From Actinomycetota bacterium (GTDB taxonomy: Bacteria; Actinomycetota; Thermoleophilia; Gaiellales; Gaiellaceae): 64,000 bases of DNA. The position numbers were made by a program, and so were the translations under genes. The stretch covers positions 9,713 to 73,712 of the forward strand of contig PMNA01000023.1 in assembly GCA_003162055.1 (NCBI GenBank), read 5' to 3'. Below are positions 1 to 64,000 of the stretch, in pieces (within the stretch, counting starts at the first letter, position 1; every line of letters begins with the position of its first letter). The notes beneath the pieces are model-generated. The model saw nothing but the letters and a program-made list of their open reading frames with translations, did no database searches and was not told the DNA's origin.

Positions 1-725
1 ACTTCCGCAACGAAGGCGTCTCCTACAAGCACCAGCCCGAGTTCACCATGCTCGAGTGGTACGAGGCCTACGCGGACTATCGCGATGCCATGGCTCGGGT
101 CGAGAAACTGATCGAGACGGTGGCGCTGGAGGTGATCGGCGGCAGCAAGGTGAGCTTCCGCGGAACCGAGATCGACCTTGCCGCGCCCTGGCGCCGGCTC
201 AGGCTGCCCGACGCACTCGAGGCCGAGGGGTTGTGGACGCGCGACGAGGCCGAGCTACGTAGCCGGCTCGAAGCGCGCGGTGTCGATGTTGGCCACGACC
301 ACACCTGGGCGCAGCTGATCGATCACTCCCTCTCGGCCTTCGTCGAGCCCACGCTTGTCCAGCCGACGATCCTGCACGACTATCCGATCGAGCTCTCTCC
401 CTTCGCCCGGGCGACCGACGACGACCCGACGCTCGTCGAGCGCTTCGAGTACTTCGTCGGCGGCATGGAGCTCGGCAACGCCTTCAGTGAGATCAACGAC
501 GCCGTCGATCAGGCCGAGCGCTTCAGCATGCAGCAGTCCGAGCGCGAGGCCGGCGATGCGCTGGCCGAAGAGGGAGACCCGGACTTCGTCGAGGCGCTCT
601 CCTACGGCATGCCGCCCACGGGTGGGCTGGGGCTCGGGATCGATCGCCTGGCAATGGTGCTGAGCGGGCGCGAGACGATTCGCGACGTGGTGCTGTTTCC
701 GGCGCTCAGAGAGCGCGAGGGCTGA
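1..725 (+). CDS. lysS: lysyl-tRNA synthetase, class II, C-terminal part (5' end lies outside the window)
   Basis: The frame is open from the window edge. The translation starts FRNEGVSYKHQPEFTMLEWYEAYADY (class II motif 2 region) and ends with GGLGLGIDRLAMVLSGRETIRDVVLFPALR (motif 3). Confidence 0.93.
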   Translation, partial: FRNEGVSYKHQPEFTMLEWYEAYADYRDAMARVEKLIETVALEVIGGSKVSFRGTEIDLAAPWRRLRLPDALEAEGLWTRDEAELRSRLEARGVDVGHDHTWAQLIDHSLSAFVEPTLVQPTILHDYPIELSPFARATDDDPTLVERFEYFVGGMELGNAFSEINDAVDQAERFSMQQSEREAGDALAEEGDPDFVEALSYGMPPTGGLGLGIDRLAMVLSGRETIRDVVLFPALREREG

Positions 726-855
726 ACTCGCCCGACCTGTCTCGCTGGCTAGGCGCGAGCAGCCAGCCGCCAAGCGACTTCAGATCGAGCTGCGGCCCGA
801 GCTGGGGCTTGATCGGTGCGGTCGCTGTCTTTCAGTAGCCGCAGCGCATGTTTGC

Positions 856-2163
856 TCAGCGGCCGGCTGTCGCGTAGTAGCTGTCGATGCGCTTGGAACG
901 CGTGGAACGTGCGCGGTTGACGACGACGCCGAGAAGCTGGACCTTGGCCCGCTCGAGCTCGTGTAGCGTCTGCTCGAGCTCGTGCGGATGCCCGTGGTGG
1001 GCGTCGACGACGAGAATTACGGCTCCGACCGCGGTTGCAATGAGCGTCGCCTCGGCGGTTCCGAGAAGCGGCGGCATGTCGACGAGAAGCAGGGCGCCCT
1101 TGAAGCTGCTCGTGATCTGCGGGAGTGCCGCGTAGACGATCGATGTCGGGTGCTGAGCCGCGTTTCCCGCCGGAATCACGTGGAGTGTCGGAAGATCTGT
1201 TTTCCGCACCAGCCGCTTGATATTTGCGCCGACGGGCACGTCGGCGATTCCAGGCTCCAGGTCGACCCCGAAGAACCCGTGGAGAGCGGGCCGACGCAGG
1301 TCGGTGTCGATCGCGACGACCTGCTTGCCCATCAGAGCGGCCGCCCAGGCAAGGTTGGCTGTGACCGAAGACTTGCCCTCGCCGGCGGTGCACGACACGA
1401 TGCCGACCATCGCACGGTCGCCGGCGACGATCTCGAAGTTCGAATAAAGGCGCCGATACGCCTCTATCAGCTTGGGATTACCGGTCTTGGGATTGAAGAG
1501 GCGCTTCGGGCTGGTCGGGAAGTGGCGGATATTCGGGATCTCGGCGATGATCTCGAGCCCGAAACGCTGCCAGATCTCAGTGGCGGAGCGAACTCGCGGC
1601 CAGATGGCGTTGGCTCCGATGGCGGCGAGCACGGCGCAGATCAGGCCGATCACGGTCGCCGCGAACAGGATCAGTTTGCGCCTGGGGCTCACCGGCACGC
1701 TGGCAGGACGCGCCTGGTCGATGACCGTCATCTGCACGAAGCTCGAGACGCGCGAGTTGACGAGATTCAGGGCCGCGGCGTTGGCGGCTGCCGCCGCGAG
1801 GTCGGGGTCGCTCGCCACCGCCTGGGTGTGAAGCAGGGTCGTTCCCGAGACATAGCTTCCGCTTAGCGAAACGTTTTTCCAGGTCAGCTCCGGGTGGCTG
1901 ATCGCGACGCGAGCCTTGGCCTGGTTTGCGAAGGTCTCGTCGCCAACCTGGTCGGCAAAGGAGGGCAGGATCGACTGGACGGCGCTGATCGCGCTCCAGT
2001 CAGCGTTTTTCGAAGCCGGATTGGCGATCAAGGTCGCGGTCGATTCGTAGCGGTTGGCGGGAAGGATCGCCGCCGCGAATCCAAGTGCCAACGAGAGCGC
2101 CAGCACGATCGCAGCGACCGGCCAGAAGCGCCGTAGTGCTTCTATTAAATCCCTCAGTTCCAT
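856..2163 (-). CDS. polysaccharide co-polymerase (Wzz-like) fused to a BY-family protein tyrosine autokinase
   Basis: 435-aa ORF. An N-terminal TM segment (VAAIVLALSLALGFAAAIL), an extracytoplasmic loop and a second TM segment (LILFAATVIGLICAVLAAIG) are followed by a P-loop domain. That domain has Walker A CTAGEGKSSV, Walker A' VVAIDTDLRRP, Walker B LLLVDMPP and a short C-terminal Tyr pair (DSYYATAGR). Confidence 0.85.
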   Translation of the reverse strand: MELRDLIEALRRFWPVAAIVLALSLALGFAAAILPANRYESTATLIANPASKNADWSAISAVQSILPSFADQVGDETFANQAKARVAISHPELTWKNVSLSGSYVSGTTLLHTQAVASDPDLAAAAANAAALNLVNSRVSSFVQMTVIDQARPASVPVSPRRKLILFAATVIGLICAVLAAIGANAIWPRVRSATEIWQRFGLEIIAEIPNIRHFPTSPKRLFNPKTGNPKLIEAYRRLYSNFEIVAGDRAMVGIVSCTAGEGKSSVTANLAWAAALMGKQVVAIDTDLRRPALHGFFGVDLEPGIADVPVGANIKRLVRKTDLPTLHVIPAGNAAQHPTSIVYAALPQITSSFKGALLLVDMPPLLGTAEATLIATAVGAVILVVDAHHGHPHELEQTLHELERAKVQLLGVVVNRARSTRSKRIDSYYATAGR

Positions 2164-3605
2164 ACTGGGCTCTCTTTCGCGACGTAGGTGGTTTCCGGGA
2201 AGCTCGCTCGCGCGGGCGCGGCCAGGGAAAGCCTAGTGCTCGCGACGACGCCGATCAGGAAACCAAGAAGCATTGCCAGACGATACTTCTCGAAGATCGA
2301 CTCCACCATGCCCTTGGCGATAAGGCCCGTGAGTGCGCAGGTCGAGGCGAGGGCAACAGCCGCCACCAGGGCGTCGAGGTGTTTGAGCCAGGTCTTGATC
2401 CCGTCGACGAACGTCGTTGCGAACGCGATCGCGAACAGGGCGAGCCCGATCGCCCCGACTCGCATCAGCAGGTCGAACACGATGTTGTGAGTTAGATCGG
2501 TCGTGACGAAGACCTTATAGCCGGGGTCATAGTGCTGATAGGTGAACCCGAGACCGGACCCGATCACCAGATGCTCTCTAATCAGCCGGCGCGCGGTTGC
2601 CCATTGGTTGAGCCGGTCCTGTGCAGAGAGGGCCTTGGCCTGAGTATCGAAGGCGGCATTGACGGTGCCGGAGAAGGGCACGCTCGGCTGGCGCTTGCCG
2701 ATTATCGCCGTGGTAAGTATCGGCACCATCAGGAGCGCGAGAAACGTCGCGAAGCCGAGAGCCAGCTCGGTCGGCGTCGTGCGTACCCGTCTCCAGCCGA
2801 CCACGATCGCCAGCGCGAAGAGTGCCAGCGCAACCGCCATTGCCAGTAGCGCCGCGCGTTGCTCGGCCACGAGAGAGGCAAACAACAGCGGCAGCGAGGT
2901 GACGATCAGCGACGAGCGCCGCTGCTGGCTGCAGATGGCGAGCGCCGCGGCGATGAGGCCCAAAGCGAGAAAGATCGTGGCCGCGTCGGCGCCCATAGTG
3001 CCCAAATCGCTGATCCGAACGCCCGGTATCGGCAGCGAGATTCTCACTCGAAGTTGATTGAGCACGATTCCGACTGCCGCTATAACGCTCGATCCATAGA
3101 GGAAGCGACGGAAAGCGCGTCCGTGCGCGAACTCTTCGGCCGGCACGCCGGCGACGAGTAGGAAGAAACCGATATAGGCGACAGCTTTGCCCTCGAACAG
3201 GGCGAGGTTGGCCGAATTGCCGTTCTCGACTCCGATCACTACGGCTGTCGTAAGCCAGGTCAAGAACGCCAGCCACCAAAGGCTCGCCGCCCGCAGGAGA
3301 AGGTGTTGACGGCCGGCTAATAGTCTGGCCACCAGAGCCATCGGCACGAGGATCTCAGGAAGGCGGAAAGAGAGCCCGGATTCCACGCCGCCCGCTCCTG
3401 TTCCTGCTCCGCTCCCAAAGACGGGATGGAAGAGGCCGGCAGGCATCAGGCTCTGATTCGGGTAGATCCAGGACTCGAACAGGACAAGCCCGAAGATCAC
3501 GAGCACCGTGGTCATCCGCTTTCCCTCTCGCTCGAGTCGACAGAACCACGCGAAGACGCCGAGCGCGCCGAGGCCCGCGACGGCAAGGAGAAGTAACACC
3601 TTCAT
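2154..3605 (-). CDS. O-antigen ligase/Wzy-like polysaccharide polymerase (polytopic membrane protein)
   Basis: 483-aa ORF with about 10-12 hydrophobic segments and one larger loop. It overlaps the downstream co-polymerase gene by 10 nt inside the polysaccharide cluster. The family assignment rests on architecture and context only. Confidence 0.6.
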   Translation of the reverse strand: MKVLLLLAVAGLGALGVFAWFCRLEREGKRMTTVLVIFGLVLFESWIYPNQSLMPAGLFHPVFGSGAGTGAGGVESGLSFRLPEILVPMALVARLLAGRQHLLLRAASLWWLAFLTWLTTAVVIGVENGNSANLALFEGKAVAYIGFFLLVAGVPAEEFAHGRAFRRFLYGSSVIAAVGIVLNQLRVRISLPIPGVRISDLGTMGADAATIFLALGLIAAALAICSQQRRSSLIVTSLPLLFASLVAEQRAALLAMAVALALFALAIVVGWRRVRTTPTELALGFATFLALLMVPILTTAIIGKRQPSVPFSGTVNAAFDTQAKALSAQDRLNQWATARRLIREHLVIGSGLGFTYQHYDPGYKVFVTTDLTHNIVFDLLMRVGAIGLALFAIAFATTFVDGIKTWLKHLDALVAAVALASTCALTGLIAKGMVESIFEKYRLAMLLGFLIGVVASTRLSLAAPARASFPETTYVAKESPVWN

Positions 3606-3800
3606 CTCGGGCTCACCGGCGGGTGTCGTCGTTGAAGTTCACGGGCGCTCAGCAGTTGCTCGGTGAGGCATCACCGGTCGTGGTCGATCCCATGGTAATC
3701 ATCCCCGAGACCCAGTACAGATCGCTCGGGCATTACGAAGCGGGGGCGGAGGTCGTCTCCAGCGCGCCGAGCGGCATTGTCCGCCCTGTCGCCAGTACGC

Positions 3801-4871
3801 TCAGCGCCCCGGACCGAGAAACACACGGTTGGTCTCGGTCGCCATGCGCTCCGCGTTGAAAGCCGAGCCCGCGCGTTTCCGGGCTCGCTCGGAGTAAACC
3901 GTCCGAGCGGTCGAATCGCTTAGGAGCTCGATGATCGCCGAGGCGAGGAGATCGGGACGCTCCGGTGCGACGAGTTGGCCGCAGTCGTCTACGACCTCGG
4001 GAAGTCCGCCGACGGAGGAGGCGATTATCGGAACGCCGGCGAACATGGTCTCGATCGCCACCAGTCCGCAGGCTTCGTAGCGCGAGGGGGCGACCACGAC
4101 ATCGAAGGCGCGTATCAGCGTCGAGGCGTTCTCGTGGTAGCCGAGGAAGCGCACACCACTCGCAGCCCCCATTTGCTTGAGCCTGACCCGATCGGGGCCG
4201 TCGCCGATGACGACGAAAACGGTCTCCGGATGGTGCTCGTGCACGAGCACCGCGGCGGCGCAGAATACGTCCCACCCTTTTTGATCGTGCAGGCGGCCGA
4301 TACCGCCGACGACGATCTCGTCCGGCTTCAGTCCGAGGACGGAGCGCGGCTTCGCCTGGAACTCGGGCGTTTCGAGCCCGTTCAGCACCGTGAGAGAGTT
4401 GGCGCCGGCCGCGCGTGCGTAGTTCATGACGAATTCCGACACGGCGATCACCGTCTCCGGCAAGCGAAGAGTTCTGGCCGAGATTCGCTCGCGCCAGCCC
4501 TTACGTCCGGGGATGACGAGATGCAGCGTCGCGACTGTGCGCTTGCGGGCGAGACGGGCCGCGATGAGCGGCCCGAGACCGTCGCCCTGGTCACTCAAGT
4601 TGACGTGAACGAGGCTCGGATCGAGCTTGCGTAGGGCGCGCACCGTGCGCGCGATAGCGCCCGGGCGCGGAATCCGCCGCAAGCCGGGGATCGTGATCAA
4701 CTCCACGCCTGAGTCGGCGAGGCGCCGGCGAGTTTCATCGTCGGCGAGATCGCCGAGCAGGGCAACGAAACGCCACTCGTCTCGGAGATGAGACAGGAGC
4801 GTGGACAGATAGAGCTCCGCGCCTCCGAAGTCGGCGCTGTCGGAGACGACCGCGATCGTCCCGCGCGACAT
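3801..4871 (-). CDS. glycosyltransferase, GT4-like (GT-B fold)
   Basis: 356 aa. The N-terminus reads AVVSDSADFGGAELY. The C-terminal donor-binding region reads YEACGLVAIETMFAGVPIIASSVGGLPEVVDD (E-x7-E style). Its start overlaps the stop of the upstream GT2 gene (TGATG). Confidence 0.8.
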   Translation of the reverse strand: MSRGTIAVVSDSADFGGAELYLSTLLSHLRDEWRFVALLGDLADDETRRRLADSGVELITIPGLRRIPRPGAIARTVRALRKLDPSLVHVNLSDQGDGLGPLIAARLARKRTVATLHLVIPGRKGWRERISARTLRLPETVIAVSEFVMNYARAAGANSLTVLNGLETPEFQAKPRSVLGLKPDEIVVGGIGRLHDQKGWDVFCAAAVLVHEHHPETVFVVIGDGPDRVRLKQMGAASGVRFLGYHENASTLIRAFDVVVAPSRYEACGLVAIETMFAGVPIIASSVGGLPEVVDDCGQLVAPERPDLLASAIIELLSDSTARTVYSERARKRAGSAFNAERMATETNRVFLGPGR

Positions 4872-6061
4872 CAGCTCGCCGTCGACCTCGAGCTCGAACG
4901 AGAATTCGGCTTACCTGCGCCGTCGCGCGCACACACCACGCGCTCGGGCTTCGGCCAGCGCGCGGGCCGATCACCGCGGGCCCACCTGACCAGGCCTCCG
5001 ATTCCGACCGCCTGCAGGAAGAGCACCTGAGCGGACAGACGGCCCAGGCGCCCGTTTGGCCGTCCGCGCTGCTGGCGAATGAATGCGGACACGGCGAATG
5101 CGTGCAGCGCAAGGAATCCACGGGCCAGATGGCTCTTTCTCGCGGAGCGAAGAGCAATCAAGACAAGGCCCGCGTGCGCCAGCGGACCGAGTGATTGGCG
5201 AAACAGCCTGTGGCCCCAGAGTTGGGCGGTGACGGGGCTTTTCCCCGGCACGAGGAGCTGTCGCCGTCGCCAGAGCACATCGTTGGCGCCCGAGACGATT
5301 CGCGTCCTGCGCTCCCACTCGTCCGCAGTCGTCGCACTCTCCGCCTCGCTCGCGCACACTTCGGGCTCGTAGGCAATGCGACCGCCGCGCTCGATCACGT
5401 CGAGCGCCAGCCAGAGATCGTCAACGGCGATGTCCTCGGGAAGCTCGACGTACTCTTCGCGGCGAAATGCCGCCAGCTCGCCGATCAAGCCGATCGTCGT
5501 TCCGGTTCGGCTCTCGCGGCGCTTGAGCCAGGATTCGAACATCCAGTAAGTGCTTTCGCCGCCCGTGGTGTCGATGCGCTTCTCCGCTGCCACGGCGCTG
5601 ATGGTCGGATCTTCGAACCAGCGCACGAGTTTTTCGAGGCTGCCGCGCCCAATCAACGCATTGGCATCCGTAATGGCGACGATCTCGGCTGCGGCCGAGC
5701 GCACGCCCAGGTTCAGCGCCGCCGCTTTTCCGAGTCGCTGCGGGGGAGCGATCACCCGCGCCGCTGTCGTGCGAGCTACCGCCGCCGTCTCCTCGTCGTC
5801 GGCGACGACGATCACTTCGAGTTGGCCCGGATAATCGTTTTCGAGCAGATTCTCGACCTTTGCGGCTATCACCTGCTGCTCGCGGAAGGCCGGGACTACG
5901 ACGGCGAGATCGGGCCAGCTGGTCGGTTCGGGCGGCTCGGGGTCGGGAAGCCCGCGTGTTCGCCAGGCGAGCCAGAGCGGATAGAGAACGGGGCCGATAG
6001 CGGCGACGGTCAGTAGCGAAAGCGTCGCGGCTCGGCAGGCCTTGGAGGATGAGGTGGTCAT
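4871..6061 (-). CDS. membrane-embedded glycosyltransferase family 2
   Basis: 396 aa. An N-terminal TM segment is followed by a GT-A core (LAVVVPAFREQQVI..., IVVADDEE, GKAAALNLG, ITDANAL) and then C-terminal TM segments. This is the synthase-like architecture. Confidence 0.8.
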   Translation of the reverse strand: MTTSSSKACRAATLSLLTVAAIGPVLYPLWLAWRTRGLPDPEPPEPTSWPDLAVVVPAFREQQVIAAKVENLLENDYPGQLEVIVVADDEETAAVARTTAARVIAPPQRLGKAAALNLGVRSAAAEIVAITDANALIGRGSLEKLVRWFEDPTISAVAAEKRIDTTGGESTYWMFESWLKRRESRTGTTIGLIGELAAFRREEYVELPEDIAVDDLWLALDVIERGGRIAYEPEVCASEAESATTADEWERRTRIVSGANDVLWRRRQLLVPGKSPVTAQLWGHRLFRQSLGPLAHAGLVLIALRSARKSHLARGFLALHAFAVSAFIRQQRGRPNGRLGRLSAQVLFLQAVGIGGLVRWARGDRPARWPKPERVVCARDGAGKPNSRSSSRSTAS

Positions 6062-6238
6062 TCGCTGAAGGGGGCGGAAGTCTGAACGTTATCGCGATTC
6101 CATATATTGTGATCGGCTGCGCCAGTCGAGAACTTGTGCGTTTTCACTCGCGGCGCCATCCGGCGCGCTCGAAAGGGAAATGATCGCGATCTCGCTTTAT
6201 TCCGTATCCGGTCTCATACCGCCCTCGGTACACGCTCG

Positions 6239-7765
6239 ATGAGTACTCTGCCGACCCGATTTAGACGCAACGCGCTCGCGAATTACGCGAACTCGTTCGT
6301 CACGCTAGCCCTGGCGCTCATCGTCACGCCGATTCTCGTTCGCGGGCTCGGCAAGGAGGCCTACGGAACCTGGGTTCTCGTGACCTCGCTGGTGCTCTAT
6401 TTCGATCTGCTCAAGTTCGGCTTCAGCAAGGCCGCGATCAAGTACGTCGCGGAGGGAAACGCGATCGGAGACCTCGACCGCGTGCGGCGAACCATCGCCA
6501 CCTCCTGCGCCGCGCTCTCGGTGCCCGGCTTGGCATTGATGCTGGCGGCGCCGGGCCTCGCCTTCCTGTTCCCGATGCTCTTCCACGTCAGCCCGAATCT
6601 CAAGCACGCGGCGATGATTCTCGTCGCGCTTTCGGTTATCGATCTGGCCGTCGCGATCCCTGCCGATACGTTCGGCTCGGCGCTGAGCGGCTTTCAGCGC
6701 TTCGAGCTGCTGAACGCCACGCTCACCGCCACCGCGCTCGCCCAGGCGGTCGCCTGGACCGTGATCGTCGCACTCGGTGGCGGCCTGATCGCGGTCGGCG
6801 TGGCCGGCGTGAGCCTCAGCCTCCTTTCGCAGGTCGCTCGTTACCTGATCGTTCGCCACCTTTGCGGCGTGCCTCCACTCAGGCGCCGCTACGTCGATCG
6901 CGCGCTGTTCAAGCCGCTCGTAAGCATGTCGGGGTGGATAGCGCTGACCGACTTCGCCGAGTTCGTCATCGGCGGTCTCGACCCGATCGTCGTCGGCCTG
7001 ATCGCGGGAGTGCCACAGGCCGGCGTCTACGCCGTCGGCTCCAAGCTGGCCGCCCTCACCGAACGTTTCACGACTCCCCTCTTAACCTTGTTCTTCCCGC
7101 ACGCCTCGGAGCTCTCCACCTCGGGAGAGAAGGAGTCGATTCGCGCCACGCTGATCGCCGGCACGCGGATCGCTGTCGCGGTCGCGACCCCGCTCACGAT
7201 TGTGCTGGGCGTGCTGGCCCGACCGGCGATTCGCTCCTGGGTCGGCCCGTCCTTCGGCGACGCGGCGCTCGTCGTCGTATTCCTTTCCACGACAGCCCTC
7301 GTCTATGCGGTCGCCCAGACAGGCGTTCTCGTCCTGCGCGGTTTGGGCGACGTCAAGTTTCCCGCCCGCATCAACCTGTTCGAGGCAGTCGTGAACCTTA
7401 GCTTGAGTGTTGCCCTCTGCAAGACGATCGGCATCAAGGGCGTCGCGCTCGGGACGTTAATCGCCGCGGTACTCACCCAGCTGATGATCCTTCTGCCCTA
7501 CATCTGTCGTCGAACAGGCGTGAGGTTCCACTCCCTGATCGTTCTGCTCGCCCGCCAGTTCCTGCTTCCGGCCGCACTCGCGCTCGGCGTCGGGCTACTA
7601 CTGCTGGCGACGGGCCTCAGCGGTATTGTTGACGTCATCCTCGCCGGAGTCGCGATCTTGGTTGCATATGCCGCCATCGCCGTCATTACCGCGCTCTCTG
7701 CTGCCGAGCGGCGCGCGCTGCTCGATTACCTAAGAAAGCGGAAGCGTGGCCGGCTCGCCCAATAA
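6239..7765 (+). CDS. Wzx-type polysaccharide flippase (MOP/MATE superfamily)
   Basis: The ORF is open from 6134. I prefer the ATG at 6239 (MSTLPTRFRRNALANYANSFVTLALALIVTPILVRGLGKEAYG), which is the typical Wzx N-terminus. About 12-14 TM segments. Confidence 0.8.
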   Translation: MSTLPTRFRRNALANYANSFVTLALALIVTPILVRGLGKEAYGTWVLVTSLVLYFDLLKFGFSKAAIKYVAEGNAIGDLDRVRRTIATSCAALSVPGLALMLAAPGLAFLFPMLFHVSPNLKHAAMILVALSVIDLAVAIPADTFGSALSGFQRFELLNATLTATALAQAVAWTVIVALGGGLIAVGVAGVSLSLLSQVARYLIVRHLCGVPPLRRRYVDRALFKPLVSMSGWIALTDFAEFVIGGLDPIVVGLIAGVPQAGVYAVGSKLAALTERFTTPLLTLFFPHASELSTSGEKESIRATLIAGTRIAVAVATPLTIVLGVLARPAIRSWVGPSFGDAALVVVFLSTTALVYAVAQTGVLVLRGLGDVKFPARINLFEAVVNLSLSVALCKTIGIKGVALGTLIAAVLTQLMILLPYICRRTGVRFHSLIVLLARQFLLPAALALGVGLLLLATGLSGIVDVILAGVAILVAYAAIAVITALSAAERRALLDYLRKRKRGRLAQ

Positions 7766-8879
7766 ACGACAGGCTGTGGACGCGCTGCGCGTCGTCCTCG
7801 TAGATCCGTCTTCGAAGGGCGGGATCGCCATCTACACGATGTTGGTGGCCAGAGCCCTTCGGCTGGTCGGCATCGAGCCGGAGATACTCGCCAGCGTCGC
7901 ACTCGATCCCGCGGGCGGCGAGATTCGCCTCGAGCGGCGCCTTCCCGCCGATCGCTGGGGCAAGCCCGATCGCGCCGGCCCGAGCTTCTACCTGCGCCGG
8001 ATCCTGACCTGGTACCGCTCGGCCCGCGCCGTCAAGAGCTACGTTCGCCGCCGACGACCGGACCTCGTTCACTTCCAGGCGCCGCTCAACCGCCGTCTCG
8101 ACGCCTTCCTGCTGCGCCGGCTTACCCGACGTGTCCCCATCGTCTGGACCGCTCACGACGTTCTCCCGTTCGAGCGCAGCGAGCGCGACCCGGAATGGTT
8201 CGCCTCGATCTACCGCACTGTCGACCGTGTCGTCGTGCACACGGCGGTTGCCGCGGATGCTGTCCGCTCGCTCGCCGGCGTCGACCCGGTAGTGATAGCC
8301 CACCCCGTTGCGGACGATCTGGTTCGCGTCTCGCGCGCAGAGGCCAGGCGACGGTTGGGACTGCCCGAGTCGGGCCGCGTTCTCGCCGCGCTCGGATTCA
8401 TCCGGCCCTACAAGGGCTACGGTCTGCTCGCGGACGTCTGGGAGCGGCTCGGCGACGCGGCGCCCACGCTCCTCGTGATGGGAGAGCTGATGGCGGACGA
8501 GGAGCGCTCCACGATCGACCGGCTCGAGCGCGGCGGCCACGTGGCGTTGCGGCTCGGCTATGCCTCGGACGAGGAGATGCAGCTGGCGATCGCGGCCTCG
8601 GACGCACTTCTCCTTCCCTACGAGGATGCCAGCGAGAGCGGGCTGCTTCATCTTTCGCGTGCGCTTGGCGTGCCGGTGATCGCCTCCGATGCGCCGCAGC
8701 TCGCGGCAGCCGTCGCCTCGTCGGTCACCGGGGTAGTCGTTCCGCGCACGGTAGACGCCTGGAGCGCCGCAGTCACCAGCGAGCTTCCCTCTCCTCCTCT
8801 TCCCGAGCCGTCCAACCTGGAGAGCGTCGGCAGGGCTCATCTCGCTCTCTATCGTGAGCTGCTGGCGAAGCGGGCATGA
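7746..8879 (+). CDS. glycosyltransferase, GT4-like
   Basis: 377 aa. The C-terminal region reads PYEDASESGLLHLSRALGVPVIASDAPQL. An alternative GTG start at 7776 would remove the 20-nt overlap with wzx. Confidence 0.75.
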   Translation: MAGSPNKRQAVDALRVVLVDPSSKGGIAIYTMLVARALRLVGIEPEILASVALDPAGGEIRLERRLPADRWGKPDRAGPSFYLRRILTWYRSARAVKSYVRRRRPDLVHFQAPLNRRLDAFLLRRLTRRVPIVWTAHDVLPFERSERDPEWFASIYRTVDRVVVHTAVAADAVRSLAGVDPVVIAHPVADDLVRVSRAEARRRLGLPESGRVLAALGFIRPYKGYGLLADVWERLGDAAPTLLVMGELMADEERSTIDRLERGGHVALRLGYASDEEMQLAIAASDALLLPYEDASESGLLHLSRALGVPVIASDAPQLAAAVASSVTGVVVPRTVDAWSAAVTSELPSPPLPEPSNLESVGRAHLALYRELLAKRA

Positions 8880-9964
8880 GCGCTTCCCGTCCCGAGCCCC
8901 TTCGCCTCGCCGTCTACTCGGATGCGACCGAGATAGGGGGCGCCGAGCGTGCGCTTGGCGCTCTGATCGGCGCTCTGCGCCCGGACATAGAGCTCACGCT
9001 GATCGGCGTCGACGAAGAGGTCGTCGCGCGGCTTGCCGCGGCCCGTCCCGGTTGCGCCACGGTGATCGTCCCGCCGGTGCGCAGCAAGTGCGACCTGCGC
9101 CCGATCCTGGCTCATCTGCGCGCTCTCAGGCGTCTGAGGCCCGACGTGTTCCAGGCGAGCCTCCGTCATCCCTGGTCCTGCCAGTACGGCATCGCCGCAG
9201 CCCTGCTCACACCCGGCACGCGCGTCGTCGCTGTCGAGCACCTGCCCGTCCCTCCCTCCGGTTGGATCCAGCGGCGCCTAAAGCGGACCACCTCTCGCAG
9301 GCTCGCGGCGCACGTCTCAGTCGGGACGCGTTCGGCTCGCGCCCTGGAGTCCCTGATCGGTCTCGAGCCGGGATCGATCCGCACGATCCACAACGGGATC
9401 GCCGAGGTCGAGTCAAAGCCGATTCCGCGACCCGTGCCGGGCCCGCTCGTCGTCGCGGTCGGTCGCCTCTCGCGCCAGAAGGGCTTCGACATTCTTTTCC
9501 ATGCGCTGGCGGAGCTTCCCGGCGTCCCTCTCCTGTTGATCGGTGACGGGCCGGAGCGAAACGATCTGGAGCGGTTGAGAGACGAGCTCGCTCTCGCTGA
9601 GCGGGTACGGATGATCGGCTGGGTCGACGACGTGCGGCCGTACCTGGCCCCGGCGGACGTCCTCGTCGTTCCGTCGCGCTGGGAGAGCTTTCCGCTCGTG
9701 ATTCTCGAGGCGATGTTCCTCGGGCTGCCGGTGGTCGCCAGCGCTGTCGGAAGCATCGACGAAGAGGTCATAGACGGCGAGACGGGGCTCGTCATTCCGG
9801 CGGAAGACACGAACGCCTTGGTCGACGCGTTAGGCAAGCTTCTCGGCGACTCCGAGCTGCGAGCCACGCTGGGTCGGCGGGGAAAGGAGATTGCCCGCGA
9901 GCGTTTCAGCGCGACGCGGATGGCGGCGGAGTTCGAGGCGCTCTACGACGAGATACTTCGCTGA
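8876..9964 (+). CDS. glycosyltransferase, GT4-like
   Basis: 362 aa with GRLSRQKGFDIL and PSRWESFPLVILEAMFLGLPVVASAVGSIDEEVIDGETGLV. There is an ATGA stop/start overlap with the preceding gene. Confidence 0.85.
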   Translation: MSASRPEPLRLAVYSDATEIGGAERALGALIGALRPDIELTLIGVDEEVVARLAAARPGCATVIVPPVRSKCDLRPILAHLRALRRLRPDVFQASLRHPWSCQYGIAAALLTPGTRVVAVEHLPVPPSGWIQRRLKRTTSRRLAAHVSVGTRSARALESLIGLEPGSIRTIHNGIAEVESKPIPRPVPGPLVVAVGRLSRQKGFDILFHALAELPGVPLLLIGDGPERNDLERLRDELALAERVRMIGWVDDVRPYLAPADVLVVPSRWESFPLVILEAMFLGLPVVASAVGSIDEEVIDGETGLVIPAEDTNALVDALGKLLGDSELRATLGRRGKEIARERFSATRMAAEFEALYDEILR

Positions 9965-9985
9965 ACACGCCTTGTCGGCTCGAGG

Positions 9986-11014
9986 CTAGAGCGCAAGCGC
10001 GGCGGCCAGTGCGGGCGCGATCGCGCTTGGCGTGAAGGTCGCCAGCGCTCGCTCGCGCGCGCGGGCGCCGAGATCGGCCCGGATGTCGGGCGAGCGGAGC
10101 GAATCGAGCGCCGCCGCCAGCGCCTCCACGTCAGCCGGAGGAACGACGATGCCGCTGCCGCCGAGCGCCCAGCGGATGGGCTCAAGGTCGCTGCCTACCA
10201 CCGCCCGCCCGGCCATCATGGCGTCGATGATCTTCACGGGCAGTTGCCCGCGGCTGTAGGTCCAGTCCTGGGACGGAATCGCCACCACGTCTGCGCGATC
10301 GAGAATCCGGAGCCCTTCTTCCAGCGACGTCTCACCGCTCCAGTGCTCGTTCGGGCGCGCATCGGGCGGTTCCGTGCCGGTAATCGTCAACCGCATCCCG
10401 CCGGCGCGCTCGACGGCCTGGCGCAGGATCTCGACGCCCTTGTGCGGTCGGACCGAGCCGACGAAGGCGATCTCGATCTCTTCGGAACGCCGGTGCGGAG
10501 CGCCGGCCGCTCGCGCCGAGCGAGCGTGCGGGATCACAGTGGCGTTTGGGTACCAGCGCTCGAGGGCGGGGTTCGAGATCAGTACGGTGCCCAGGCGTGA
10601 CGCGGCAAAGTGCAGGCGGTACTCGTGCAGCGGCGGGTGTCCGCGCAGCGAGCGTTGCACGAAGGTCGCGACCTGACGACGCCGGCTCTCGCCGAATACG
10701 TCCTCCCAGTCGGGATCGTCGACATCGAGCGCAACGGGCTTGTGTTGCGCCCGACCAAGCTCGAGCGCCAGGTCGAGCGAGCCCGGCCAGGGCTTGAGCG
10801 CCAGCAGCAGGTCGCACCAGGCCGCGGCCGCGCGAGCGTCCGTTTCGAAGTCGCCCAAGAAGGACTTCTCCTGGGCCAGCGGCCACCACGGCTTGTCGGT
10901 CGCGGGCGCGACGATGCGAATCTCCCAGCCAAGCTCCTTGGCGACCAGCCAGAGGGCGAAGGCCCGCCCGAGCCCGTTCTCCTCGGCCGAGTGAGTAAAG
11001 AGAGCCAGCCGCAC
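9986..11014 (-). CDS. glycosyltransferase (GT-B fold, GT4/GT1-like)
   Basis: 342 aa with FVGSVRPHKGVEIL and PSQDWTYSRGQLPVKIIDAMMAGRAVVGSDLEP. Confidence 0.7.
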   Translation of the reverse strand: MRLALFTHSAEENGLGRAFALWLVAKELGWEIRIVAPATDKPWWPLAQEKSFLGDFETDARAAAAWCDLLLALKPWPGSLDLALELGRAQHKPVALDVDDPDWEDVFGESRRRQVATFVQRSLRGHPPLHEYRLHFAASRLGTVLISNPALERWYPNATVIPHARSARAAGAPHRRSEEIEIAFVGSVRPHKGVEILRQAVERAGGMRLTITGTEPPDARPNEHWSGETSLEEGLRILDRADVVAIPSQDWTYSRGQLPVKIIDAMMAGRAVVGSDLEPIRWALGGSGIVVPPADVEALAAALDSLRSPDIRADLGARARERALATFTPSAIAPALAAALAL

Positions 11015-11162
11015 GGTTAGCGCCTCACGAGAGATTGAGCGAGGCCGGCGTAACGCGCCTTGGAGGAGCCGGCGAATGCGGGGGCGAGTAGGGTGCCTGG
11101 CGAGAGATAGTCCACGTTACCGGTGCTAACTTAGCGCTCGCGCGTTCGGAGATCACGACCTC

Positions 11163-12227
11163 ATGCCGATCTACTTTCTCTGCACCGACGACGAAGTGCC
11201 CTTCGGAGGAATCCGAACCATCTACCGGCACGCCGCCATCCTGCGCCGGCACGGTCTCGACGCCTACGTCGTCCACGAGCACAGCGGCTTCCGTTACCGC
11301 TGGTGCGGGGACGAAGTGCCCGTGCTCGGCTGGTCGAGCAAGCGTTACCGGCGCAAGTCCTCGTCGCTGCCCGCGCGGATCGCGCGTCGCGTCCGCTCTC
11401 ACTACTGGCCGGGGCCGGTAGACCGGCCCTTCGCCCAGCTGAAGGGGCCGGCCAGCTTCTCGATCTCCGAGGACGATGTCGTGGTCGTGCCGGAGATCTA
11501 CGGCCCGCGGATCGCCGAGATCGCCCCGGGGGCGCCGAAGGTGATCTTCAACCAGGGCGCCTACAACACTTTCAACCTCTACCCGCCCGATCCGCGCGGC
11601 TTTCCGTTTCCCTACCGTGACCCCGAAGTCGTGGCGACGATCGTCCCCTCGCTGGACAGCGTTCGCTTCATGGAGCACGCCTTTCCCGGTGCCCGCGTCT
11701 TCCGCGTCCGTAACAGCATCGATACTGGGCTATTTCGACTCGAGAAGGGAAAAGCGCTGCAAATCTCCTACATGCCGCGCCGAAACTGCGAAGACGCGAG
11801 GCGCGTGCTGGCGATTCTCGCGGCTCGGAACGCGCTCGACGGCGTCGAGGTGGTCGCGATCGACGGCTTGCCGGCGGGGGAAGTCGCCGCCGTGCTGCGC
11901 AGGTCGGCCGTCTTCCTCACCCTCGGCTACCAGGAGGGCTTCGGGCTGCCCGGAGTCGAGGCGATGGCGTGTGGTGCGATCGTGGTCGGATTCGACGGCA
12001 ACGGCGGTCGTGAGTATCTCCTGCCCGAGCTCGCCTATCCCGTCCCCACCGCCGACGTGGTCGCGGTCGCGGCTGCCGTTGAGCAGGTGCTGGCCGATTT
12101 CCGCGAGCGGCCGGAGCTTGCGCGCGAGCGGGGGCGGCGAGCGTCGGAGTTCGTCAGGTCGGAGTATTCGCCCGAGGCCGAGGAAGAAGAGTTGCTCGCT
12201 ACCTGGAACGCCATCCTCGCCCGCTGA
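11163..12227 (+). CDS. glycosyltransferase (GT-B fold)
   Basis: 354 aa with MPIYFLCTDDEVPFGGIRTIYRH and YQEGFGLPGVEAMACGAIVVGFDGNGGREYL. Confidence 0.65.
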   Translation: MPIYFLCTDDEVPFGGIRTIYRHAAILRRHGLDAYVVHEHSGFRYRWCGDEVPVLGWSSKRYRRKSSSLPARIARRVRSHYWPGPVDRPFAQLKGPASFSISEDDVVVVPEIYGPRIAEIAPGAPKVIFNQGAYNTFNLYPPDPRGFPFPYRDPEVVATIVPSLDSVRFMEHAFPGARVFRVRNSIDTGLFRLEKGKALQISYMPRRNCEDARRVLAILAARNALDGVEVVAIDGLPAGEVAAVLRRSAVFLTLGYQEGFGLPGVEAMACGAIVVGFDGNGGREYLLPELAYPVPTADVVAVAAAVEQVLADFRERPELARERGRRASEFVRSEYSPEAEEEELLATWNAILAR

Positions 12228-12254
12228 TCGCTGCGGCCCTCGCGGACACGGAAG

Positions 12255-13010
12255 TTACGAAGGCGCTTCTCGGCGCCGGGCCTCGACGAACAGCCCGGTC
12301 GCCTCGCCCCAGCTGATGCCGTGTTGGGCCAACCCGGCGATCGCGACGGAGAACGGATACCAGGCGAGCCGGATTGGGCCGGGAGCGTGCTCCACGCGGT
12401 CGGCGATCTCACTGCCGAGTCGGGCCAGCGAGCGGCTGGTCGGCGTTGTGGCGACGTGCGTGAGACCCGCCTGCTCGAGCTTCGCCGTCAGCTCCTCGAG
12501 TGTGTAGCCGTGCCTGATCTCGCCCGGCCAGATCTTCCGCCCGCGAGCCGAGACGGGTCGCCAACCCTTGTCGGGAACGTGGGCGAGAAAGAGACCGCCC
12601 GGCTTGAGCGCGGCCGCCATCGAGCAGAGCGCGGCCTGGTCATCGGGAATGAGGGTCAGACATTCGAGCGCGAGCGCGGCATCGTAGATCTCCTCGCCGA
12701 GCGACCGGGTAAGGTCGCGCTCCAGCAGCTGGACGTTGTTCACGTTCGCACTGCGCAGCGATTCGGCCGCCTCTTCCAGCACCTGCTTGTCGTTGTCGGC
12801 GGCGTCGATCGACCAGTCGGGATGGCGGAGCCCGAGCCTTTCGGCCAGCAACGCCTCGGAGCAACCGGCGTCGAGCAGCCTGAGCCGACCGCCTCGCGCG
12901 TAGCGCTCGAGCGCGGTCGTCGCGAGGTTGAAGCGGATGCGCCGCGTAGGGCTGGGCAGACGGAGCCGGCGGCCGATTCGTCCGCGCAAGCCGATTCGAA
13001 TGGCCTTCAT
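12255..13010 (-). CDS. class I SAM-dependent methyltransferase
   Basis: 251 aa. Motif I reads LRLLDAGCSEALLAE, followed by an acidic loop (DAADND) and the post-I/II pattern ALKPGGLFLAHVP. ATGA overlap with the upstream gene at 13007-13010. Confidence 0.8.
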   Translation of the reverse strand: MKAIRIGLRGRIGRRLRLPSPTRRIRFNLATTALERYARGGRLRLLDAGCSEALLAERLGLRHPDWSIDAADNDKQVLEEAAESLRSANVNNVQLLERDLTRSLGEEIYDAALALECLTLIPDDQAALCSMAAALKPGGLFLAHVPDKGWRPVSARGRKIWPGEIRHGYTLEELTAKLEQAGLTHVATTPTSRSLARLGSEIADRVEHAPGPIRLAWYPFSVAIAGLAQHGISWGEATGLFVEARRREAPS

Positions 13011-14407
13011 CCGAGCAGTGTAAGTTCGTACGCTTTCCTGGCGCGACGCGACAGCAGGCGGTCGTTGTGCCAGAGCAGCGTGAATTCGCCCTCGAAGAGC
13101 CGGCAGCGTCGCTTGAGCTCGAGCAGCTGCGCGGTCGCTTGCTCCAGCGAGAGCCGGTGGTACTCGAGCAGCGACGCGTCCATGGCGATTAACGGGCTCT
13201 CCCTCAGCTTCAGGCTCCGGCGCGTCCGCAGATTGAAGACCGGATACTCGAAGCAGACGCCGCAGCGGAATCCCGCCCGGTCGGCGAAGGAGAGCGTCGA
13301 ATCGTAGGCGAGCCCCGCGTCTTCCCAGTTCTGCCAGGTGATCGGGTTCTCCCAGCGCAGGTAGTGCTGCCTGCCGCCGAAGGCCGGTTGGTCGATGTCC
13401 TCTTCTTCACAGGCTCGGCGCAGAGCCTGGAATTCGCGCAGCGTCTGTTCGCCGTCCCGGAATGTCCGGTAGCTCGGATGGAGACCGATCTCGTGACCTC
13501 GTTCGTGCAGCGAGCGCAGCAGGCCGCGAATCCAGGGATCGTCGACCGAGTAGGAGCCGTCGATCGCACCGGCCGTCTGAGCGGTGATGAAGTTGAAGGC
13601 GCTGCGCGTGCCGGCCCGCTCGTCCGCATCCATGATGTACGCGAAGCTGTTGTAGAGATCCCGCTCGGGCGAGCGGGAGCGCAGCCCCAGCGATCCGAGC
13701 AGCCGTCGTGTCGCCAGCCAGGGAGCGTGCTCGCGCCGGAGCGCGCGAAGAGCGAGTCGGAACGACTCTTCCCGGCCGATGCGAAACAGAGGGAAGTCGA
13801 CGTCGTGGCTCAGTCGCAACCGGAACTCGTGCTTCGCGCGCGGCAGCCGCGGCCAGAGCCGCGAGAGCGCCCAGCGCAGGATCTCCAGGTACTCGTTGAC
13901 GATCGGGCGATCGAGAAAGCCTTCGGACTGGGCGAGGGAGGCGGCGGCGGGGAAGCGGTCGTACTCGTCTCTGACGGCGCTGACGAGCTCTTCGTAGCGG
14001 CTGAGCATGAAGAACGCGCTCCCGAGCACGTCGAGCCCGAGCTCTATCTCGCCCTCCCGCTCGCAGAGGAATGAGCCGTCGGGCAGCGGAGAGCCGTAGA
14101 TCACCGGGAGCGAGTCGCTGACGGTCACGGCCTCGACGGCAGTCGCGGCGAGCGCCAGCCTCGGCAGAGGACGTGAAGGAAGCGATGCCGCGCTCAGCCA
14201 CTCGTCCGCGGGGGTTTGGAAGAGAGTGTCCGCCAGCACGATGCGCGAAGGCGAAGAGCCGTCGGCAACCGTGATCTCCACGTCGGAGCGGTCTTCGCTC
14301 GAGCTGTCGTAATCGAGGCCCAGGAACTCCCGGAAAATAACGTCGCAGATGTAGCGGCGCTCGGGCTCGTAGCCGGGCGGGTGACGGATGAGGAGGGTTG
14401 CGCTCAC
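13007..14407 (-). CDS. polysaccharide deacetylase-like protein (divergent CE4/NodB-type) with an extra N-terminal domain
   Basis: The ORF is open to 14503. I prefer the GTG at 14407, which forms a GTGA overlap with the stop of the upstream deacetylase and begins VSATLLIRHPPGYEPERRYICD. It has RLSHDVDFPLF where the NodB motif 1 would be, and GHEIGLHPSY (His-containing motif). Confidence 0.5.
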   Translation of the reverse strand: MSATLLIRHPPGYEPERRYICDVIFREFLGLDYDSSSEDRSDVEITVADGSSPSRIVLADTLFQTPADEWLSAASLPSRPLPRLALAATAVEAVTVSDSLPVIYGSPLPDGSFLCEREGEIELGLDVLGSAFFMLSRYEELVSAVRDEYDRFPAAASLAQSEGFLDRPIVNEYLEILRWALSRLWPRLPRAKHEFRLRLSHDVDFPLFRIGREESFRLALRALRREHAPWLATRRLLGSLGLRSRSPERDLYNSFAYIMDADERAGTRSAFNFITAQTAGAIDGSYSVDDPWIRGLLRSLHERGHEIGLHPSYRTFRDGEQTLREFQALRRACEEEDIDQPAFGGRQHYLRWENPITWQNWEDAGLAYDSTLSFADRAGFRCGVCFEYPVFNLRTRRSLKLRESPLIAMDASLLEYHRLSLEQATAQLLELKRRCRLFEGEFTLLWHNDRLLSRRARKAYELTLLG

Positions 14408-15765
14408 CCGCGCCGACCTTTGCGGCGCCGGGATCTTGCCTCTCGAGCGACCAGTCGGCGCTCCCACCTCGCGGGCAGCGCCTCTCCGCTGATCACCTTC
14501 CACAAAAAGGACGGCACGCTATTGCGGGATTGGATGCTGATTCGGCGTAGGCACCAACGGTCGCTGCCGGCTCCGTTGCGACCGGCGTTGGTCGTGTACG
14601 CGGCCTGGTATCCGGCCGCGATCGTCGCCTCGCGCGCCGCCTCGTCGCAGCGGCCGTATGGATAGGCCAGCACCGGGATGGCCCGGGGTAGCGAGCGCTC
14701 GAGGTCTCGCAGCGAGCCGTCGATCTCTTCGCTCAGCTCGTCCGGGCCGAGCCCCGCCAGCGCGACGTGATGACGAGTATGCGAGCCGACGGCAACGCCC
14801 GCGGCGCCGGCCCTGTCGAGCATCTTCCAGTCGGCGAGTGGCGCCTGGTCGGGAGGTCGTGGCGCTCCGTCGACCAGTGCCGTCAGAGCGAAGACCTGCG
14901 GTTGTAGACGCGCGTTTCTCTCCAGGCAGGCGACCGCGTCCAGGTAAGCGTCGTCTGCGGTCACGACGAAGCGGCGCCTGGGAAGAACTGCGGCTGGATC
15001 GCTGTGGAAGGCGAGCAACTCGGAGGGGGAGAGGGGGTGGAAGCGAAGCAGGCGCAACGCTCGCATCTGGCGCTCGAACTGTCCGGGCGCGATGTCCAGC
15101 TCTCTCTCGCTCTCTTTGCCCTTCCCCGCGAGGCGGTGGTAGCAGAGCACGACGTAGGAGCTGCGAGTGAGCCGCCGCCACTCTTGCGCGCTCGTCCCGC
15201 GTCGTACCCCGGCCCAGAACCAGGCGTCCGCGGCCATTCGTAGCGAGCCCGGCCCTGGCAAGAGAGCTCGCAGGCAGCTTGCGAGCCGGGGGATGCGCCT
15301 GAGCGCACGCCGAGCGAGACGGCCCCGCCATCCCGCCTCGAACCAGGCGCCGATCTGCATCTCGCTGACGAGCGAGGGATCGGCCCGGACGATCGCCGCC
15401 GACGACCGGCCGCGCGAGTAGCAAAGCGACTCGAGCTGGCGCGCCGAGTGAAGAGCCACGGGCTCTTCCCGCTCCAATCGAGCCCCCTTGCGTCGAAGCC
15501 GTACCGCCAGAGCTTCCGCCCGCGCTTCGCCGGCGGGCAGATCGGCGACCAGCTCTTCCACCCCATTGGAGGAAGCCGAGATATTCGCAACGATGAAGTC
15601 GAAGGGACGAATCAGCGCCCGCAGGTACTCGCCGGGGAAATGGCGCTCGCGATCGAGCAGCGCGCCCAGCGCCGTTCCGGGCGGTCCCGACACGCTCCGG
15701 ACGAGGATCGGCGTCACGGCAAGCTCGGACGAGTCTGATCGGGAGTGGCGATCGGGCCGGCTCAT
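14404..15765 (-). CDS. polysaccharide deacetylase (CE4/NodB family)
   Basis: 453 aa with VVLCYHRL, FVVTADDAYLD (NodB motif 1 variant), VGSHTRHHVAL (His-His motif) and LAYPYG. Confidence 0.75.
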   Translation of the reverse strand: MSRPDRHSRSDSSELAVTPILVRSVSGPPGTALGALLDRERHFPGEYLRALIRPFDFIVANISASSNGVEELVADLPAGEARAEALAVRLRRKGARLEREEPVALHSARQLESLCYSRGRSSAAIVRADPSLVSEMQIGAWFEAGWRGRLARRALRRIPRLASCLRALLPGPGSLRMAADAWFWAGVRRGTSAQEWRRLTRSSYVVLCYHRLAGKGKESERELDIAPGQFERQMRALRLLRFHPLSPSELLAFHSDPAAVLPRRRFVVTADDAYLDAVACLERNARLQPQVFALTALVDGAPRPPDQAPLADWKMLDRAGAAGVAVGSHTRHHVALAGLGPDELSEEIDGSLRDLERSLPRAIPVLAYPYGRCDEAAREATIAAGYQAAYTTNAGRNGAGSDRWCLRRISIQSRNSVPSFLWKVISGEALPARWERRLVAREARSRRRKGRRG

Positions 15766-16832
15766 CCGGGTTGTCTCCCCTGCCCCTCCGAGGGCGGAGG
15801 ATCGCCCGCAGCTTCTCTGCGGATGCGCACTCCGCCGGCTCCGACCCAGCTCTCGCGTTGCCCTCGGCGCAGAAGGGAAGCCGCAAGATGCGGCAAGAGC
15901 GCCGCGGCGAACGCCTTTACGCGCGTCTTCGGTGGGAACCGGCCGTCTCTCGCGATCGCCAGCGCCCGCCCGCGAGCGCCGGGGGTGCCCTCGACCAGAG
16001 CCAGCTCCGCTTCGCCGGCCGTGACATCGCGGCGACAGCGAGCCAGATTTCTCCTGACGACCTCACGCTCGGCGTCTGTCAGCGCCGGGCTGAGGATAGT
16101 TCTCCCGAGGGTCATGACCTTGCCGCGCGACTGATTCAGACGCTGCGACGACAGGCTTCGCTCCCACAGCCGGTAGGTGGCGAGAGGCTCGTTTACCAGG
16201 CCGATTCGTGAGCCGCCCAGGATCATCCTGATCCACAGCTCCCAATCGCTCGTCCAGCGAATGCTCTCGTCGAAGCCGCCGATCTCGACCAGACGCTGCC
16301 TGAGAGCGGTGGCGTGGCCGAAGACGAAGTTCCGTTCGAGAATCTCGGCTCGCTGATCCTCACTGACGAACGGGTTCGTCTCGTCGTAGAAACGGCGAAA
16401 GGGCGTGTTGCCGACCGCGACATAGGCGTCGGTCGTGAGAATGTCGAGGTCGGGGCGAGAGACGGCAAGCGCAGTCAGCGCCTCGAGACGCCGAGGCGAG
16501 AAAACGTCGTCGGCACCGATGAACACGACGTAGTCGCCCGAAGCCGCGTCGATGCCGGTATTCATTGCCGCCGCGGCGCCGCGATGTGGCTGCCTCAGGT
16601 ACGCAACCCGGTCGCCGAAGCGCCGAACGGTGCTCTCCAGGCCGTCGCTCGAGCCGTCGTCGACGACGATGATCTCGAAGGGCGGGGTGGATTGCGCGAG
16701 GATCGACTCGATGCCGTCGCCGATCAGGTCGGCCACCTGGTATGCCGCGACGACGACCGTGAACCTCGGCGCCACGACGCGAGTCTTGACGGGCCCTGTC
16801 GGCTCGGGCGCGACTATCGGCCAGACGGTCAC
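15762..16832 (-). CDS. glycosyltransferase family 2
   Basis: 356 aa with FTVVVAAYQVADLIGDGIESILAQSTPPFEIIVVDDGSSDG, AAAAMNTGI and FIGADDVF (the DxD-type motif). Confidence 0.85.
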   Translation of the reverse strand: MTVWPIVAPEPTGPVKTRVVAPRFTVVVAAYQVADLIGDGIESILAQSTPPFEIIVVDDGSSDGLESTVRRFGDRVAYLRQPHRGAAAAMNTGIDAASGDYVVFIGADDVFSPRRLEALTALAVSRPDLDILTTDAYVAVGNTPFRRFYDETNPFVSEDQRAEILERNFVFGHATALRQRLVEIGGFDESIRWTSDWELWIRMILGGSRIGLVNEPLATYRLWERSLSSQRLNQSRGKVMTLGRTILSPALTDAEREVVRRNLARCRRDVTAGEAELALVEGTPGARGRALAIARDGRFPPKTRVKAFAAALLPHLAASLLRRGQRESWVGAGGVRIRREAAGDPPPSEGQGRQPG

Positions 16833-17048
16833 AAAACGTCCTCCCGGTGATCGAGCGCAGGGTCGGCGGAGGCAGATTCCGCGGGCGAGAGAACGGCGGG
16901 ATCGGTGGGAGAGATCATTCGTAGTTGAGACTGAAGCAGGTTCGCTCGGATTGCGCGAGGAGACGAGGAAGCATTATCGCCCGTGCGCGCCGTCACACCT
17001 CTTGCTGTAGGTACCCTGATCCTGGTGGGGGGATTTGGCGGCGGATTG

Positions 17049-18038
17049 ATGACGCGTCTATGGCGCGTCTTGCGACCGGTGGTGTCGGCGCGCGGCGCGC
17101 GGCGTCTTGCGCTTGTCGGCTTGGCGCTCGTCGCGGTTGTCGCCGGCGCGAGCAGTGCCCAGGCGAGCTCGAAAACGGAGGCGAATTTCGGCCTTTACTG
17201 CGGGGCGCGTAACCCCGCCGGTGTGCTCCGTTTCCAGCGCTGGCTGGGCCAGCCCGTCAGCTACGCGGCCGATTTCATAACCGCCGATAACTGGCGCACG
17301 ATCGAGCGGCCGCATGGACTGAAGCGCTGGGACGCCAAGTCTGATCGCTTCCGGCTCGTCTACGGAGTGCCGCTGATTCCTTACTCGGGCGGATCGCTCG
17401 CCGCAGGCGCCAGCGGCGCTTACAACATCCATTTCCGGCGTCTCGCCCGTGCGCTTCGGAAGGCCGGGCAGGGGAACGCCATACTCAGGCTGGGCTGGGA
17501 GTTTTCGGGCGGCTGGTACCCGTGGTCGGTCGGCTCCAACTCCCAGGCGCGAACCTTCGCCCGCTACTGGAGGCAGATCGTCACGACGATGCGCGCCGTC
17601 AGCCCTCAGCTTCAGTTCGACTGGAATCCGGCGCGCGGCTGGAAGCCGTTCAGGATCGCGCTGGCCTATCCCGGAAACTCCTACGTGGACTTCATCGGGT
17701 ACGACGTGTACGACCAGGGCTGGCAGTCGAACTACACCGACCCCGTGGCCCGCTGGAAGGACACGGTGCACGGTGCGGGCGGGCTGATCTGGCAACGAAG
17801 CTTCGCGCGGGCCAGAAAGAAGCCGATGTCCTATCCCGAGTGGGGCCTGGCCTGGCGCGAAGACGGGCACGGCGGCGGTGACGATCCCTACTTCGTCGAG
17901 CAGATGCACAACTGGATCGCCTCCAACAACGTCGCGTATCACGTCTACTTCGACTTCGACGCGCTCGACGGCGCGCACGCGCTCCTGACCGGCCGCTTTC
18001 CGACGGCGGCAGCGGCGCTACACTCGGATTTCGACTGA
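17049..18038 (+). CDS. secreted glycoside hydrolase, GH26-like (mannanase-type fold)
   Basis: The ORF is open from 16983. I prefer the ATG at 17049 (MTRLWRVLRPVVSARGARRLALVGLALVAVVAGASSAQA, a signal peptide that may be Tat-type). The core reads ILRLGWEFSGGWYPW...YVDFIGYDVYD...PEWGL. It is a paralogue of 20930-22255. Confidence 0.6.
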   Translation: MTRLWRVLRPVVSARGARRLALVGLALVAVVAGASSAQASSKTEANFGLYCGARNPAGVLRFQRWLGQPVSYAADFITADNWRTIERPHGLKRWDAKSDRFRLVYGVPLIPYSGGSLAAGASGAYNIHFRRLARALRKAGQGNAILRLGWEFSGGWYPWSVGSNSQARTFARYWRQIVTTMRAVSPQLQFDWNPARGWKPFRIALAYPGNSYVDFIGYDVYDQGWQSNYTDPVARWKDTVHGAGGLIWQRSFARARKKPMSYPEWGLAWREDGHGGGDDPYFVEQMHNWIASNNVAYHVYFDFDALDGAHALLTGRFPTAAAALHSDFD

Positions 18039-18081
18039 ATCGCGGCGACGACCGCCGCGCCGTCCTCCTAAACTGGGGCCC

Positions 18082-19317
18082 GTGAGCCTCTCTCGCCCAG
18101 AGACGGGATCGATCGTGCGCGTTGCCTTTCTCACCCACACGCCGCCGCTACCGCCGGTCAGCGGCGAGCGCATCCGCAACTGGAGCCTGATGCGCGAGCT
18201 GGCCAGGCGCGGCTGGGAGGTGTCGCTCTTCAGTCTCCTGCAGAGCGAGAAGGCGCCCTCGGCCGCCGACCGGGCCAGGCTCGAGGAGATTTGCGAGGAA
18301 GTCGTGCTCGAGCCGCTTGAGGTCTCGTCGTTCGGGCGCAAAGCCCGGGTCGCGAAGGATCTACTGCTGGGCCGCGCCTTTCAATCGAGCTTCTTCTACT
18401 CGCGCGACTGCGCGCGTGCTTGCCGGCGCTGGCTCGGCAAGCACGCGTTCGACGTCGTCGTGATCGAGACGCACTACATGGTTCCTTACGTGCCGTCCGA
18501 GCTCCTCGCGCGGTCGGTTTTCGACTCCCACAACTCCGAGCTGCGCCGCATCTCGACCATGGCCTCGACACTGGGCTTCTCGGCCCGCGGCCTCGCCGCT
18601 CGACTGCAGCGCGGGGCCGTAGTCCGCTTCGAGCGCAGAATCGTGGCCCACGCGGCGCGGACACTGGCCGTGTCCGAAGAGGAGGTCGCGACTCTGGAGC
18701 CTTTTGCCCCCGGCCGCATCGATCTCGTTCCGAACGGCGTCGATTGCGAGACTCTCCGGCCGCGCTCGACCGTGCCCGGCACGGCGGAGATCCTCTTCCT
18801 CGGCAGTCTCGACTACAGCGCGAACGTCGATGCGCTCGCCTATTTCGTCGACTCCGTCGCGCCTCTCATCCGGCGCGGCAACGCGACGTTCTCGGTCGTC
18901 GGCAGTCATCCTCGCGACGAGGTCTACGAGATCGGCAGGCGCAGCAAGCTGAAGATGACGGTGAGCGGGAACGTGCTCGACACGACTCCGTACTGGGAGC
19001 GAGCCCGAGCGCTCGTCGTGCCGCTTCGCGTCGGCGGTGGCACGCGTCTCAAGATCCTGGAGGCGCTTGCCCGCGGCGTTCCGGTCGTGACGACGAGTCT
19101 CGGCTGCGAGGGGCTCGGCCTGCGCTCCGAGCACGAGGTGCTCGTTGCCGACGACGCCGAATCATTCGCCGCCTGTGTCGATCGCCTCCTCTCGGACGAC
19201 GAGCTCTGCCGCTCGCTCGCGGCGCGGGGGCGCGCGGTCGTCGAGGCGCGATTCGACTGGCGTAATATCGGGGACGTCTTCGAGAGTTCCCTATCCTGGG
19301 TGATCCGCAGCGCATGA
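18082..19317 (+). CDS. glycosyltransferase, GT4-like
   Basis: 411 aa with RVAFLTHTPPLPPVSGERIR, FLGSLDYSANVDAL and PLRVGGGTRLKILEALARGVPVVTTSLGCEGL. Confidence 0.8.
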   Translation: MSLSRPETGSIVRVAFLTHTPPLPPVSGERIRNWSLMRELARRGWEVSLFSLLQSEKAPSAADRARLEEICEEVVLEPLEVSSFGRKARVAKDLLLGRAFQSSFFYSRDCARACRRWLGKHAFDVVVIETHYMVPYVPSELLARSVFDSHNSELRRISTMASTLGFSARGLAARLQRGAVVRFERRIVAHAARTLAVSEEEVATLEPFAPGRIDLVPNGVDCETLRPRSTVPGTAEILFLGSLDYSANVDALAYFVDSVAPLIRRGNATFSVVGSHPRDEVYEIGRRSKLKMTVSGNVLDTTPYWERARALVVPLRVGGGTRLKILEALARGVPVVTTSLGCEGLGLRSEHEVLVADDAESFAACVDRLLSDDELCRSLAARGRAVVEARFDWRNIGDVFESSLSWVIRSA

Positions 19318-20828
19318 CCAACGCTCCTCTACGCACCGCTCTTTCGCGCGCGAGTTCCTTCCTGCGCCTGAGCCCGCGCGTGCTCGTCGGTCTGGAGACG
19401 GCGCTTGCCGCCTCGCTCGGCCTGATCGCGCTCGGACACCGCAGCTACTGGCTCGACGAGAGTGTGAGCGTCACGCTGGCTCGGCTCCACTTCGGCGACC
19501 TTCTGCACTCGCTGCGAGTGCGCGAGGGGAATATGAGCCTCTACCACCTCCTGCTCTGGGGTTGGCTGCGGCCGGGCGATTCGGAGTTCGCGGCACGGAG
19601 CCTTTCGCTCCTTGCCGTGGTTGCGACCGTGCCACTGCTCTATCTACTGGCAAGGCGCCTGCTGGGCCAGAAGGCGGCGCTCCTCGCGGGGCTGCTGCTG
19701 GCGCTGAACCCGATGGCGATTCACTATGCGCAGGAGGCCCGCGGCTACGCGCTCTGCCTGCTGCTCGTCACCGCTTCGGTGTACCTGTTCGTGCGCGCGC
19801 TCGAGCAGCCGCGCTGGCTCTTCTGGCTCGGGTTCGCGCCTGTCGCTGCGCTGGCCGGCTATGCGCACTTCTTCGCGCTGTTCGTTCCACCGGCGCTTCT
19901 CCTTTCGCTCCTTTTCCTTCCCGCGGAGGCGGTTCCGTGGCGCAAGGGACTCAGCTCGGCCGGCTTGTTCGTGCTTCTACTTGTTCCGCTCGTCTACCTC
20001 GTCGGCTCGAGCCAGGCCTCCGGCGTGGAGTGGGCGTCGGGCAACCTGCCCGGGAGAATTGCCACCAGGATCCACGACCGCCCGCTGCTCGTCGTGGCTG
20101 TTCTTCTATTCGGGCTGGCCTTTGTGGCGCTCGCTTGGTTCTGGCTCGCGCGGGCGCTCGGCCCGCGCCTGCGCTCGCGCGCGACCTGGGCCGTAGCGCT
20201 ACTCGTCCTCTGGTTGCTCGTTCCCTTCGCGCTCGTCTGCGTTCTGGCGGTCGTCTACAAACCGCTCTTCGTCGTGCGCTACTTCATCGTTTGTTTGCCG
20301 CCGCTCGTCACACTGCTGGCGCTAGCGCTGGCGCGGATCCGTCGCCCGCTCCTTGCTCTGGGCGCCGTCTCGCTGCTGGCGCTCGTCTCTCTTGCGGGCG
20401 TCGTGCGCTGGTACCAAAGCGGGCAGAGCGAGGATTGGCGCGGTGCCGAGCACTACGTCGTCGAGTCGGCGAGGCCGGGTGACGGCGTTCTCTTCTACGC
20501 GCCCTATGTGCGCATCCCGTTTGCGCTCTATCTCGAGCGCGCAGGTGACAGTGGGCGGGCGCCCCGGCCCGTCTATCCCGGCGACGGCTGGAACGCGAAC
20601 GAGCTGAAGTTCGACGGCAACATCGTGATGCGCGCGAGGCTAGTGCGCGAGCGGGCGGCCGGCTTCCGGCGGATCTGGCTCGTTACGAGTCACCAGGAGT
20701 TGTACGGAGCCTCCGATCCGGGCTACGAGGCCACGCTCGCCGGTCTCAAGGCCGCCGGCCTGCGGGAGTCCGGGTCACGCTCGTTCGCCGGTGTTCGCGT
20801 CGCGCGCTACGCGCGTCCCGGTCACTGA
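19314..20828 (+). CDS. GT39/ArnT-PMT-like polytopic membrane glycosyltransferase
   Basis: 504 aa. The first loop carries the YWLDESVSV motif typical of lipid-linked-sugar-dependent GT-C enzymes. About 10 TM segments are followed by a soluble C-terminal domain. ATGA overlap with the upstream GT4 gene. Confidence 0.7.
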   Translation: MTNAPLRTALSRASSFLRLSPRVLVGLETALAASLGLIALGHRSYWLDESVSVTLARLHFGDLLHSLRVREGNMSLYHLLLWGWLRPGDSEFAARSLSLLAVVATVPLLYLLARRLLGQKAALLAGLLLALNPMAIHYAQEARGYALCLLLVTASVYLFVRALEQPRWLFWLGFAPVAALAGYAHFFALFVPPALLLSLLFLPAEAVPWRKGLSSAGLFVLLLVPLVYLVGSSQASGVEWASGNLPGRIATRIHDRPLLVVAVLLFGLAFVALAWFWLARALGPRLRSRATWAVALLVLWLLVPFALVCVLAVVYKPLFVVRYFIVCLPPLVTLLALALARIRRPLLALGAVSLLALVSLAGVVRWYQSGQSEDWRGAEHYVVESARPGDGVLFYAPYVRIPFALYLERAGDSGRAPRPVYPGDGWNANELKFDGNIVMRARLVRERAAGFRRIWLVTSHQELYGASDPGYEATLAGLKAAGLRESGSRSFAGVRVARYARPGH

Positions 20829-20929
20829 GCGGCGACTGTCTATCGCGCGAAGCCCGCACCTCGGCATAGCCGTCTCGCGGCGCCGCTGATCTCCGACATC
20901 CGCGCTGCCGATCAGTCGCGCGTGCTGCC

Positions 20930-22255
20930 TTACTTCGCGCTCTTCTTGAGCCCGGCGGCCTTCATCAGGCTCAGTGACGCTCGGCAACCCCTCGACAGCC
21001 TGTACCCGGTTCTGCTTCGGAGCAAGAGGCAGCCTCGCACGGTGCGCGTAGTCTGGCGGCGCTTGACGACCTTCGACTTCGTTGTCTGGGTGGTCTTGGT
21101 CGTGGTGGTCGTCTTCGGCACCGTGCTGGTCGTCGTCGGCGTTGCCGTGGTCGTAGGCGATGTCGCCGTGGTGGTGGTCACGGGCGCGGTGGTAGTTGTG
21201 GAAGTGGTGCTGGTGGTAGTCGTCGCGCCGGTAGTGCTACTGCTCGTCGTTTGCGTCGTAGTCGTTGCCGCGGCGCCGATCGCCGCCTTGAACGCGGCCG
21301 CCGAGTTCGGGAAGCTGCCGTCCATCAGGTCGTGCGCTCCGTCGGGTGCGTCGAAGTCGAAGTAGACCTGGTAGCCAACGTTGTTCTGCGCGATCCACTG
21401 CGTCATCTTCTGAACGAAGTAGGGAGCATCTCCGCCGCCATGCCCGTCGCTGCGAGTCGCGACACCCCATTCGGGGAACGACATCGGCTTACCATGCGCA
21501 GCCGCGAAGTCGCGGTGCCAGGTAAGGCCCCATTGCGCGTTGAGAGCGTCGTTCCAGCGCGCGGCCGGGTCGCTGTAGTTCGTACACCAGGATTGGTCGT
21601 ATACGTCGATGCCTATGTAGTCGACATACGCGTCGCCAGGGTAGGCGAGCGTGGGATCGACGGACTGCCAGCCCCAGACCGGGTTCCAGTCGAAGGCCAG
21701 GTTCGGTGCGACTGCGCGCATCGTTGTGACGATCTGTCGCCAGTAGGCGGCGTAGTTGGCGGCGTCGGTCGTGTTCGCAACGTGCCAGTGGTACCAACCG
21801 CCGCCGAACTCCCAGCCCAGGCGGAGAATCGCGTTACCCTGACCGGCGGCGAGGAGGTTCTGGGCCAGCGTCTTGAAGTAGGCGTTATAGGTGCCGGATG
21901 CGCCCTCGGCGAGCGTACCGCCCGTGTCGGGGATGATCGGAACGCCGTAGACCATGCGGTAGGAAGTTCCCTTCCAGCCGTTGAGCGTCCAGGTGGGCGC
22001 CTCGATGGACGACCAGCTGTCGCCGGGCAGGAAGTCCTCGGCGTAACTGACCGGCGAGCCGAGCCACTGCGCGAAGGCGCTGACTCCGCTCGGATTGGCG
22101 GCGCCGCGGTAGACGCCGAGTGTCGCGGCCGGGCTCGCGGCCTGCGCGGCTACCAATGAAAGAGACAATCCCGCTCCGAAGACGAGGACTGTGGCGAAGA
22201 ATATCCCGACTTTTCTCAACGTAGTTTTGCGGCGCAACGTGAAGCTCCCCCTCAA
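20930..22255 (-). CDS. secreted GH26-like glycoside hydrolase with Thr-rich linker and basic C-terminal tail
   Basis: 441 aa. A signal peptide (VGIFFATVLVFGAGLSLSLVAAQA) precedes a core colinear with 17049-18038 (ILRLGWEFGGGWYHWHV, YVDYIGIDVYD, PEWGV). A 66-aa Thr/Ser-rich linker and a 46-aa Arg/Lys-rich tail follow. Confidence 0.6.
   Translation of the reverse strand: MRGSFTLRRKTTLRKVGIFFATVLVFGAGLSLSLVAAQAASPAATLGVYRGAANPSGVSAFAQWLGSPVSYAEDFLPGDSWSSIEAPTWTLNGWKGTSYRMVYGVPIIPDTGGTLAEGASGTYNAYFKTLAQNLLAAGQGNAILRLGWEFGGGWYHWHVANTTDAANYAAYWRQIVTTMRAVAPNLAFDWNPVWGWQSVDPTLAYPGDAYVDYIGIDVYDQSWCTNYSDPAARWNDALNAQWGLTWHRDFAAAHGKPMSFPEWGVATRSDGHGGGDAPYFVQKMTQWIAQNNVGYQVYFDFDAPDGAHDLMDGSFPNSAAAFKAAIGAAATTTTQTTSSSTTGATTTTSTTSTTTTAPVTTTTATSPTTTATPTTTSTVPKTTTTTKTTQTTKSKVVKRRQTTRTVRGCLLLRSRTGYRLSRGCRASLSLMKAAGLKKSAK
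21071..21268 (-). repeat. low-complexity Thr-rich linker coding tract
   Basis: It encodes ATTTTQTTSSSTTGATTTTSTTSTTTTAPVTTTTATSPTTTATPTTTSTVPKTTTTTKTTQTTKSK. The DNA consists of degenerate GGT/GTC/GTG repeats. Confidence 0.8.
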
Positions 22256-22609
22256 GAAATTGCTTTCGGTCTGAGAGCTAGATCGGCAAGCCGCGAACGA
22301 GGCTGCGTAGCACGATCAAGTGACTAAGGCACCTGTAAAGGGGTCGTTTTCACCCTCTCGGGGGTAGCGCCCTCCCCCTATTAGGGGAGGCGTTTACGCG
22401 GCGCGCTCGCGGGCCTTCGCCGTGAGGCCGAATGCAATGGAGAGAAAGGTGGCGGTACTCGCCGGCGCCTAGGCGAGAATGATGCGAAGCGAGGGGCCGC
22501 TAAATGCGCTCATCCCTGTTGAAGCACTACTATTCGTACTCGCCCGCGGCGGATTGCGTTCCCTTTTCTGACTCTGGGGGAAACTTCTTACCCGAGCGGG
22601 CCCGGTGCG

Positions 22610-25483
22610 ATGAAGAAAGATAAAGCTCGATCATCCCCCTCGAGTGCTTTCCCCCATGAAACCGGGCGGCCGGCGCTCATCATCTCCGCGCTCTCGGCGA
22701 CGCTGAGAGGTGGTTTCCGGCTGCTCGCTAGCGTCAGCTGCGTTTCGGGGCGACCGTCACGAGCCTCTCGTCCGCTTACCGCGCTCCCTCGCTGTGGCTG
22801 GCGGACGGCGGCAGTCGCTCTCGTGGTCGGCTTTGTCATCGTGCTGGGTGCTTCGAGCGGATCCGCGCGGGCCGCGACAGAGTCGTGCGCCGCTGGCACG
22901 ACCCTCAACATCGTGGCGCACGAAGACGATGATCTGCTCTTCTTGAACCCAAGCGTTCTGCACGACGTTCAGTGCGGTCGACGCGTTGTGACCGTTTATG
23001 CGACGGCCGGCGACGCCGGGCAGGACTCGAGCTACTGGTTGGACAGAGAGATGGGTGCGGAAGCCGCCTACGCCGATATGGCCGGAACGTCCGACTCGTG
23101 GACGGCGACAACTCTCACGAAGACCGACGGCGACGGCAACTCGCATCTGATGCAGCAGTACACCCTCGATGGAGACTCGAACGTATCCCTCGTCTTCATG
23201 AGGCTTCCAGACGGCCGCGGCAGCGGCGACGGGTTCGCGAGTACCGGCTATCAGAGCCTGAAGAAGCTGTGGGAGTCATCGGCGCCGTATACCTACCAAA
23301 TCGATTCCCTCGGCGGCGGGTCCTCGGCATATACGAGACCGGAGCTCGTAGAGGTGTTGACGGCTCTCATGGATGAATACCAGCCGGATACGATCCGCAC
23401 TCAGGACTATGTCGGCGCATTCGGCGGCAGCGATCACAGCGATCACTACGCCGTTGCCCGTTTCGTGAACCTGGCTCAGCTGAATTACTCGACGGCTCAC
23501 ACCTTTGCCGGCTATATGGGCTACGGGATATCGCAATACCCGCAGAACGTCGCAGGTACAGACCTGGCGGCGAAGGAGAGCGCCTTTTTTTCCTATTCAG
23601 CCTTCGATGCGAGTGCCTGCGCCAGTATCGAGGCGTGCTCGAGCACCGAATACATGAGCTGGCTGACGGGCGAATATCAGATCGGCACTCCGAGAGCGGA
23701 TGCCGGCCCGGATCAGACGGTCGCGACGGTCGGCGCGACCGTGCACCTGGACGGAAGCGCGAGCAGTGACCCCGACGGCGCTCCGATCACCTATTCGTGG
23801 GCTCAGACGGGCGGGTCCGCGGTTGCCCTCTCCGACACCTCCAGCCCGACACCGACCTTTACGGCTCCAGCCGCCGCGACCATCCTGACCTTCGCCCTGA
23901 CGGTGAGCGACGGTTCGCTGGCAAGCACAGACAGCGTCATCGTCACCGTTGCGCCGAACAGCGCGAATATCGCCAACCAGGCGACGCTCGAGGCCTCTTC
24001 AGAGAACACCGCGTTGGGGAAGGGTAAGGAAAAGGCCGTCGACGGCTTCACGGACGGAGATCCGCTTGGCAATGCGACGCACGAGTGGGCGACGGTCGGC
24101 GGTCGGGCGGGAAGCTGGCTGAAACTGACCTGGTCCTCGGCACGGGTGATCGATCGCGTCGTGCTCTACGACCGGCCGAACGAAAACGATCAGATAACCG
24201 GTGGAACGCTCAGCTTCTCCGATGGGAGCACGGTCGCCGTACCGGCTCTTGCGAACGGCGGGTCGCCGGTCACGATCAGCTTCTCCGCCAGGTCGACGAC
24301 GAGTCTGCGGCTGGCGATCGACTCGGTGAGCACGACGACCGAAAACATCGGCTTGGCCGAGATCGAGGTCTGGACGCCCGCAGACCACGCTCCGGTCGCA
24401 GACGCAGGTCACAACCAGACCGTGGACGCCGGCTCGACCGCAACCCTCGACGGCTCCGCCAGCTCCGATCCAGACAGCGGCGACACGCTCTCCTACAGCT
24501 GGGAGCAGACCGGCGGAACTCCCACCGTCAGCCTCGACAGCACGAACCCCGCCAAGCCCAGCTTTACCGCCCCGGCCAGCGCTAACACTCTGACCTTCAA
24601 GCTGACCGTGAGTGACGGGACGCTGAGCAACTCCTCGTCGGTCACGATCACCGTCAACCACGCTCCGGTCGCAGACGCCGGGCTTGATCAGTCCGTAAGC
24701 ACGGGCGCGACCGTGACACTGGACGGCTCGAAGAGCTCCGATCCCGACGGCGATGCGCTCAGCTATAAGTGGGAGCAGACGGGCGGATCTCCGGTCACCC
24801 TCTCTAGCGCCGTCGCCGCCAAGCCCAGCTTTACCGCCCCGGCCGGCGCCAACACTCTGACCTTCAAGCTGACCGTGTCGGACGGCTCGCTGACCGGTTC
24901 CGACAGCGTCAAGATCGCGGTGGTCAAGCCAGAACATGCGCCGGTCGCGAACGCCGGATCCGATCAAAAAGTGCGCTCGAACGTAAGTGTGACCCTTGAC
25001 GGCTCCGCCAGCTCCGACCCGGACCACGATCCGATCACCTACGAGTGGGAGCAGACGGGTGGGCCCAGGGTCACCCTCTCCAGCGCTGTCGCCGCCAGGC
25101 CCAGCTTCACGGCTCCGGCCGCCGGCAGGCTGATCTTCAAGCTGACCGTGTCGGACGGCTCGCTGACCAGTTCCGACAGCGTCACAATCGGCGTGTCGAA
25201 GGGCGCGAAGCCCGCCCTCAAGAAGCACACGCGCCCGCAGACGACGCTGCTCAAGATGAAGATCCGCTCAGCGAAGAGGATCGTCATCTTCAGGTTCAAG
25301 GGCTCCGGCGGCAAGGGAAAGCTCAGCTTCCAGTGCCGGCTGGACACGCAGAGATTCTCGCGCTGCCGTGTCTACAAGACGTACAAGCATCTCGGGCGCG
25401 GCAGGCACGTCTTCCGCGTGCGGGCGAGAGACACCTCCGGCCTGGCCGACCTGACGCTCGTGACGAAGAGATTCAAGATCTAG
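22610..25483 (+). CDS. secreted multidomain protein: PIG-L/LmbE-type de-N-acetylase + PKD-like domain + discoidin-like sugar-binding domain + 3 PKD-like repeats + basic C-terminal module
   Basis: 957 aa with a hydrophobic signal/anchor (TAAVALVVGFVIVLGASSGSARA). PIG-L motifs are NIVAHEDDDLLFLNP and GGSDHSDHY. The discoidin-like segment reads AVDGFTDGDP...HEWATVGG...VVLYDRPNENDQITGGTLSFSDGS...IGLAEIEVW. There are four ADAGxDQxV...LDGSxSSDPD...FTAP...LTVSDGSL units. The exact start codon is uncertain. Confidence 0.8.
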   Translation: MKKDKARSSPSSAFPHETGRPALIISALSATLRGGFRLLASVSCVSGRPSRASRPLTALPRCGWRTAAVALVVGFVIVLGASSGSARAATESCAAGTTLNIVAHEDDDLLFLNPSVLHDVQCGRRVVTVYATAGDAGQDSSYWLDREMGAEAAYADMAGTSDSWTATTLTKTDGDGNSHLMQQYTLDGDSNVSLVFMRLPDGRGSGDGFASTGYQSLKKLWESSAPYTYQIDSLGGGSSAYTRPELVEVLTALMDEYQPDTIRTQDYVGAFGGSDHSDHYAVARFVNLAQLNYSTAHTFAGYMGYGISQYPQNVAGTDLAAKESAFFSYSAFDASACASIEACSSTEYMSWLTGEYQIGTPRADAGPDQTVATVGATVHLDGSASSDPDGAPITYSWAQTGGSAVALSDTSSPTPTFTAPAAATILTFALTVSDGSLASTDSVIVTVAPNSANIANQATLEASSENTALGKGKEKAVDGFTDGDPLGNATHEWATVGGRAGSWLKLTWSSARVIDRVVLYDRPNENDQITGGTLSFSDGSTVAVPALANGGSPVTISFSARSTTSLRLAIDSVSTTTENIGLAEIEVWTPADHAPVADAGHNQTVDAGSTATLDGSASSDPDSGDTLSYSWEQTGGTPTVSLDSTNPAKPSFTAPASANTLTFKLTVSDGTLSNSSSVTITVNHAPVADAGLDQSVSTGATVTLDGSKSSDPDGDALSYKWEQTGGSPVTLSSAVAAKPSFTAPAGANTLTFKLTVSDGSLTGSDSVKIAVVKPEHAPVANAGSDQKVRSNVSVTLDGSASSDPDHDPITYEWEQTGGPRVTLSSAVAARPSFTAPAAGRLIFKLTVSDGSLTSSDSVTIGVSKGAKPALKKHTRPQTTLLKMKIRSAKRIVIFRFKGSGGKGKLSFQCRLDTQRFSRCRVYKTYKHLGRGRHVFRVRARDTSGLADLTLVTKRFKI
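24386..25205 (+). repeat. three tandem in-frame PKD-like coding repeats (273, 276 and ~270 nt)
   Basis: Units start at 24386, 24659 and 24935 (HAPVADAG / HAPVADAG / HAPVANAG). Long stretches are near-identical at DNA level, for example aagcccagctttaccgccccggcc...aacactctgaccttcaagctgaccgtg at ~24553 and ~24823. A more diverged copy lies at 23696-23953. Confidence 0.9.
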
Positions 25484-25540
25484 CTCACGTTCGATCGGGC
25501 TACCGTCGAGGCGGCCCGCGCTGCGCTGCTTGCGAATGAG

Positions 25541-26662
25541 TCAGACTTCGGCCAACCGCCGCGAAAGCGCCTCGATCGAGTAGTCGCTCTCGGCCAGCTT
25601 GCGCGCCTCGGCGCCGACGTCGCCGGCCCTGCCGCTGAGCGCACGGACTACGGCCTCGGCGAATCCTTCCGCCCCGTCGCCCTCGAGATAGTGGACACCG
25701 CTCACTAGCCCGTCCACGCCGCCCGCGGCAAACGGCGTCGCCACGATCGGCAGCCCGTAGGCCATCGCCTCGACCAGCTTGAGCGGCGAGCCTCTGTTTT
25801 CGAGCAGCGGCACCAGCGCGCAACCGCTCACCGCGTAGATGCCGGGTAGATCCTCGACGAAACCATGCAGCTCGATGCGCGGGTCGAGCCCACCGGTGAC
25901 GGCCATCCTGCGCCCGACCAAGACCAGGCGCGCCTGTGGCAGCTGCTTCCAGACCAGCGGCATCACCTCTCTGACCAGAAAGCGGCCCGAGCGCCGGTTG
26001 TGCGGCAGGCTGAAGTCGGCGACGAAGAGAGCACTCTGGCTCGCGGGGGTGCGCACGGGCGCGATCGAGCTCACGTCGACGACGTTGGGCACCAGGCGGA
26101 GTCGAGCCTCGGGCGCCAGCGCGGCCGCGCCGCTCAGATCGCGGCTACTGGGAAACCAGGTTTCCTGCGCCATCTCGAGCACCGAGCGCTCGAATTGAGC
26201 GAGCTCGTAGAGATCGCTCTTACCCGCGCTCCTCTGCCCCGAATAGAGGGCCGACTCGAGGTTGTGCGCGTTGTAGTAGATCGGTCGCTTCTTGCCCAAC
26301 AGGAGCAGGGCCGAGGCGGCAGAGGGGCTGTCGGCCACGACCCGATCGAAGTCTTTGCCCTTCGCGTCGGTCAGCGCTGCGAACAGTTCGTAGGACAGGT
26401 TGCTTGCATAATCCTTGGGCACGCCCCGCGCCCGCGCCCGCCGATACAGGAATGCGCGCTTCGCCCCGCGCGAGGAAGACACTTTGCGCAACTCGATCGC
26501 CGGATCCGCGACGAGCGCGGGATCCGGCTCGGCGCCGTCGAGCGGCAGGAAAGCGACCTCAACCCTGCCGAGCAGCGCCAAGGCGCGGATGATGCCAATG
26601 GTGCGATTGCCGCGACCGCTGCGCCTGTTGGGAGCGAACGGTGTTACTACGAGCGATTCCAT
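25541..26662 (-). CDS. glycosyltransferase, GT4-like
   Basis: 373 aa with VVTPFAPNRRSGRGNRTIG and LLENRGSPLKLVEAMAYGLPIVATPFAAGGVDGLVSGVH. Confidence 0.75.
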   Translation of the reverse strand: MESLVVTPFAPNRRSGRGNRTIGIIRALALLGRVEVAFLPLDGAEPDPALVADPAIELRKVSSSRGAKRAFLYRRARARGVPKDYASNLSYELFAALTDAKGKDFDRVVADSPSAASALLLLGKKRPIYYNAHNLESALYSGQRSAGKSDLYELAQFERSVLEMAQETWFPSSRDLSGAAALAPEARLRLVPNVVDVSSIAPVRTPASQSALFVADFSLPHNRRSGRFLVREVMPLVWKQLPQARLVLVGRRMAVTGGLDPRIELHGFVEDLPGIYAVSGCALVPLLENRGSPLKLVEAMAYGLPIVATPFAAGGVDGLVSGVHYLEGDGAEGFAEAVVRALSGRAGDVGAEARKLAESDYSIEALSRRLAEV

Positions 26663-26854
26663 CTACCTGCTTCCTCCAGAGTCGACAACCTCCGCTGCAT
26701 GGGACTGTCCCGGCACGAACAGACTATCGCGCTCTGGCTGATGCTCGGGAAGGCGGGTAATCTGATCCTCGAGCACGCGATTCTTCATTGCACAGGAGCT
26801 CGATATTGAGATGCGATAGAGGCATGACCCGAGCCGTTGTCGAAATGATTTCGG

Positions 26855-28960
<2,106 letters not shown>

Positions 28961-29007
28961 GCGCGCTCGAGCGGCCGATCTTGCAGCAATCTCGCGGCAT
29001 CACCGTT

Positions 29008-29043
29008 GCCCCCCCGGGGTTTACTCGGTCGCCCCCCCGGGGT
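29008..29043. promoter_or_regulatory. two identical 13-nt direct repeats GCCCCCCCGGGGT, 23 nt centre to centre, upstream of the priming transferase gene
   Basis: Copies lie at 29008-29020 and 29031-29043. Each contains the palindrome CCCCGGGG and a C7 homopolymer. They are intergenic between 28960 and 29158. No function is known. Confidence 0.3.
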
Positions 29044-29157
29044 AGATCGAAGCTGCTTCAAAACATCGAGTAATCTGCGCAAAGGCCACTCATATGCGGA
29101 CAGAGACGGATCAGTTGCTTTCGAAGACTTGCTTTTCTGCTCGAAATACGGCTGAAT

Positions 29158-30774
29158 ATGAGTTGCCCCCTCACGCTCGGCCTGCGGCCGTACGTGATCG
29201 ACGTGTCCCCCGACAGCCGCGCGAGCGGTAATAAACAGCCCCCAAATGAGCCTCCCAAGATCTCGTTCCCTCCGAGCCACCTCATGACCGAGACAGTTGC
29301 CCGCGGATCGACAATCGGAACCGTTGATGGATTGCGGTTGCGTGCTCGCGCCAGAGCGGGCGTCGTCAAGCGCAGCGATCGCTTCTGGCGCCTGACCAGG
29401 CTGGGGCTCGATGTGGTGCTGCTCAGCGCAGCGGCGGTCGTCTCGAATCTCGCCTCACCAGCCGCGAACGTGCCTTCGAGCGGGTTTCTCTGGCCGGCAC
29501 TGTTCGTGCTCTCTGTCCTCGCGGTTCTGGCCAGCCGCGGCGCCTACTCACGGCGTCTGATGACCGATCTACTCGACGACATGCGCTCTCTCGTTATCGC
29601 TATCGGACTGGCGACGATGATCGTCGTGACGCTGCGCGTGATGCTCTACGCGGCGCCGCAGCATACGGCGGCGGAGACTCTACGCCTAGCTGTTTTCTCG
29701 GCGGTCTATCTCGCCGCCGGAAGAATTGGGTTGGATCTTTCGCGCCGGCACGCGCGCCGCGCGGGCGAGTCCGTCCCAACGCTCATCATCGGTGCGGGCA
29801 ACGTCGGGCATATGGCTGCTAAGCGGTTGCTCGAGCACCCCGAGTTGGGCCTGAAGCCGATCGGTTTCCTGGACAAGGAACCGCGTCAGGACATCGCTTC
29901 GAGTTCACACCTGCCGGTGCTGGGAGCCAGCTGGGACTTCGAGCAGGTTGTGCGTGAGCACGGCGTTGGCCAGGTGATCATCACTTTCTCGACGGCTCCC
30001 AACGACGTGCTTCTGCGCATGGTCAAGCGCGGCGAGGAGCTGGGCGTTGGCGTCTCGCTGGTGCCGCGCCTGTTCGAGAAGGTGACCGATAAGTTGACGA
30101 TCGATCATCTCGGCGGTCTGCCGTTGCTCACCTCGCATCCGTCCAACCCGTACGGCTGGCGGGTCGCGATCAAGTACGCGTCTGACCGGCTGCTGGCGCT
30201 CACAGCGCTGATCCTTCTCTCTCCCCTGATGCTTGCCGCCGCGCTGGCAACCTGGCTCTCGCTCGGGCGTCCAATCCTCTTCCGCCAGCTGCGGGTGGGT
30301 CGCGACGGCCGTGCCTTCGAGATGCTCAAGTTTCGTTCGATGCGCTTGAACTGGGAGGTTCCGGGCCAGGCCAACGAAGCCGTGGACCTGCCCGATGACG
30401 TCGCTCCCGGCGGCGTCGAGGGAGGCGATCGCCGCACCCGTATCGGCACCTTCCTGCGCAAGACCTCGATCGACGAGTTGCCGCAACTCTTCAACGTGCT
30501 CAAGGGCGACATGTCGTTGATCGGGCCGCGGCCCGAGCGTCCCGAGTACGTCGAGCTGTTCGAGTCGCGCGTCTATCGCTATAACGATCGCCAGCGCGTC
30601 AAGTCCGGGATCACCGGCTGGGCGCAGATTAACGGCCTGCGCGGCAAGACCTCGCTCTCCGATCGGGTCGAGTGGGACAACTACTACATCGAGAACTGGT
30701 CGCTCTGGCTCGACTTCAAGATTGCGCTCAAGACCGCGTTCGCGGTCGCCAGCTACTTCGCCGAAGTTAAGTAA
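29158..30774 (+). CDS. polyprenyl-phosphate hexose-1-phosphate transferase (WbaP/CpsE-type priming sugar transferase)
   Basis: 538 aa. N-terminal TM segments are followed by a Rossmann-like linker (LIIGAGNVG) and the bacterial sugar transferase domain (KRLLDLT-like ASDRLLALTALILLSPLMLAAALATWLSLGRPILFRQLRVGRDGRAFEMLKFRSM, DELPQLFNVLKGDMSLIGPRPERPEY, GITGWAQING). The start may instead be the ATG at 29284. Confidence 0.88.
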   Translation: MSCPLTLGLRPYVIDVSPDSRASGNKQPPNEPPKISFPPSHLMTETVARGSTIGTVDGLRLRARARAGVVKRSDRFWRLTRLGLDVVLLSAAAVVSNLASPAANVPSSGFLWPALFVLSVLAVLASRGAYSRRLMTDLLDDMRSLVIAIGLATMIVVTLRVMLYAAPQHTAAETLRLAVFSAVYLAAGRIGLDLSRRHARRAGESVPTLIIGAGNVGHMAAKRLLEHPELGLKPIGFLDKEPRQDIASSSHLPVLGASWDFEQVVREHGVGQVIITFSTAPNDVLLRMVKRGEELGVGVSLVPRLFEKVTDKLTIDHLGGLPLLTSHPSNPYGWRVAIKYASDRLLALTALILLSPLMLAAALATWLSLGRPILFRQLRVGRDGRAFEMLKFRSMRLNWEVPGQANEAVDLPDDVAPGGVEGGDRRTRIGTFLRKTSIDELPQLFNVLKGDMSLIGPRPERPEYVELFESRVYRYNDRQRVKSGITGWAQINGLRGKTSLSDRVEWDNYYIENWSLWLDFKIALKTAFAVASYFAEVK

Positions 30775-31365
30775 GGGTCCGTCTCCCTGCACTCCGATTC
30801 GCCGCCAACGACGACGCGACCCGCAAGGCGCTGGAGATACGTTGGCCTGGCCGTAGTCGCTTCGCTTGGTGTGCTCGCTCTCTGCTCCTCGGCCACCGCA
30901 AAAAGCGAGCGCGCTGACTCCTGCTTGCACGAAGTGGGTGATGAGAACGCCCGCCTACGTGAGAGCCGATCGCGTCGACAAGCTCTCGGGTCGCTGCAAG
31001 CGCGTGTCCGAGAAGCAGACGATCCCGACCAGCTTCGATCCGGCCTAGCGCCCGCGCTCGGCGGGCGCACTTGGTCTGCGCTCGAAGGCTACTCCGGCGT
31101 TTCGTCGTGATACCTACGCTCTTGGCAGCGGGTAGCGCAGTTGAGTTTCCGACGTCAACTACCACTACTGGGATACGTCGGCCCGCCGATAAGGTCTGAA
31201 ACGAGAGACGCAACAGAGCGTCGAGTCGGAGAAAAACCGATGCCCATACGATCGGAGCCCACCGGTGTCCGATTTGAGCACGCAACGCTCAGCTAAAATG
31301 TGATTTGACAGGAGCCACGCGGCTGAGATCGTGAGCCAGTCGACGGAGAAAGGGGGTCGAGAGGG

Positions 31366-33909
31366 TTGTTCGAGCGATTTACCGAGCGGGCCAGGCAGGT
31401 AGTCGTACTTGCGCAGGACGAGGCTCGTGCTCTCAAGCACAACTACATCGGTACCGAGCACATCCTGCTCGGGCTCCTTCGTGAGGAGGAGGGCCTCGCC
31501 GCGCGCGTGCTCGAGTCGCTCGACATCACTGTCGAAGAGGTCAGGGCGCAGGTGGCCCGCATCGTCGGTCAGGGCGACGAGGTCACGACCGGCCAGATTC
31601 CCTTCACTCCGCGCGCCAAGAAGGTGCTGGAACTGGCGCTCAGAGAAGCGCTGTCACTCGGCCACAACTACATCGGTACCGAGCACATCCTGCTCGGGCT
31701 GGTGCGCGAGAACGAAGGCGTGGCGGCGCGCATCCTGCTCGATTTCGACGCCGACGCCGAGAAGATTCGCAACGAGATCATCCGTATGCTCTCCGGCCCC
31801 GGGCGCCGCCAACAGGGCGCCGCGGCGGGCGCGGCAGGCGGCGAGAGGTCGAAGAGCTCCAAGCTGCTCGACCAGTTCGGGCGCAACCTGACCAAGCTGG
31901 CCACCGATGGCAAGCTCGACCCCGTGGTCGGGCGCCAGACCGAGATCGAGCGCGTGATGCAGATTCTCTCGCGCCGCACCAAGAACAACCCGGTCTTGAT
32001 CGGAGAGCCCGGCGTCGGCAAGACCGCCGTCGTCGAGGGCCTCGCACAGCGCATCTCCAGCGGCAACATTCCCGAGCTGCTCAAGGGCAAGCAGATCTAC
32101 ACGCTCGACCTGGCGGCGTTGGTGGCCGGCTCCAAGTATCGCGGCGAGTTCGAGGAGCGGCTGAAGAAGGTCATGAAGGAGATCGGCCAGCGCGGCGACA
32201 TCATCCTGTTCATAGACGAGATACACAACCTTGTCGGCGCGGGCGCGGCCGAGGGTGCGATCGACGCGGCTTCGATTCTCAAGCCGGCGCTGTCGCGCGG
32301 CGAGCTGCAGACGATCGGTGCCACTACGCTCGACGAGTACCGCAAGTACCTGGAGCGCGACGCCGCGCTCGAACGCCGCTTCCAGCAGATTCGCGTCGAT
32401 GAGCCCTCTGTCGACGACACGATTCAGATCCTGCGCGGCCTGCGTGACCGTTACGAAGCGCATCACCGCTGCAAGATCTCCGACGCCGCGCTCGACGCCG
32501 CCGCGCAGCTGGCCGACCGCTACATCCAGGATCGTCACCTGCCCGATAAGGCCATCGACCTGATCGACGAGGCCGCCTCGCGCATGCGCATCAAGACCAT
32601 GAGTGCGCCTCCGCGCTACCGCGAGCTCGAGGAAGAGATCGAGACGGTGCGCAAGGAGAAGGAGGCCTCGATCGAGGCCCAGGAATTCGAGAAAGCCGCG
32701 GCGCTCAGAGACAAGGAACGCAAGCTGAGCCAGAAGCGCAAGGAGCTAGAGGAGTCCTGGCGCGACGAGGAGGACGCGGCCGAGCAGCCCGAGATCGGCG
32801 AGGAAGAGATCGCCGACATCGTCTCGATGTGGACGGGCATCCCCGTCTTCAAGCTCACCGAGGCCGAGACGCAGAAGCTCGTCCGCATGGAGGACGAGCT
32901 GCACAAGCGCGTGATCGGCCAGCATCCGGCGATCGAGGCCGTCTCCAAGGCGATCAGGCGCGCCCGCGCCGGCATCAAGGATCCAAAGCGCCCGACCGGC
33001 TCGTTCATCTTCCTGGGGCCTTCAGGCGTCGGCAAGACCGAGCTGGCGCGCACCCTGGCCGAATTCCTGTTCGGCGACGAGGAAGCCATGATCCAGGTCG
33101 ACATGTCGGAGTACATGGAGAAGCACTCCGTGTCGCGACTGGTCGGCTCGCCTCCGGGTTATGTCGGTTACGACGAGGGTGGGCAGCTGACCGAATCGGT
33201 GCGGCGCAAGCCGTATTCGGTGCTGCTGATGGACGAGGTCGAGAAGGCTCACCCCGACGTTTTCAACATCCTGCTGCAGATTCTCGAGGACGGAAAGCTG
33301 ACCGACTCGCAGGGACGCAAGGTCGACTTCCGCAACACAATCGTGATCATGACCTCGAACCTGGGCGCGGCTCAGATCTCCAAGAACCAGTCGCTCGGCT
33401 TCTCCTCGAGCGACGAGGCCGGCCTCTCCTACGAGGAAATGAAGTCACGCGTGACCGGCGAGTTGAAGAAGGTCTTCCGGCCCGAGCTCCTGAACCGCAT
33501 CGACGAGGTAATCGTCTTCCACAAGCTCGAGAAGACCGAGATCAAACAGATCATTGACCTGATGCTGAGGCGTCTGCGCGAGCAGATCGCCGTGCACAAG
33601 GTGACGATCGAGCTGACCGACGAGGCCAAGGACCTGCTGGTCGAGCAGGGCTTCGATCCGGCCATGGGCGCCCGCCCGTTGCGCCGGGCCATTCAGCGTC
33701 TGATCGAGGACCCGCTGGCCGACTTCGTGCTCGGCGCCGAGCTGATGCCGGGAGCCACGCTGGTCGTCGATCGCAAGAAGGGCACCGAGGAAGTCGAGAT
33801 CAAGATCATCCCCGGTACCGAGCCCGTGCTCGAAGAAGAGCCCGAGAAGGTCGCCGTCTCCGGCGACGCGGGCGACAAAGAGTCCGAGAAGAGCAGCGAA
33901 GAGAAGTAG
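31366..33909 (+). CDS. clpC: ATP-dependent Clp protease ATP-binding subunit ClpC
   Basis: 847 aa, with a TTG start after the purine-rich gaaagggggtcgagaggg. Duplicated Clp_N repeats ([12 protein letters not shown] twice), two AAA+ modules ([16 protein letters not shown]) and a UVR-type linker ([12 protein letters not shown]). Confidence 0.97.
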
Positions 33910-33917
33910 CTCGCGAC

Positions 33918-33933
33918 GGCGGGCTTTCCCGCC
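33918..33933 (+). terminator. possible stem-loop downstream of clpC
   Basis: GGCGGG cttt CCCGCC lies 9 nt after the clpC stop. There is no clear U-tract. Confidence 0.3.
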
Positions 33934-34065
33934 CGAGACGAGCAGATGAATTGTTTCGCTCGCGCTGAGGACGGCTAATAGGCCGTAGAGAGCACGCTCG
34001 AAGAGCGAGCCTACAACTCGTGCCCGAGCCCGTATTGATCAAGCGAGAAGCGACTGGAGGACGGA

Positions 34066-34464
34066 ATGAAGGGATACAACGGAGACATCGAAGAGCTGAC
34101 GCTGCAGAACGACAACTTTCGCAAGGTCCTCTACACCCATACGCACAGCCAGCTCGTTCTGATGAGCCTGAAGCCGAACGAGGACATCGGTTCGGAGGTC
34201 CACGAGGACAACGACCAGTTCTTCCGCTTCGAGTCGGGCCAGGGCCGTGTCGTCATCGACGGCAACGAGTACGAGGTGTCGGACGGCTCGGCGATCATCG
34301 TTCCGTCGGGCGCCGAGCACAACGTCATCAACACCTCGGGTAGCGAGGCGCTGAAGATGTACACGATCTACTCGCCGGCTCATCACAAGGACGGCATCGT
34401 GCGGGCGACCAAGGCCGAGGCCGAGGCCGATTCGCCCGAGTACGACGGTCAGAACAGCGAATAG
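34066..34464 (+). CDS. cupin domain protein
   Basis: 132 aa. The two cupin motifs are GSEVHEDNDQFFRFESGQG and IIVPSGAEHNVIN. Confidence 0.7.
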   Translation: MKGYNGDIEELTLQNDNFRKVLYTHTHSQLVLMSLKPNEDIGSEVHEDNDQFFRFESGQGRVVIDGNEYEVSDGSAIIVPSGAEHNVINTSGSEALKMYTIYSPAHHKDGIVRATKAEAEADSPEYDGQNSE

Positions 34465-34651
34465 CCGCGGCGTTAGCCCGACTTCGGGGCGCAGCGCAAA
34501 CGAATAATCCGGCCGCCGCGACCGGCATGACGGGCGCGGCTTACAAGACGCCATCCCCCGGCCGCATCTGTTTTTCGCCGCCGAAAGTTTTCGCCGGCTC
34601 AGCCGGCGGACTTTTGGCGGATACGTCTGCACCGCGCCGTAGACTCGCGGG

Positions 34652-36016
34652 GTGGCAAAGACGGCTACCCAGTTTTCCTGCACTGAGTGCGGCTACTCGA
34701 CCGGGCGCTGGCTCGGGCGCTGCCCGAGCTGTGAGAGCTTCGGCACGCTGACCGAGGAGGTATTAGAGAGGCTCCCCGTAAGTGCGCCGAGAGTGGGGCG
34801 GCCGACGCTACGCCTGGTCGAGGTCGAATCCAACGAGAGCGACCGCATCCCGACCGGCGTGCCCGAGCTCGACCGGGTGCTCGGGGGAGGGCTGGTGCCG
34901 GCCTCGCTCGTGCTCGTCGGCGGCGAGCCGGGAATCGGAAAGTCAACGCTGCTACTGGCCGCGCTGCGCGCGATCGCCGAAGAGCGCCGCGGCCTGCTCG
35001 TCTCGGGCGAGGAGTCAGTGGCCCAGGTCGGGCTCAGGGCCGAGCGTCTGGGCGGCGCCGGCAAGATCGAGATTCTGGCCGAGACGGAGCTGGAAGTGGT
35101 CTGCGAGACGCTGGAGCGCGAGCGCCCCGAGGTCTGCGTGATCGATTCGGTGCAGACGCTATATTCATCGCAGCTGGGCTCGGCGCCGGGCTCGGTGGCG
35201 CAGGTCCGCGAGGCAGCTTCGCGGCTGCAGCGCCTGGCCAAGGAGAACGGCATCGCCGTGTTCCTCGTCGGGCACGTGACCAAGGACGGCGCTGTGGCCG
35301 GGCCGCGCGTGCTCGAGCACCTGGTCGACTGCGTGCTGCAGTTCGAGGGCGACCGCTACCACGAGCACCGCATCCTGCGCGCGACCAAGAACCGCTTCGG
35401 CTCGACCAACGAGCTCGGCGTCTTCGAGATGACCTCCGCCGGTCTGATCGGAATCCCCGATGCCTCGGCGCTGTTCGGTCGCTCGGAGCCCGGCGAGGTC
35501 GGCGCCGCGGTCGCCTGCACGCTCGAGGGCTCGCGCCCGATCCTGCTCGAAATCCAGGCGCTCGTGGCACGGAGCGAGTTGGCCATGCCGCGCCGAGTCG
35601 GCACCGGTGTCGATCCGAAGCGCCTGGCGATGATCGTTGCGGTGCTCTCGCGCCACGCGCGCTTGGCGCTCGGGCAGGCCGACGTGTTCGTCAACGTCGC
35701 CGGCGGCGTACGTATTGAGGAGCCCGGCGCCGACCTGGCGATCGCCCTGGCCATCGCTTCGGCGGCGCGGGGCGCGCCGATGCGCCCGGGGCTCGCGGCC
35801 TTCGCCGAGATCGGCTTGACGGGGCGCTTGCGCGCGGCGACCCAGGCAGATCGCCGGGCGGGCGAGTGCGCCAAGCTCGGGCTCGAGTGCGCTCTCGTCT
35901 GCGAGGGCAGCGTCAAGAACGGGGCCGGATTGGAGCTGATCGAGGTGACGAGGCTCGGGAAGGCGCTGGCGTTGGGGCTGGAGTCGCGCAGGGGCGAGCC
36001 CGAGCCGGAGCTCTAA
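34652..36016 (+). CDS. radA: DNA repair protein RadA/Sms
   Basis: 454 aa, GTG start. It has a zinc finger (FSCTECGYSTGRWLGRCPSCESFGT), Walker A GGEPGIGKST, the KNRFG motif and a Lon-like C-terminal domain. Confidence 0.95.
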   Translation: MAKTATQFSCTECGYSTGRWLGRCPSCESFGTLTEEVLERLPVSAPRVGRPTLRLVEVESNESDRIPTGVPELDRVLGGGLVPASLVLVGGEPGIGKSTLLLAALRAIAEERRGLLVSGEESVAQVGLRAERLGGAGKIEILAETELEVVCETLERERPEVCVIDSVQTLYSSQLGSAPGSVAQVREAASRLQRLAKENGIAVFLVGHVTKDGAVAGPRVLEHLVDCVLQFEGDRYHEHRILRATKNRFGSTNELGVFEMTSAGLIGIPDASALFGRSEPGEVGAAVACTLEGSRPILLEIQALVARSELAMPRRVGTGVDPKRLAMIVAVLSRHARLALGQADVFVNVAGGVRIEEPGADLAIALAIASAARGAPMRPGLAAFAEIGLTGRLRAATQADRRAGECAKLGLECALVCEGSVKNGAGLELIEVTRLGKALALGLESRRGEPEPEL

Positions 36017-36260
36017 GCGCCCATTTCGCTAGGTCTGCACAACTCGATGCGGCCGCCCCACGGCGCCAGTGACCAACCGGACCGCTCACCGCACTACCGG
36101 TGCGCCTTCGCGGCCCGTGCGGCCCCTGGCATCCACGGCTCGACCCCCTCGAGCGCACATCCCTAACGAAATAGGCTCTAAGCCGTCTTTCGATCCGAAA
36201 CGCGGTCTGAGCAGGGGTTTTTCTAAAAACGCCTGAAAAGGTGCGTTTTCCAGCGTTTTT

Positions 36261-36269
36261 TGCTATCAT
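36261..36269 (+). promoter_or_regulatory. candidate extended -10 promoter element TGCTATCAT upstream of carD
   Basis: It sits in an unusually AT-rich patch about 75 nt upstream of the carD start. No convincing -35 element was seen. Confidence 0.3.
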
Positions 36270-36344
36270 GGAACAGTATTCCGCCGGCGGGATTAGTACC
36301 GACCGCCGGCCTTTTCGCGAACACAGCTCGAAAGGGAGTGTCGC

Positions 36345-36884
36345 TTGTTTGAGGTTGGCGAGAAAGTCGTGTACCCGCATCATGGTGCGGGGACGGTGGT
36401 CGAGAAGGAGATGCGAACGGTGCTCGGCCAGAAGCGCGAGTACCTGACGATCAGGATCCTTCACAACGATATGACCGTCCAGGTTCCCAGTGAGAACGCC
36501 GAGCGAGTTGGATTACGCCCGGTGATCGAGGAGGCGGAGATCGACAGCGTCATCGTCGCTCTCACCGCCGGCAAGACCGAGATGCCTAAGAACTGGAACC
36601 GCCGCTTCAAGCACAACCGCGACAAGATGAAGACGGGCGACATCCTCGAGTTGTCGGAAGTAGTGCAGAACCTGTCCCTGCGCGATTTCGAGAAGGGGCT
36701 CTCCACCGGCGAGAAGCAGATGTTCGTCAAGGCCAAGAAGATTCTCTCCAGCGAGCTGATGTATGCGCTCGATCTGAGCGAGGAAGAGGCGGCCGCATGG
36801 TTGGAGAACGTACTGAGCAGGAACGGCAAGAAGTCGTCGCGCTCCAGCTCGAGCAAGCAAGAGGCGGTCGTAGCTTCCGTCTAG
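36345..36884 (+). CDS. carD: CarD/CdnL family RNA-polymerase-binding transcription regulator
   Basis: 179 aa, TTG start. The N-terminal RNAP-interaction domain reads FEVGEKVVYPHHGAGTVVEKE...EYLTIRI. It sits immediately upstream of ispD, as in Actinomycetota. Confidence 0.92.
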   Translation: MFEVGEKVVYPHHGAGTVVEKEMRTVLGQKREYLTIRILHNDMTVQVPSENAERVGLRPVIEEAEIDSVIVALTAGKTEMPKNWNRRFKHNRDKMKTGDILELSEVVQNLSLRDFEKGLSTGEKQMFVKAKKILSSELMYALDLSEEEAAAWLENVLSRNGKKSSRSSSSKQEAVVASV

Positions 36885-36894
36885 TCATGGCGGA

Positions 36895-37623
36895 GTGCTC
36901 GCCGTCGAGGAGACAGCGGTCGGCGGATCGACTGTGACGAGCGCGTCGGTTTGGGCAGTCGTCTGCGCCGCGGGAGCGGGAAAGCGGCTCGCCGGAACGC
37001 GGCCGAAGGCGTTCGCGGCACTGGCCGGGCGTCCGCTGTTGGCCGAGAGCCTCGAGCGGCTAGACAGCTGCGAAGCGATCGACGGTATCGTCGTCGCCGC
37101 GCCGCCGGGCTGGGAGGAGGCCACAATTCTCCTCTCCGAGGAGCTCGACTGCGACAAGGTCAGCACGGTGGTGCGCGGAGGCCGTAAGCGCGGCGAGAGC
37201 GTTCGCTTGGCCCTGGCGGAGATTCCCGAGGAGGTCGAGCAGGTGCTCGTCCACGACGCCGCCCGTCCGCTCGTGAGCGCCGAGGTGATAAGGCGCGTGC
37301 TCGGCCCGCTGAGCCAGGATTGGGACGCGGTCGTGCCGGCGCTGCCGCTGACCGACACCATCAAGCTCGTCGCAGGCGAGCGTGTCGTCGAAACACCCGA
37401 GCGCAGCTCGCTCGTCGCCGTCCAGACACCGCAGGCCTTTTGCGCCGAGGCGCTTCGCGCCGCCTACGCCGAGGAGCACGACGAGGCGACCGACTGCTCG
37501 ACGTTGGTCGAGCGGCGCGGCGGTCGAGTCATCTGGGTCGAGGGCGACCTGCACCTGCACAAGGTGACCACGGCAGACGATCTGCTTCTGGTCGAGAACT
37601 GGCTGACGAAAGAGAGAAGATGA
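36895..37623 (+). CDS. ispD: 2-C-methyl-D-erythritol 4-phosphate cytidylyltransferase
   Basis: It has WAVVCAAGAGKRL (the P-loop-like PAAGxGxR motif), VLVHDAARPL and AVQTPQAF. The start is more likely the GTG at 36934 than 36895. Confidence 0.9.
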   Translation: MLAVEETAVGGSTVTSASVWAVVCAAGAGKRLAGTRPKAFAALAGRPLLAESLERLDSCEAIDGIVVAAPPGWEEATILLSEELDCDKVSTVVRGGRKRGESVRLALAEIPEEVEQVLVHDAARPLVSAEVIRRVLGPLSQDWDAVVPALPLTDTIKLVAGERVVETPERSSLVAVQTPQAFCAEALRAAYAEEHDEATDCSTLVERRGGRVIWVEGDLHLHKVTTADDLLLVENWLTKERR

Positions 37624-38099
37624 GCGAGCTCAGGGTGGGCCTCGGCATCGACGCGCACGCCTTCGCGGCGGGAGTGCCGCTTGTGCTTGGCGGGGTCGCC
37701 ATTGAGCACGGGCGCGGTCTCGCCGGGCACTCCGACGGTGACGTGATCGCCCACGCCCTGATCGACGCTTTGCTCGGTGCGGCCGGACTGGGCGACATCG
37801 GCTCGCTCTTTCCTTCCAGCGACGAGCGCTGGCGAGGCGCCGACTCGCTCGATCTGCTCGCCCGTGCCTACGGCGAGGTGCGCGGCGCCGGCTGGGCGCT
37901 GGTCAACGCCGACTGCGTTCTCATCGGCGAGGAGCCGCGGATCGCAGCCCGGCGCGAGGAGATGCAGGAGCAGCTGGCCGCAGCGCTGTCGGTCGAGCCG
38001 GGATGCGTGGCCGTGCGGGCCACGACTACCGACGGGCTCGGCTTTGCGGGCCGTGGTGAGGGCTTGGCCGCCCAGGCTGTGGCGTTGCTGGAAAGATAA
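37620..38099 (+). CDS. ispF: 2-C-methyl-D-erythritol 2,4-cyclodiphosphate synthase
   Basis: 160 aa from the ATG at 37620 (ATGA overlap with the ispD stop). Motifs are RVGLGIDAHAF, GHSDGDVIAHALIDALLGAAGLGDIGSLFP and TTTDGLGFAGRGEG. Confidence 0.95.
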   Translation: MSELRVGLGIDAHAFAAGVPLVLGGVAIEHGRGLAGHSDGDVIAHALIDALLGAAGLGDIGSLFPSSDERWRGADSLDLLARAYGEVRGAGWALVNADCVLIGEEPRIAARREEMQEQLAAALSVEPGCVAVRATTTDGLGFAGRGEGLAAQAVALLER

Positions 38100-38123
38100 G
38101 CTCGCGCGAGTTGGGCGCGGCGC

Positions 38124-38657
38124 TCACGAGCGGCCTCGGCGGCGGTTCGGCTTTCTTCGCTTGCGGGCGTGAGGATTGCGGCGCTCTTCCTCTTTCTCGC
38201 CCTTCTTCTTTTTCTTGTCCTTGCGCTTGTCCTTTGCCTTTTCCTTGGCGCTCTTCTGCTGCTGCAGGCCTTGGCGCTCGAGCTGGCGCCGAATCTGCCT
38301 GTTGGACACACCCGAGCCCGTGCTTTGTTGTTGTTCGGCGGCTTCCATCCAGGCGCGGCGCTCGGCGGAGGAGAGCAGCGACAGGGACTTCTGCATTCGC
38401 TGCGGGTCGCGCATCGCGCCGGCTCGCTCGAGCTTCTTCATCGCGCTGGCGAGTAGCGGGTTCGAGCGTTCCAGGGCCGACTCTGAGAGCTTTTTGAGCC
38501 CGCGCCCGAGCAGCGGCGTCTTCATCACCCCGGCCACGATCGGGCGCGCATAACGGCCGCCCTTGATCCGGCTCAGGATGGCGAAGACTCCGAGCAGTAG
38601 AGTCAGGAAGAGCAGAACCCAAACGGGAGTCAGGAGCCAGAAAATGGAGGCAATCAT
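38124..38657 (-). CDS. hypothetical membrane-anchored protein with Lys/Arg-rich C-terminal tail
   Basis: 177 aa. An N-terminal TM segment (IFWLLTPVWVLLFLTLLLGVFAIL) is followed by helical segments and the tail KSAKEKAKDKRKDKKKKKGEKEEERRNPHARKRRKPNRRRGRS. I do not recognise a family. Confidence 0.5.
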   Translation of the reverse strand: MIASIFWLLTPVWVLLFLTLLLGVFAILSRIKGGRYARPIVAGVMKTPLLGRGLKKLSESALERSNPLLASAMKKLERAGAMRDPQRMQKSLSLLSSAERRAWMEAAEQQQSTGSGVSNRQIRRQLERQGLQQQKSAKEKAKDKRKDKKKKKGEKEEERRNPHARKRRKPNRRRGRS

Positions 38658-38725
38658 CGCCGACGATCCTAGCGGTCGGCGCAGCCGCAGGTGTGAGAAA
38701 GCGCCGTACTGGCAACCGCCGGTCG

Positions 38726-40240
38726 TTACCCGGTCGGTTGAACCACGCTGAGCGGACGCGGGCTGGCGGTCAAGGTGCCCGTCCCGAGCTCACCCTCGTC
38801 GTTTCCGCCCCAGCACTTGACCGCGCCGGCGGCGATCAGCGCACAGCTGTGAAGAGCGCCGGAGCTGATCGAGACTGCGTGCTTGATCCCGAGCACCGTG
38901 ACGGGCTCGGCGCTGTCCCGGAACGTTCCGTTACCGAGCTCTCCGTACTGATCCGCGCCCCAGCACTTGACCGCGCCGTCGGCGATCAGAGCGCAGGTGT
39001 GAAAGCCGCCCGAGCTGATCGAAACAGCGTTCGTGATACCCGGTACCTGAACCGGTATCGCGCTGTTCAGCAGCGGTTTGGAGGAGAGGTCGCTGGCGGT
39101 GATGTAACCCCAGCACTCGACCGTGCCGCCGGAGATGAGCGCGCAGGTGTGAAAGGCGCCGGCGCTGATCGCGATCGCAGTCGTGATCCCAACGACGCGG
39201 GTGGGAGACGGAACTGCGTGCGGTCGTGTCGGGCTGACCGTGCCGTTTCCGATCTGGCCGTCTGCGTTATAGCCCCAACACTCGATCGTGCCGCCGGAGA
39301 TCAGAGCGCAGGTGTCCAGGAAGCCGGCGCTGACGGCGACGGCATTCGAGACGGTGCTGACCCGCACCGGGCTCGAGACTCCGTAGGGCTTGGCCCAGTT
39401 CAGGCTGTTGATGCCGAGCTCTCCCGTCTCGTTGTCACCCCAGCAGTAGAGCGAGCCGTTCGCGAGCAGGGCGCAGGTGTGGGCCGCACCCGAGCTCGTG
39501 GCGACGACGCCGCTCAGTCCGCCGACGGAGATCGGGGTCGAGCTGTTCGTCAACGTGCCGTTGCCCAACTCGCCGTCCGAGTTGGTCCCCCAGCAGCTGA
39601 TCGTGCCGGCGGTAGAGACGACACAGCTGTGCTTGTAGCCGCTGTTCACCGCGATCGCGCCTGAGATTCCGCCCACGGAGACGGGCATCGAGCTGTTCAT
39701 CGCAGAGTTGTCGCCAAGCTCACCGTCGAGGTTGTAGCCCCAGCACTTGACGCCGCCGCCGCGGACGAGGATGCAGGTCTGCGCGCCGCCGGCGCTCACG
39801 CTTGTGGCGTCCTTGACCGGCTGGGCGGCGAAGATCGAGAATCTCAGCGAAACGAGATTACGGTCGGAGCGGAGACGCAGACGGTAGGCGCCGGCTCTGA
39901 TCGCCCTCTGACCGAAGATGTGCTTGACAGTCGTGCTGTGGGTACCTGTGAAGCGTCCCTTCAGCCTGACGGAGCGAAGTGCGATCCATCTTCCGTCCCG
40001 CTTGCGCTGCAGCAGGTAGGAGAAGCGGCTGCTCGGGTGGTGGAAGCGGTAATCGAGCCCGATCTCGCTTGCCTGTGTGGGAGCCAGTCTCGTGGCGGCC
40101 AGCCTGGCGCTGAGCCTTCCTGCGCCGGGAGCCGTTCTCGCCGCCGGGGACGAGGCAATTCGGCCGCCGAGGGGCAACATCGCCGCGCCTAAAAGGACGA
40201 CACCGAAGACGGTGGAACGAAGCCTTAGGTGGCTAGACAT
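38726..40240 (-). CDS. secreted RCC1-repeat protein (single 7-bladed propeller) with N-terminal Ig-like module
   Basis: The ORF is open to 40312. I prefer the ATG at 40240 (MSSHLRLRSTVFGVVLLGAAMLPLG, a signal peptide). There are seven blades of type xxCWGxNxxGELGxG. Confidence 0.85.
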   Translation of the reverse strand: MSSHLRLRSTVFGVVLLGAAMLPLGGRIASSPAARTAPGAGRLSARLAATRLAPTQASEIGLDYRFHHPSSRFSYLLQRKRDGRWIALRSVRLKGRFTGTHSTTVKHIFGQRAIRAGAYRLRLRSDRNLVSLRFSIFAAQPVKDATSVSAGGAQTCILVRGGGVKCWGYNLDGELGDNSAMNSSMPVSVGGISGAIAVNSGYKHSCVVSTAGTISCWGTNSDGELGNGTLTNSSTPISVGGLSGVVATSSGAAHTCALLANGSLYCWGDNETGELGINSLNWAKPYGVSSPVRVSTVSNAVAVSAGFLDTCALISGGTIECWGYNADGQIGNGTVSPTRPHAVPSPTRVVGITTAIAISAGAFHTCALISGGTVECWGYITASDLSSKPLLNSAIPVQVPGITNAVSISSGGFHTCALIADGAVKCWGADQYGELGNGTFRDSAEPVTVLGIKHAVSISSGALHSCALIAAGAVKCWGGNDEGELGTGTLTASPRPLSVVQPTG

Positions 40241-40385
40241 TGCGTGAAAGGGTTCCCCTCGAAGCCCGCAGTCCGCTCTGGTCGAGATTGGCTCTTCCAG
40301 ACGTTCTTTCACGGTAGCTGCAGCGCTAAGGGCTACGTCGAGCGGGCTCGGGCGCCGAAGGATCTAGCGAACGGTCGGGTGCCGA

Positions 40386-40817
40386 CTAGAGCCGTGCCCA
40401 GCTCTGACGGCTGAGGAAGAAACCGTGACCCCGGAGGTTGCGGCAGGTGAGGCCCGTTCTGGTCGCGCGGCATTTGAACGGGCCGTAACGCCAGGTCTTG
40501 CCGTAGGCAAGCATGGGCGCCTTGGTCGGGTCAGGCAGCACAACATCGCTGACGCAGCCGATCCTGGCGCGTCCCTTGGCGCTGAGCGTGAGAGTTCCAC
40601 CGTAGTCGAACTCGCAACCCTTAGGCCGAGCCGGCTTCGGCTTGAGGCCGCTTGTGATGTCACAACGCAGCCAGGCCGGCTGAGATCCGGTGTAGGCGCC
40701 ACAGACGATGTTATGAGAGGGCGTCTGAAAGCCCTTGAGCCCCGACTGCGAGGAAGCGGACGCCGATCCGCTCAGAACGACTAGAGCGACAGCGGCGGCG
40801 GCGAGCGAGTACTTCAC
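40386..40817 (-). CDS. small secreted Cys-containing hypothetical protein
   Basis: 143 aa. A signal peptide (MKYSLAAAAVALVVLSGSASA) precedes a mature part with 6 Cys (TPSHNIVCGAY...LRCDI...GCEFDY...IGCVSD...FKCRATRTGLTCRN). Confidence 0.55.
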   Translation of the reverse strand: MKYSLAAAAVALVVLSGSASASSQSGLKGFQTPSHNIVCGAYTGSQPAWLRCDITSGLKPKPARPKGCEFDYGGTLTLSAKGRARIGCVSDVVLPDPTKAPMLAYGKTWRYGPFKCRATRTGLTCRNLRGHGFFLSRQSWARL

Positions 40818-40886
40818 CAGAGCGATGATAATTCGAAGCCGCTCGTAATGCGATCGAAATTGGGCTAGGCGCTAGCGCGCGTCGAG

Positions 40887-41099
40887 GTGCGAGCCATGGC
40901 CTTCGAGCAGATGGGCTTCGGCGTGGCGGTCGTGCTCTTCCTCGATGCCACGATCGTTCGCTCGGTGGTGCTTCCGAGCGTGCTCAGCCTGCTCGGCGAC
41001 AGGTGTTGGTATCTGCCTTTCTGGCTCGGCTGGCTGCCTCGCGTTGAGGTGTCGCGCCATCCGCAGGCGCAGGCCGCGCTGTCGCCCGAAGCCGGCTAG
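40887..41099 (+). pseudogene. 3'-terminal remnant of an MMPL/RND-type membrane transporter gene
   Basis: The 70 codons read GFGVAVVLFLDATIVRSVVLPSVLSLLGDRCWYLPFWLGWLPRV, which is the characteristic last TM segment and tail of MmpL proteins. The frame is closed by TAG at 40866. Only about 70 nt separate it from the neighbouring minus-strand gene, so the ~900 upstream codons are absent. Confidence 0.6.
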
Positions 41100-41100
41100 C

Positions 41101-43665
41101 TCAGCTCAGGAGGCTGACGACTTCGACCGGGGTCGAGCTGTAGTCGAGCGCGCCGATCCCCAGCTCGCCGGCGGTGTTGTCGCCCCAGCATTTGACCGCG
41201 CCGCCGCTTGAGAGCAGGGCGCAACTGTGCGAAGCGCCGGCGCTGACGTCGAGCGCGCCCGTGATCGCACTCACCGCGACCGGGCTGGAGCTGTTCGTGG
41301 TCGAGCCGTTGCCAAGCTTGCCTTTCGTGTTGTCGCCCCAGCAGTCGACAACGCCGGTTGAGAGGACGGCGCAGCTGTTCGACGAGCCGCTGCTGATAGT
41401 GAGGGCACCGCTGATGCCGCTCACAGCTACCGGCGCCGAGCTGCTAGTGGTGGAGCCGTTTCCCAGCTCGCCGGCCGAGTTGTTACCCCAGCACTTGATC
41501 GTCCCATCGGAGAGCAGAGCACAGCTGTGGTCGTAACCGGCGGCAACGGCCTTCGCGCCTGTGATACTGCCCACCGCGACCGCTGTCGTACTGTCGGTGG
41601 TGGAGCCGTTGCCGAGCTGACCGGCGGAGTTGTCGCCCCAGCACTCGATCGTTCCGTCGGAGAGCAGCGCGCAGCTGTGGTCGTAGCCGGCAGCAACGGC
41701 CTTCGCGGTGGTGATACCGCTGACCTCGACCGGGCTCGCGCTATCGGTGGTCGTGCCGTTGCCGAGCTGGCCCTTGGAGTTGCTGCCCCAGCAGTAGACC
41801 TTGCCCGAGGCGACGGCGCAGCTGTGCGACGAGCCCGCGCTGATACCGAGCGCGCCCGTGATGGTGGCGACCGCGACCGGGCTCGGGCGGTTCGTCTTCG
41901 TTCCGTCGCCGAGCTGGCCGGCGGCGTTGCCCCCCCAGCACTCGACCGTTCCATCGGTGAGCAGGGCGCAGCTGTGTGACGAGCCGGCGGCGATGCTCTT
42001 GGCGGTAGTCGTGAGACCGCTGACCGCGACCGGAGTCGGGCTGCTCGTCGTGGAGCCGTTGCCGAGCTGACCGGCGGCGTTACTGCCCCAGCACTCGACC
42101 GTTCCGTCCGAGAGAAGAGCGCAGTTGTGTGTGTCGCCGGCAGCGATTCCGCCGGCGCTCGTGAGCACGCTAGCGACGGGCGTCGCGCTGAAGTTCTGAG
42201 CACCGCCACCGAGCTGGCCGGTGTCGTTCTTGCCCCAGCACTTGACCTTGCCGCCCGACAGGAGCGCGCAGGCGTGACTACTGGCGCCGGCGCCCGCGCT
42301 GGCGCTGACCGCTGTCGCCGCGCTGATACCGCTCACCGCGACGGGGGTCGAGCTGTCGGCGGTGGTGCCGTTACCGAGCTGGCCGCTCGAGTTCTTGCCC
42401 CAGCACTTGACCTGCTTGTTGGCGAGCCGAGCGCAACCGAAGCCGCTGCCGGCACTGACCGAAGTGGCGGTCGAGATGGACTTGACCGTAGCGGGCGTGG
42501 GCTTGTAGTCGATGCCGCTCTTGTCCTTGCGGCCGTGGCTCGTCGCTCCGTCGCCCAGCGCGCCCATGTCGCCGCGGCCCCAGCACTTGACGGTGTGGTT
42601 GGAGAGGACGGCGCAGCTGATGTCGTTACCGGCGCTCACTGCGATCGCCGTCTTGATCCCGCTGACCGTCACGGGCTTCCTGCTGTTCGCCGTCTTGCCG
42701 TTACCGAGCTGACCGAAGTGATTGTTGCCCCAGCAGGCGACTTTGCCGCTCGAGAGCAGGGCGCAGCTGTGGCGGTAGCCGGCGCTGATCGCCTTGGCCG
42801 CGATGCCGCTGATGCTGAGCGGGAGCATGCTGTAGCTCTTACTACCTCCGATGTCGCCGGAGTTGTTGCGACCCCAGCACTTGACCGCGCCGCCGGCGAG
42901 CAGAGCACAGGAATGGTCGGCGCCGGAACTGACCGCGACAGCGTTCACTATCCCGCTCACCGAGATCGGGATCGAGCTAATGCTCGGAACTTTGAAGCCG
43001 CTGCCGAGCTTGCCGTTTGCGTTGTCGCCCCAGCACTTGATCAATCCGCCCGCGACGACAGCGCAGCTGTTGAACCCCCCGACCGAGAGGGACTTGGCGT
43101 TCTTGAGCCCGTTGGCTACGACTGGAGTGAGGCTGCCCGTGGTCGAGCGGTTACCGAGCTGGCCGTAGGCGTTGCCCCCCCAGCACCTGATCCTGCCGCC
43201 CGAGATGATGGCGCAACTGTGCGTATCCGCGGCGCCGACCGGGGCGGTCGCTGCCTTGAGCGCCTTGACGACGTCGAACAAGAGAGTGGTGCGGGAGGCG
43301 CCGGCGCTGAGCACGAGGCGGTAGTGACCGAGCGCGATCTTCCTCTTCCCGTTGACCTTGGCGATGATCATGCTGCGGCTGCCCTTGAAGCTTCCGCTGT
43401 GGCTGACGCTCCGTAGCAGGCGCCAGGACGTCCCCTTCTTGAGCGAGAGCTGGTAGCCGAAGCTCGAGCTCTTGCCCGAGAAGCGATAGAGAAGGCGCAC
43501 CGAGCCGATCTCGTTCGGCGCGAAGGGCGATTCGCTCAGGCTCGCGCTGATCTTGACGGCTTGCGCGGCAGCTGGAGCTGAAGCCGCCGACAGTCCGGCG
43601 ATCAGGGTCGAGAGGAGAAGTAAGCCGAGCAGCGAGCCAATGACTGGACGACGGTGAGCGCGCAT
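41101..43665 (-). CDS. secreted RCC1-repeat protein (14 blades, i.e. two propellers) with N-terminal Ig-like module
   Basis: The ORF is open to 43740. I prefer the ATG at 43665 (MRAHRRPVIGSLLGLLLLSTLIAGLSAASAPAAAQA). I counted 14 CWGxNxxGQLG blades. The N-terminal ~100 aa are colinear with the N-terminus of 38726-40240. Confidence 0.88.
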   Translation of the reverse strand: MRAHRRPVIGSLLGLLLLSTLIAGLSAASAPAAAQAVKISASLSESPFAPNEIGSVRLLYRFSGKSSSFGYQLSLKKGTSWRLLRSVSHSGSFKGSRSMIIAKVNGKRKIALGHYRLVLSAGASRTTLLFDVVKALKAATAPVGAADTHSCAIISGGRIRCWGGNAYGQLGNRSTTGSLTPVVANGLKNAKSLSVGGFNSCAVVAGGLIKCWGDNANGKLGSGFKVPSISSIPISVSGIVNAVAVSSGADHSCALLAGGAVKCWGRNNSGDIGGSKSYSMLPLSISGIAAKAISAGYRHSCALLSSGKVACWGNNHFGQLGNGKTANSRKPVTVSGIKTAIAVSAGNDISCAVLSNHTVKCWGRGDMGALGDGATSHGRKDKSGIDYKPTPATVKSISTATSVSAGSGFGCARLANKQVKCWGKNSSGQLGNGTTADSSTPVAVSGISAATAVSASAGAGASSHACALLSGGKVKCWGKNDTGQLGGGAQNFSATPVASVLTSAGGIAAGDTHNCALLSDGTVECWGSNAAGQLGNGSTTSSPTPVAVSGLTTTAKSIAAGSSHSCALLTDGTVECWGGNAAGQLGDGTKTNRPSPVAVATITGALGISAGSSHSCAVASGKVYCWGSNSKGQLGNGTTTDSASPVEVSGITTAKAVAAGYDHSCALLSDGTIECWGDNSAGQLGNGSTTDSTTAVAVGSITGAKAVAAGYDHSCALLSDGTIKCWGNNSAGELGNGSTTSSSAPVAVSGISGALTISSGSSNSCAVLSTGVVDCWGDNTKGKLGNGSTTNSSSPVAVSAITGALDVSAGASHSCALLSSGGAVKCWGDNTAGELGIGALDYSSTPVEVVSLLS

Positions 43666-43777
43666 TGGGCGGGAATGATAGCCCCGGAGTCGCGGCTCGA
43701 CCGCTTCAACCAATAAGAAGGCCACGAGAACCGGCACCATCCGCGAAGGCCCGAAGCGGCGTGCTCGGCCGCCGGAG

Positions 43778-44719
43778 TCAGCGTTTGCGCGGGCCTCTAC
43801 GCCGGGCTCGGCTTCTACCGGCTGGCCTCTTCTTCTCGCTTTCCTCGGTCAAGGGTTCCAGATGTGTGGTGACGGTGGCCTGCGGAAGGGCCGCGACGAT
43901 GTCGCGCTCGACCTTTTCGAGCAGCTCGTGGCCGCGGGCGATCGTCCAGTCCGAAGGCGCTTGCACGGCGAGCGAGACGAACGAGCGGCGGCCGGAGCGC
44001 CGCGTCATCAGCGCCCTGAAGGCGATTCCGTCTTTGCGGTAGGGAGCGAGCGCGGTCTCGACCAGAGCCTGTTCCTCGGCCGGCAGCGCACGGTCCATCA
44101 GCCCCGCGCCCGAGCGACGGATCAGGCGCACGCCGGTGAAGACGATGTTGAGCGCGACCACGCTGGCGATGATCGGATCGAGCGGGCGCCAGCCGCTGAT
44201 CGCCGCCGCGAGCACGCCGACGACGACGCCGGCCGAGGTGATCACGTCGGTCATCAGGTGGCGGCCGTCGGCCTCGATGGTGATCGAGCGATGCCGGCGC
44301 CCGGAGCGGATCATGGTCGTGGCCACACCCAGGTTGACGAGCGAGGCCGCGATCGATATCGCCAGCCCCGGCCCAACCGACTCCAGCGCCTGGGGATGGA
44401 GCAGTCGCCCTACCGACACGTAAGCGATCGCCATCGCCGCGCCGAGGATGAACATCCCCTCGGCGCCGGCCGAGAAGTACTCGGCCTTCTCGTGCCCGAA
44501 GGCGTGCTCCTCGTCGGGCGGGCGGGTTGCCCAGCGGATCATGACCAGTCCCACGATCGCCGCCAGCAGGTTGACCAGCGACTCGACCGCATCGGAGAGC
44601 AGGCCGACCGACCCGGTCAGCCGCCAGGCCACCGTCTTCATAGTGATCGTCACCAGCGCGGCGGCGATCGACAGCCACATCAGGCGGGTCAGGAACGTTC
44701 GCTCGGAGGTTCCGGTCAT
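43778..44719 (-). CDS. cation diffusion facilitator (CDF) family divalent-metal efflux transporter
   Basis: 313 aa with six TM segments. It has LLSDAVESLVNL, the HAFGHEKAEY loop, HLMTDVITS (HxxxD) and a C-terminal cytoplasmic domain. Confidence 0.88.
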   Translation of the reverse strand: MTGTSERTFLTRLMWLSIAAALVTITMKTVAWRLTGSVGLLSDAVESLVNLLAAIVGLVMIRWATRPPDEEHAFGHEKAEYFSAGAEGMFILGAAMAIAYVSVGRLLHPQALESVGPGLAISIAASLVNLGVATTMIRSGRRHRSITIEADGRHLMTDVITSAGVVVGVLAAAISGWRPLDPIIASVVALNIVFTGVRLIRRSGAGLMDRALPAEEQALVETALAPYRKDGIAFRALMTRRSGRRSFVSLAVQAPSDWTIARGHELLEKVERDIVAALPQATVTTHLEPLTEESEKKRPAGRSRARRRGPRKR

Positions 44720-44834
44720 CTCGCCGGGGAGCGTAGCGGCCTAAGCCGCGAACCGGCAGTGAAAGAACGGCGTCTTGAACCTGCGCCCGGCAGCGGCCGT
44801 CGCGCTCCGGAGAACAGCACTGTGTTTCTTGCCG

Positions 44835-45308
44835 TTATCCCTTCTTGGCCGTCCAGGTCGTCTTGAGCTGACAGGCGGCGATGTCCAGCAGCCCGGTCGA
44901 GCTGGTGCCGATCGTCTTCGAGAACTTGATCTTGAGCTTGCCGCTGGCCGAGCTGCCCTGGATACGCCGGGTGACGCTGATCGTGGTGCTGCTCTCGCCC
45001 GTGAAGGTCATCGTGAAGCGCCCGTTCTTTATCTTGCTGGGCGTTTTCAGCGAGACGGCATAGAGAACCAGCTTGCTGTTGCCCGTGACCGCGGAGCCGC
45101 AGAGAACATTGGGCGAGGCCTTGAACGACAGCGCCTTCGTGGCCGTCGCGCGCAAGCTGACTTTTACCTTCTGCTTGGTCTTGCCCTTGTAAGTGGTGCT
45201 CGCGCTCGCCGCGCCGCCGCCGCCGACGAGGGCCAGGGCCAGGACGAGAATCGCAACTACCCGGATCCGCCGCCTCGAGCCCGCGTGCGTGCGCGTGAAG
45301 GCGTGCAT
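44835..45308 (-). CDS. small secreted Lys/Thr-rich hypothetical protein
   Basis: 157 aa with a GGAGG Shine-Dalgarno upstream and signal peptide RIRVVAILVLALALVGGGGAASA. The composition predicts beta-rich structure. No family recognised. Confidence 0.5.
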   Translation of the reverse strand: MHAFTRTHAGSRRRIRVVAILVLALALVGGGGAASASTTYKGKTKQKVKVSLRATATKALSFKASPNVLCGSAVTGNSKLVLYAVSLKTPSKIKNGRFTMTFTGESSTTISVTRRIQGSSASGKLKIKFSKTIGTSSTGLLDIAACQLKTTWTAKKG

Positions 45309-45421
45309 AGGAACCTCCTGGAATTAAAAGTTTGTTGCGGAATCGCCAGGCGAATATATGACCGTCGGGGACGTATTCCAGCGCGGGTTTTCCGCCCGGT
45401 CGGGGACGGCAGACCGCCGTC

Positions 45422-45823
45422 TCAGCGCACGATTACGCGCAGCGCGTACGAGCTACCGACTTCGCCGCCGCTGCGCAGGTATTTCAGCCTGAGCGTCGTC
45501 GTGCCCTTGGCCAGCGCCTTGAGCCGGAGCTTGTAGGTGCCGCCTGCGCCGACGAGGTGCTTCGGATTGAGGTCGGGAACGTACTTGATCGAGTGTGGCT
45601 TCAGCACTTCTCTCTTGACCGACCCGATCTTCCACGCAAAGCCGGTGGTGACGTTCGCCTTGAGCGAGACGAGGAGCTGGTCGCCGACGTGCAACGAGAC
45701 GCTCTTTCCGTTCTGGGCCGAGCCGACGCCGACGATCGTGCCGTTGCAGGCGACGGCGAGCGCGGACGAGAGTGCGACGAGTAGGGCGATGGAAACGGCG
45801 ACGGCAGTTCGGGCGGTCTTCAT
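45422..45823 (-). CDS. chagasin/ICP family (MEROPS I42) cysteine-peptidase inhibitor, secreted
   Basis: I prefer the ATG at 45823, preceded by GAGAGGAGAA (the ORF is open to 45901). A signal peptide MKTARTAVAVSIALLVALSSALAVAC is followed by the family motifs ANVTTGFAW (NPTTGYxW-like) and VGAGGTYKLRLKA (GxGG). Confidence 0.7.
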   Translation of the reverse strand: MKTARTAVAVSIALLVALSSALAVACNGTIVGVGSAQNGKSVSLHVGDQLLVSLKANVTTGFAWKIGSVKREVLKPHSIKYVPDLNPKHLVGAGGTYKLRLKALAKGTTTLRLKYLRSGGEVGSSYALRVIVR

Positions 45824-46098
45824 GATTCTCCTCTCGCGCGCATTGGACGATCGCTGTGATTGTAGGCGGGAAAGTCGAGAAGCCCGATCGCGTGGACGCA
45901 CTCGGTCTCGTGGATCATCCCCGGCTCCCCCGAACGGGTCATGACCATCCCCGATTCAGCCGCGAACATGTGTGTTAACGCGCGGCGGCACCGAAACGCG
46001 CGAATGCGGCATCACTAGTGAGTTACGAGCAGGTCGGCTTGGCTGTCCGCGAGCGCGGGCGGTGAGCGCGTCCTTGAGCCCCAAGGAGACGAAGCAGA

Positions 46099-47301
46099 AT
46101 GCCCCCGATTCGGAACTGCGCGATCGCGTTTGCTGTCGTGGTATCGATCTTTGTTGCGGCCGGTAGCGCCGGCGCGGCAACGGTTTACAACAACATCCCG
46201 AGCCCACTGGGCGGGAATTACCCGAGCGTGAGCTACGAGGCGACCCAGACGGCCGAGTTCGGCGGACTGGTCGAGTTGGCCTCCGGCGATCGGACGAATC
46301 CGGTCGTGACGGTGACGATGAGCAGCTGGGGCTGTCAGAGCGGCGGCTCGACGACGGGTAATTGCGTAACAACGCCCGGTGCTGTTTTCACCCTGCCGAT
46401 CACGCTCAATATCTATGCCGTCAACGCAGACGACTCCGTCGGCGACCTGCTTGCCTCCGACACGCAGACGTTCAAGATTCCCTATCGTCCATCCGAGGAC
46501 GACACGAACTGCTCGGGCGGCAGGTGGTACGACTCCGCGGAGAATCACTGCTACAACGGTTTCGCGCACAACATCAGTTGGGATCTCGGCGGGCGCACCT
46601 TGACCCTGCCCGACAAGGTGATCGTTTCGGTGATGTACGACACGACCCACTACGGCTACCAGCCGATAGGCGAAGCGGCGCCCTGCTACAGCAAGTCCGG
46701 CGGCTGCGGCTACAACTCGCTCAACGTGGCGGTCGTTCCTAACTCGCCTTTCGTGGGAATCGATCCGCTTCCCAACGCCGCCTACACGAGCTCGACCTGG
46801 AGCGGCGCCTACAACGACGGCGGCTCCGCGCTGGGCATCTTCAGGCTCGACCCGGTCGGCTGGACGGGCCTACGGCCGGCGATCCGCATCGAGACCTATC
46901 CGCTGCAGACGGGACCTGCCGGAACCGATGGCTCCTCCTGCACGGTCGCCGACAACGGTGACGGCAGCAAGACCATCTCCTGTAGCGACGGAACCGCGGT
47001 CACCGTCAGCGACGGGACGAACGGCGCCACTCCCGCGGTCACGGTGGCGCGTCCGAACACGAAGATCGTGAGAGCCAAGATTCGCGCTGCGAAGCACAAG
47101 GCGACCTTCGCCTTCAAGGGCTCCGGTGGTACGGGCAGGCTCATCTTTCAGTGCCGGCTGGACGGGAAGAAGTTCAAGTCCTGCCGCTCGGGCAAGACCT
47201 ACAGGCACCTGAAGCGCGGCAAGCACGTCTTCCGGGTGCGGGCCAGGGGCTCGAACGGCAAGTTCGATCTCACTCCCGCAAGCAAGAAGTTCAAGATCTA
47301 G
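46099..47301 (+). CDS. secreted Cys-rich protein of unknown family with basic C-terminal module shared with 22610-25483
   Basis: 400 aa, AGGAG Shine-Dalgarno, signal peptide AIAFAVVVSIFVAAGSAGA. A ~270-aa domain carries several Cys pairs. The last 82 aa are colinear with the C-terminus of the PIG-L/PKD protein. Confidence 0.65.
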   Translation: MPPIRNCAIAFAVVVSIFVAAGSAGAATVYNNIPSPLGGNYPSVSYEATQTAEFGGLVELASGDRTNPVVTVTMSSWGCQSGGSTTGNCVTTPGAVFTLPITLNIYAVNADDSVGDLLASDTQTFKIPYRPSEDDTNCSGGRWYDSAENHCYNGFAHNISWDLGGRTLTLPDKVIVSVMYDTTHYGYQPIGEAAPCYSKSGGCGYNSLNVAVVPNSPFVGIDPLPNAAYTSSTWSGAYNDGGSALGIFRLDPVGWTGLRPAIRIETYPLQTGPAGTDGSSCTVADNGDGSKTISCSDGTAVTVSDGTNGATPAVTVARPNTKIVRAKIRAAKHKATFAFKGSGGTGRLIFQCRLDGKKFKSCRSGKTYRHLKRGKHVFRVRARGSNGKFDLTPASKKFKI

Positions 47302-47462
47302 CGCCGGTGGCGGCCTCTTGCGGCACGGCGGGCGCCTTGTCTCGGAAGCCCAGGGCGGGGCGCTCGCGCTACTTTCTCGGGCGGAGTAGCTTCTACGTAG
47401 GCCGATTGCCGACCGAACTTTCCCCGAAAACCCCTGCATAGCTGTACGCTCCCCGCCACACG

Positions 47463-49268
47463 ATGCGTAAGACCGCCAAAGTGAACACGACCCTCGACGG
47501 CCACCAGCTGTTCGAGGCGCTCCTGGCCGGGTTGCACATGGTCCAGCGAAAGCAGGACTACCTGAACAAGATCAACGTCTATCCGGTACCGGATGGCGAT
47601 ACCGGCACCAACATCACCGCGACACTGTCCTATGCGCTCGAGACGGCGGAGGTGACGGATTCGGCGGGGGAGACGATGTCCTCGATCGCCGACGCCGCCC
47701 TGGTTGGTGCGCGCGGCAACTCGGGCATCATCTTCGCCCAGTTTCTGAGTGGGCTCTCGGAGGCTATGCGCGACGCGCAGAATGTGGCCAAGGAGCACTT
47801 CGTCCACGCCGCCGAGAATGCCCGCCTCCGCGCCTACGAGGCCGTCACGAGGCCCAAAGAGGGAACGATGCTCACGGTCATGCGCGCCTGGGCCGAGGCG
47901 CTGCACCATGAGGCCGACTCCGCCCAGTCGATCGCGGAGCTGCTGCGCAAGGCCGGGCCCGCACTGGCCGACTCGCTGGAAAAAACGCGCGACATGCTTC
48001 CCCAGCTAAAGGCGGCCGGGGTCGTTGATGCCGGCGCGAGCGGTTTCGTGGAGTTCATCGCCGGGGCCGAGCGCTTCATCAACGGCAAGGTCAAGGCCCC
48101 CTTCCTGGCGCGCAGGATGGGCTCGCACAAGCTCTCCTTGGGCGACAAGATCGAGCTGCACGAAAGCGGCGAGGTCCGCTTCCGCTACTGCACCGAGGCG
48201 CTGATCGCGGGTCAGGCAATCGATCGCGAGGTGCTCCGGAGTAGCCTCGAGCCCTTCGGCGACAGCCTGATCATCGCCGGCACGGGCGAGCAGGTGCGGA
48301 TCCACATCCACAGCGATCAGCCGGCTCAGGTGTTCGCCTCGCTGACCTCGACCGGGCGGGTCGTGCAGCAGAAGGTCGACGACATGCTCCTGCAGTACGA
48401 GGTCGCGCACCGGCGCAAGTATCCGATCGCCATCGTCACCGACTCGACCTGCGATCTGCCGCGCGAACTGATCGACCAGTACCAGATCCAGGTCGTGCCG
48501 CTGCACATCATCGCCGGCGAGAACGAGTATCTGGACAAGCTGACGATCGACTCCGAGGAGTTCTTCGATCTGGCCGACCGCTCGCCGCAGTTCCCGACCT
48601 CGTCGCAGCCCTCGATCGGCCTCTTCACCCGCATCTTCTCCTACCTCTCCACCTACTACGACTCGATCATCGCCATCCATGTTGGCGGGGGGATCAGCGG
48701 AACGGTCAGCACGGGCGCGCAGGCGGCTAAGTCGCTTGACGGTGCCAAGCAGATCTCGGTGATCGACTCGCGGCATATCTCCGGCTCACTCGGCCTGATC
48801 GTGCTGCGCGCCGCGGAGGCGGTGGCCGCGGGCAAGAGCCACGACGAGGTCGTCAGCGAGGTCGAGAGCTACATCCGGAAGGCCCAGCTCCTGGTCAGCG
48901 TGCACACGCTCGAGTACTTCGTAAAGGGCGGACGGATCAAGCCCATGGCGGGAGCGCTCGGCAAGTTGCTCAATCTGAAGCCGATCATCTCCGTCGACGC
49001 CGAGGGCAATCCGATCCGCTTTGGCAAAGCCTTCAGCGAGCGACGGAACGTCGCCAAGATCGTCCGCATGGTGGCGCGCCGGCATGCCGAAAGTCCGCTC
49101 CGCTGTTACGCGGTCGTGCACGGGCACGATCTCGAGGCCGGGAAATATCTCGCCGCGAAGCTCGAGAAAGAACTCGGATTCCCGCCGCTCTTCATCGAGG
49201 AGATTGCTCCGGTGCTGGCCCTTCATGCCGGCCGCGGAACCACCGCGGTCGTCTCGATGCAGGAGTAG
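47463..49268 (+). CDS. DhaL(Dak2)-domain / DegV-domain fusion protein (FakA N-terminal half fused to a FakB-like fatty-acid-binding domain)
   Basis: 601 aa. The N-terminus has YLNKINVYPVPDGDTGTN and GARGNSG (DhaL nucleotide site). The middle has FRYCTEALI...GDSLIIAGTGEQVRIHIHSD (as in FakA/YloV). The C-terminal ~280 aa read IAIVTDSTCDLP...VVPLHI...FPTSSQPSIG...ISGTVSTG (DegV). Confidence 0.85.
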   Translation: MRKTAKVNTTLDGHQLFEALLAGLHMVQRKQDYLNKINVYPVPDGDTGTNITATLSYALETAEVTDSAGETMSSIADAALVGARGNSGIIFAQFLSGLSEAMRDAQNVAKEHFVHAAENARLRAYEAVTRPKEGTMLTVMRAWAEALHHEADSAQSIAELLRKAGPALADSLEKTRDMLPQLKAAGVVDAGASGFVEFIAGAERFINGKVKAPFLARRMGSHKLSLGDKIELHESGEVRFRYCTEALIAGQAIDREVLRSSLEPFGDSLIIAGTGEQVRIHIHSDQPAQVFASLTSTGRVVQQKVDDMLLQYEVAHRRKYPIAIVTDSTCDLPRELIDQYQIQVVPLHIIAGENEYLDKLTIDSEEFFDLADRSPQFPTSSQPSIGLFTRIFSYLSTYYDSIIAIHVGGGISGTVSTGAQAAKSLDGAKQISVIDSRHISGSLGLIVLRAAEAVAAGKSHDEVVSEVESYIRKAQLLVSVHTLEYFVKGGRIKPMAGALGKLLNLKPIISVDAEGNPIRFGKAFSERRNVAKIVRMVARRHAESPLRCYAVVHGHDLEAGKYLAAKLEKELGFPPLFIEEIAPVLALHAGRGTTAVVSMQE

Positions 49269-49285
49269 CCGGCCCAGGCCGGCCG

Positions 49286-50053
49286 CTAGCGGCGTCGCGG
49301 CAGAGGCACCAAGATACTCGTCCGCCGCTTGTACTCGCGGTAGGCGGGATCGGCGCCGTACCTGGCCTCGGCGCTCTTCTCCAGCAGCGGAATACCGCTC
49401 ACGAAGAGCAGGAGCACGGTGATGAAGATGGGCCCGATCGCCACGACGAAGGCCGCCCCGTCGAGGAACGGCACGGCGTAGACGAACAGCCCCCACCAGA
49501 CGAGCATCTCGCCGAAGTAGTTGGGGTGGCGGGAGTAGCGCCAAAGGCCGTTCGAGACGAAGCGCCCGCGGTTTTCGTCTTTGCCCTTGAAGGCCGACTT
49601 CTGGGAGTCGCTGACAGCCTCGACCAGGAGCCCGACAAACCAGAGTGCCACGCCGGCGATTGCCCAGGTCCCGAAGCCCGGAGCGCCGTTCTGGTCGAGC
49701 AAGTAGGAGACCGGAAGCATGATCACGCCGACAGAAATGGCCTGCAAAAGCCAGAAGTTAGCGAAGCGAAGCGGGTGGTTGCGCATCTCGTCGAAGCGGT
49801 GGTCGATCTTGATCCGCAGGATGCGTCCGAACAGGTAGCCGCCCAGTCTGAAGGCCCAGAGGAGCACCATCAGGGCGGCAATCAGCTGCACGGGCTTGTG
49901 CGCGCCCAGAAACGGAAGCACGAGCGCCAGCACGGCGAACGAGAGGCTGTAGGAGAGGTCGGTGACGACGTCGGTCTTGCGAATCGCGGCGATGACGAAG
50001 AAGACCGTATTCACGCCCAGGGCAACCAGGTACGAGACGATGATCGCGGTCAT
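49286..50053 (-). CDS. DUF1295 / steroid-5-alpha-reductase-like polytopic membrane enzyme
   Basis: 255 aa with about 6-7 TM segments. The signature C-terminal region reads GLWRYSRHPNYFGEMLVWWGLF. Confidence 0.8.
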   Translation of the reverse strand: MTAIIVSYLVALGVNTVFFVIAAIRKTDVVTDLSYSLSFAVLALVLPFLGAHKPVQLIAALMVLLWAFRLGGYLFGRILRIKIDHRFDEMRNHPLRFANFWLLQAISVGVIMLPVSYLLDQNGAPGFGTWAIAGVALWFVGLLVEAVSDSQKSAFKGKDENRGRFVSNGLWRYSRHPNYFGEMLVWWGLFVYAVPFLDGAAFVVAIGPIFITVLLLFVSGIPLLEKSAEARYGADPAYREYKRRTSILVPLPRRR

Positions 50054-50074
50054 CCAGTCATCCAGTCATCCGGT
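50051..50074 (-). repeat. three tandem octamers (minus strand ACCGGATG-ACTGGATG-ACTGGATG) at the heliorhodopsin/DUF1295 junction
   Basis: The plus strand reads catccagt catccagt catccggt. See the findings for the resulting chain of ATGA overlaps. Confidence 0.95.
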
Positions 50075-50869
50075 CAGAGTGGAGGCGAAGATCTGCCAGG
50101 CCAGCAGGCTCTTGGCAACCAGCGAGAGCACGAGATAGGCGCGCTCGCCGAAGAGGTAGTCGCGCCAGGGCCCGACACGCTTGTACTGCAGCAGCATGTT
50201 CGCCGCGAAGCTGTTGAAGAGGATGAACAGCGAGACGAAGATGGCGAAGACGAAGCCGGGCACGTTGCTCGTCTGGTTCTGGCAGTAGCCGATCTGGATC
50301 GCGATCGCGATCCAGGGCACCGCGCCGGCGATCGAGCCGAAGACGAAGGGGAGCCAGATCACCGGCCGGCCGGATCGGTTCGCGCGCTCCGTCGCCGCAC
50401 CGAACATGATCATTGCCGCGTTCACCCCGAAGAGCGCGATCAGGGCCGCCAGGTCACTGATGCCGGTGAGCATGGCGATCAGCACGATCATCAGTGAGGC
50501 GCTGAACGAGTACTCGAGCCAGCGCGCCGGGCTGCGCTCGATCGCCAGGTTGCGCTCGTACCAGCGGTGGATGCGCGGCGCCGCCACCAAGGCGTGGTCG
50601 AGCGCGGCCAGAAGCAGGAAGAGCGCCACCATCGGCCCGATACGCAGGTTGTAGATGTTGTTGGTGCTTGGCTTGGTTCCCGGCGGGCCCTTGAGGAGGC
50701 TGAGGGTCAGCGGCAGCGTGAAGGAGTTGGAGAGGGCGAGGATGACGATGGCCTGGGCGGCGTGCAGCACAGCCAGCGAGCCGTTCCAGATGCGCAGTCG
50801 CCGGTAGGCGGCGATCTCTGCGGCGACTGCCTTCTCGGTAAGCGGCTTCGAGCTCGGCGAAGAACTCAT
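50066..50869 (-). CDS. heliorhodopsin (inverted-topology retinal-binding 7-TM photoreceptor)
   Basis: 267 aa, 7 TM segments. It is colinear with my recollection of heliorhodopsin 48C12: LAVLHAAQAIVILAL (TM1 His), LLLAALDHALV (TM2 His), RWLEYSFSASLMIVLIA (TM3 counter-ion Glu), FGVNAAMIMFG, IAGAVPWIAI, LFNSFA and GERAYLVLSLVAKSLLAWQIFASTL (TM7 Schiff-base Lys). Confidence 0.85.
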   Translation of the reverse strand: MSSSPSSKPLTEKAVAAEIAAYRRLRIWNGSLAVLHAAQAIVILALSNSFTLPLTLSLLKGPPGTKPSTNNIYNLRIGPMVALFLLLAALDHALVAAPRIHRWYERNLAIERSPARWLEYSFSASLMIVLIAMLTGISDLAALIALFGVNAAMIMFGAATERANRSGRPVIWLPFVFGSIAGAVPWIAIAIQIGYCQNQTSNVPGFVFAIFVSLFILFNSFAANMLLQYKRVGPWRDYLFGERAYLVLSLVAKSLLAWQIFASTLTG

Positions 50870-50956
50870 CCCTACCAGTCTCTCACCCAGGCGGGAGAAG
50901 CCAAACTCGGAGTTTGTTTATCCCGTCCATAACTCTGTCCGCTTTACTTTCGGGAG

Positions 50957-51733
50957 ATGGATATCTCGAATCAACCAGTGCCCGCCTACAGGCCGCCCGA
51001 GCGACCGCCCGAGCCTCCGGAGATGCCGAAGTTTCTCAAGCGGCGCTCGACAGTTGTAATGGCGATCGGTTTCGGCGTAATGCTTCTGATCGCCCTGGGT
51101 CGGTTCGGTCCCGGTAGCGCCACGATCAGCGCCAAGGGCGTCGGGCCGCTCGAGATCGGCAAGGCGACGAGGACGCAGATGCAGAGCTTCGACAGGGGTC
51201 GCATCGACTTCTGGTTGACGCAGAAGGGCAATCCTCCGCTCCATTTCAAGGGCCAGCTCTGGCAGTACGGGTGTATCGGCCAGAGAACGAGTTTCGGCGC
51301 GAGCTGCCGCACGCTCTACGGCATCACAAACGGGCACGTAGCAACCGTCGAGACGACCAGCCCGCGGTTCTTCACCAGCGCGAAGACTCATGTTGGAACG
51401 CCGTTATCGCAGGCCCGCAGGCAGGAGCACGGCAAGTGGACGGGCTGGAATGTCAAGTGCCCGCACCTCATCCTGGCGGCGCCCAAAGGCGTTGTCTTCT
51501 TTGCCTCGGTCTCGAAAGACAAGTTCTATTCGAAGAGCTTCGTGAGCGGCTTTTACCTCAGTGCGACGCCGTCTTCGTTCGCCTACTGCAGCGGGCAACT
51601 GGGCCGAGCCGCGGACAATCGAGACGGCCAGGTTGCTGGTCAGGGGCTTTCGCCCCGACGACTGGCGAGATCTGCACGAGTATCCACCCTCCTGGAAGCT
51701 GCTGGAACGCCTGTCGCTGCGACGAGAGGGTGA
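50957..51733 (+). CDS. hypothetical membrane-anchored protein (3' end probably corrupted)
   Basis: 258-aa ORF. A Pro-rich N-terminus and a TM segment (VVMAIGFGVMLLIAL) precede a globular part with 4 Cys. The last ~45 codons overlap the GNAT remnant in another frame and look non-native (Ala/Arg/Gly-rich). Confidence 0.4.
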   Translation: MDISNQPVPAYRPPERPPEPPEMPKFLKRRSTVVMAIGFGVMLLIALGRFGPGSATISAKGVGPLEIGKATRTQMQSFDRGRIDFWLTQKGNPPLHFKGQLWQYGCIGQRTSFGASCRTLYGITNGHVATVETTSPRFFTSAKTHVGTPLSQARRQEHGKWTGWNVKCPHLILAAPKGVVFFASVSKDKFYSKSFVSGFYLSATPSSFAYCSGQLGRAADNRDGQVAGQGLSPRRLARSARVSTLLEAAGTPVAATRG

Positions 51734-51839
51734 TTTCAGGGGATTTGCGTTTTTCCGCCGCGACGAGGGCAGCGAGCCGCTCTGGCATGACGCCTACCAG
51801 TACGCGCTGCTAGCCGAGGAGTGGAGGGCTCTCGGCTAA
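51615..51839 (+). pseudogene. GNAT (RimJ/RimL-type) N-acetyltransferase remnant with internal deletion
   Basis: The translation TIETARLLVRGFRPDDWRDLHEY (a typical GNAT N-terminus) runs directly into LERLSLRREGDFRGFAFFRRDEGSEPLWHDAYQYALLAEEWRALG (a typical C-terminus). The ~90-aa acetyl-CoA-binding core is missing and there is no obvious start codon. Confidence 0.45.
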
Positions 51840-52921
51840 CGCGTTACCTCTCGGGCGGTCGTTTCGCTCGCCAGGGCCGGCTCTCCGGGAGGAGTACTCG
51901 GGCGGTGACGGCGCCAGGTCGCGCCCGCGATCAGGCCGAGCACGAGCGTCGGCACGAGCGTGAGGAAGCGGTAGAGGAGCACGGCCGCCACGACGCCCGC
52001 GTTCGAGCCGCCGAAACCGGTCAGAACGGCGATCAGGCCCAGCTCGACGACGCCGACCCCGCCCGGCGTGATCGGCAGGGACTGCGCCAGGCGAACGATC
52101 GAGAAGGCCGCGAAGGCTTCGATCAGATCGACCTGTCCGCCGCTGACACCGAGCACGCGCAGGCTGGCCAGCAGGACTAAGAAGGTGGTCAGCTGCCCGG
52201 CCAGTGTCCAGAAGGTGAGTAGATACCAGCGCCGGGCGATCAGGCCGACCGTCTCGTTGCGGAAGCGGACGAAGGATGACCCGTTGAAGCGGGACGGTCC
52301 GCGCCGGATCAACCGCAGCAGAAAAGTGGCGACGCGGGCAGCGAGGTCGCCGGCCTTTCGCGTGATGCGCTTGCTGGCCAGGCCGAGCGCGAATCCGCCG
52401 GCGAAGACGCAGAAACAGGCCAACCCGACCAGGGCGACCGTTTGCAGAAGAGGGTTCGCGCCTCCTTCGAGGGTGAGAAGGGCGAGCGCGACGGTCGGAA
52501 AGCCAAACAGGGCGAGTTGATTCCAGACCCCGGTGAGCGTCGTAGCTCGGGCGATGTCCTGCGGCTTAAAGCCCCAACCTTTGAGCATCGCCAGCGAGAC
52601 GGCTATGCCCACCGTCGGGCCGCCGGGCGCGATGTAGGTGGAGGCGGTCGATGCCTGGTTGACGACGAAGGCCTGGCGATAGCGAAGATGGGGCAGCGCA
52701 ACCATCCAGGTCGGCCCGTAGGTGCTGAGGTTGAGGACGACCGCCGCCGCCAGGAGCGCGGCCTCGCTCCAGGAGAGGCGTTCGAGCACGTGCCAGACAG
52801 CTCCGTAGTTGGCGATCTGGGGCAGCACGAAAGCGAAGGTCGCAACGACGAAGGCCAAGCCGATCGCGATCCCGATCGTAGGGCGAAGCAGTTTGTGCTG
52901 CCGGTGCCTGGAGACCGTCAT
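51836..52921 (-). CDS. lysylphosphatidylglycerol-synthase-TM-region-like (UPF0104, flippase-like) membrane protein
   Basis: 361 aa with about 8 TM segments. The C-terminal signature reads ITPGGVGVVELGLIAVL. Confidence 0.75.
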   Translation of the reverse strand: MTVSRHRQHKLLRPTIGIAIGLAFVVATFAFVLPQIANYGAVWHVLERLSWSEAALLAAAVVLNLSTYGPTWMVALPHLRYRQAFVVNQASTASTYIAPGGPTVGIAVSLAMLKGWGFKPQDIARATTLTGVWNQLALFGFPTVALALLTLEGGANPLLQTVALVGLACFCVFAGGFALGLASKRITRKAGDLAARVATFLLRLIRRGPSRFNGSSFVRFRNETVGLIARRWYLLTFWTLAGQLTTFLVLLASLRVLGVSGGQVDLIEAFAAFSIVRLAQSLPITPGGVGVVELGLIAVLTGFGGSNAGVVAAVLLYRFLTLVPTLVLGLIAGATWRRHRPSTPPGEPALASETTAREVTR

Positions 52922-53120
52922 CTGCGTTACAGCGTAATGCCGCGGCGCCCGGGCGCGAAGAGGCGCTTTGGCGGGCAGCAGCGGCCCGCCATCACTGATC
53001 GAGCCGGACGGAAGGAGGAGGCGGAAAGCGCCCGTACGTACTACCGTTTGCAGATCCGGTTATTGCGCGCGATCCTCTGCTGATGATTCCACACTCCCTC
53101 CACACCGGCAGCCTCTGGCG

Positions 53121-54329
53121 ATGACACCGCTGAGCTCGGATGAACGCCGCCTGAGGCGTGAGGCGAAACGCCGGCTCGTTCTTCGCCGTCGGCGCATCGG
53201 CGCGCTCGCCTTCCTTGCGCTCGTTGCGCTTGCCTTCGCCCTCGGGCTCATCTCCAGCGGCGCCCTGGGCGGGCACGACGCCGCCGCGGCCGACCCCGTC
53301 CTCTCCGGTTCGACGACGACGCAGACGACCCAGACCGGGACGACCGCTCCGGTAACGATCGGGGAGGCCAAGTCGACCTCGCGCGGACGGCTGGGAAGCG
53401 GCAGAGCCGTCACGCTCGCCTTCGGCGGCGACGTTCATTTCGAGGGCATCGTGCGCAGCAAGCTGAACGCCAGCCCGAGCTCGGTCATGTCGGCCATCGC
53501 GCCCGTGCTCGAGAAGTCCGATCTGGCCATGGTCAACCTCGAGACCACGGTCAGCTATCGCGGCTCGCCGATTCCCGGTAAGACCTATACCTTCCGCGCT
53601 CCACCCTCGGCCTTTCGCGCACTCAAGTCGGGTGGCGTAGATCTGGCCACGGTCGCCAACAACCACGGCATGGATTACGGCCTGACCTCCTTTCTCGACA
53701 CGCTGCGTTACGCCAAGCGCTACCACTTCCCGCTCGTCGGCGGCGGTCGCAACGCCGCCCAGGCCTATGCGCCCTACCGGGTCACGATCAAGGGCCAGCG
53801 GATCGCGATCCTCGGCGCCACCCAGGTGATCGACTCCAATCTGATCACCTCCTGGACTGCCGGAGCCGGCAAGCCCGGGCTCGCCTCAGCCTACAACGTC
53901 GGGCGCCTCACTTCCGCGGTCAAGGCCGCAAGGAAGAAGGCCGACACGGTCGTCGTCTACCTGCACTACGGAGAGGAGCGGCACCCTTGTCCCGACAGCA
54001 TGCAGGTCAGCATCGCCCACAGCTTGATCGCCGCCGGCGCCGACATCGTCGTCGGCTCTCACGCCCATCAACAGCAGGGCGGCGGCCGGCTGGGCCGGGC
54101 CTTCGTCGACTATGGGCTCGGAAACTTCGTCTGGTACTCGCAATCGAGCAGCGCGAGCACGACCACCGGTGTGCTCGAGGTGACCGTCACCGGCCGCCGC
54201 ATCGACGGCTACAAATGGGTGCCGGCGCGGATCGTCGGCGGCTCGCCCACGCCGCTGGGCGGGAGTGCCCGTAACGCCGCGCTTGCGAGCTGGCGCGGAC
54301 TACGCGGCTGCACGAATCTGAGCCGCTGA
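53121..54329 (+). CDS. CapA family (metallophosphatase-fold, poly-gamma-glutamate capsule-synthesis-type) membrane-anchored protein
   Basis: The ORF is open from 52968. I prefer the ATG at 53121 (MTPLSSDERRLRREAKRR followed by a TM segment). Motifs are VTLAFGGDVHFEG, DLAMVNLETTVS, TVANNHGMDYG, VVVYLHYGEE and VVGSHAHQQQG. Confidence 0.8.
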   Translation: MTPLSSDERRLRREAKRRLVLRRRRIGALAFLALVALAFALGLISSGALGGHDAAAADPVLSGSTTTQTTQTGTTAPVTIGEAKSTSRGRLGSGRAVTLAFGGDVHFEGIVRSKLNASPSSVMSAIAPVLEKSDLAMVNLETTVSYRGSPIPGKTYTFRAPPSAFRALKSGGVDLATVANNHGMDYGLTSFLDTLRYAKRYHFPLVGGGRNAAQAYAPYRVTIKGQRIAILGATQVIDSNLITSWTAGAGKPGLASAYNVGRLTSAVKAARKKADTVVVYLHYGEERHPCPDSMQVSIAHSLIAAGADIVVGSHAHQQQGGGRLGRAFVDYGLGNFVWYSQSSSASTTTGVLEVTVTGRRIDGYKWVPARIVGGSPTPLGGSARNAALASWRGLRGCTNLSR

Positions 54330-54346
54330 GCTAGGCTCGATTCGGT

Positions 54347-54982
54347 CTAGCCCGGCAGCCAGTCGCGATACTCGATATCGGCGCCGGGCTGGAAGCCGGC
54401 ATAAGCCTCGTCTGGCTCACCGGTCTCGGTGTCCACGCCCGCGCCGTGACTCCGTGCCAAGTCGCTGACGGGGTAAACCACGCTCCCGCCGCTGCGACTA
54501 CCCACTGCCAGGATTGCGCAGGGGCCCGCGCCTGCACCGACGAAGACGTGCTCCGCCCAGGGTGGACAGTGGACGAAATCCCAGGCTTTCAAGGAACGTT
54601 CTCTGCCCTCGATCAGGAGCAGACACTCGCCCGAGAGGACGAGGAAATCCTCCTGCTCGTTCTCGCGGTGGTACATGCAAGAGGGCTGGCCGGGCTCGAG
54701 CACACCGATGTTGATCCCGAGCTGCTGAAAACGCGCGTCGCCCTCGAAGCGAGTGAACGCTCCAAAGTCGCCCTCTTGCCAGCGCGCGTCGCGCGCGCTC
54801 AAGACAAACCAGCCGTCGCCTTCGGGGGCGAGCCCGGCGCCGGCAGATTCGAGCGGAGCCTCGGGAGTCACAATCCGATTGTTCCATGCCCACCTCTCGA
54901 TCGCTACCGAAGCGTGGCGAGATGTGGTTCGATTGGATACCAGGAGCGGCATCACCTCACGCCGTCCCGCGCAGGCAAGCAC
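54347..54982 (-). CDS. cupin domain protein
   Basis: 211-aa ORF with an uncertain start (54952 is possible). The cupin core reads GVLEPGQPSCMYHRENEQEDFLVLSGECLLLIEG...VHCPPWAEHVFVGAG. Confidence 0.6.
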   Translation of the reverse strand: MLACAGRREVMPLLVSNRTTSRHASVAIERWAWNNRIVTPEAPLESAGAGLAPEGDGWFVLSARDARWQEGDFGAFTRFEGDARFQQLGINIGVLEPGQPSCMYHRENEQEDFLVLSGECLLLIEGRERSLKAWDFVHCPPWAEHVFVGAGAGPCAILAVGSRSGGSVVYPVSDLARSHGAGVDTETGEPDEAYAGFQPGADIEYRDWLPG

Positions 54983-55217
54983 GGATGGTCGTTCGGGGCC
55001 TGTCGGGCACCACGTTTTTCCCCCGCCACCGAGCCACCCGCCCGCGGGGTCGTTTCAAAGTACCTGCAAAACAGCGCAAGGAAGTCACAAAAGCGGTCTG
55101 AGTTGGTGTTAATAGCGCGCCATTCCCTTTGTCCGAAAACGCCGTTAAGCTCGCTGCGTCGTGAGCGGCCGCCGTTACGCTTCAGTTCGCGCACTCGAAT
55201 CCGAAAGGAAGACAACC

Positions 55218-56036
55218 TTGACGCATAGGAGATTGTTGTTTGCTCTGAGCGTACCGCTCATCTTCGCCGCGCTACTCGTGGCGGCCGGAGCGGCGCCCGG
55301 CGCCGGCAAGATCGCCGGAGCCGGGTCGGTCAACAGGATGCTGCGGGGCCTACCGCAGCAGGGGATCGAGCTTGGAAAGCCGGACGCGCCGGTAACCCTG
55401 GTCGAGTTTGTCGAGCCGCAATGCCCGGGCTGTGGGTTCTGGTCGCGCGACGAGTTTCCGGGCGTGGTCTCGCGCTACGTCCGTCCCGGCAAGGTCCGGC
55501 TCGAGTACCGAGGCCTCTCCTTCCTCGGCTCGGACTCCCCGAACCTGCTCGCGCTCGCGCAGGCCGCCGGCGAGCAGAACAAGCTCTGGAACGTCGCCGA
55601 GCTGGAGTATGAGAACCAGGGAGGCGAGGGCTCCGGTTACGCCAATCAAGCCTATCTAGAGGCCATCGCCAAGGCCGTTCCGGGCCTCGACGTCAAGAAG
55701 GCGTTCGCGCGCATGGGCTCGAGCGCGGTCTCGGCACGCATCGCTCAGGCGAAGTCGCTTTCCGACCAGCACGGAATCAATCAGACGCCCACGCTCATGA
55801 TCGGGAAGACGGGCGACGAGCAGAACATGACGGTCATGGCCAGCACGAGCGGCCAGGGCCTCTACAGCTCGATCAATGCTGCGCTGGCGGGGAATCCCGT
55901 TCCGGCCAGGTCGCCAGGCTTCCCGGCCTGGGCGATCGTCCTCATCGTCATGGCGGGCACCGCGGTTCTCGGGGGCGTCATTGGCGTGGCCGTAAGGCTC
56001 AGTGAGCGGCACTATGCTCCTCCGCCGGCGGCCTGA
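55218..56036 (+). CDS. DsbA-family thiol:disulfide oxidoreductase, membrane-anchored
   Basis: The ORF is open from 55161. I prefer the TTG at 55218, preceded by GAAAGGAAG (LTHRRLLFALSVPLIFAALLVAAGAAPGAG). It has the active site VEPQCPGCGFW and a C-terminal TM segment. Confidence 0.7.
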   Translation: MTHRRLLFALSVPLIFAALLVAAGAAPGAGKIAGAGSVNRMLRGLPQQGIELGKPDAPVTLVEFVEPQCPGCGFWSRDEFPGVVSRYVRPGKVRLEYRGLSFLGSDSPNLLALAQAAGEQNKLWNVAELEYENQGGEGSGYANQAYLEAIAKAVPGLDVKKAFARMGSSAVSARIAQAKSLSDQHGINQTPTLMIGKTGDEQNMTVMASTSGQGLYSSINAALAGNPVPARSPGFPAWAIVLIVMAGTAVLGGVIGVAVRLSERHYAPPPAA

Positions 56037-56145
56037 GCAGGGCGATCGTCGCGAATCGGCGGTCGCGAGCGGAACGGCGCTTCGTTGACCTTGCTTTGTT
56101 CTCCACGCCGCATAGCCCGGCCGCGCGGTATACAACGAGACACAG

Positions 56146-57471
<1,326 letters not shown>

Positions 57472-57472
57472 G

Positions 57473-58186
57473 ATGGCCCAGCGCGAGCTCCTCTACGGTC
57501 GAAACGCGGTGCGCGAGGCGATTCGCGGCCCGCGGCAGGTGCTCGAGCTGTGGGTGAGCGAACGGGCCGGCGGGCACGAGCCCTGGCTCTCGGAGCCGGG
57601 CGCTCCGCGCCTCCAGATCAAGCCCGAGCGCGACCTCTCACAGGAGGCGAAGACGCGCGAGCACCAGGGGGTCGTGGCCTGGGTCGAGCCCTACCGCTAC
57701 GCCGACGCCTACGAGCTGGCGGCCGCGAAGACTCCGCTTCTCGCCTGTCTCGATCAGGTCACCAACCCGCGCAACCTGGGCGCTGTGGCCCGCGCGGCGG
57801 CGGGCGCGGGCGCCACCGGCATAGTTGTTCCGGCGCGCGGCTCGGCGCAGGTCACCGCCGAGGTCGCCCGCGCGGCGGCCGGTGCGGTCGAACATATCCC
57901 GATCGCCGTCGTCACCAACCTGGCCCGCTACCTCGAGGAGATCAAGCGTGACGACCTCTGGATCTACGCCGCCGACGGTCGAGCCGAGATGTCCTACTGG
58001 CAGGCCGATCTCTCCGGCGGCGTCGCGCTCGTCTTCGGGGCCGAGAAGAAGGGACTGCGCCCGCTCGTGCGCCGCCGCTGCGACGACGCGTTGGCAATTC
58101 CTCTGCTCGGTGAGGTCGAGTCGCTCAACGTCGGCGTGGCCGCCGCTCTCCTTCTCTACGAGGCGCGGAGACAACGTGGCGCGTAA
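57473..58186 (+). CDS. rlmB: 23S rRNA (guanosine-2'-O-)-methyltransferase RlmB (SpoU/TrmH family)
   Basis: 237 aa with LYGRNAVREAI, the SpoU motifs NPRNLGAVARAAAGAGATG, ALVFGAEKKGL and IPLLGEVESLNVGVAAALLLYE. It sits directly after cysS. Confidence 0.88.
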   Translation: MAQRELLYGRNAVREAIRGPRQVLELWVSERAGGHEPWLSEPGAPRLQIKPERDLSQEAKTREHQGVVAWVEPYRYADAYELAAAKTPLLACLDQVTNPRNLGAVARAAAGAGATGIVVPARGSAQVTAEVARAAAGAVEHIPIAVVTNLARYLEEIKRDDLWIYAADGRAEMSYWQADLSGGVALVFGAEKKGLRPLVRRRCDDALAIPLLGEVESLNVGVAAALLLYEARRQRGA

Positions 58187-58661
58187 GCCGGAGCCGGGCA
58201 CGGAGGAGGGAGCATCGAAGCGCAGCGCACCCGAGCCGACCTTCTACCTCTTTGACGGCTACAACCTCCTCTACGCGGGCAAATTCAGCGATCCGCGCGA
58301 GCTAGAAGACAAATTGGCCAGCTTCGTAGCTCTGCGCGGCGCCCGTGGCATCGTCGTCTTCGACGGCGCGGGCGCCGCGCACACGCTCGGACCGCTCGAG
58401 GTGCGCTTCGCCGAGGTGGCCGACTACGCGCTCGAGCGCCTGGCCGCCGAGCTTCGAGAGCGCGAGCGTGTCTGCCTTGTCTCCTCCGACCTCACCGTTC
58501 GCGAAACGAGTGGCAAGGAAGTGGACAAGCGTTCCTCGCAACTCTTCATGCAGGAACTGGGGGAGACCGAGCTGCCGCCGCCGCCGCGGATGGCAATCGA
58601 GGATCGCCTCGACGACAAAACGCGCGCCAAGCTCGAGCGGATCCGCCGCGGCGAGAAATAG
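58176..58661 (+). CDS. NYN-domain (YacP/Rae1-like) predicted ribonuclease
   Basis: 161 aa from the GTG at 58176 (11-nt overlap with rlmB). It has TFYLFDGYNLLY, GIVVFDG and VCLVSSDLTVRE. The position after rlmB and before a sigH-type gene matches the Bacillus yacO-yacP-sigH order. Confidence 0.75.
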   Translation: MARKPEPGTEEGASKRSAPEPTFYLFDGYNLLYAGKFSDPRELEDKLASFVALRGARGIVVFDGAGAAHTLGPLEVRFAEVADYALERLAAELRERERVCLVSSDLTVRETSGKEVDKRSSQLFMQELGETELPPPPRMAIEDRLDDKTRAKLERIRRGEK

Positions 58662-58750
58662 TCGCCACGCGGCACGCGTTCGTCTGTGAAATTCGGCGCT
58701 CGACCTGTCCCGTAACAGGAGTTGAAATGGAGGTCGCTGATTTACGAAAG

Positions 58751-58764
58751 CGAACACATGTTCG
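58751..58764. promoter_or_regulatory. candidate LexA operator (Cheo/SOS box) CGAACACATGTTCG
   Basis: It is a perfect CGAAC-N4-GTTCG palindrome (16 of 18 positions are symmetric in AGCGAACACATGTTCGCT). It lies in the 248-nt intergenic region, about 146 nt upstream of the sigma-factor start. Confidence 0.5.
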
Positions 58765-58909
58765 CTAACGCTCGGGTCCAGTGCAAAGTGGTCCGGTTTT
58801 CGGGTCCATCGCAATAGACTTGTATTTCAGTGGGACCACTGCTAACGTCGATCGCATCAAATTAGATAAGTCCTGTAACGAGTGGCACTAACACAGGGGT
58901 CGAGACGAG

Positions 58910-59584
58910 ATGGCGGCACAACCAGCAAGGTATGAGCGACGCAGTTACCAGCCTCAGCGGGCTCAGCGCGAGCTCGAAGACCTGCAGCTCGTTATGAAAG
59001 CGCGCAACGGTAGCTCGCAAGCGATGGACAACCTTCTTCGCCGCTACGACGGTTTCGTGCGCCTCAAGTCCAGCTCGTACTTCCTCGCCGGCGGCGAATC
59101 GGAGGATCTCGTCCAGGAGGGACGGATCGGTTTGTACAAGGCGGTGCGCGACTTCCGGGCCGACAAGGAGACCTCGTTCCGCTCCTTCGCCGAGCTTTGC
59201 GTGACGCGCCAGATCATCACCGCGATCAAGACCGCGACCCGTTTCAAGCACGCGCCGCTGAACACCTACGTCTCCTTCAGCCAGACTCCCGCCGGTCAGG
59301 ATTCCGACAGCGAGTGCACACTCGGCGACGCTCTGCCCGGGCCCGGTGTGGACGATCCGTCCGTCTGCGTCGTCTCGACCGAAGAGCTGCAGAGCCTGGT
59401 CTTCTGCCTCGGCTCGGGCCTCTCACAGCTGGAGGCTGATTCGCTTCGGCTCTACCTCGAGGGCTCTTCCTACGAGCAGATGGCCGACGAGCTGGGCTGC
59501 GACACCAAGACGATCGACAACGCCCTGCAACGTGTGAAGCGCAAGATCATCGCCCATCAGCGCTCACGCGAAGTCCTCCTCTAG
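58910..59584 (+). CDS. sigH: sigma-70 family sigma factor of the SigH (Spo0H) type
   Basis: 224 aa. LVQEGRIGLYKAVRDFRADKETSFRSFAELCVTRQIITAIKTATRFKHAPLNTYVSF and SYEQMADELGCDTKTIDNALQRVKRKI are nearly colinear with B. subtilis SigH as I remember it. Confidence 0.85.
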   Translation: MAAQPARYERRSYQPQRAQRELEDLQLVMKARNGSSQAMDNLLRRYDGFVRLKSSSYFLAGGESEDLVQEGRIGLYKAVRDFRADKETSFRSFAELCVTRQIITAIKTATRFKHAPLNTYVSFSQTPAGQDSDSECTLGDALPGPGVDDPSVCVVSTEELQSLVFCLGSGLSQLEADSLRLYLEGSSYEQMADELGCDTKTIDNALQRVKRKIIAHQRSREVLL

Positions 59585-59663
59585 CTCCCGCTCGAAAACG
59601 ATCGGCGTCTCACGCGCCGAGGTCGCGCGCTCCACTCGGAGCCACTATCGAGGGGACGCGAAC

Positions 59664-60233
59664 ATGAGCGTCGACGAGTGCGTGCACTGCCGCGATTTTC
59701 CCTGCGCGGACGTCGATCACTCGGCCTACGTCCTTCCGGCGCTCGAGCTCGATCCGACCGGAATCTCGCTTCTGCTGATCTCCGAGGCGGCACCCGCGAG
59801 CCCGGACGACTGGTTCTACGCGTCCGGCGAGGAGGTCTCGTCGCTGAGCGAGCAGCTCGAGCGCTGCGCCTACGTGACCATCGCGGTCAAGTGCGGCAAG
59901 ACCGGCTACGCGATCAAAACCGACACCGTCAAGACCTGCTCGCAGCTGCTCGAGCACGAGCTGGCGCTCTTTGCTCAGGCGCGGGTGCTGATGTTGATGG
60001 GCGATCTGGCGATCAAGCCGCTGAATGCGATTGCCCGCCGAAACGGGGAGCCGCGCGTGATTCCCGCCGGCTCGACCTACAAGCTGCGCGGCCCCGAGTA
60101 CCGCAACCGCGGGCTGCGCGTCTCCCCCTCCTATCTACAGGCCGGTCCGAGCTTCTTCATCGAGAAGAGCAAGCGCAAGATGATCGCCGAGGAGATCGCC
60201 GCTGCACTCGAAGTCGTTCGTCGCCGGCCGTAA
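59664..60233 (+). CDS. possible uracil-DNA glycosylase superfamily protein (weak call)
   Basis: 189 aa. It has an N-terminal Cys cluster (CVHCRDFPC), LLLISEAAPA where the family 4/5 GEAPG motif would be, and a later SPSYL segment. The assignment is tentative. Confidence 0.35.
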   Translation: MSVDECVHCRDFPCADVDHSAYVLPALELDPTGISLLLISEAAPASPDDWFYASGEEVSSLSEQLERCAYVTIAVKCGKTGYAIKTDTVKTCSQLLEHELALFAQARVLMLMGDLAIKPLNAIARRNGEPRVIPAGSTYKLRGPEYRNRGLRVSPSYLQAGPSFFIEKSKRKMIAEEIAAALEVVRRRP

Positions 60234-60268
60234 TTCCCGGGGGGAAGCTACTCTCCAGCTTGTAGGTC

Positions 60269-60341
60269 GCCGGAGTAGCTCAGCTGGTAGAGCAAGCGCC
60301 TTGTAAGCGCTAGGTCGTCGGTTCGAGTCCGACCTCCGGCT
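60269..60341 (+). tRNA. tRNA-Thr (anticodon UGU)
   Basis: GCCGGAG-TA-GCTC-AGCTGGT-AGAGC-A-AGCGC-CTTGTAA-GCGCT-AGGTC-GTCGG-TTCGAGT-CCGAC-CTCCGGC-T folds as a canonical cloverleaf. The anticodon loop is CU-UGU-AA. CCA is not encoded. Confidence 0.93.
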
Positions 60342-60458
60342 TAGAGCCCATTCCGGATCGCGGCACTACGCCCGCCGTCCGCGCTCGGCGGTCTACCGCG
60401 CCCTACCAGTCACGTTTCGATTCCGTTACGAATTGATGAAGAATCGCCTCCAAACGAT

Positions 60459-61046
60459 GTGCCGGAGGTACCCTGGCAGGCGATGGCCGATTGGGTCAAC
60501 CTGTTTGCAGGCGTAACGCAGATCGTGATCGCAATCGCGGTCATCTTCGAGCTGGCTATACTCAGGCGCGGTATTCCGCGGGTCGCGGTTCTCTTGGTCG
60601 CGTTCTTCGTGGTGGACGGGCTCGTTGCGATAAACCGTCCCGATTCACTGCTCGGATCCAGCGCAATTCTCGACGCGGTGTTGACCGTCATCGATATGGC
60701 CGTGCTGCTCGGGCTGCTCGTATACGTTCGTCGCCTGGTTCGTGGTGCTCTGCAAACGGTGGACGAAGCGAAGCTGCGGGCGCAGGAGTACGAACGCGCC
60801 CGTCGCGACTACGCGCGCCTGCTTCGGCATCGCATCGCCAACCCGCTGATGACGATCGGAGGCGCGGCGCGGACGCTGCGAGCCAAGCGCGGCGACGAGG
60901 CAAAGCGCGAGCAGCTCCTGGACTCGATCATCGAGGCCTCCAAGAGCCTGGAGAGAATCTCGCTCGAGCCGCAGGCAAATAGCGCCGAGGAGACCAGTCT
61001 CGAGCCGGCGCCAAAGGTCGAAGAGCTGTCCGAGAACAGGCGCTAG
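60459..61046 (+). CDS. membrane protein with a lone histidine-kinase dimerisation/phosphoacceptor (DHp/HisKA-like) helix pair; no ATPase domain
   Basis: 195 aa. Three hydrophobic segments are followed by a coiled region and the H-box-like LLRHRIANPLMTIGGAARTL. The protein ends about 60 aa later without N/G1/G2 boxes. Confidence 0.55.
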   Translation: MPEVPWQAMADWVNLFAGVTQIVIAIAVIFELAILRRGIPRVAVLLVAFFVVDGLVAINRPDSLLGSSAILDAVLTVIDMAVLLGLLVYVRRLVRGALQTVDEAKLRAQEYERARRDYARLLRHRIANPLMTIGGAARTLRAKRGDEAKREQLLDSIIEASKSLERISLEPQANSAEETSLEPAPKVEELSENRR

Positions 61047-62125
61047 AGCGAAGTCAGTGCCCGCTCAAGGTCGCGCCAGAGGTCGTCGACGTCCTCGAGC
61101 CCGGCGCTCAATCTGAGCAGGCCGAGCGGCACTCTCTCTCCCTCCCAGCGTGAGCGCGATTCGATCGTGCTGCGAGCACCGCCGAAACTGGTCGCGTTCT
61201 CGATCAGCTCGCAGGAGCTTTCAAGCGCCTGCGCCGCGGCCGCGCCGCCTCGGACGACGAAGGAGACGAGCGGGCCGAAGGCGCTCACGTACCTCGCCGC
61301 GACTTCGTCACCCAGTCCGGGGTAGTTCACGCTCTCGACCGCCGGATGCTCCCGCAGCCGTCGCGCCAGCTCGAGCGCGGTCGCCGAGCAGCGCCGAACT
61401 CGCAGCGGCAGCGTCTTCAGGCTGCGCAGAAGCAGCCAGGCGGGATCGGGCGAGCCGATCAGCCCCACCAGCCGGCGCACTTGGTGAAGACGCTCGACGT
61501 CTTCGTCGTGGGCGCAGCTGGCGATCCCGAGCACCAGGTCGTGGTGCCCGCCGAGCAACTTGGTGGCGCTGTGCACCGAGAAATCGGCGCCGTGCTCGAG
61601 CGGGCGCAGTAGAACGGGCGTCAGCATCGTCGCGTCGACAGCGACGCGGGCACCGTGCTCGTGCGCCCGGGCGATCGAATCGTCGAGGTCGGGGAAGCTG
61701 AGCATCGGGTTGGAGCAGGGCTCGAGCCAGACCAGAGCGGCCTCTTCGGGCGGCGGGCCGGTCTGGTCGAACTCGAGCAGGCGCAGGCCGAAACGCGAGA
61801 GCTCTTCCGAGATCAGGTGGCTAGTGCTGACGTAGGCGCCGAGGGGAACGGCGACGGCGTCACCCGGCTTGCAGAAGGCGAGCACGACACCCGCGATCGC
61901 GGCCATGCCGCAGGAAAAGAGAAGCGCCCGCCCACCTTCCAGCTCGCCGAGCACGCGCTCGACCTCGGCCGCGAGCGGATGGTCGTAGCGCTGGTAGGCG
62001 AAGCGACCGAGCTCGCCTTCGCTGTAGGGCCAGGTGGTCGCGCGATCGAGAGCGGGCTGGCGCAATCCCGCCAATCGCGTCTCCAGGCTGAGTCGAGTCG
62101 CCGCGTCCCCGTCGGTCTCCTTCAT
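61043..62125 (-). CDS. Cys/Met-metabolism PLP-dependent enzyme (cystathionine gamma-synthase/beta-lyase family)
   Basis: 360 aa with YQRYDHPL, LFSCGMAAI, VDATMLTP, FSVHSATKLLGGHHDL (PLP lysine) and LLRLSAGLEDVDDL. Confidence 0.85.
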   Translation of the reverse strand: MKETDGDAATRLSLETRLAGLRQPALDRATTWPYSEGELGRFAYQRYDHPLAAEVERVLGELEGGRALLFSCGMAAIAGVVLAFCKPGDAVAVPLGAYVSTSHLISEELSRFGLRLLEFDQTGPPPEEAALVWLEPCSNPMLSFPDLDDSIARAHEHGARVAVDATMLTPVLLRPLEHGADFSVHSATKLLGGHHDLVLGIASCAHDEDVERLHQVRRLVGLIGSPDPAWLLLRSLKTLPLRVRRCSATALELARRLREHPAVESVNYPGLGDEVAARYVSAFGPLVSFVVRGGAAAAQALESSCELIENATSFGGARSTIESRSRWEGERVPLGLLRLSAGLEDVDDLWRDLERALTSL

Positions 62126-62157
62126 GCGTCGATGATAGGAGAAGTTGGCGTCTCTCC

Positions 62158-63963
62158 CTAGGCTTCGGACGCCTGCTCGCGTTCCGGCGCTAGGTCGAGT
62201 GCCTCGGTCAGCGCGTCAACGACCTCGGGGTCGAACTGGCTGCCCGAGAGACTCTCGATCTCTTCCAGTGCCTGCTCGGTCGAGAGACCGCGGCGGTAGG
62301 TGCGGTCGCTGGTCATCGCATCCCAGGAGTCGGCGGCAAAGATAATGCGGGCTCCGAGCGGAATATCCTCCTCGGTCAGCCCCTTCGGATAGCCCCGTCC
62401 GTCCCAGCGCTCGTGGTGATATCGAACCCAGTCGGCGGCCGCTCCCAGGCCGAGGCTCTCGATCATCTGGAAGCCGATCTCCGGATGCCGCTGAAGCACG
62501 AGCAGCTCGGCGCCCGAGAGCGGATCTTCCTTGCGCAACAGCTCCTCGGGGATGGCCAGCTTGCCGACGTCGTGCAGGTGGCCGGCCAGGCGCAGCAGCT
62601 CGATCTGCTCGCCATCGACGTCCAGGTGCTCGCCGATCAAGGCGGCGAGATCGCCGACGCGGCGCGAATGGGCACCCGCGTTGGCGTCGCGCGCGTCGAC
62701 CGCGTCGGCCAGGCTGGCGGCCGCGCGCAGACGGTCGCTCAGGCTCGGGTTGGCGCCCAGGCGCTCGAAGGCGTGCGCGCTCAAGACCTCGGGGTGATAA
62801 ACCCGCGCTCTGTTCTTGCCGTGCTCCTTGGCCCAGTAAAGGGCGCTGTCGGCCAGGCGCGGTAACTCGCCGCGGTTCACGCTCTCGGAGGGGTAGGCGG
62901 CGATCCCGCAACTCATCGTCAGCTGGGGCAGGTCGTCTACCTGGAGCGAGGCGATGCGCGCGAGGATCGCGCTCGCGACCTCGAACGCCTCGACGCCCGT
63001 GCGCCCGGCCAGGATCACGGCGAACTCGTCTCCGCCCAGCCGGAAGGCCTCACCGCCGTGGCGCAGGCGGCTGGCGACGGTAACCAGCACCCGGTCGCCG
63101 GCGGGGTGGCCGTAGTCGTCGTTGACCAGCTTGAGGTTGTCGAGATCGAAGTAGCAGAGCGCGATCGGGCTGTCCGAGCTCTCAGCCTGGTCCAGCGCCT
63201 CCTGCAGCCGCTCGTGGAAGCGGCGCGGGTTACCGAGCCCGGTGAGCGGGTCGGTGCTGGCCAGTCGCATGGCCGAGCGGGCCTTGTAGCGCTGGCGCTC
63301 GTAGAGGTCGATCGCGGCCAGCGGCCCGGCCAGCGCGACGATCAGGAAGGGCGAGCGCTGCCAGAGCACGATCGCTGTGAGCGAGGCCGAGACTCCGAAC
63401 AGGAAGGGCAGGCTGGTCCAGCTGAAGGTTCGCTCGAGCGTTATCAGGTAGCGCTTTCCCTCCGAGAGAGACAGAGCGGCGGAGACCAGGATCAGAGTCG
63501 GAAGGCCGTAGGCGACGGCAGCAAGGCCAACTGCAGCCACCAACTCCCAGAGGCTTCCAGCGCCGGGAAGCATCGCCAGCAGGAGACCGGCGGAGGCGAC
63601 CGCCAGAACGAGCGCCGCCGCGTTGTAGACGACCTTCATCAGCGGCTGCCTCGTCCATGCGCTACCGCCGGCGAGGCTCAGGATGCAGACGAAGACCATC
63701 GGCTCCCAGCCGAACAGGATGACGCCCGCGACGTTGAAGACGGTGGCCAGCGAGTAGCCGCGCAGGCTCGTGTCCTCGACCGGGACCGGGTAACGCTCGG
63801 CCACCGCGATGAAGACGAGGAATGCGGCCAGTGCTGCGCACCTGCGAGCGCTCGGCGGGCTCTGGGCGACGCGCACGGCCGCGACGGCGCCGACGACGAC
63901 GCCCGCGGCGCAAGCACAAACCACCAGCGTCTTGAGCCGGGCGGTGTGCCGGTCTTGTCTCAT
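62158..63963 (-). CDS. membrane sensor with GGDEF diguanylate cyclase and HD-GYP phosphodiesterase domains
   Basis: 601 aa. About 7 N-terminal TM segments are followed by GGDEF (DPLTGLGNPRRF, DLDNLKLVNDDYGHPAGD, RLGGDEFAVIL) and HD-GYP (AGHLHDVGKLAIPEELL, HHERWDGRGYPKGL). Confidence 0.88.
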   Translation of the reverse strand: MRQDRHTARLKTLVVCACAAGVVVGAVAAVRVAQSPPSARRCAALAAFLVFIAVAERYPVPVEDTSLRGYSLATVFNVAGVILFGWEPMVFVCILSLAGGSAWTRQPLMKVVYNAAALVLAVASAGLLLAMLPGAGSLWELVAAVGLAAVAYGLPTLILVSAALSLSEGKRYLITLERTFSWTSLPFLFGVSASLTAIVLWQRSPFLIVALAGPLAAIDLYERQRYKARSAMRLASTDPLTGLGNPRRFHERLQEALDQAESSDSPIALCYFDLDNLKLVNDDYGHPAGDRVLVTVASRLRHGGEAFRLGGDEFAVILAGRTGVEAFEVASAILARIASLQVDDLPQLTMSCGIAAYPSESVNRGELPRLADSALYWAKEHGKNRARVYHPEVLSAHAFERLGANPSLSDRLRAAASLADAVDARDANAGAHSRRVGDLAALIGEHLDVDGEQIELLRLAGHLHDVGKLAIPEELLRKEDPLSGAELLVLQRHPEIGFQMIESLGLGAAADWVRYHHERWDGRGYPKGLTEEDIPLGARIIFAADSWDAMTSDRTYRRGLSTEQALEEIESLSGSQFDPEVVDALTEALDLAPEREQASEA

Positions 63964-64000
63964 CGCTCCGCTCCAGCGCCGCCAGTGCGCGAGCAGTCGC

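Follow-up and report, generated by a model that had tools for sequence, protein, structure and literature searches.

Two heliorhodopsins (HeRs) with solved structures were used for comparison, 48C12 (PDB 6SU3/6SU4/6UH3) and TaHeR of the Thermoplasmatales archaeon SG8-52-1 (PDB 6IS6, 7U55, 7CLJ). Among actinobacterial HeRs, those of the Geodermatophilaceae, e.g., BagHR of Blastococcus aggregatus, carry Ala in place of Ser76, and BagHR absorbs at 559 nm without pumping (bioRxiv 10.1101/2024.05.16.594530). As to gene neighbourhoods, Chazan et al. (bioRxiv 10.1101/2021.02.16.431466) described an association of HeR with DUF1295 and DegV across phyla, mainly in Firmicutes and Chloroflexi and together with DUF2177. 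They explicitly mentioned Dak2-DegV fusions beside HeRs, and proposed lipid remodelling or the repair of oxidative damage as the role. The same logic, a HeR gene beside the gene of the protein that it modulates, is found in three other operons. The respective reports describe glutamine synthetase for AbHeR (PMC9529153), a photolyase for TfHeR (PMC9769723), and an ABC transporter for OcHeR (PMC11109279), the characterised partner thus varying by organism. The first two effects had also been mentioned in the first-pass annotation of the present DNA.

The window, i.e., the whole 64-kb stretch of DNA that was analysed, comes from an uncultured Gaiellaceae member, an actinobacterium of soil/peat. 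A HeR gene had been proposed in an accessory block between ispF and cysS, and both flanking genes were recovered by profile search. The locus contains the following features.

37620..38099, plus strand: ispF (YgbB, 204.5 bits), left landmark of the variable block, with a 4-nt overlap with the ispD stop codon
47463..49268, plus strand: Dak2/FakA-middle/DegV fusion, 601 aa (Pfam; NCBIfam YloV/FakA/FakB1/DegV; PDB matches to FakA and FakB)
49269..49285, no strand: spacer of 17 nt between convergent stop codons, with the GC palindrome CCGGCC-CA-GGCCGG
49286..50053, minus strand: DUF1295 membrane protein, 255 aa, ICMT/steroid-5-alpha-reductase superfamily, directly downstream of HeR
50050..50071, minus strand: junction of HeR stop and DUF1295 start, read directly from the sequence
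50066..50869, minus strand: HeR gene, ATG start, 267 aa (Pfam, NCBIfam, PDB sequence matches, AF2/Foldseek, dN/dS)
50870..50956, no strand: divergent intergenic region of 87 nt upstream of HeR, shared with the hypothetical gene 50957-51733, presumed promoter
56146..57471, plus strand: cysS (tRNA-synt_1e, 359 bits), right landmark of the variable block

The HeR product matched the full length of the Pfam Heliorhodopsin model PF18761 (E=1.2e-94, 316.6 bits, model positions 1-242/242) and reached 303.5 bits against the NCBIfam HeR equivalog NF038020, both above the curated cut-offs of 26.7 and 100 bits, respectively. The score against the type-1 microbial rhodopsin model PF01036 was 13.5 bits, which is below the gathering score of 24.6. 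The AF2 model (pLDDT 90.3) contained the seven transmembrane helices counted in the first-pass annotation and a beta-hairpin in the A-B loop (strands 51-58 and 68-76), a fold superposable on the solved HeR structures. All ten top Foldseek matches were HeRs (TM 0.83-0.92, rmsd ~2 A), and the comparison with the 48C12 and TaHeR crystal structures gave TM values of 0.84-0.92, while type-1 rhodopsins were matched with E values of at least 3.5e-4, TM values of at most 0.63, and 10-17% identity. TaHeR was the best PDB sequence match (~47% identity, E=1.8e-63), and 48C12 was ~50% identical over 241 aligned residues (TM 0.84-0.91, rmsd ~2 A), from which the window HeR differs by an N-terminal extension of ~13 residues. 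Moreover, 17 Lys and Arg residues lie on the N-terminal/BC/DE/FG side of the protein compared to 3 on the opposite side. By the positive-inside rule, this distribution supports the inverted topology claimed earlier, with a predicted cytoplasmic N-terminus.

The gene is under purifying selection, with a dN/dS of 0.15-0.30, and the metagenome collection contains the exact protein in 129 blocks. The genomes nearest to it are Gaiellaceae/Gaiellales MAGs, which place the host in the Actinomycetota, a monoderm phylum. These results leave practically no doubt that the ORF is a genuine HeR. The gene is not new in kind, and HeR alone is routine since standard pipelines already label close homologs "heliorhodopsin HeR [Gaiellaceae bacterium]". 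No discussion of Gaiellales rhodopsins was found in the literature searched.

The motifs on which the proposal had relied, AVLHAAQ, ALDHALV, RWLEYSFSASLMIVLIA and GERAYLVLSLVAKSLLAWQIF, were all found in the translation of the ORF, and the Lys, Glu and His residues assigned to them coincided with those of 48C12 and TaHeR in the alignment. The key residues, all within the HeR gene on the minus strand, are listed below.

N29, H36, Q39, A88 (Ser76 position), D91, H92, Y104, S113 (Asn101 position), R116, W117
E119 (counter-ion), S123, E161, E242, S249, K253 (Schiff base), W258

The Schiff-base residue K253 in helix G aligns with K241 of 48C12 and K238 of TaHeR, and its column holds Lys in 119/120 homologs, the remaining one being a gap. 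E119 in helix C aligns with E107 and E108, respectively. This assignment of the counter-ion is cross-validated by PDB 7clj, the E108D mutant of TaHeR, which has Asp exactly in that column. The single Glu is accompanied by Ser (S249, equivalent to S237) in place of the second Asp of type-1 rhodopsins, and the His pair of helices A and B consists of H36 (H23 in both proteins) and H92 (H80 in 48C12 and H82 in TaHeR). Of the published network residues of 48C12, 15/16 are conserved. The window HeR keeps K241, E107, H23, H80, S111, S237, R104, E149, E230, N16, Y92, Q26, and W246, as well as the fenestration residues F162, G169, F206, N207, and A210, and the K, E, H80, S111, and S237 positions were invariant or nearly so over the 120 homologs. 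The changes from 48C12 include Tyr179 to Gln192 at the dimer interface, Ile170 to Ala183, Cys166 to Ser179, and Gln213 to Met225. The Ser triad S76/S111/S237 is represented by S123 and S249 only, with Ala88 at position 76, which is a widespread natural variant and not a failure of a family-defining feature.

DUF1295 follows HeR on the same strand after a gap of 12 nt. Its product matched PF06966 over the full length with 227.8 bits, in addition to weak Steroid_dh/ICMT/PEMT matches and weak MddA/ICMT matches in NCBIfam, while the search of PDB sequences returned no relative. The dN/dS was 0.21-0.27. In four sister species (L006, L007, L009, L016) the two genes share an ATGA stop/start overlap, and DUF1295 is probably the second gene of a bicistronic operon with HeR. 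The retention of this overlap in four species argues for a stoichiometric co-production of the two proteins and not for a loose co-regulation. Read directly from the sequences, the ancestral overlap has been enlarged through tandem repetition of the 8-mer CTGGATGA (mRNA sense), of which there are two extra copies in the window, one in L003, and none in the sister species. The repeats yield a chain of ATGA-overlapped 'MTG*' mini-ORFs. A scan for sigma-70 promoters and intrinsic terminators around the operon gave nothing over the shuffled expectation, a negative that is uninformative for a high-GC actinobacterium.

The FakA-DegV fusion is convergent (tail-to-tail) with the HeR-DUF1295 pair. Its domains suggest that it is effectively a single-chain fatty-acid kinase, in which a FakA kinase part (Dak2-FakA_M) is joined to a FakB-like lipid-binding domain (DegV). 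The palindrome in the spacer might form a bidirectional terminator hairpin without a T-tract, and it was not flagged by the consensus terminator scan. Both the coupling of HeR to DUF1295 and the FakA-DegV neighbour are additions to the first-pass annotation. With DUF1295 directly downstream and an adjacent Dak2-DegV fusion, the locus shares two elements of the neighbourhood of Chazan et al., and differs from it in belonging to the Actinomycetota and in the third element. DUF2177 had no match among the 52 large ORFs of the window and did not rank in the top 25 when the families of 146 flanking ORFs from relatives were counted. The locus also differs from the Geodermatophilaceae HeR genes, where DegV is missing from the neighbourhood and adjacent genes mostly run in the opposite orientation.

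The description of the ispF-cysS region as an accessory block stood in part. The canonical synteny carD-ispD-ispF-cysS-rlmB is interrupted by an insertion of about 18 kb, cysS being followed by a rlmB-like SpoU methylase. However, the GC and GC3 of the genes in the block match those of the flanks and are native-like, and HeR is a stable resident that holds the same slot in sister species, where the other block genes come and go; one further locus showed the slot on its cysS side only. Recent horizontal acquisition of the block was therefore rejected. As previously noted, the window carries no crt or blh gene. The retinal and carotenoid biosynthesis families had no match among the 52 large ORFs of the whole window (~90 aa or longer, stronger frames). 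The missing chromophore pathway is usual for HeR-only genomes (Chazan et al.) and not peculiar to this locus.

On balance, we favour the explanation that HeR acts as a slow light sensor which modulates a partner, with DUF1295 and lipid remodelling as the candidate. The part in which we have good confidence is that HeR is a non-pumping sensor or regulator; that the DUF1295/lipid pathway is its output is a tentative proposal. In the favoured explanation, K253 of HeR would hold all-trans retinal, E119 would act as the sole counter-ion, and H36 and H92 would together contribute to the network that accepts protons. HeR most likely pumps no ions, as is the case for the prokaryotic HeRs that have been characterised, and from the properties of BagHR, a member of a family noted for the Ser76 to Ala change, the pigment is expected by default to be red-shifted and non-pumping. 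The slow-cycling HeR would then alter the activity of a partner protein by direct contact. The best candidate in this lineage would be the DUF1295 membrane enzyme, putatively translated from the message of HeR itself, and the fused fatty-acid kinase next door may point to membrane lipids that are modified or remodelled in response to light, perhaps as a safeguard from photo-oxidative damage. The host probably either scavenges its retinal or makes it by some other route.

To our knowledge, no experiment ties a HeR to DUF1295. A protein described as DUF1295-like is a membrane ene-reductase (PMC8597850), and in Chlamydomonas the DUF1295 and DUF2177 genes are SAK1-dependent and induced by singlet oxygen (PMC4067076). 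UfaO of Rhodobacter sphaeroides (RSP1090, singlet-oxygen sigma-E regulon) was dropped as a DUF1295 example, being a DUF1365 protein (PMC7380195). The favoured explanation is weakened by the absence from the window of DUF2177, to which no other family compares in specificity for HeR neighbourhoods, by the absence from the window of a retinal or carotenoid pathway that would supply the chromophore, and by an extra buried carboxylate, Asp91, which could mean a different photochemistry. DUF1295 as the output is in turn weakened because its pairing with HeR is phylogenetically shallow.

This shallowness bears on an alternative which we regard as rather unlikely, namely that the protein is a genuine HeR sensor whose output partner is encoded elsewhere (e.g., glutamine synthetase, photolyase, ABC transporter, or a kinase pathway), the DUF1295 operon reflecting shared light/oxidative-stress regulation or chance. 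The variety of characterised partners favours it. Moreover, tblastn with the neighbours of the window and a Pfam census of the 146 flanking ORFs, taken from 43 GTDB loci, found the DUF1295/FakA-DegV pairing only in the sub-clade of the window (the four sister species with the ATGA overlap). The pairing was missing in L008, L010, L011, and P0025, whose HeRs are ~80-82% identical, and at all more distant loci examined. Four further clade members have other gene contexts, and the neighbourhoods are highly variable even within the clade: HeR of L051 lies in a PAS-DUF1622-HeR arrangement with AhpC and a CarH-like regulator, and those of L050 and L052 have no obvious partner. The adjacency of DUF1295, DegV, and DUF2177 as a general feature of HeR relatives was consequently rejected, and the Gaiellaceae locus is an instance of the published HeR/DegV/DUF1295 neighbourhood limited to a shallow sub-clade. 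On the other hand, the overlap is kept in four species, DUF1295 and DegV recur beside HeRs of other phyla (Chazan et al.), and the Pfam search found no glutamine synthetase, photolyase, or ABC transporter family within the ispF-cysS block. The candidate partner in the window differs from those of AbHeR, TfHeR, and OcHeR in being an integral membrane enzyme.

The residues around the TM2 His raise a different alternative. Throughout the Gaiellaceae clade, Ala stands where Ser76 is otherwise conserved, and the residue before His92 is invariably Asp (Ser76 to Ala88 and Phe79 to Asp91 relative to 48C12; AALDH compared to SATAH in TaHeR). The pair Ala88 and Asp91 was invariant in 120/120 close homologs and also occurred in 32/~130 of the nearest family representatives. 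Asp91 adds a buried carboxylate to TM2 directly beside His92, and Ser113 occupies the position of the cavity-gating Asn101. HeR itself could thus be a light-driven transporter or an enzyme, in which Asp91 serves as an added proton acceptor or relay or catalysis takes place in the Schiff-base cavity. Proton transport is reported for viral V2HeR3 (PMC12873467), and enzymatic roles were weighed by Chazan et al. and Kovalev et al. We consider this very unlikely for the window HeR, since BagHR does not pump, the remaining residue network is canonical, and the A...D-H motif is seen both with and without the TM1 His. The preprint on the Geodermatophilaceae HeRs is silent on Asp at position 79.

It is still less probable that HeR, in a host unable to make retinal, exists in practice as an apo-protein or is decaying as a relic, any role being independent of light: the window holds no crt, blh, or carotenoid oxygenase gene and some Geodermatophilaceae HeR genes are frameshifted (bioRxiv 10.1101/2024.05.16.594530), but the 64 kb are the sole portion of the genome seen, HeR-only genomes generally lack blh and yet the pigment forms with added retinal (Chazan et al.), and the reading frame is intact, with the low dN/dS, the 129 identical occurrences, and a Schiff-base Lys, counter-ion, and pocket invariant over the 120 homologs.

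Beyond the favoured sensor explanation, a bolder joint reading, which we hold to be improbable, is that the Gaiellaceae 'A...D-H' HeRs form a distinct functional subtype, in which D91 would substitute for the Ser76 interaction and alter proton handling, and that, in the sub-clade of the window, HeR and DUF1295 form a membrane complex. Light would then directly gate the ene-reduction or methylation of lipids by DUF1295, with the single-chain fatty-acid kinase feeding substrates, and a soil actinobacterium that is not phototrophic would thereby defend its membrane pre-emptively against photo-oxidative damage. Were this so, it would give a biochemical function to HeR and DUF1295, and by extension to DUF2177, and would tie HeR and DUF1295 to the singlet-oxygen response of Chlamydomonas. 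The clade-invariant Ala76/Asp79 pair (48C12 numbering) is a cheap mutagenesis target for the proton-acceptor network of HeRs.

Despite the abundance of HeRs, their physiological output is known in just a handful of cases. The two-gene HeR-DUF1295 unit with its fused fatty-acid kinase is a compact test case from a lineage abundant in soil and peat, and with it, cloning two or three genes is enough for a direct test of the published hypothesis of a HeR-controlled remodelling of membrane lipids.

In this window (64 kb, 66% GC), the first-pass annotation had assigned the minus-strand ORF at 50066-50869, with an ATG start and a 267-aa product, to the heliorhodopsins (HeRs), and the four peptide motifs it had quoted were all found in the product. 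In profile searches, the protein matched the Pfam Heliorhodopsin model PF18761 with 316.6 bits (E=1.2e-94, model positions 1-242 of 242; gathering score 26.7) and the NCBIfam equivalog NF038020, "heliorhodopsin HeR", with 303.5 (cut-off 100), and its score against the type-1 model Bac_rhodopsin was 13.5, under the threshold of 24.6. The best PDB sequence matches were the structurally solved HeRs TaHeR of Thermoplasmatales archaeon SG8-52-1 (6is6, E=1.8e-63) and 48C12 (6su3/6uh3/9ljj, about 1e-62).

An AlphaFold2 model built from an alignment of 46 clade members (pLDDT 90.3, pTM 0.83) gave the seven transmembrane helices that had been proposed (residues 12-46, 77-109 with a kink at 97, 117-134, 140-163, 173-200, 205-230, and 238-265), with a beta-hairpin (51-58/68-76) linking helices A and B. 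The top ten Foldseek matches in the PDB were all HeRs (TM 0.83-0.92, rmsd about 2 A, 44-48% identity), compared with only E=3.5e-4 and TM 0.63 for the best type-1 rhodopsin. The functional residues listed for 48C12 (PMC9726877; PMC7049168) were transferred by pairwise alignment, the HeR being 50.2% identical to 48C12 and 46.9% identical to TaHeR. N16, H23, Q26, H80, Y92, R104, W105, E107, Y108, S111, E149, E230, S237, K241, and W246 of 48C12 corresponded to N29, H36, Q39, H92, Y104, R116, W117, E119, Y120, S123, E161, E242, S249, K253, and W258, respectively. The Schiff-base lysine (K253), the counter-ion glutamate (E119), and the histidines of TM1 (H36) and TM2 (H92) were thereby located as predicted. 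The entry 7clj is annotated as TaHeR with the mutation E108D, and its Asp lies directly opposite E119, which independently validated the counter-ion column. The fenestration residues known for HeRs (F175, S179, G182, F218, N219, and A222) were also kept. The model helices placed 17 Lys and Arg residues on the N-terminus/BC/DE/FG side versus 3 on the AB/CD/EF/C-terminus side, which fits the inverted orientation (N-in, C-out) that defines the family and is predicted here. The dN/dS values against six orthologs (0.15-0.30) indicated purifying selection. These results showed that the ORF is a bona fide, selectively maintained HeR with a complete retinal-binding and proton-network apparatus, in overall support of the first-pass reading.

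Contigs of up to 0.2-1 Mb in 129 blocks of a public collection of assemblies (metagenomes from ENA and JGI) carried the exact protein. The nearest species-representative genomes were Gaiellaceae/Gaiellales MAGs with 68-90% identity (Microflora Danica, SPRUCE peat, and Stordalen fen), followed by Chloroflexota (about 50%) and Microbacteriaceae (about 44%). At E<=1e-10, 5,595 proteins were scored in a word-index search. The 120 best of these shared 64-91% identity and all came from the Gaiellaceae clade, several being already named "heliorhodopsin HeR [Gaiellaceae bacterium]" at NCBI; an exhaustive representative search gave 3,222 clusters at 50% identity (E<=1e-3). With thousands of relatives, several of them already named, the assignment is routine, and the HeR is a member of a known family that can be annotated automatically.

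The genes carD, ispD, ispF, cysS, and rlmB run unbroken in many Actinobacteria, as in Rv3583c-Rv3579c of M. tuberculosis. Measured against the canonical order, about 18 kb is inserted in the window between ispF and cysS, where the HeR gene had been placed by the first reading and was found:

36345-36884, carD
36895-37623, ispD
37620-38099, ispF (YgbB, 204.5 bits)
38726-40312, minus strand, RCC1-repeat (WD40_RLD) protein, 528 aa
41101-43740, minus strand, RCC1-repeat (WD40_RLD) protein, 879 aa
47463-49268, Dak2/FakA-middle/DegV fusion (FakA-DegV), 601 aa, convergent with the DUF1295 gene
49269-49285, 17-nt spacer between the FakA-DegV and DUF1295 stops, with the GC palindrome CCGGCC-CA-GGCCGG
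49286-50053, minus strand, DUF1295 membrane-protein gene directly downstream of HeR (PF06966, 227.8 bits, full length)
50050-50071, minus strand, HeR/DUF1295 junction (10800-10812 in L003, another HeR locus)
50066-50869, minus strand, HeR
51836-52921, minus strand, LPG_synthase_TM/MprF-flippase-like membrane protein, two genes upstream of HeR
56146-57471, cysS, right of the variable block

To the left, the window runs from the end of lysS through a roughly 30-kb polysaccharide-biosynthesis cluster, clpC, and radA to carD, and past cysS it continues with an rlmB-like SpoU methylase, a sigma factor, a HisKA protein, a Cys/Met PLP enzyme, and a GGDEF-HD protein. The polysaccharide cluster (about 856-30774) carries many GT1/GT2/GT4 glycosyltransferases, Wzy_C, a Polysacc_synt flippase, a GNVR/ParA-like tyrosine-kinase-type protein, a Bac_transf priming transferase, a polysaccharide deacetylase, GH26-like proteins, and a 957-aa PKD/DUF7402/PIG-L surface protein. 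Besides the listed genes, the variable block encodes a DUF6636 protein, a CDF transporter, a chagasin-type inhibitor, PGA_cap, a cupin, a DsbA-like thioredoxin, and hypothetical proteins. The GC and GC3 of its genes resembled those of the flanks (GC3 0.92 for HeR and 0.89 for DUF1295), and in the sister species HeR occupied the same slot with differing companions (in L049, the cysS side only). A recent island was thereby ruled out; the block is a long-standing variable region and HeR its stable resident. Genes similar to the two large RCC1-repeat proteins also flank the HeR block in six related loci (L001-L005 and L049), and the LPG_synthase_TM gene, another lipid-related neighbor, again lies beside HeR in L006, L009, and, weakly, L010.

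HeR and DUF1295 are co-oriented, and the stop of HeR shares an ATGA with the start of DUF1295 in four sister species (L006, L007, L009, and L016), a classic signature of translational coupling. In the lineage of the window, the junction is enlarged by the tandem 8-mer CTGGATGA, with one extra copy in L003 and two in the window and L001; this expansion keeps a relay of ATGA-overlapped three-codon "MTG*" mini-ORFs, and the copy number differs among contigs with an identical HeR protein. The DUF1295 gene is likewise under purifying selection (dN/dS 0.21-0.27). Its product showed weak similarity to steroid 5-alpha-reductase, ICMT, PEMT, and MddA in Pfam/NCBIfam and had no relative in the PDB sequence search. 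Judged by its domains, the adjoining fusion is in effect a fatty-acid kinase in one chain, with the kinase part of FakA joined to a lipid-binding domain like that of FakB. In L004, a metagenome contig with identical HeR, it was called as two ORFs (11602-13407; 170 aa Dak2 and 424 aa FakA_M-DegV), which suggests that this population has a frameshift or nonsense variant or that the sequence contains an error. The palindrome in the spacer could form a bidirectional terminator hairpin; it is devoid of a T-tract and was not picked up by a consensus terminator scan.

The pattern itself is already known. For HeR neighborhoods, Chazan et al. (bioRxiv 10.1101/2021.02.16.431466) singled out DegV and DUF2177, often with DUF1295, as the most characteristic families, found Dak2-DegV fusions beside HeRs as well, and hypothesized light-dependent membrane-lipid remodeling or oxidative-damage repair. 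The window shares DegV and DUF1295 with that neighborhood, but contains no DUF2177. The association is shallow, since it was confined to the window's sub-clade and was absent in L008, L010, L011, and P0025/L049, whose HeRs are about 80-82% identical, and in every more distant locus examined. One such HeR of the Gaiellaceae clade (P0107 in L051, 68% identical) lies in a PAS/DUF1622/HeR string (5222-6738) in which DUF1622 overlaps the HeR start by 4 nt, and an AhpC-TSA peroxiredoxin and a MerR/B12-binding (CarH-like, potentially light-responsive) regulator are nearby (4458-5117 and 10585-11502); this is a light/oxidative-stress setting, unlike that of the window. Two uncharacterized families reported beside HeRs, DUF1295 and DUF2177, each have a gene in Chlamydomonas (Cre02.g139500 and Cre14.g629061, respectively) that is induced by singlet oxygen in a SAK1-dependent manner, in the same set as the cyclopropane fatty-acid synthases CFA1/CFA2 (PMC4067076, Table 5), a link not mentioned by Chazan et al. 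The fungal membrane ene-reductase UsgR has been described as resembling DUF1295 and steroid 5-alpha-reductases (PMC8597850). Rhodobacter UfaO, considered as a further DUF1295 link, was discarded because it is a DUF1365 protein.

We infer that the HeR may be a slow, non-pumping sensor whose output in this lineage would be DUF1295 or lipid metabolism. The main rival is that its true partner is encoded elsewhere and the operon reflects co-regulation. As for the chromophore, the Pfam scan of the 52 large ORFs of the window gave no match to phytoene synthase/desaturase, lycopene cyclase, Blh/BCD, carotenoid oxygenase, or polyprenyl synthase, so the earlier statement that crt/blh genes are missing holds at this scope. 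According to Chazan et al., HeR-only genomes normally depend on retinal that comes from outside or by some other route, and a 2025 preprint argued that HeRs recruit exogenous xanthophylls too. The HeR of the window probably binds retinal taken up from outside or made by another route.

Ser76 was the sole network residue of the 48C12 list changed in the window HeR, where it is Ala88, and the TM2 His is preceded by Asp91 (Phe79 in 48C12 and Ala81 in TaHeR), giving A-x-x-D-H compared with S-x-x-[A/F]-H in the solved HeRs. Ala and Asp occurred together in 12/12 Gaiellaceae-clade loci and in all of the best 120 of the 5,595 scored homologs. Among about 130 nearest 50%-identity representatives covering TM2, the pattern ranked second (32), after S..A-H (42); the only GTDB loci outside the Gaiellaceae clade that carry it, L019 and L027, lack the TM1 His. 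Residues i and i+3 of a helix share one face, so the Asp91 side chain may occupy the space of the lost Ser hydroxyl near E119/H36. Kovalev et al. termed Ser76 highly conserved and did not describe the Ala/Asp variant, and no description of the TM2 Asp was found in the literature consulted. Tarlachkov et al. reported Ser76 to Ala in Geodermatophilaceae HeRs, including BagHR of Blastococcus aggregatus (bioRxiv 10.1101/2024.05.16.594530), a non-pumping pigment with its absorption at 559 nm, and QM/MM credited Ser76 with shifting the absorption about 9 nm to the blue. By analogy, a slightly red-shifted pigment would be expected for the window HeR. In addition, Ser113 replaces Asn101, the single side chain ("gate") between the Schiff-base cavity and the cytoplasm in 48C12, a minority state shared by 13 of the best 120 homologs. 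That Asp91 lets the HeR itself carry out transport or catalysis is a minor alternative to the sensor reading, but BagHR, with the Ser76 to Ala family variant, does not pump. An apo or relic protein is also a minor alternative, and its relic version is contradicted by the conservation data.

In summary, the compact, testable HeR-DUF1295-FakA/DegV unit adds some value to an otherwise routine HeR, and the invariant Ala76/Asp79 signature likewise adds slightly to it.
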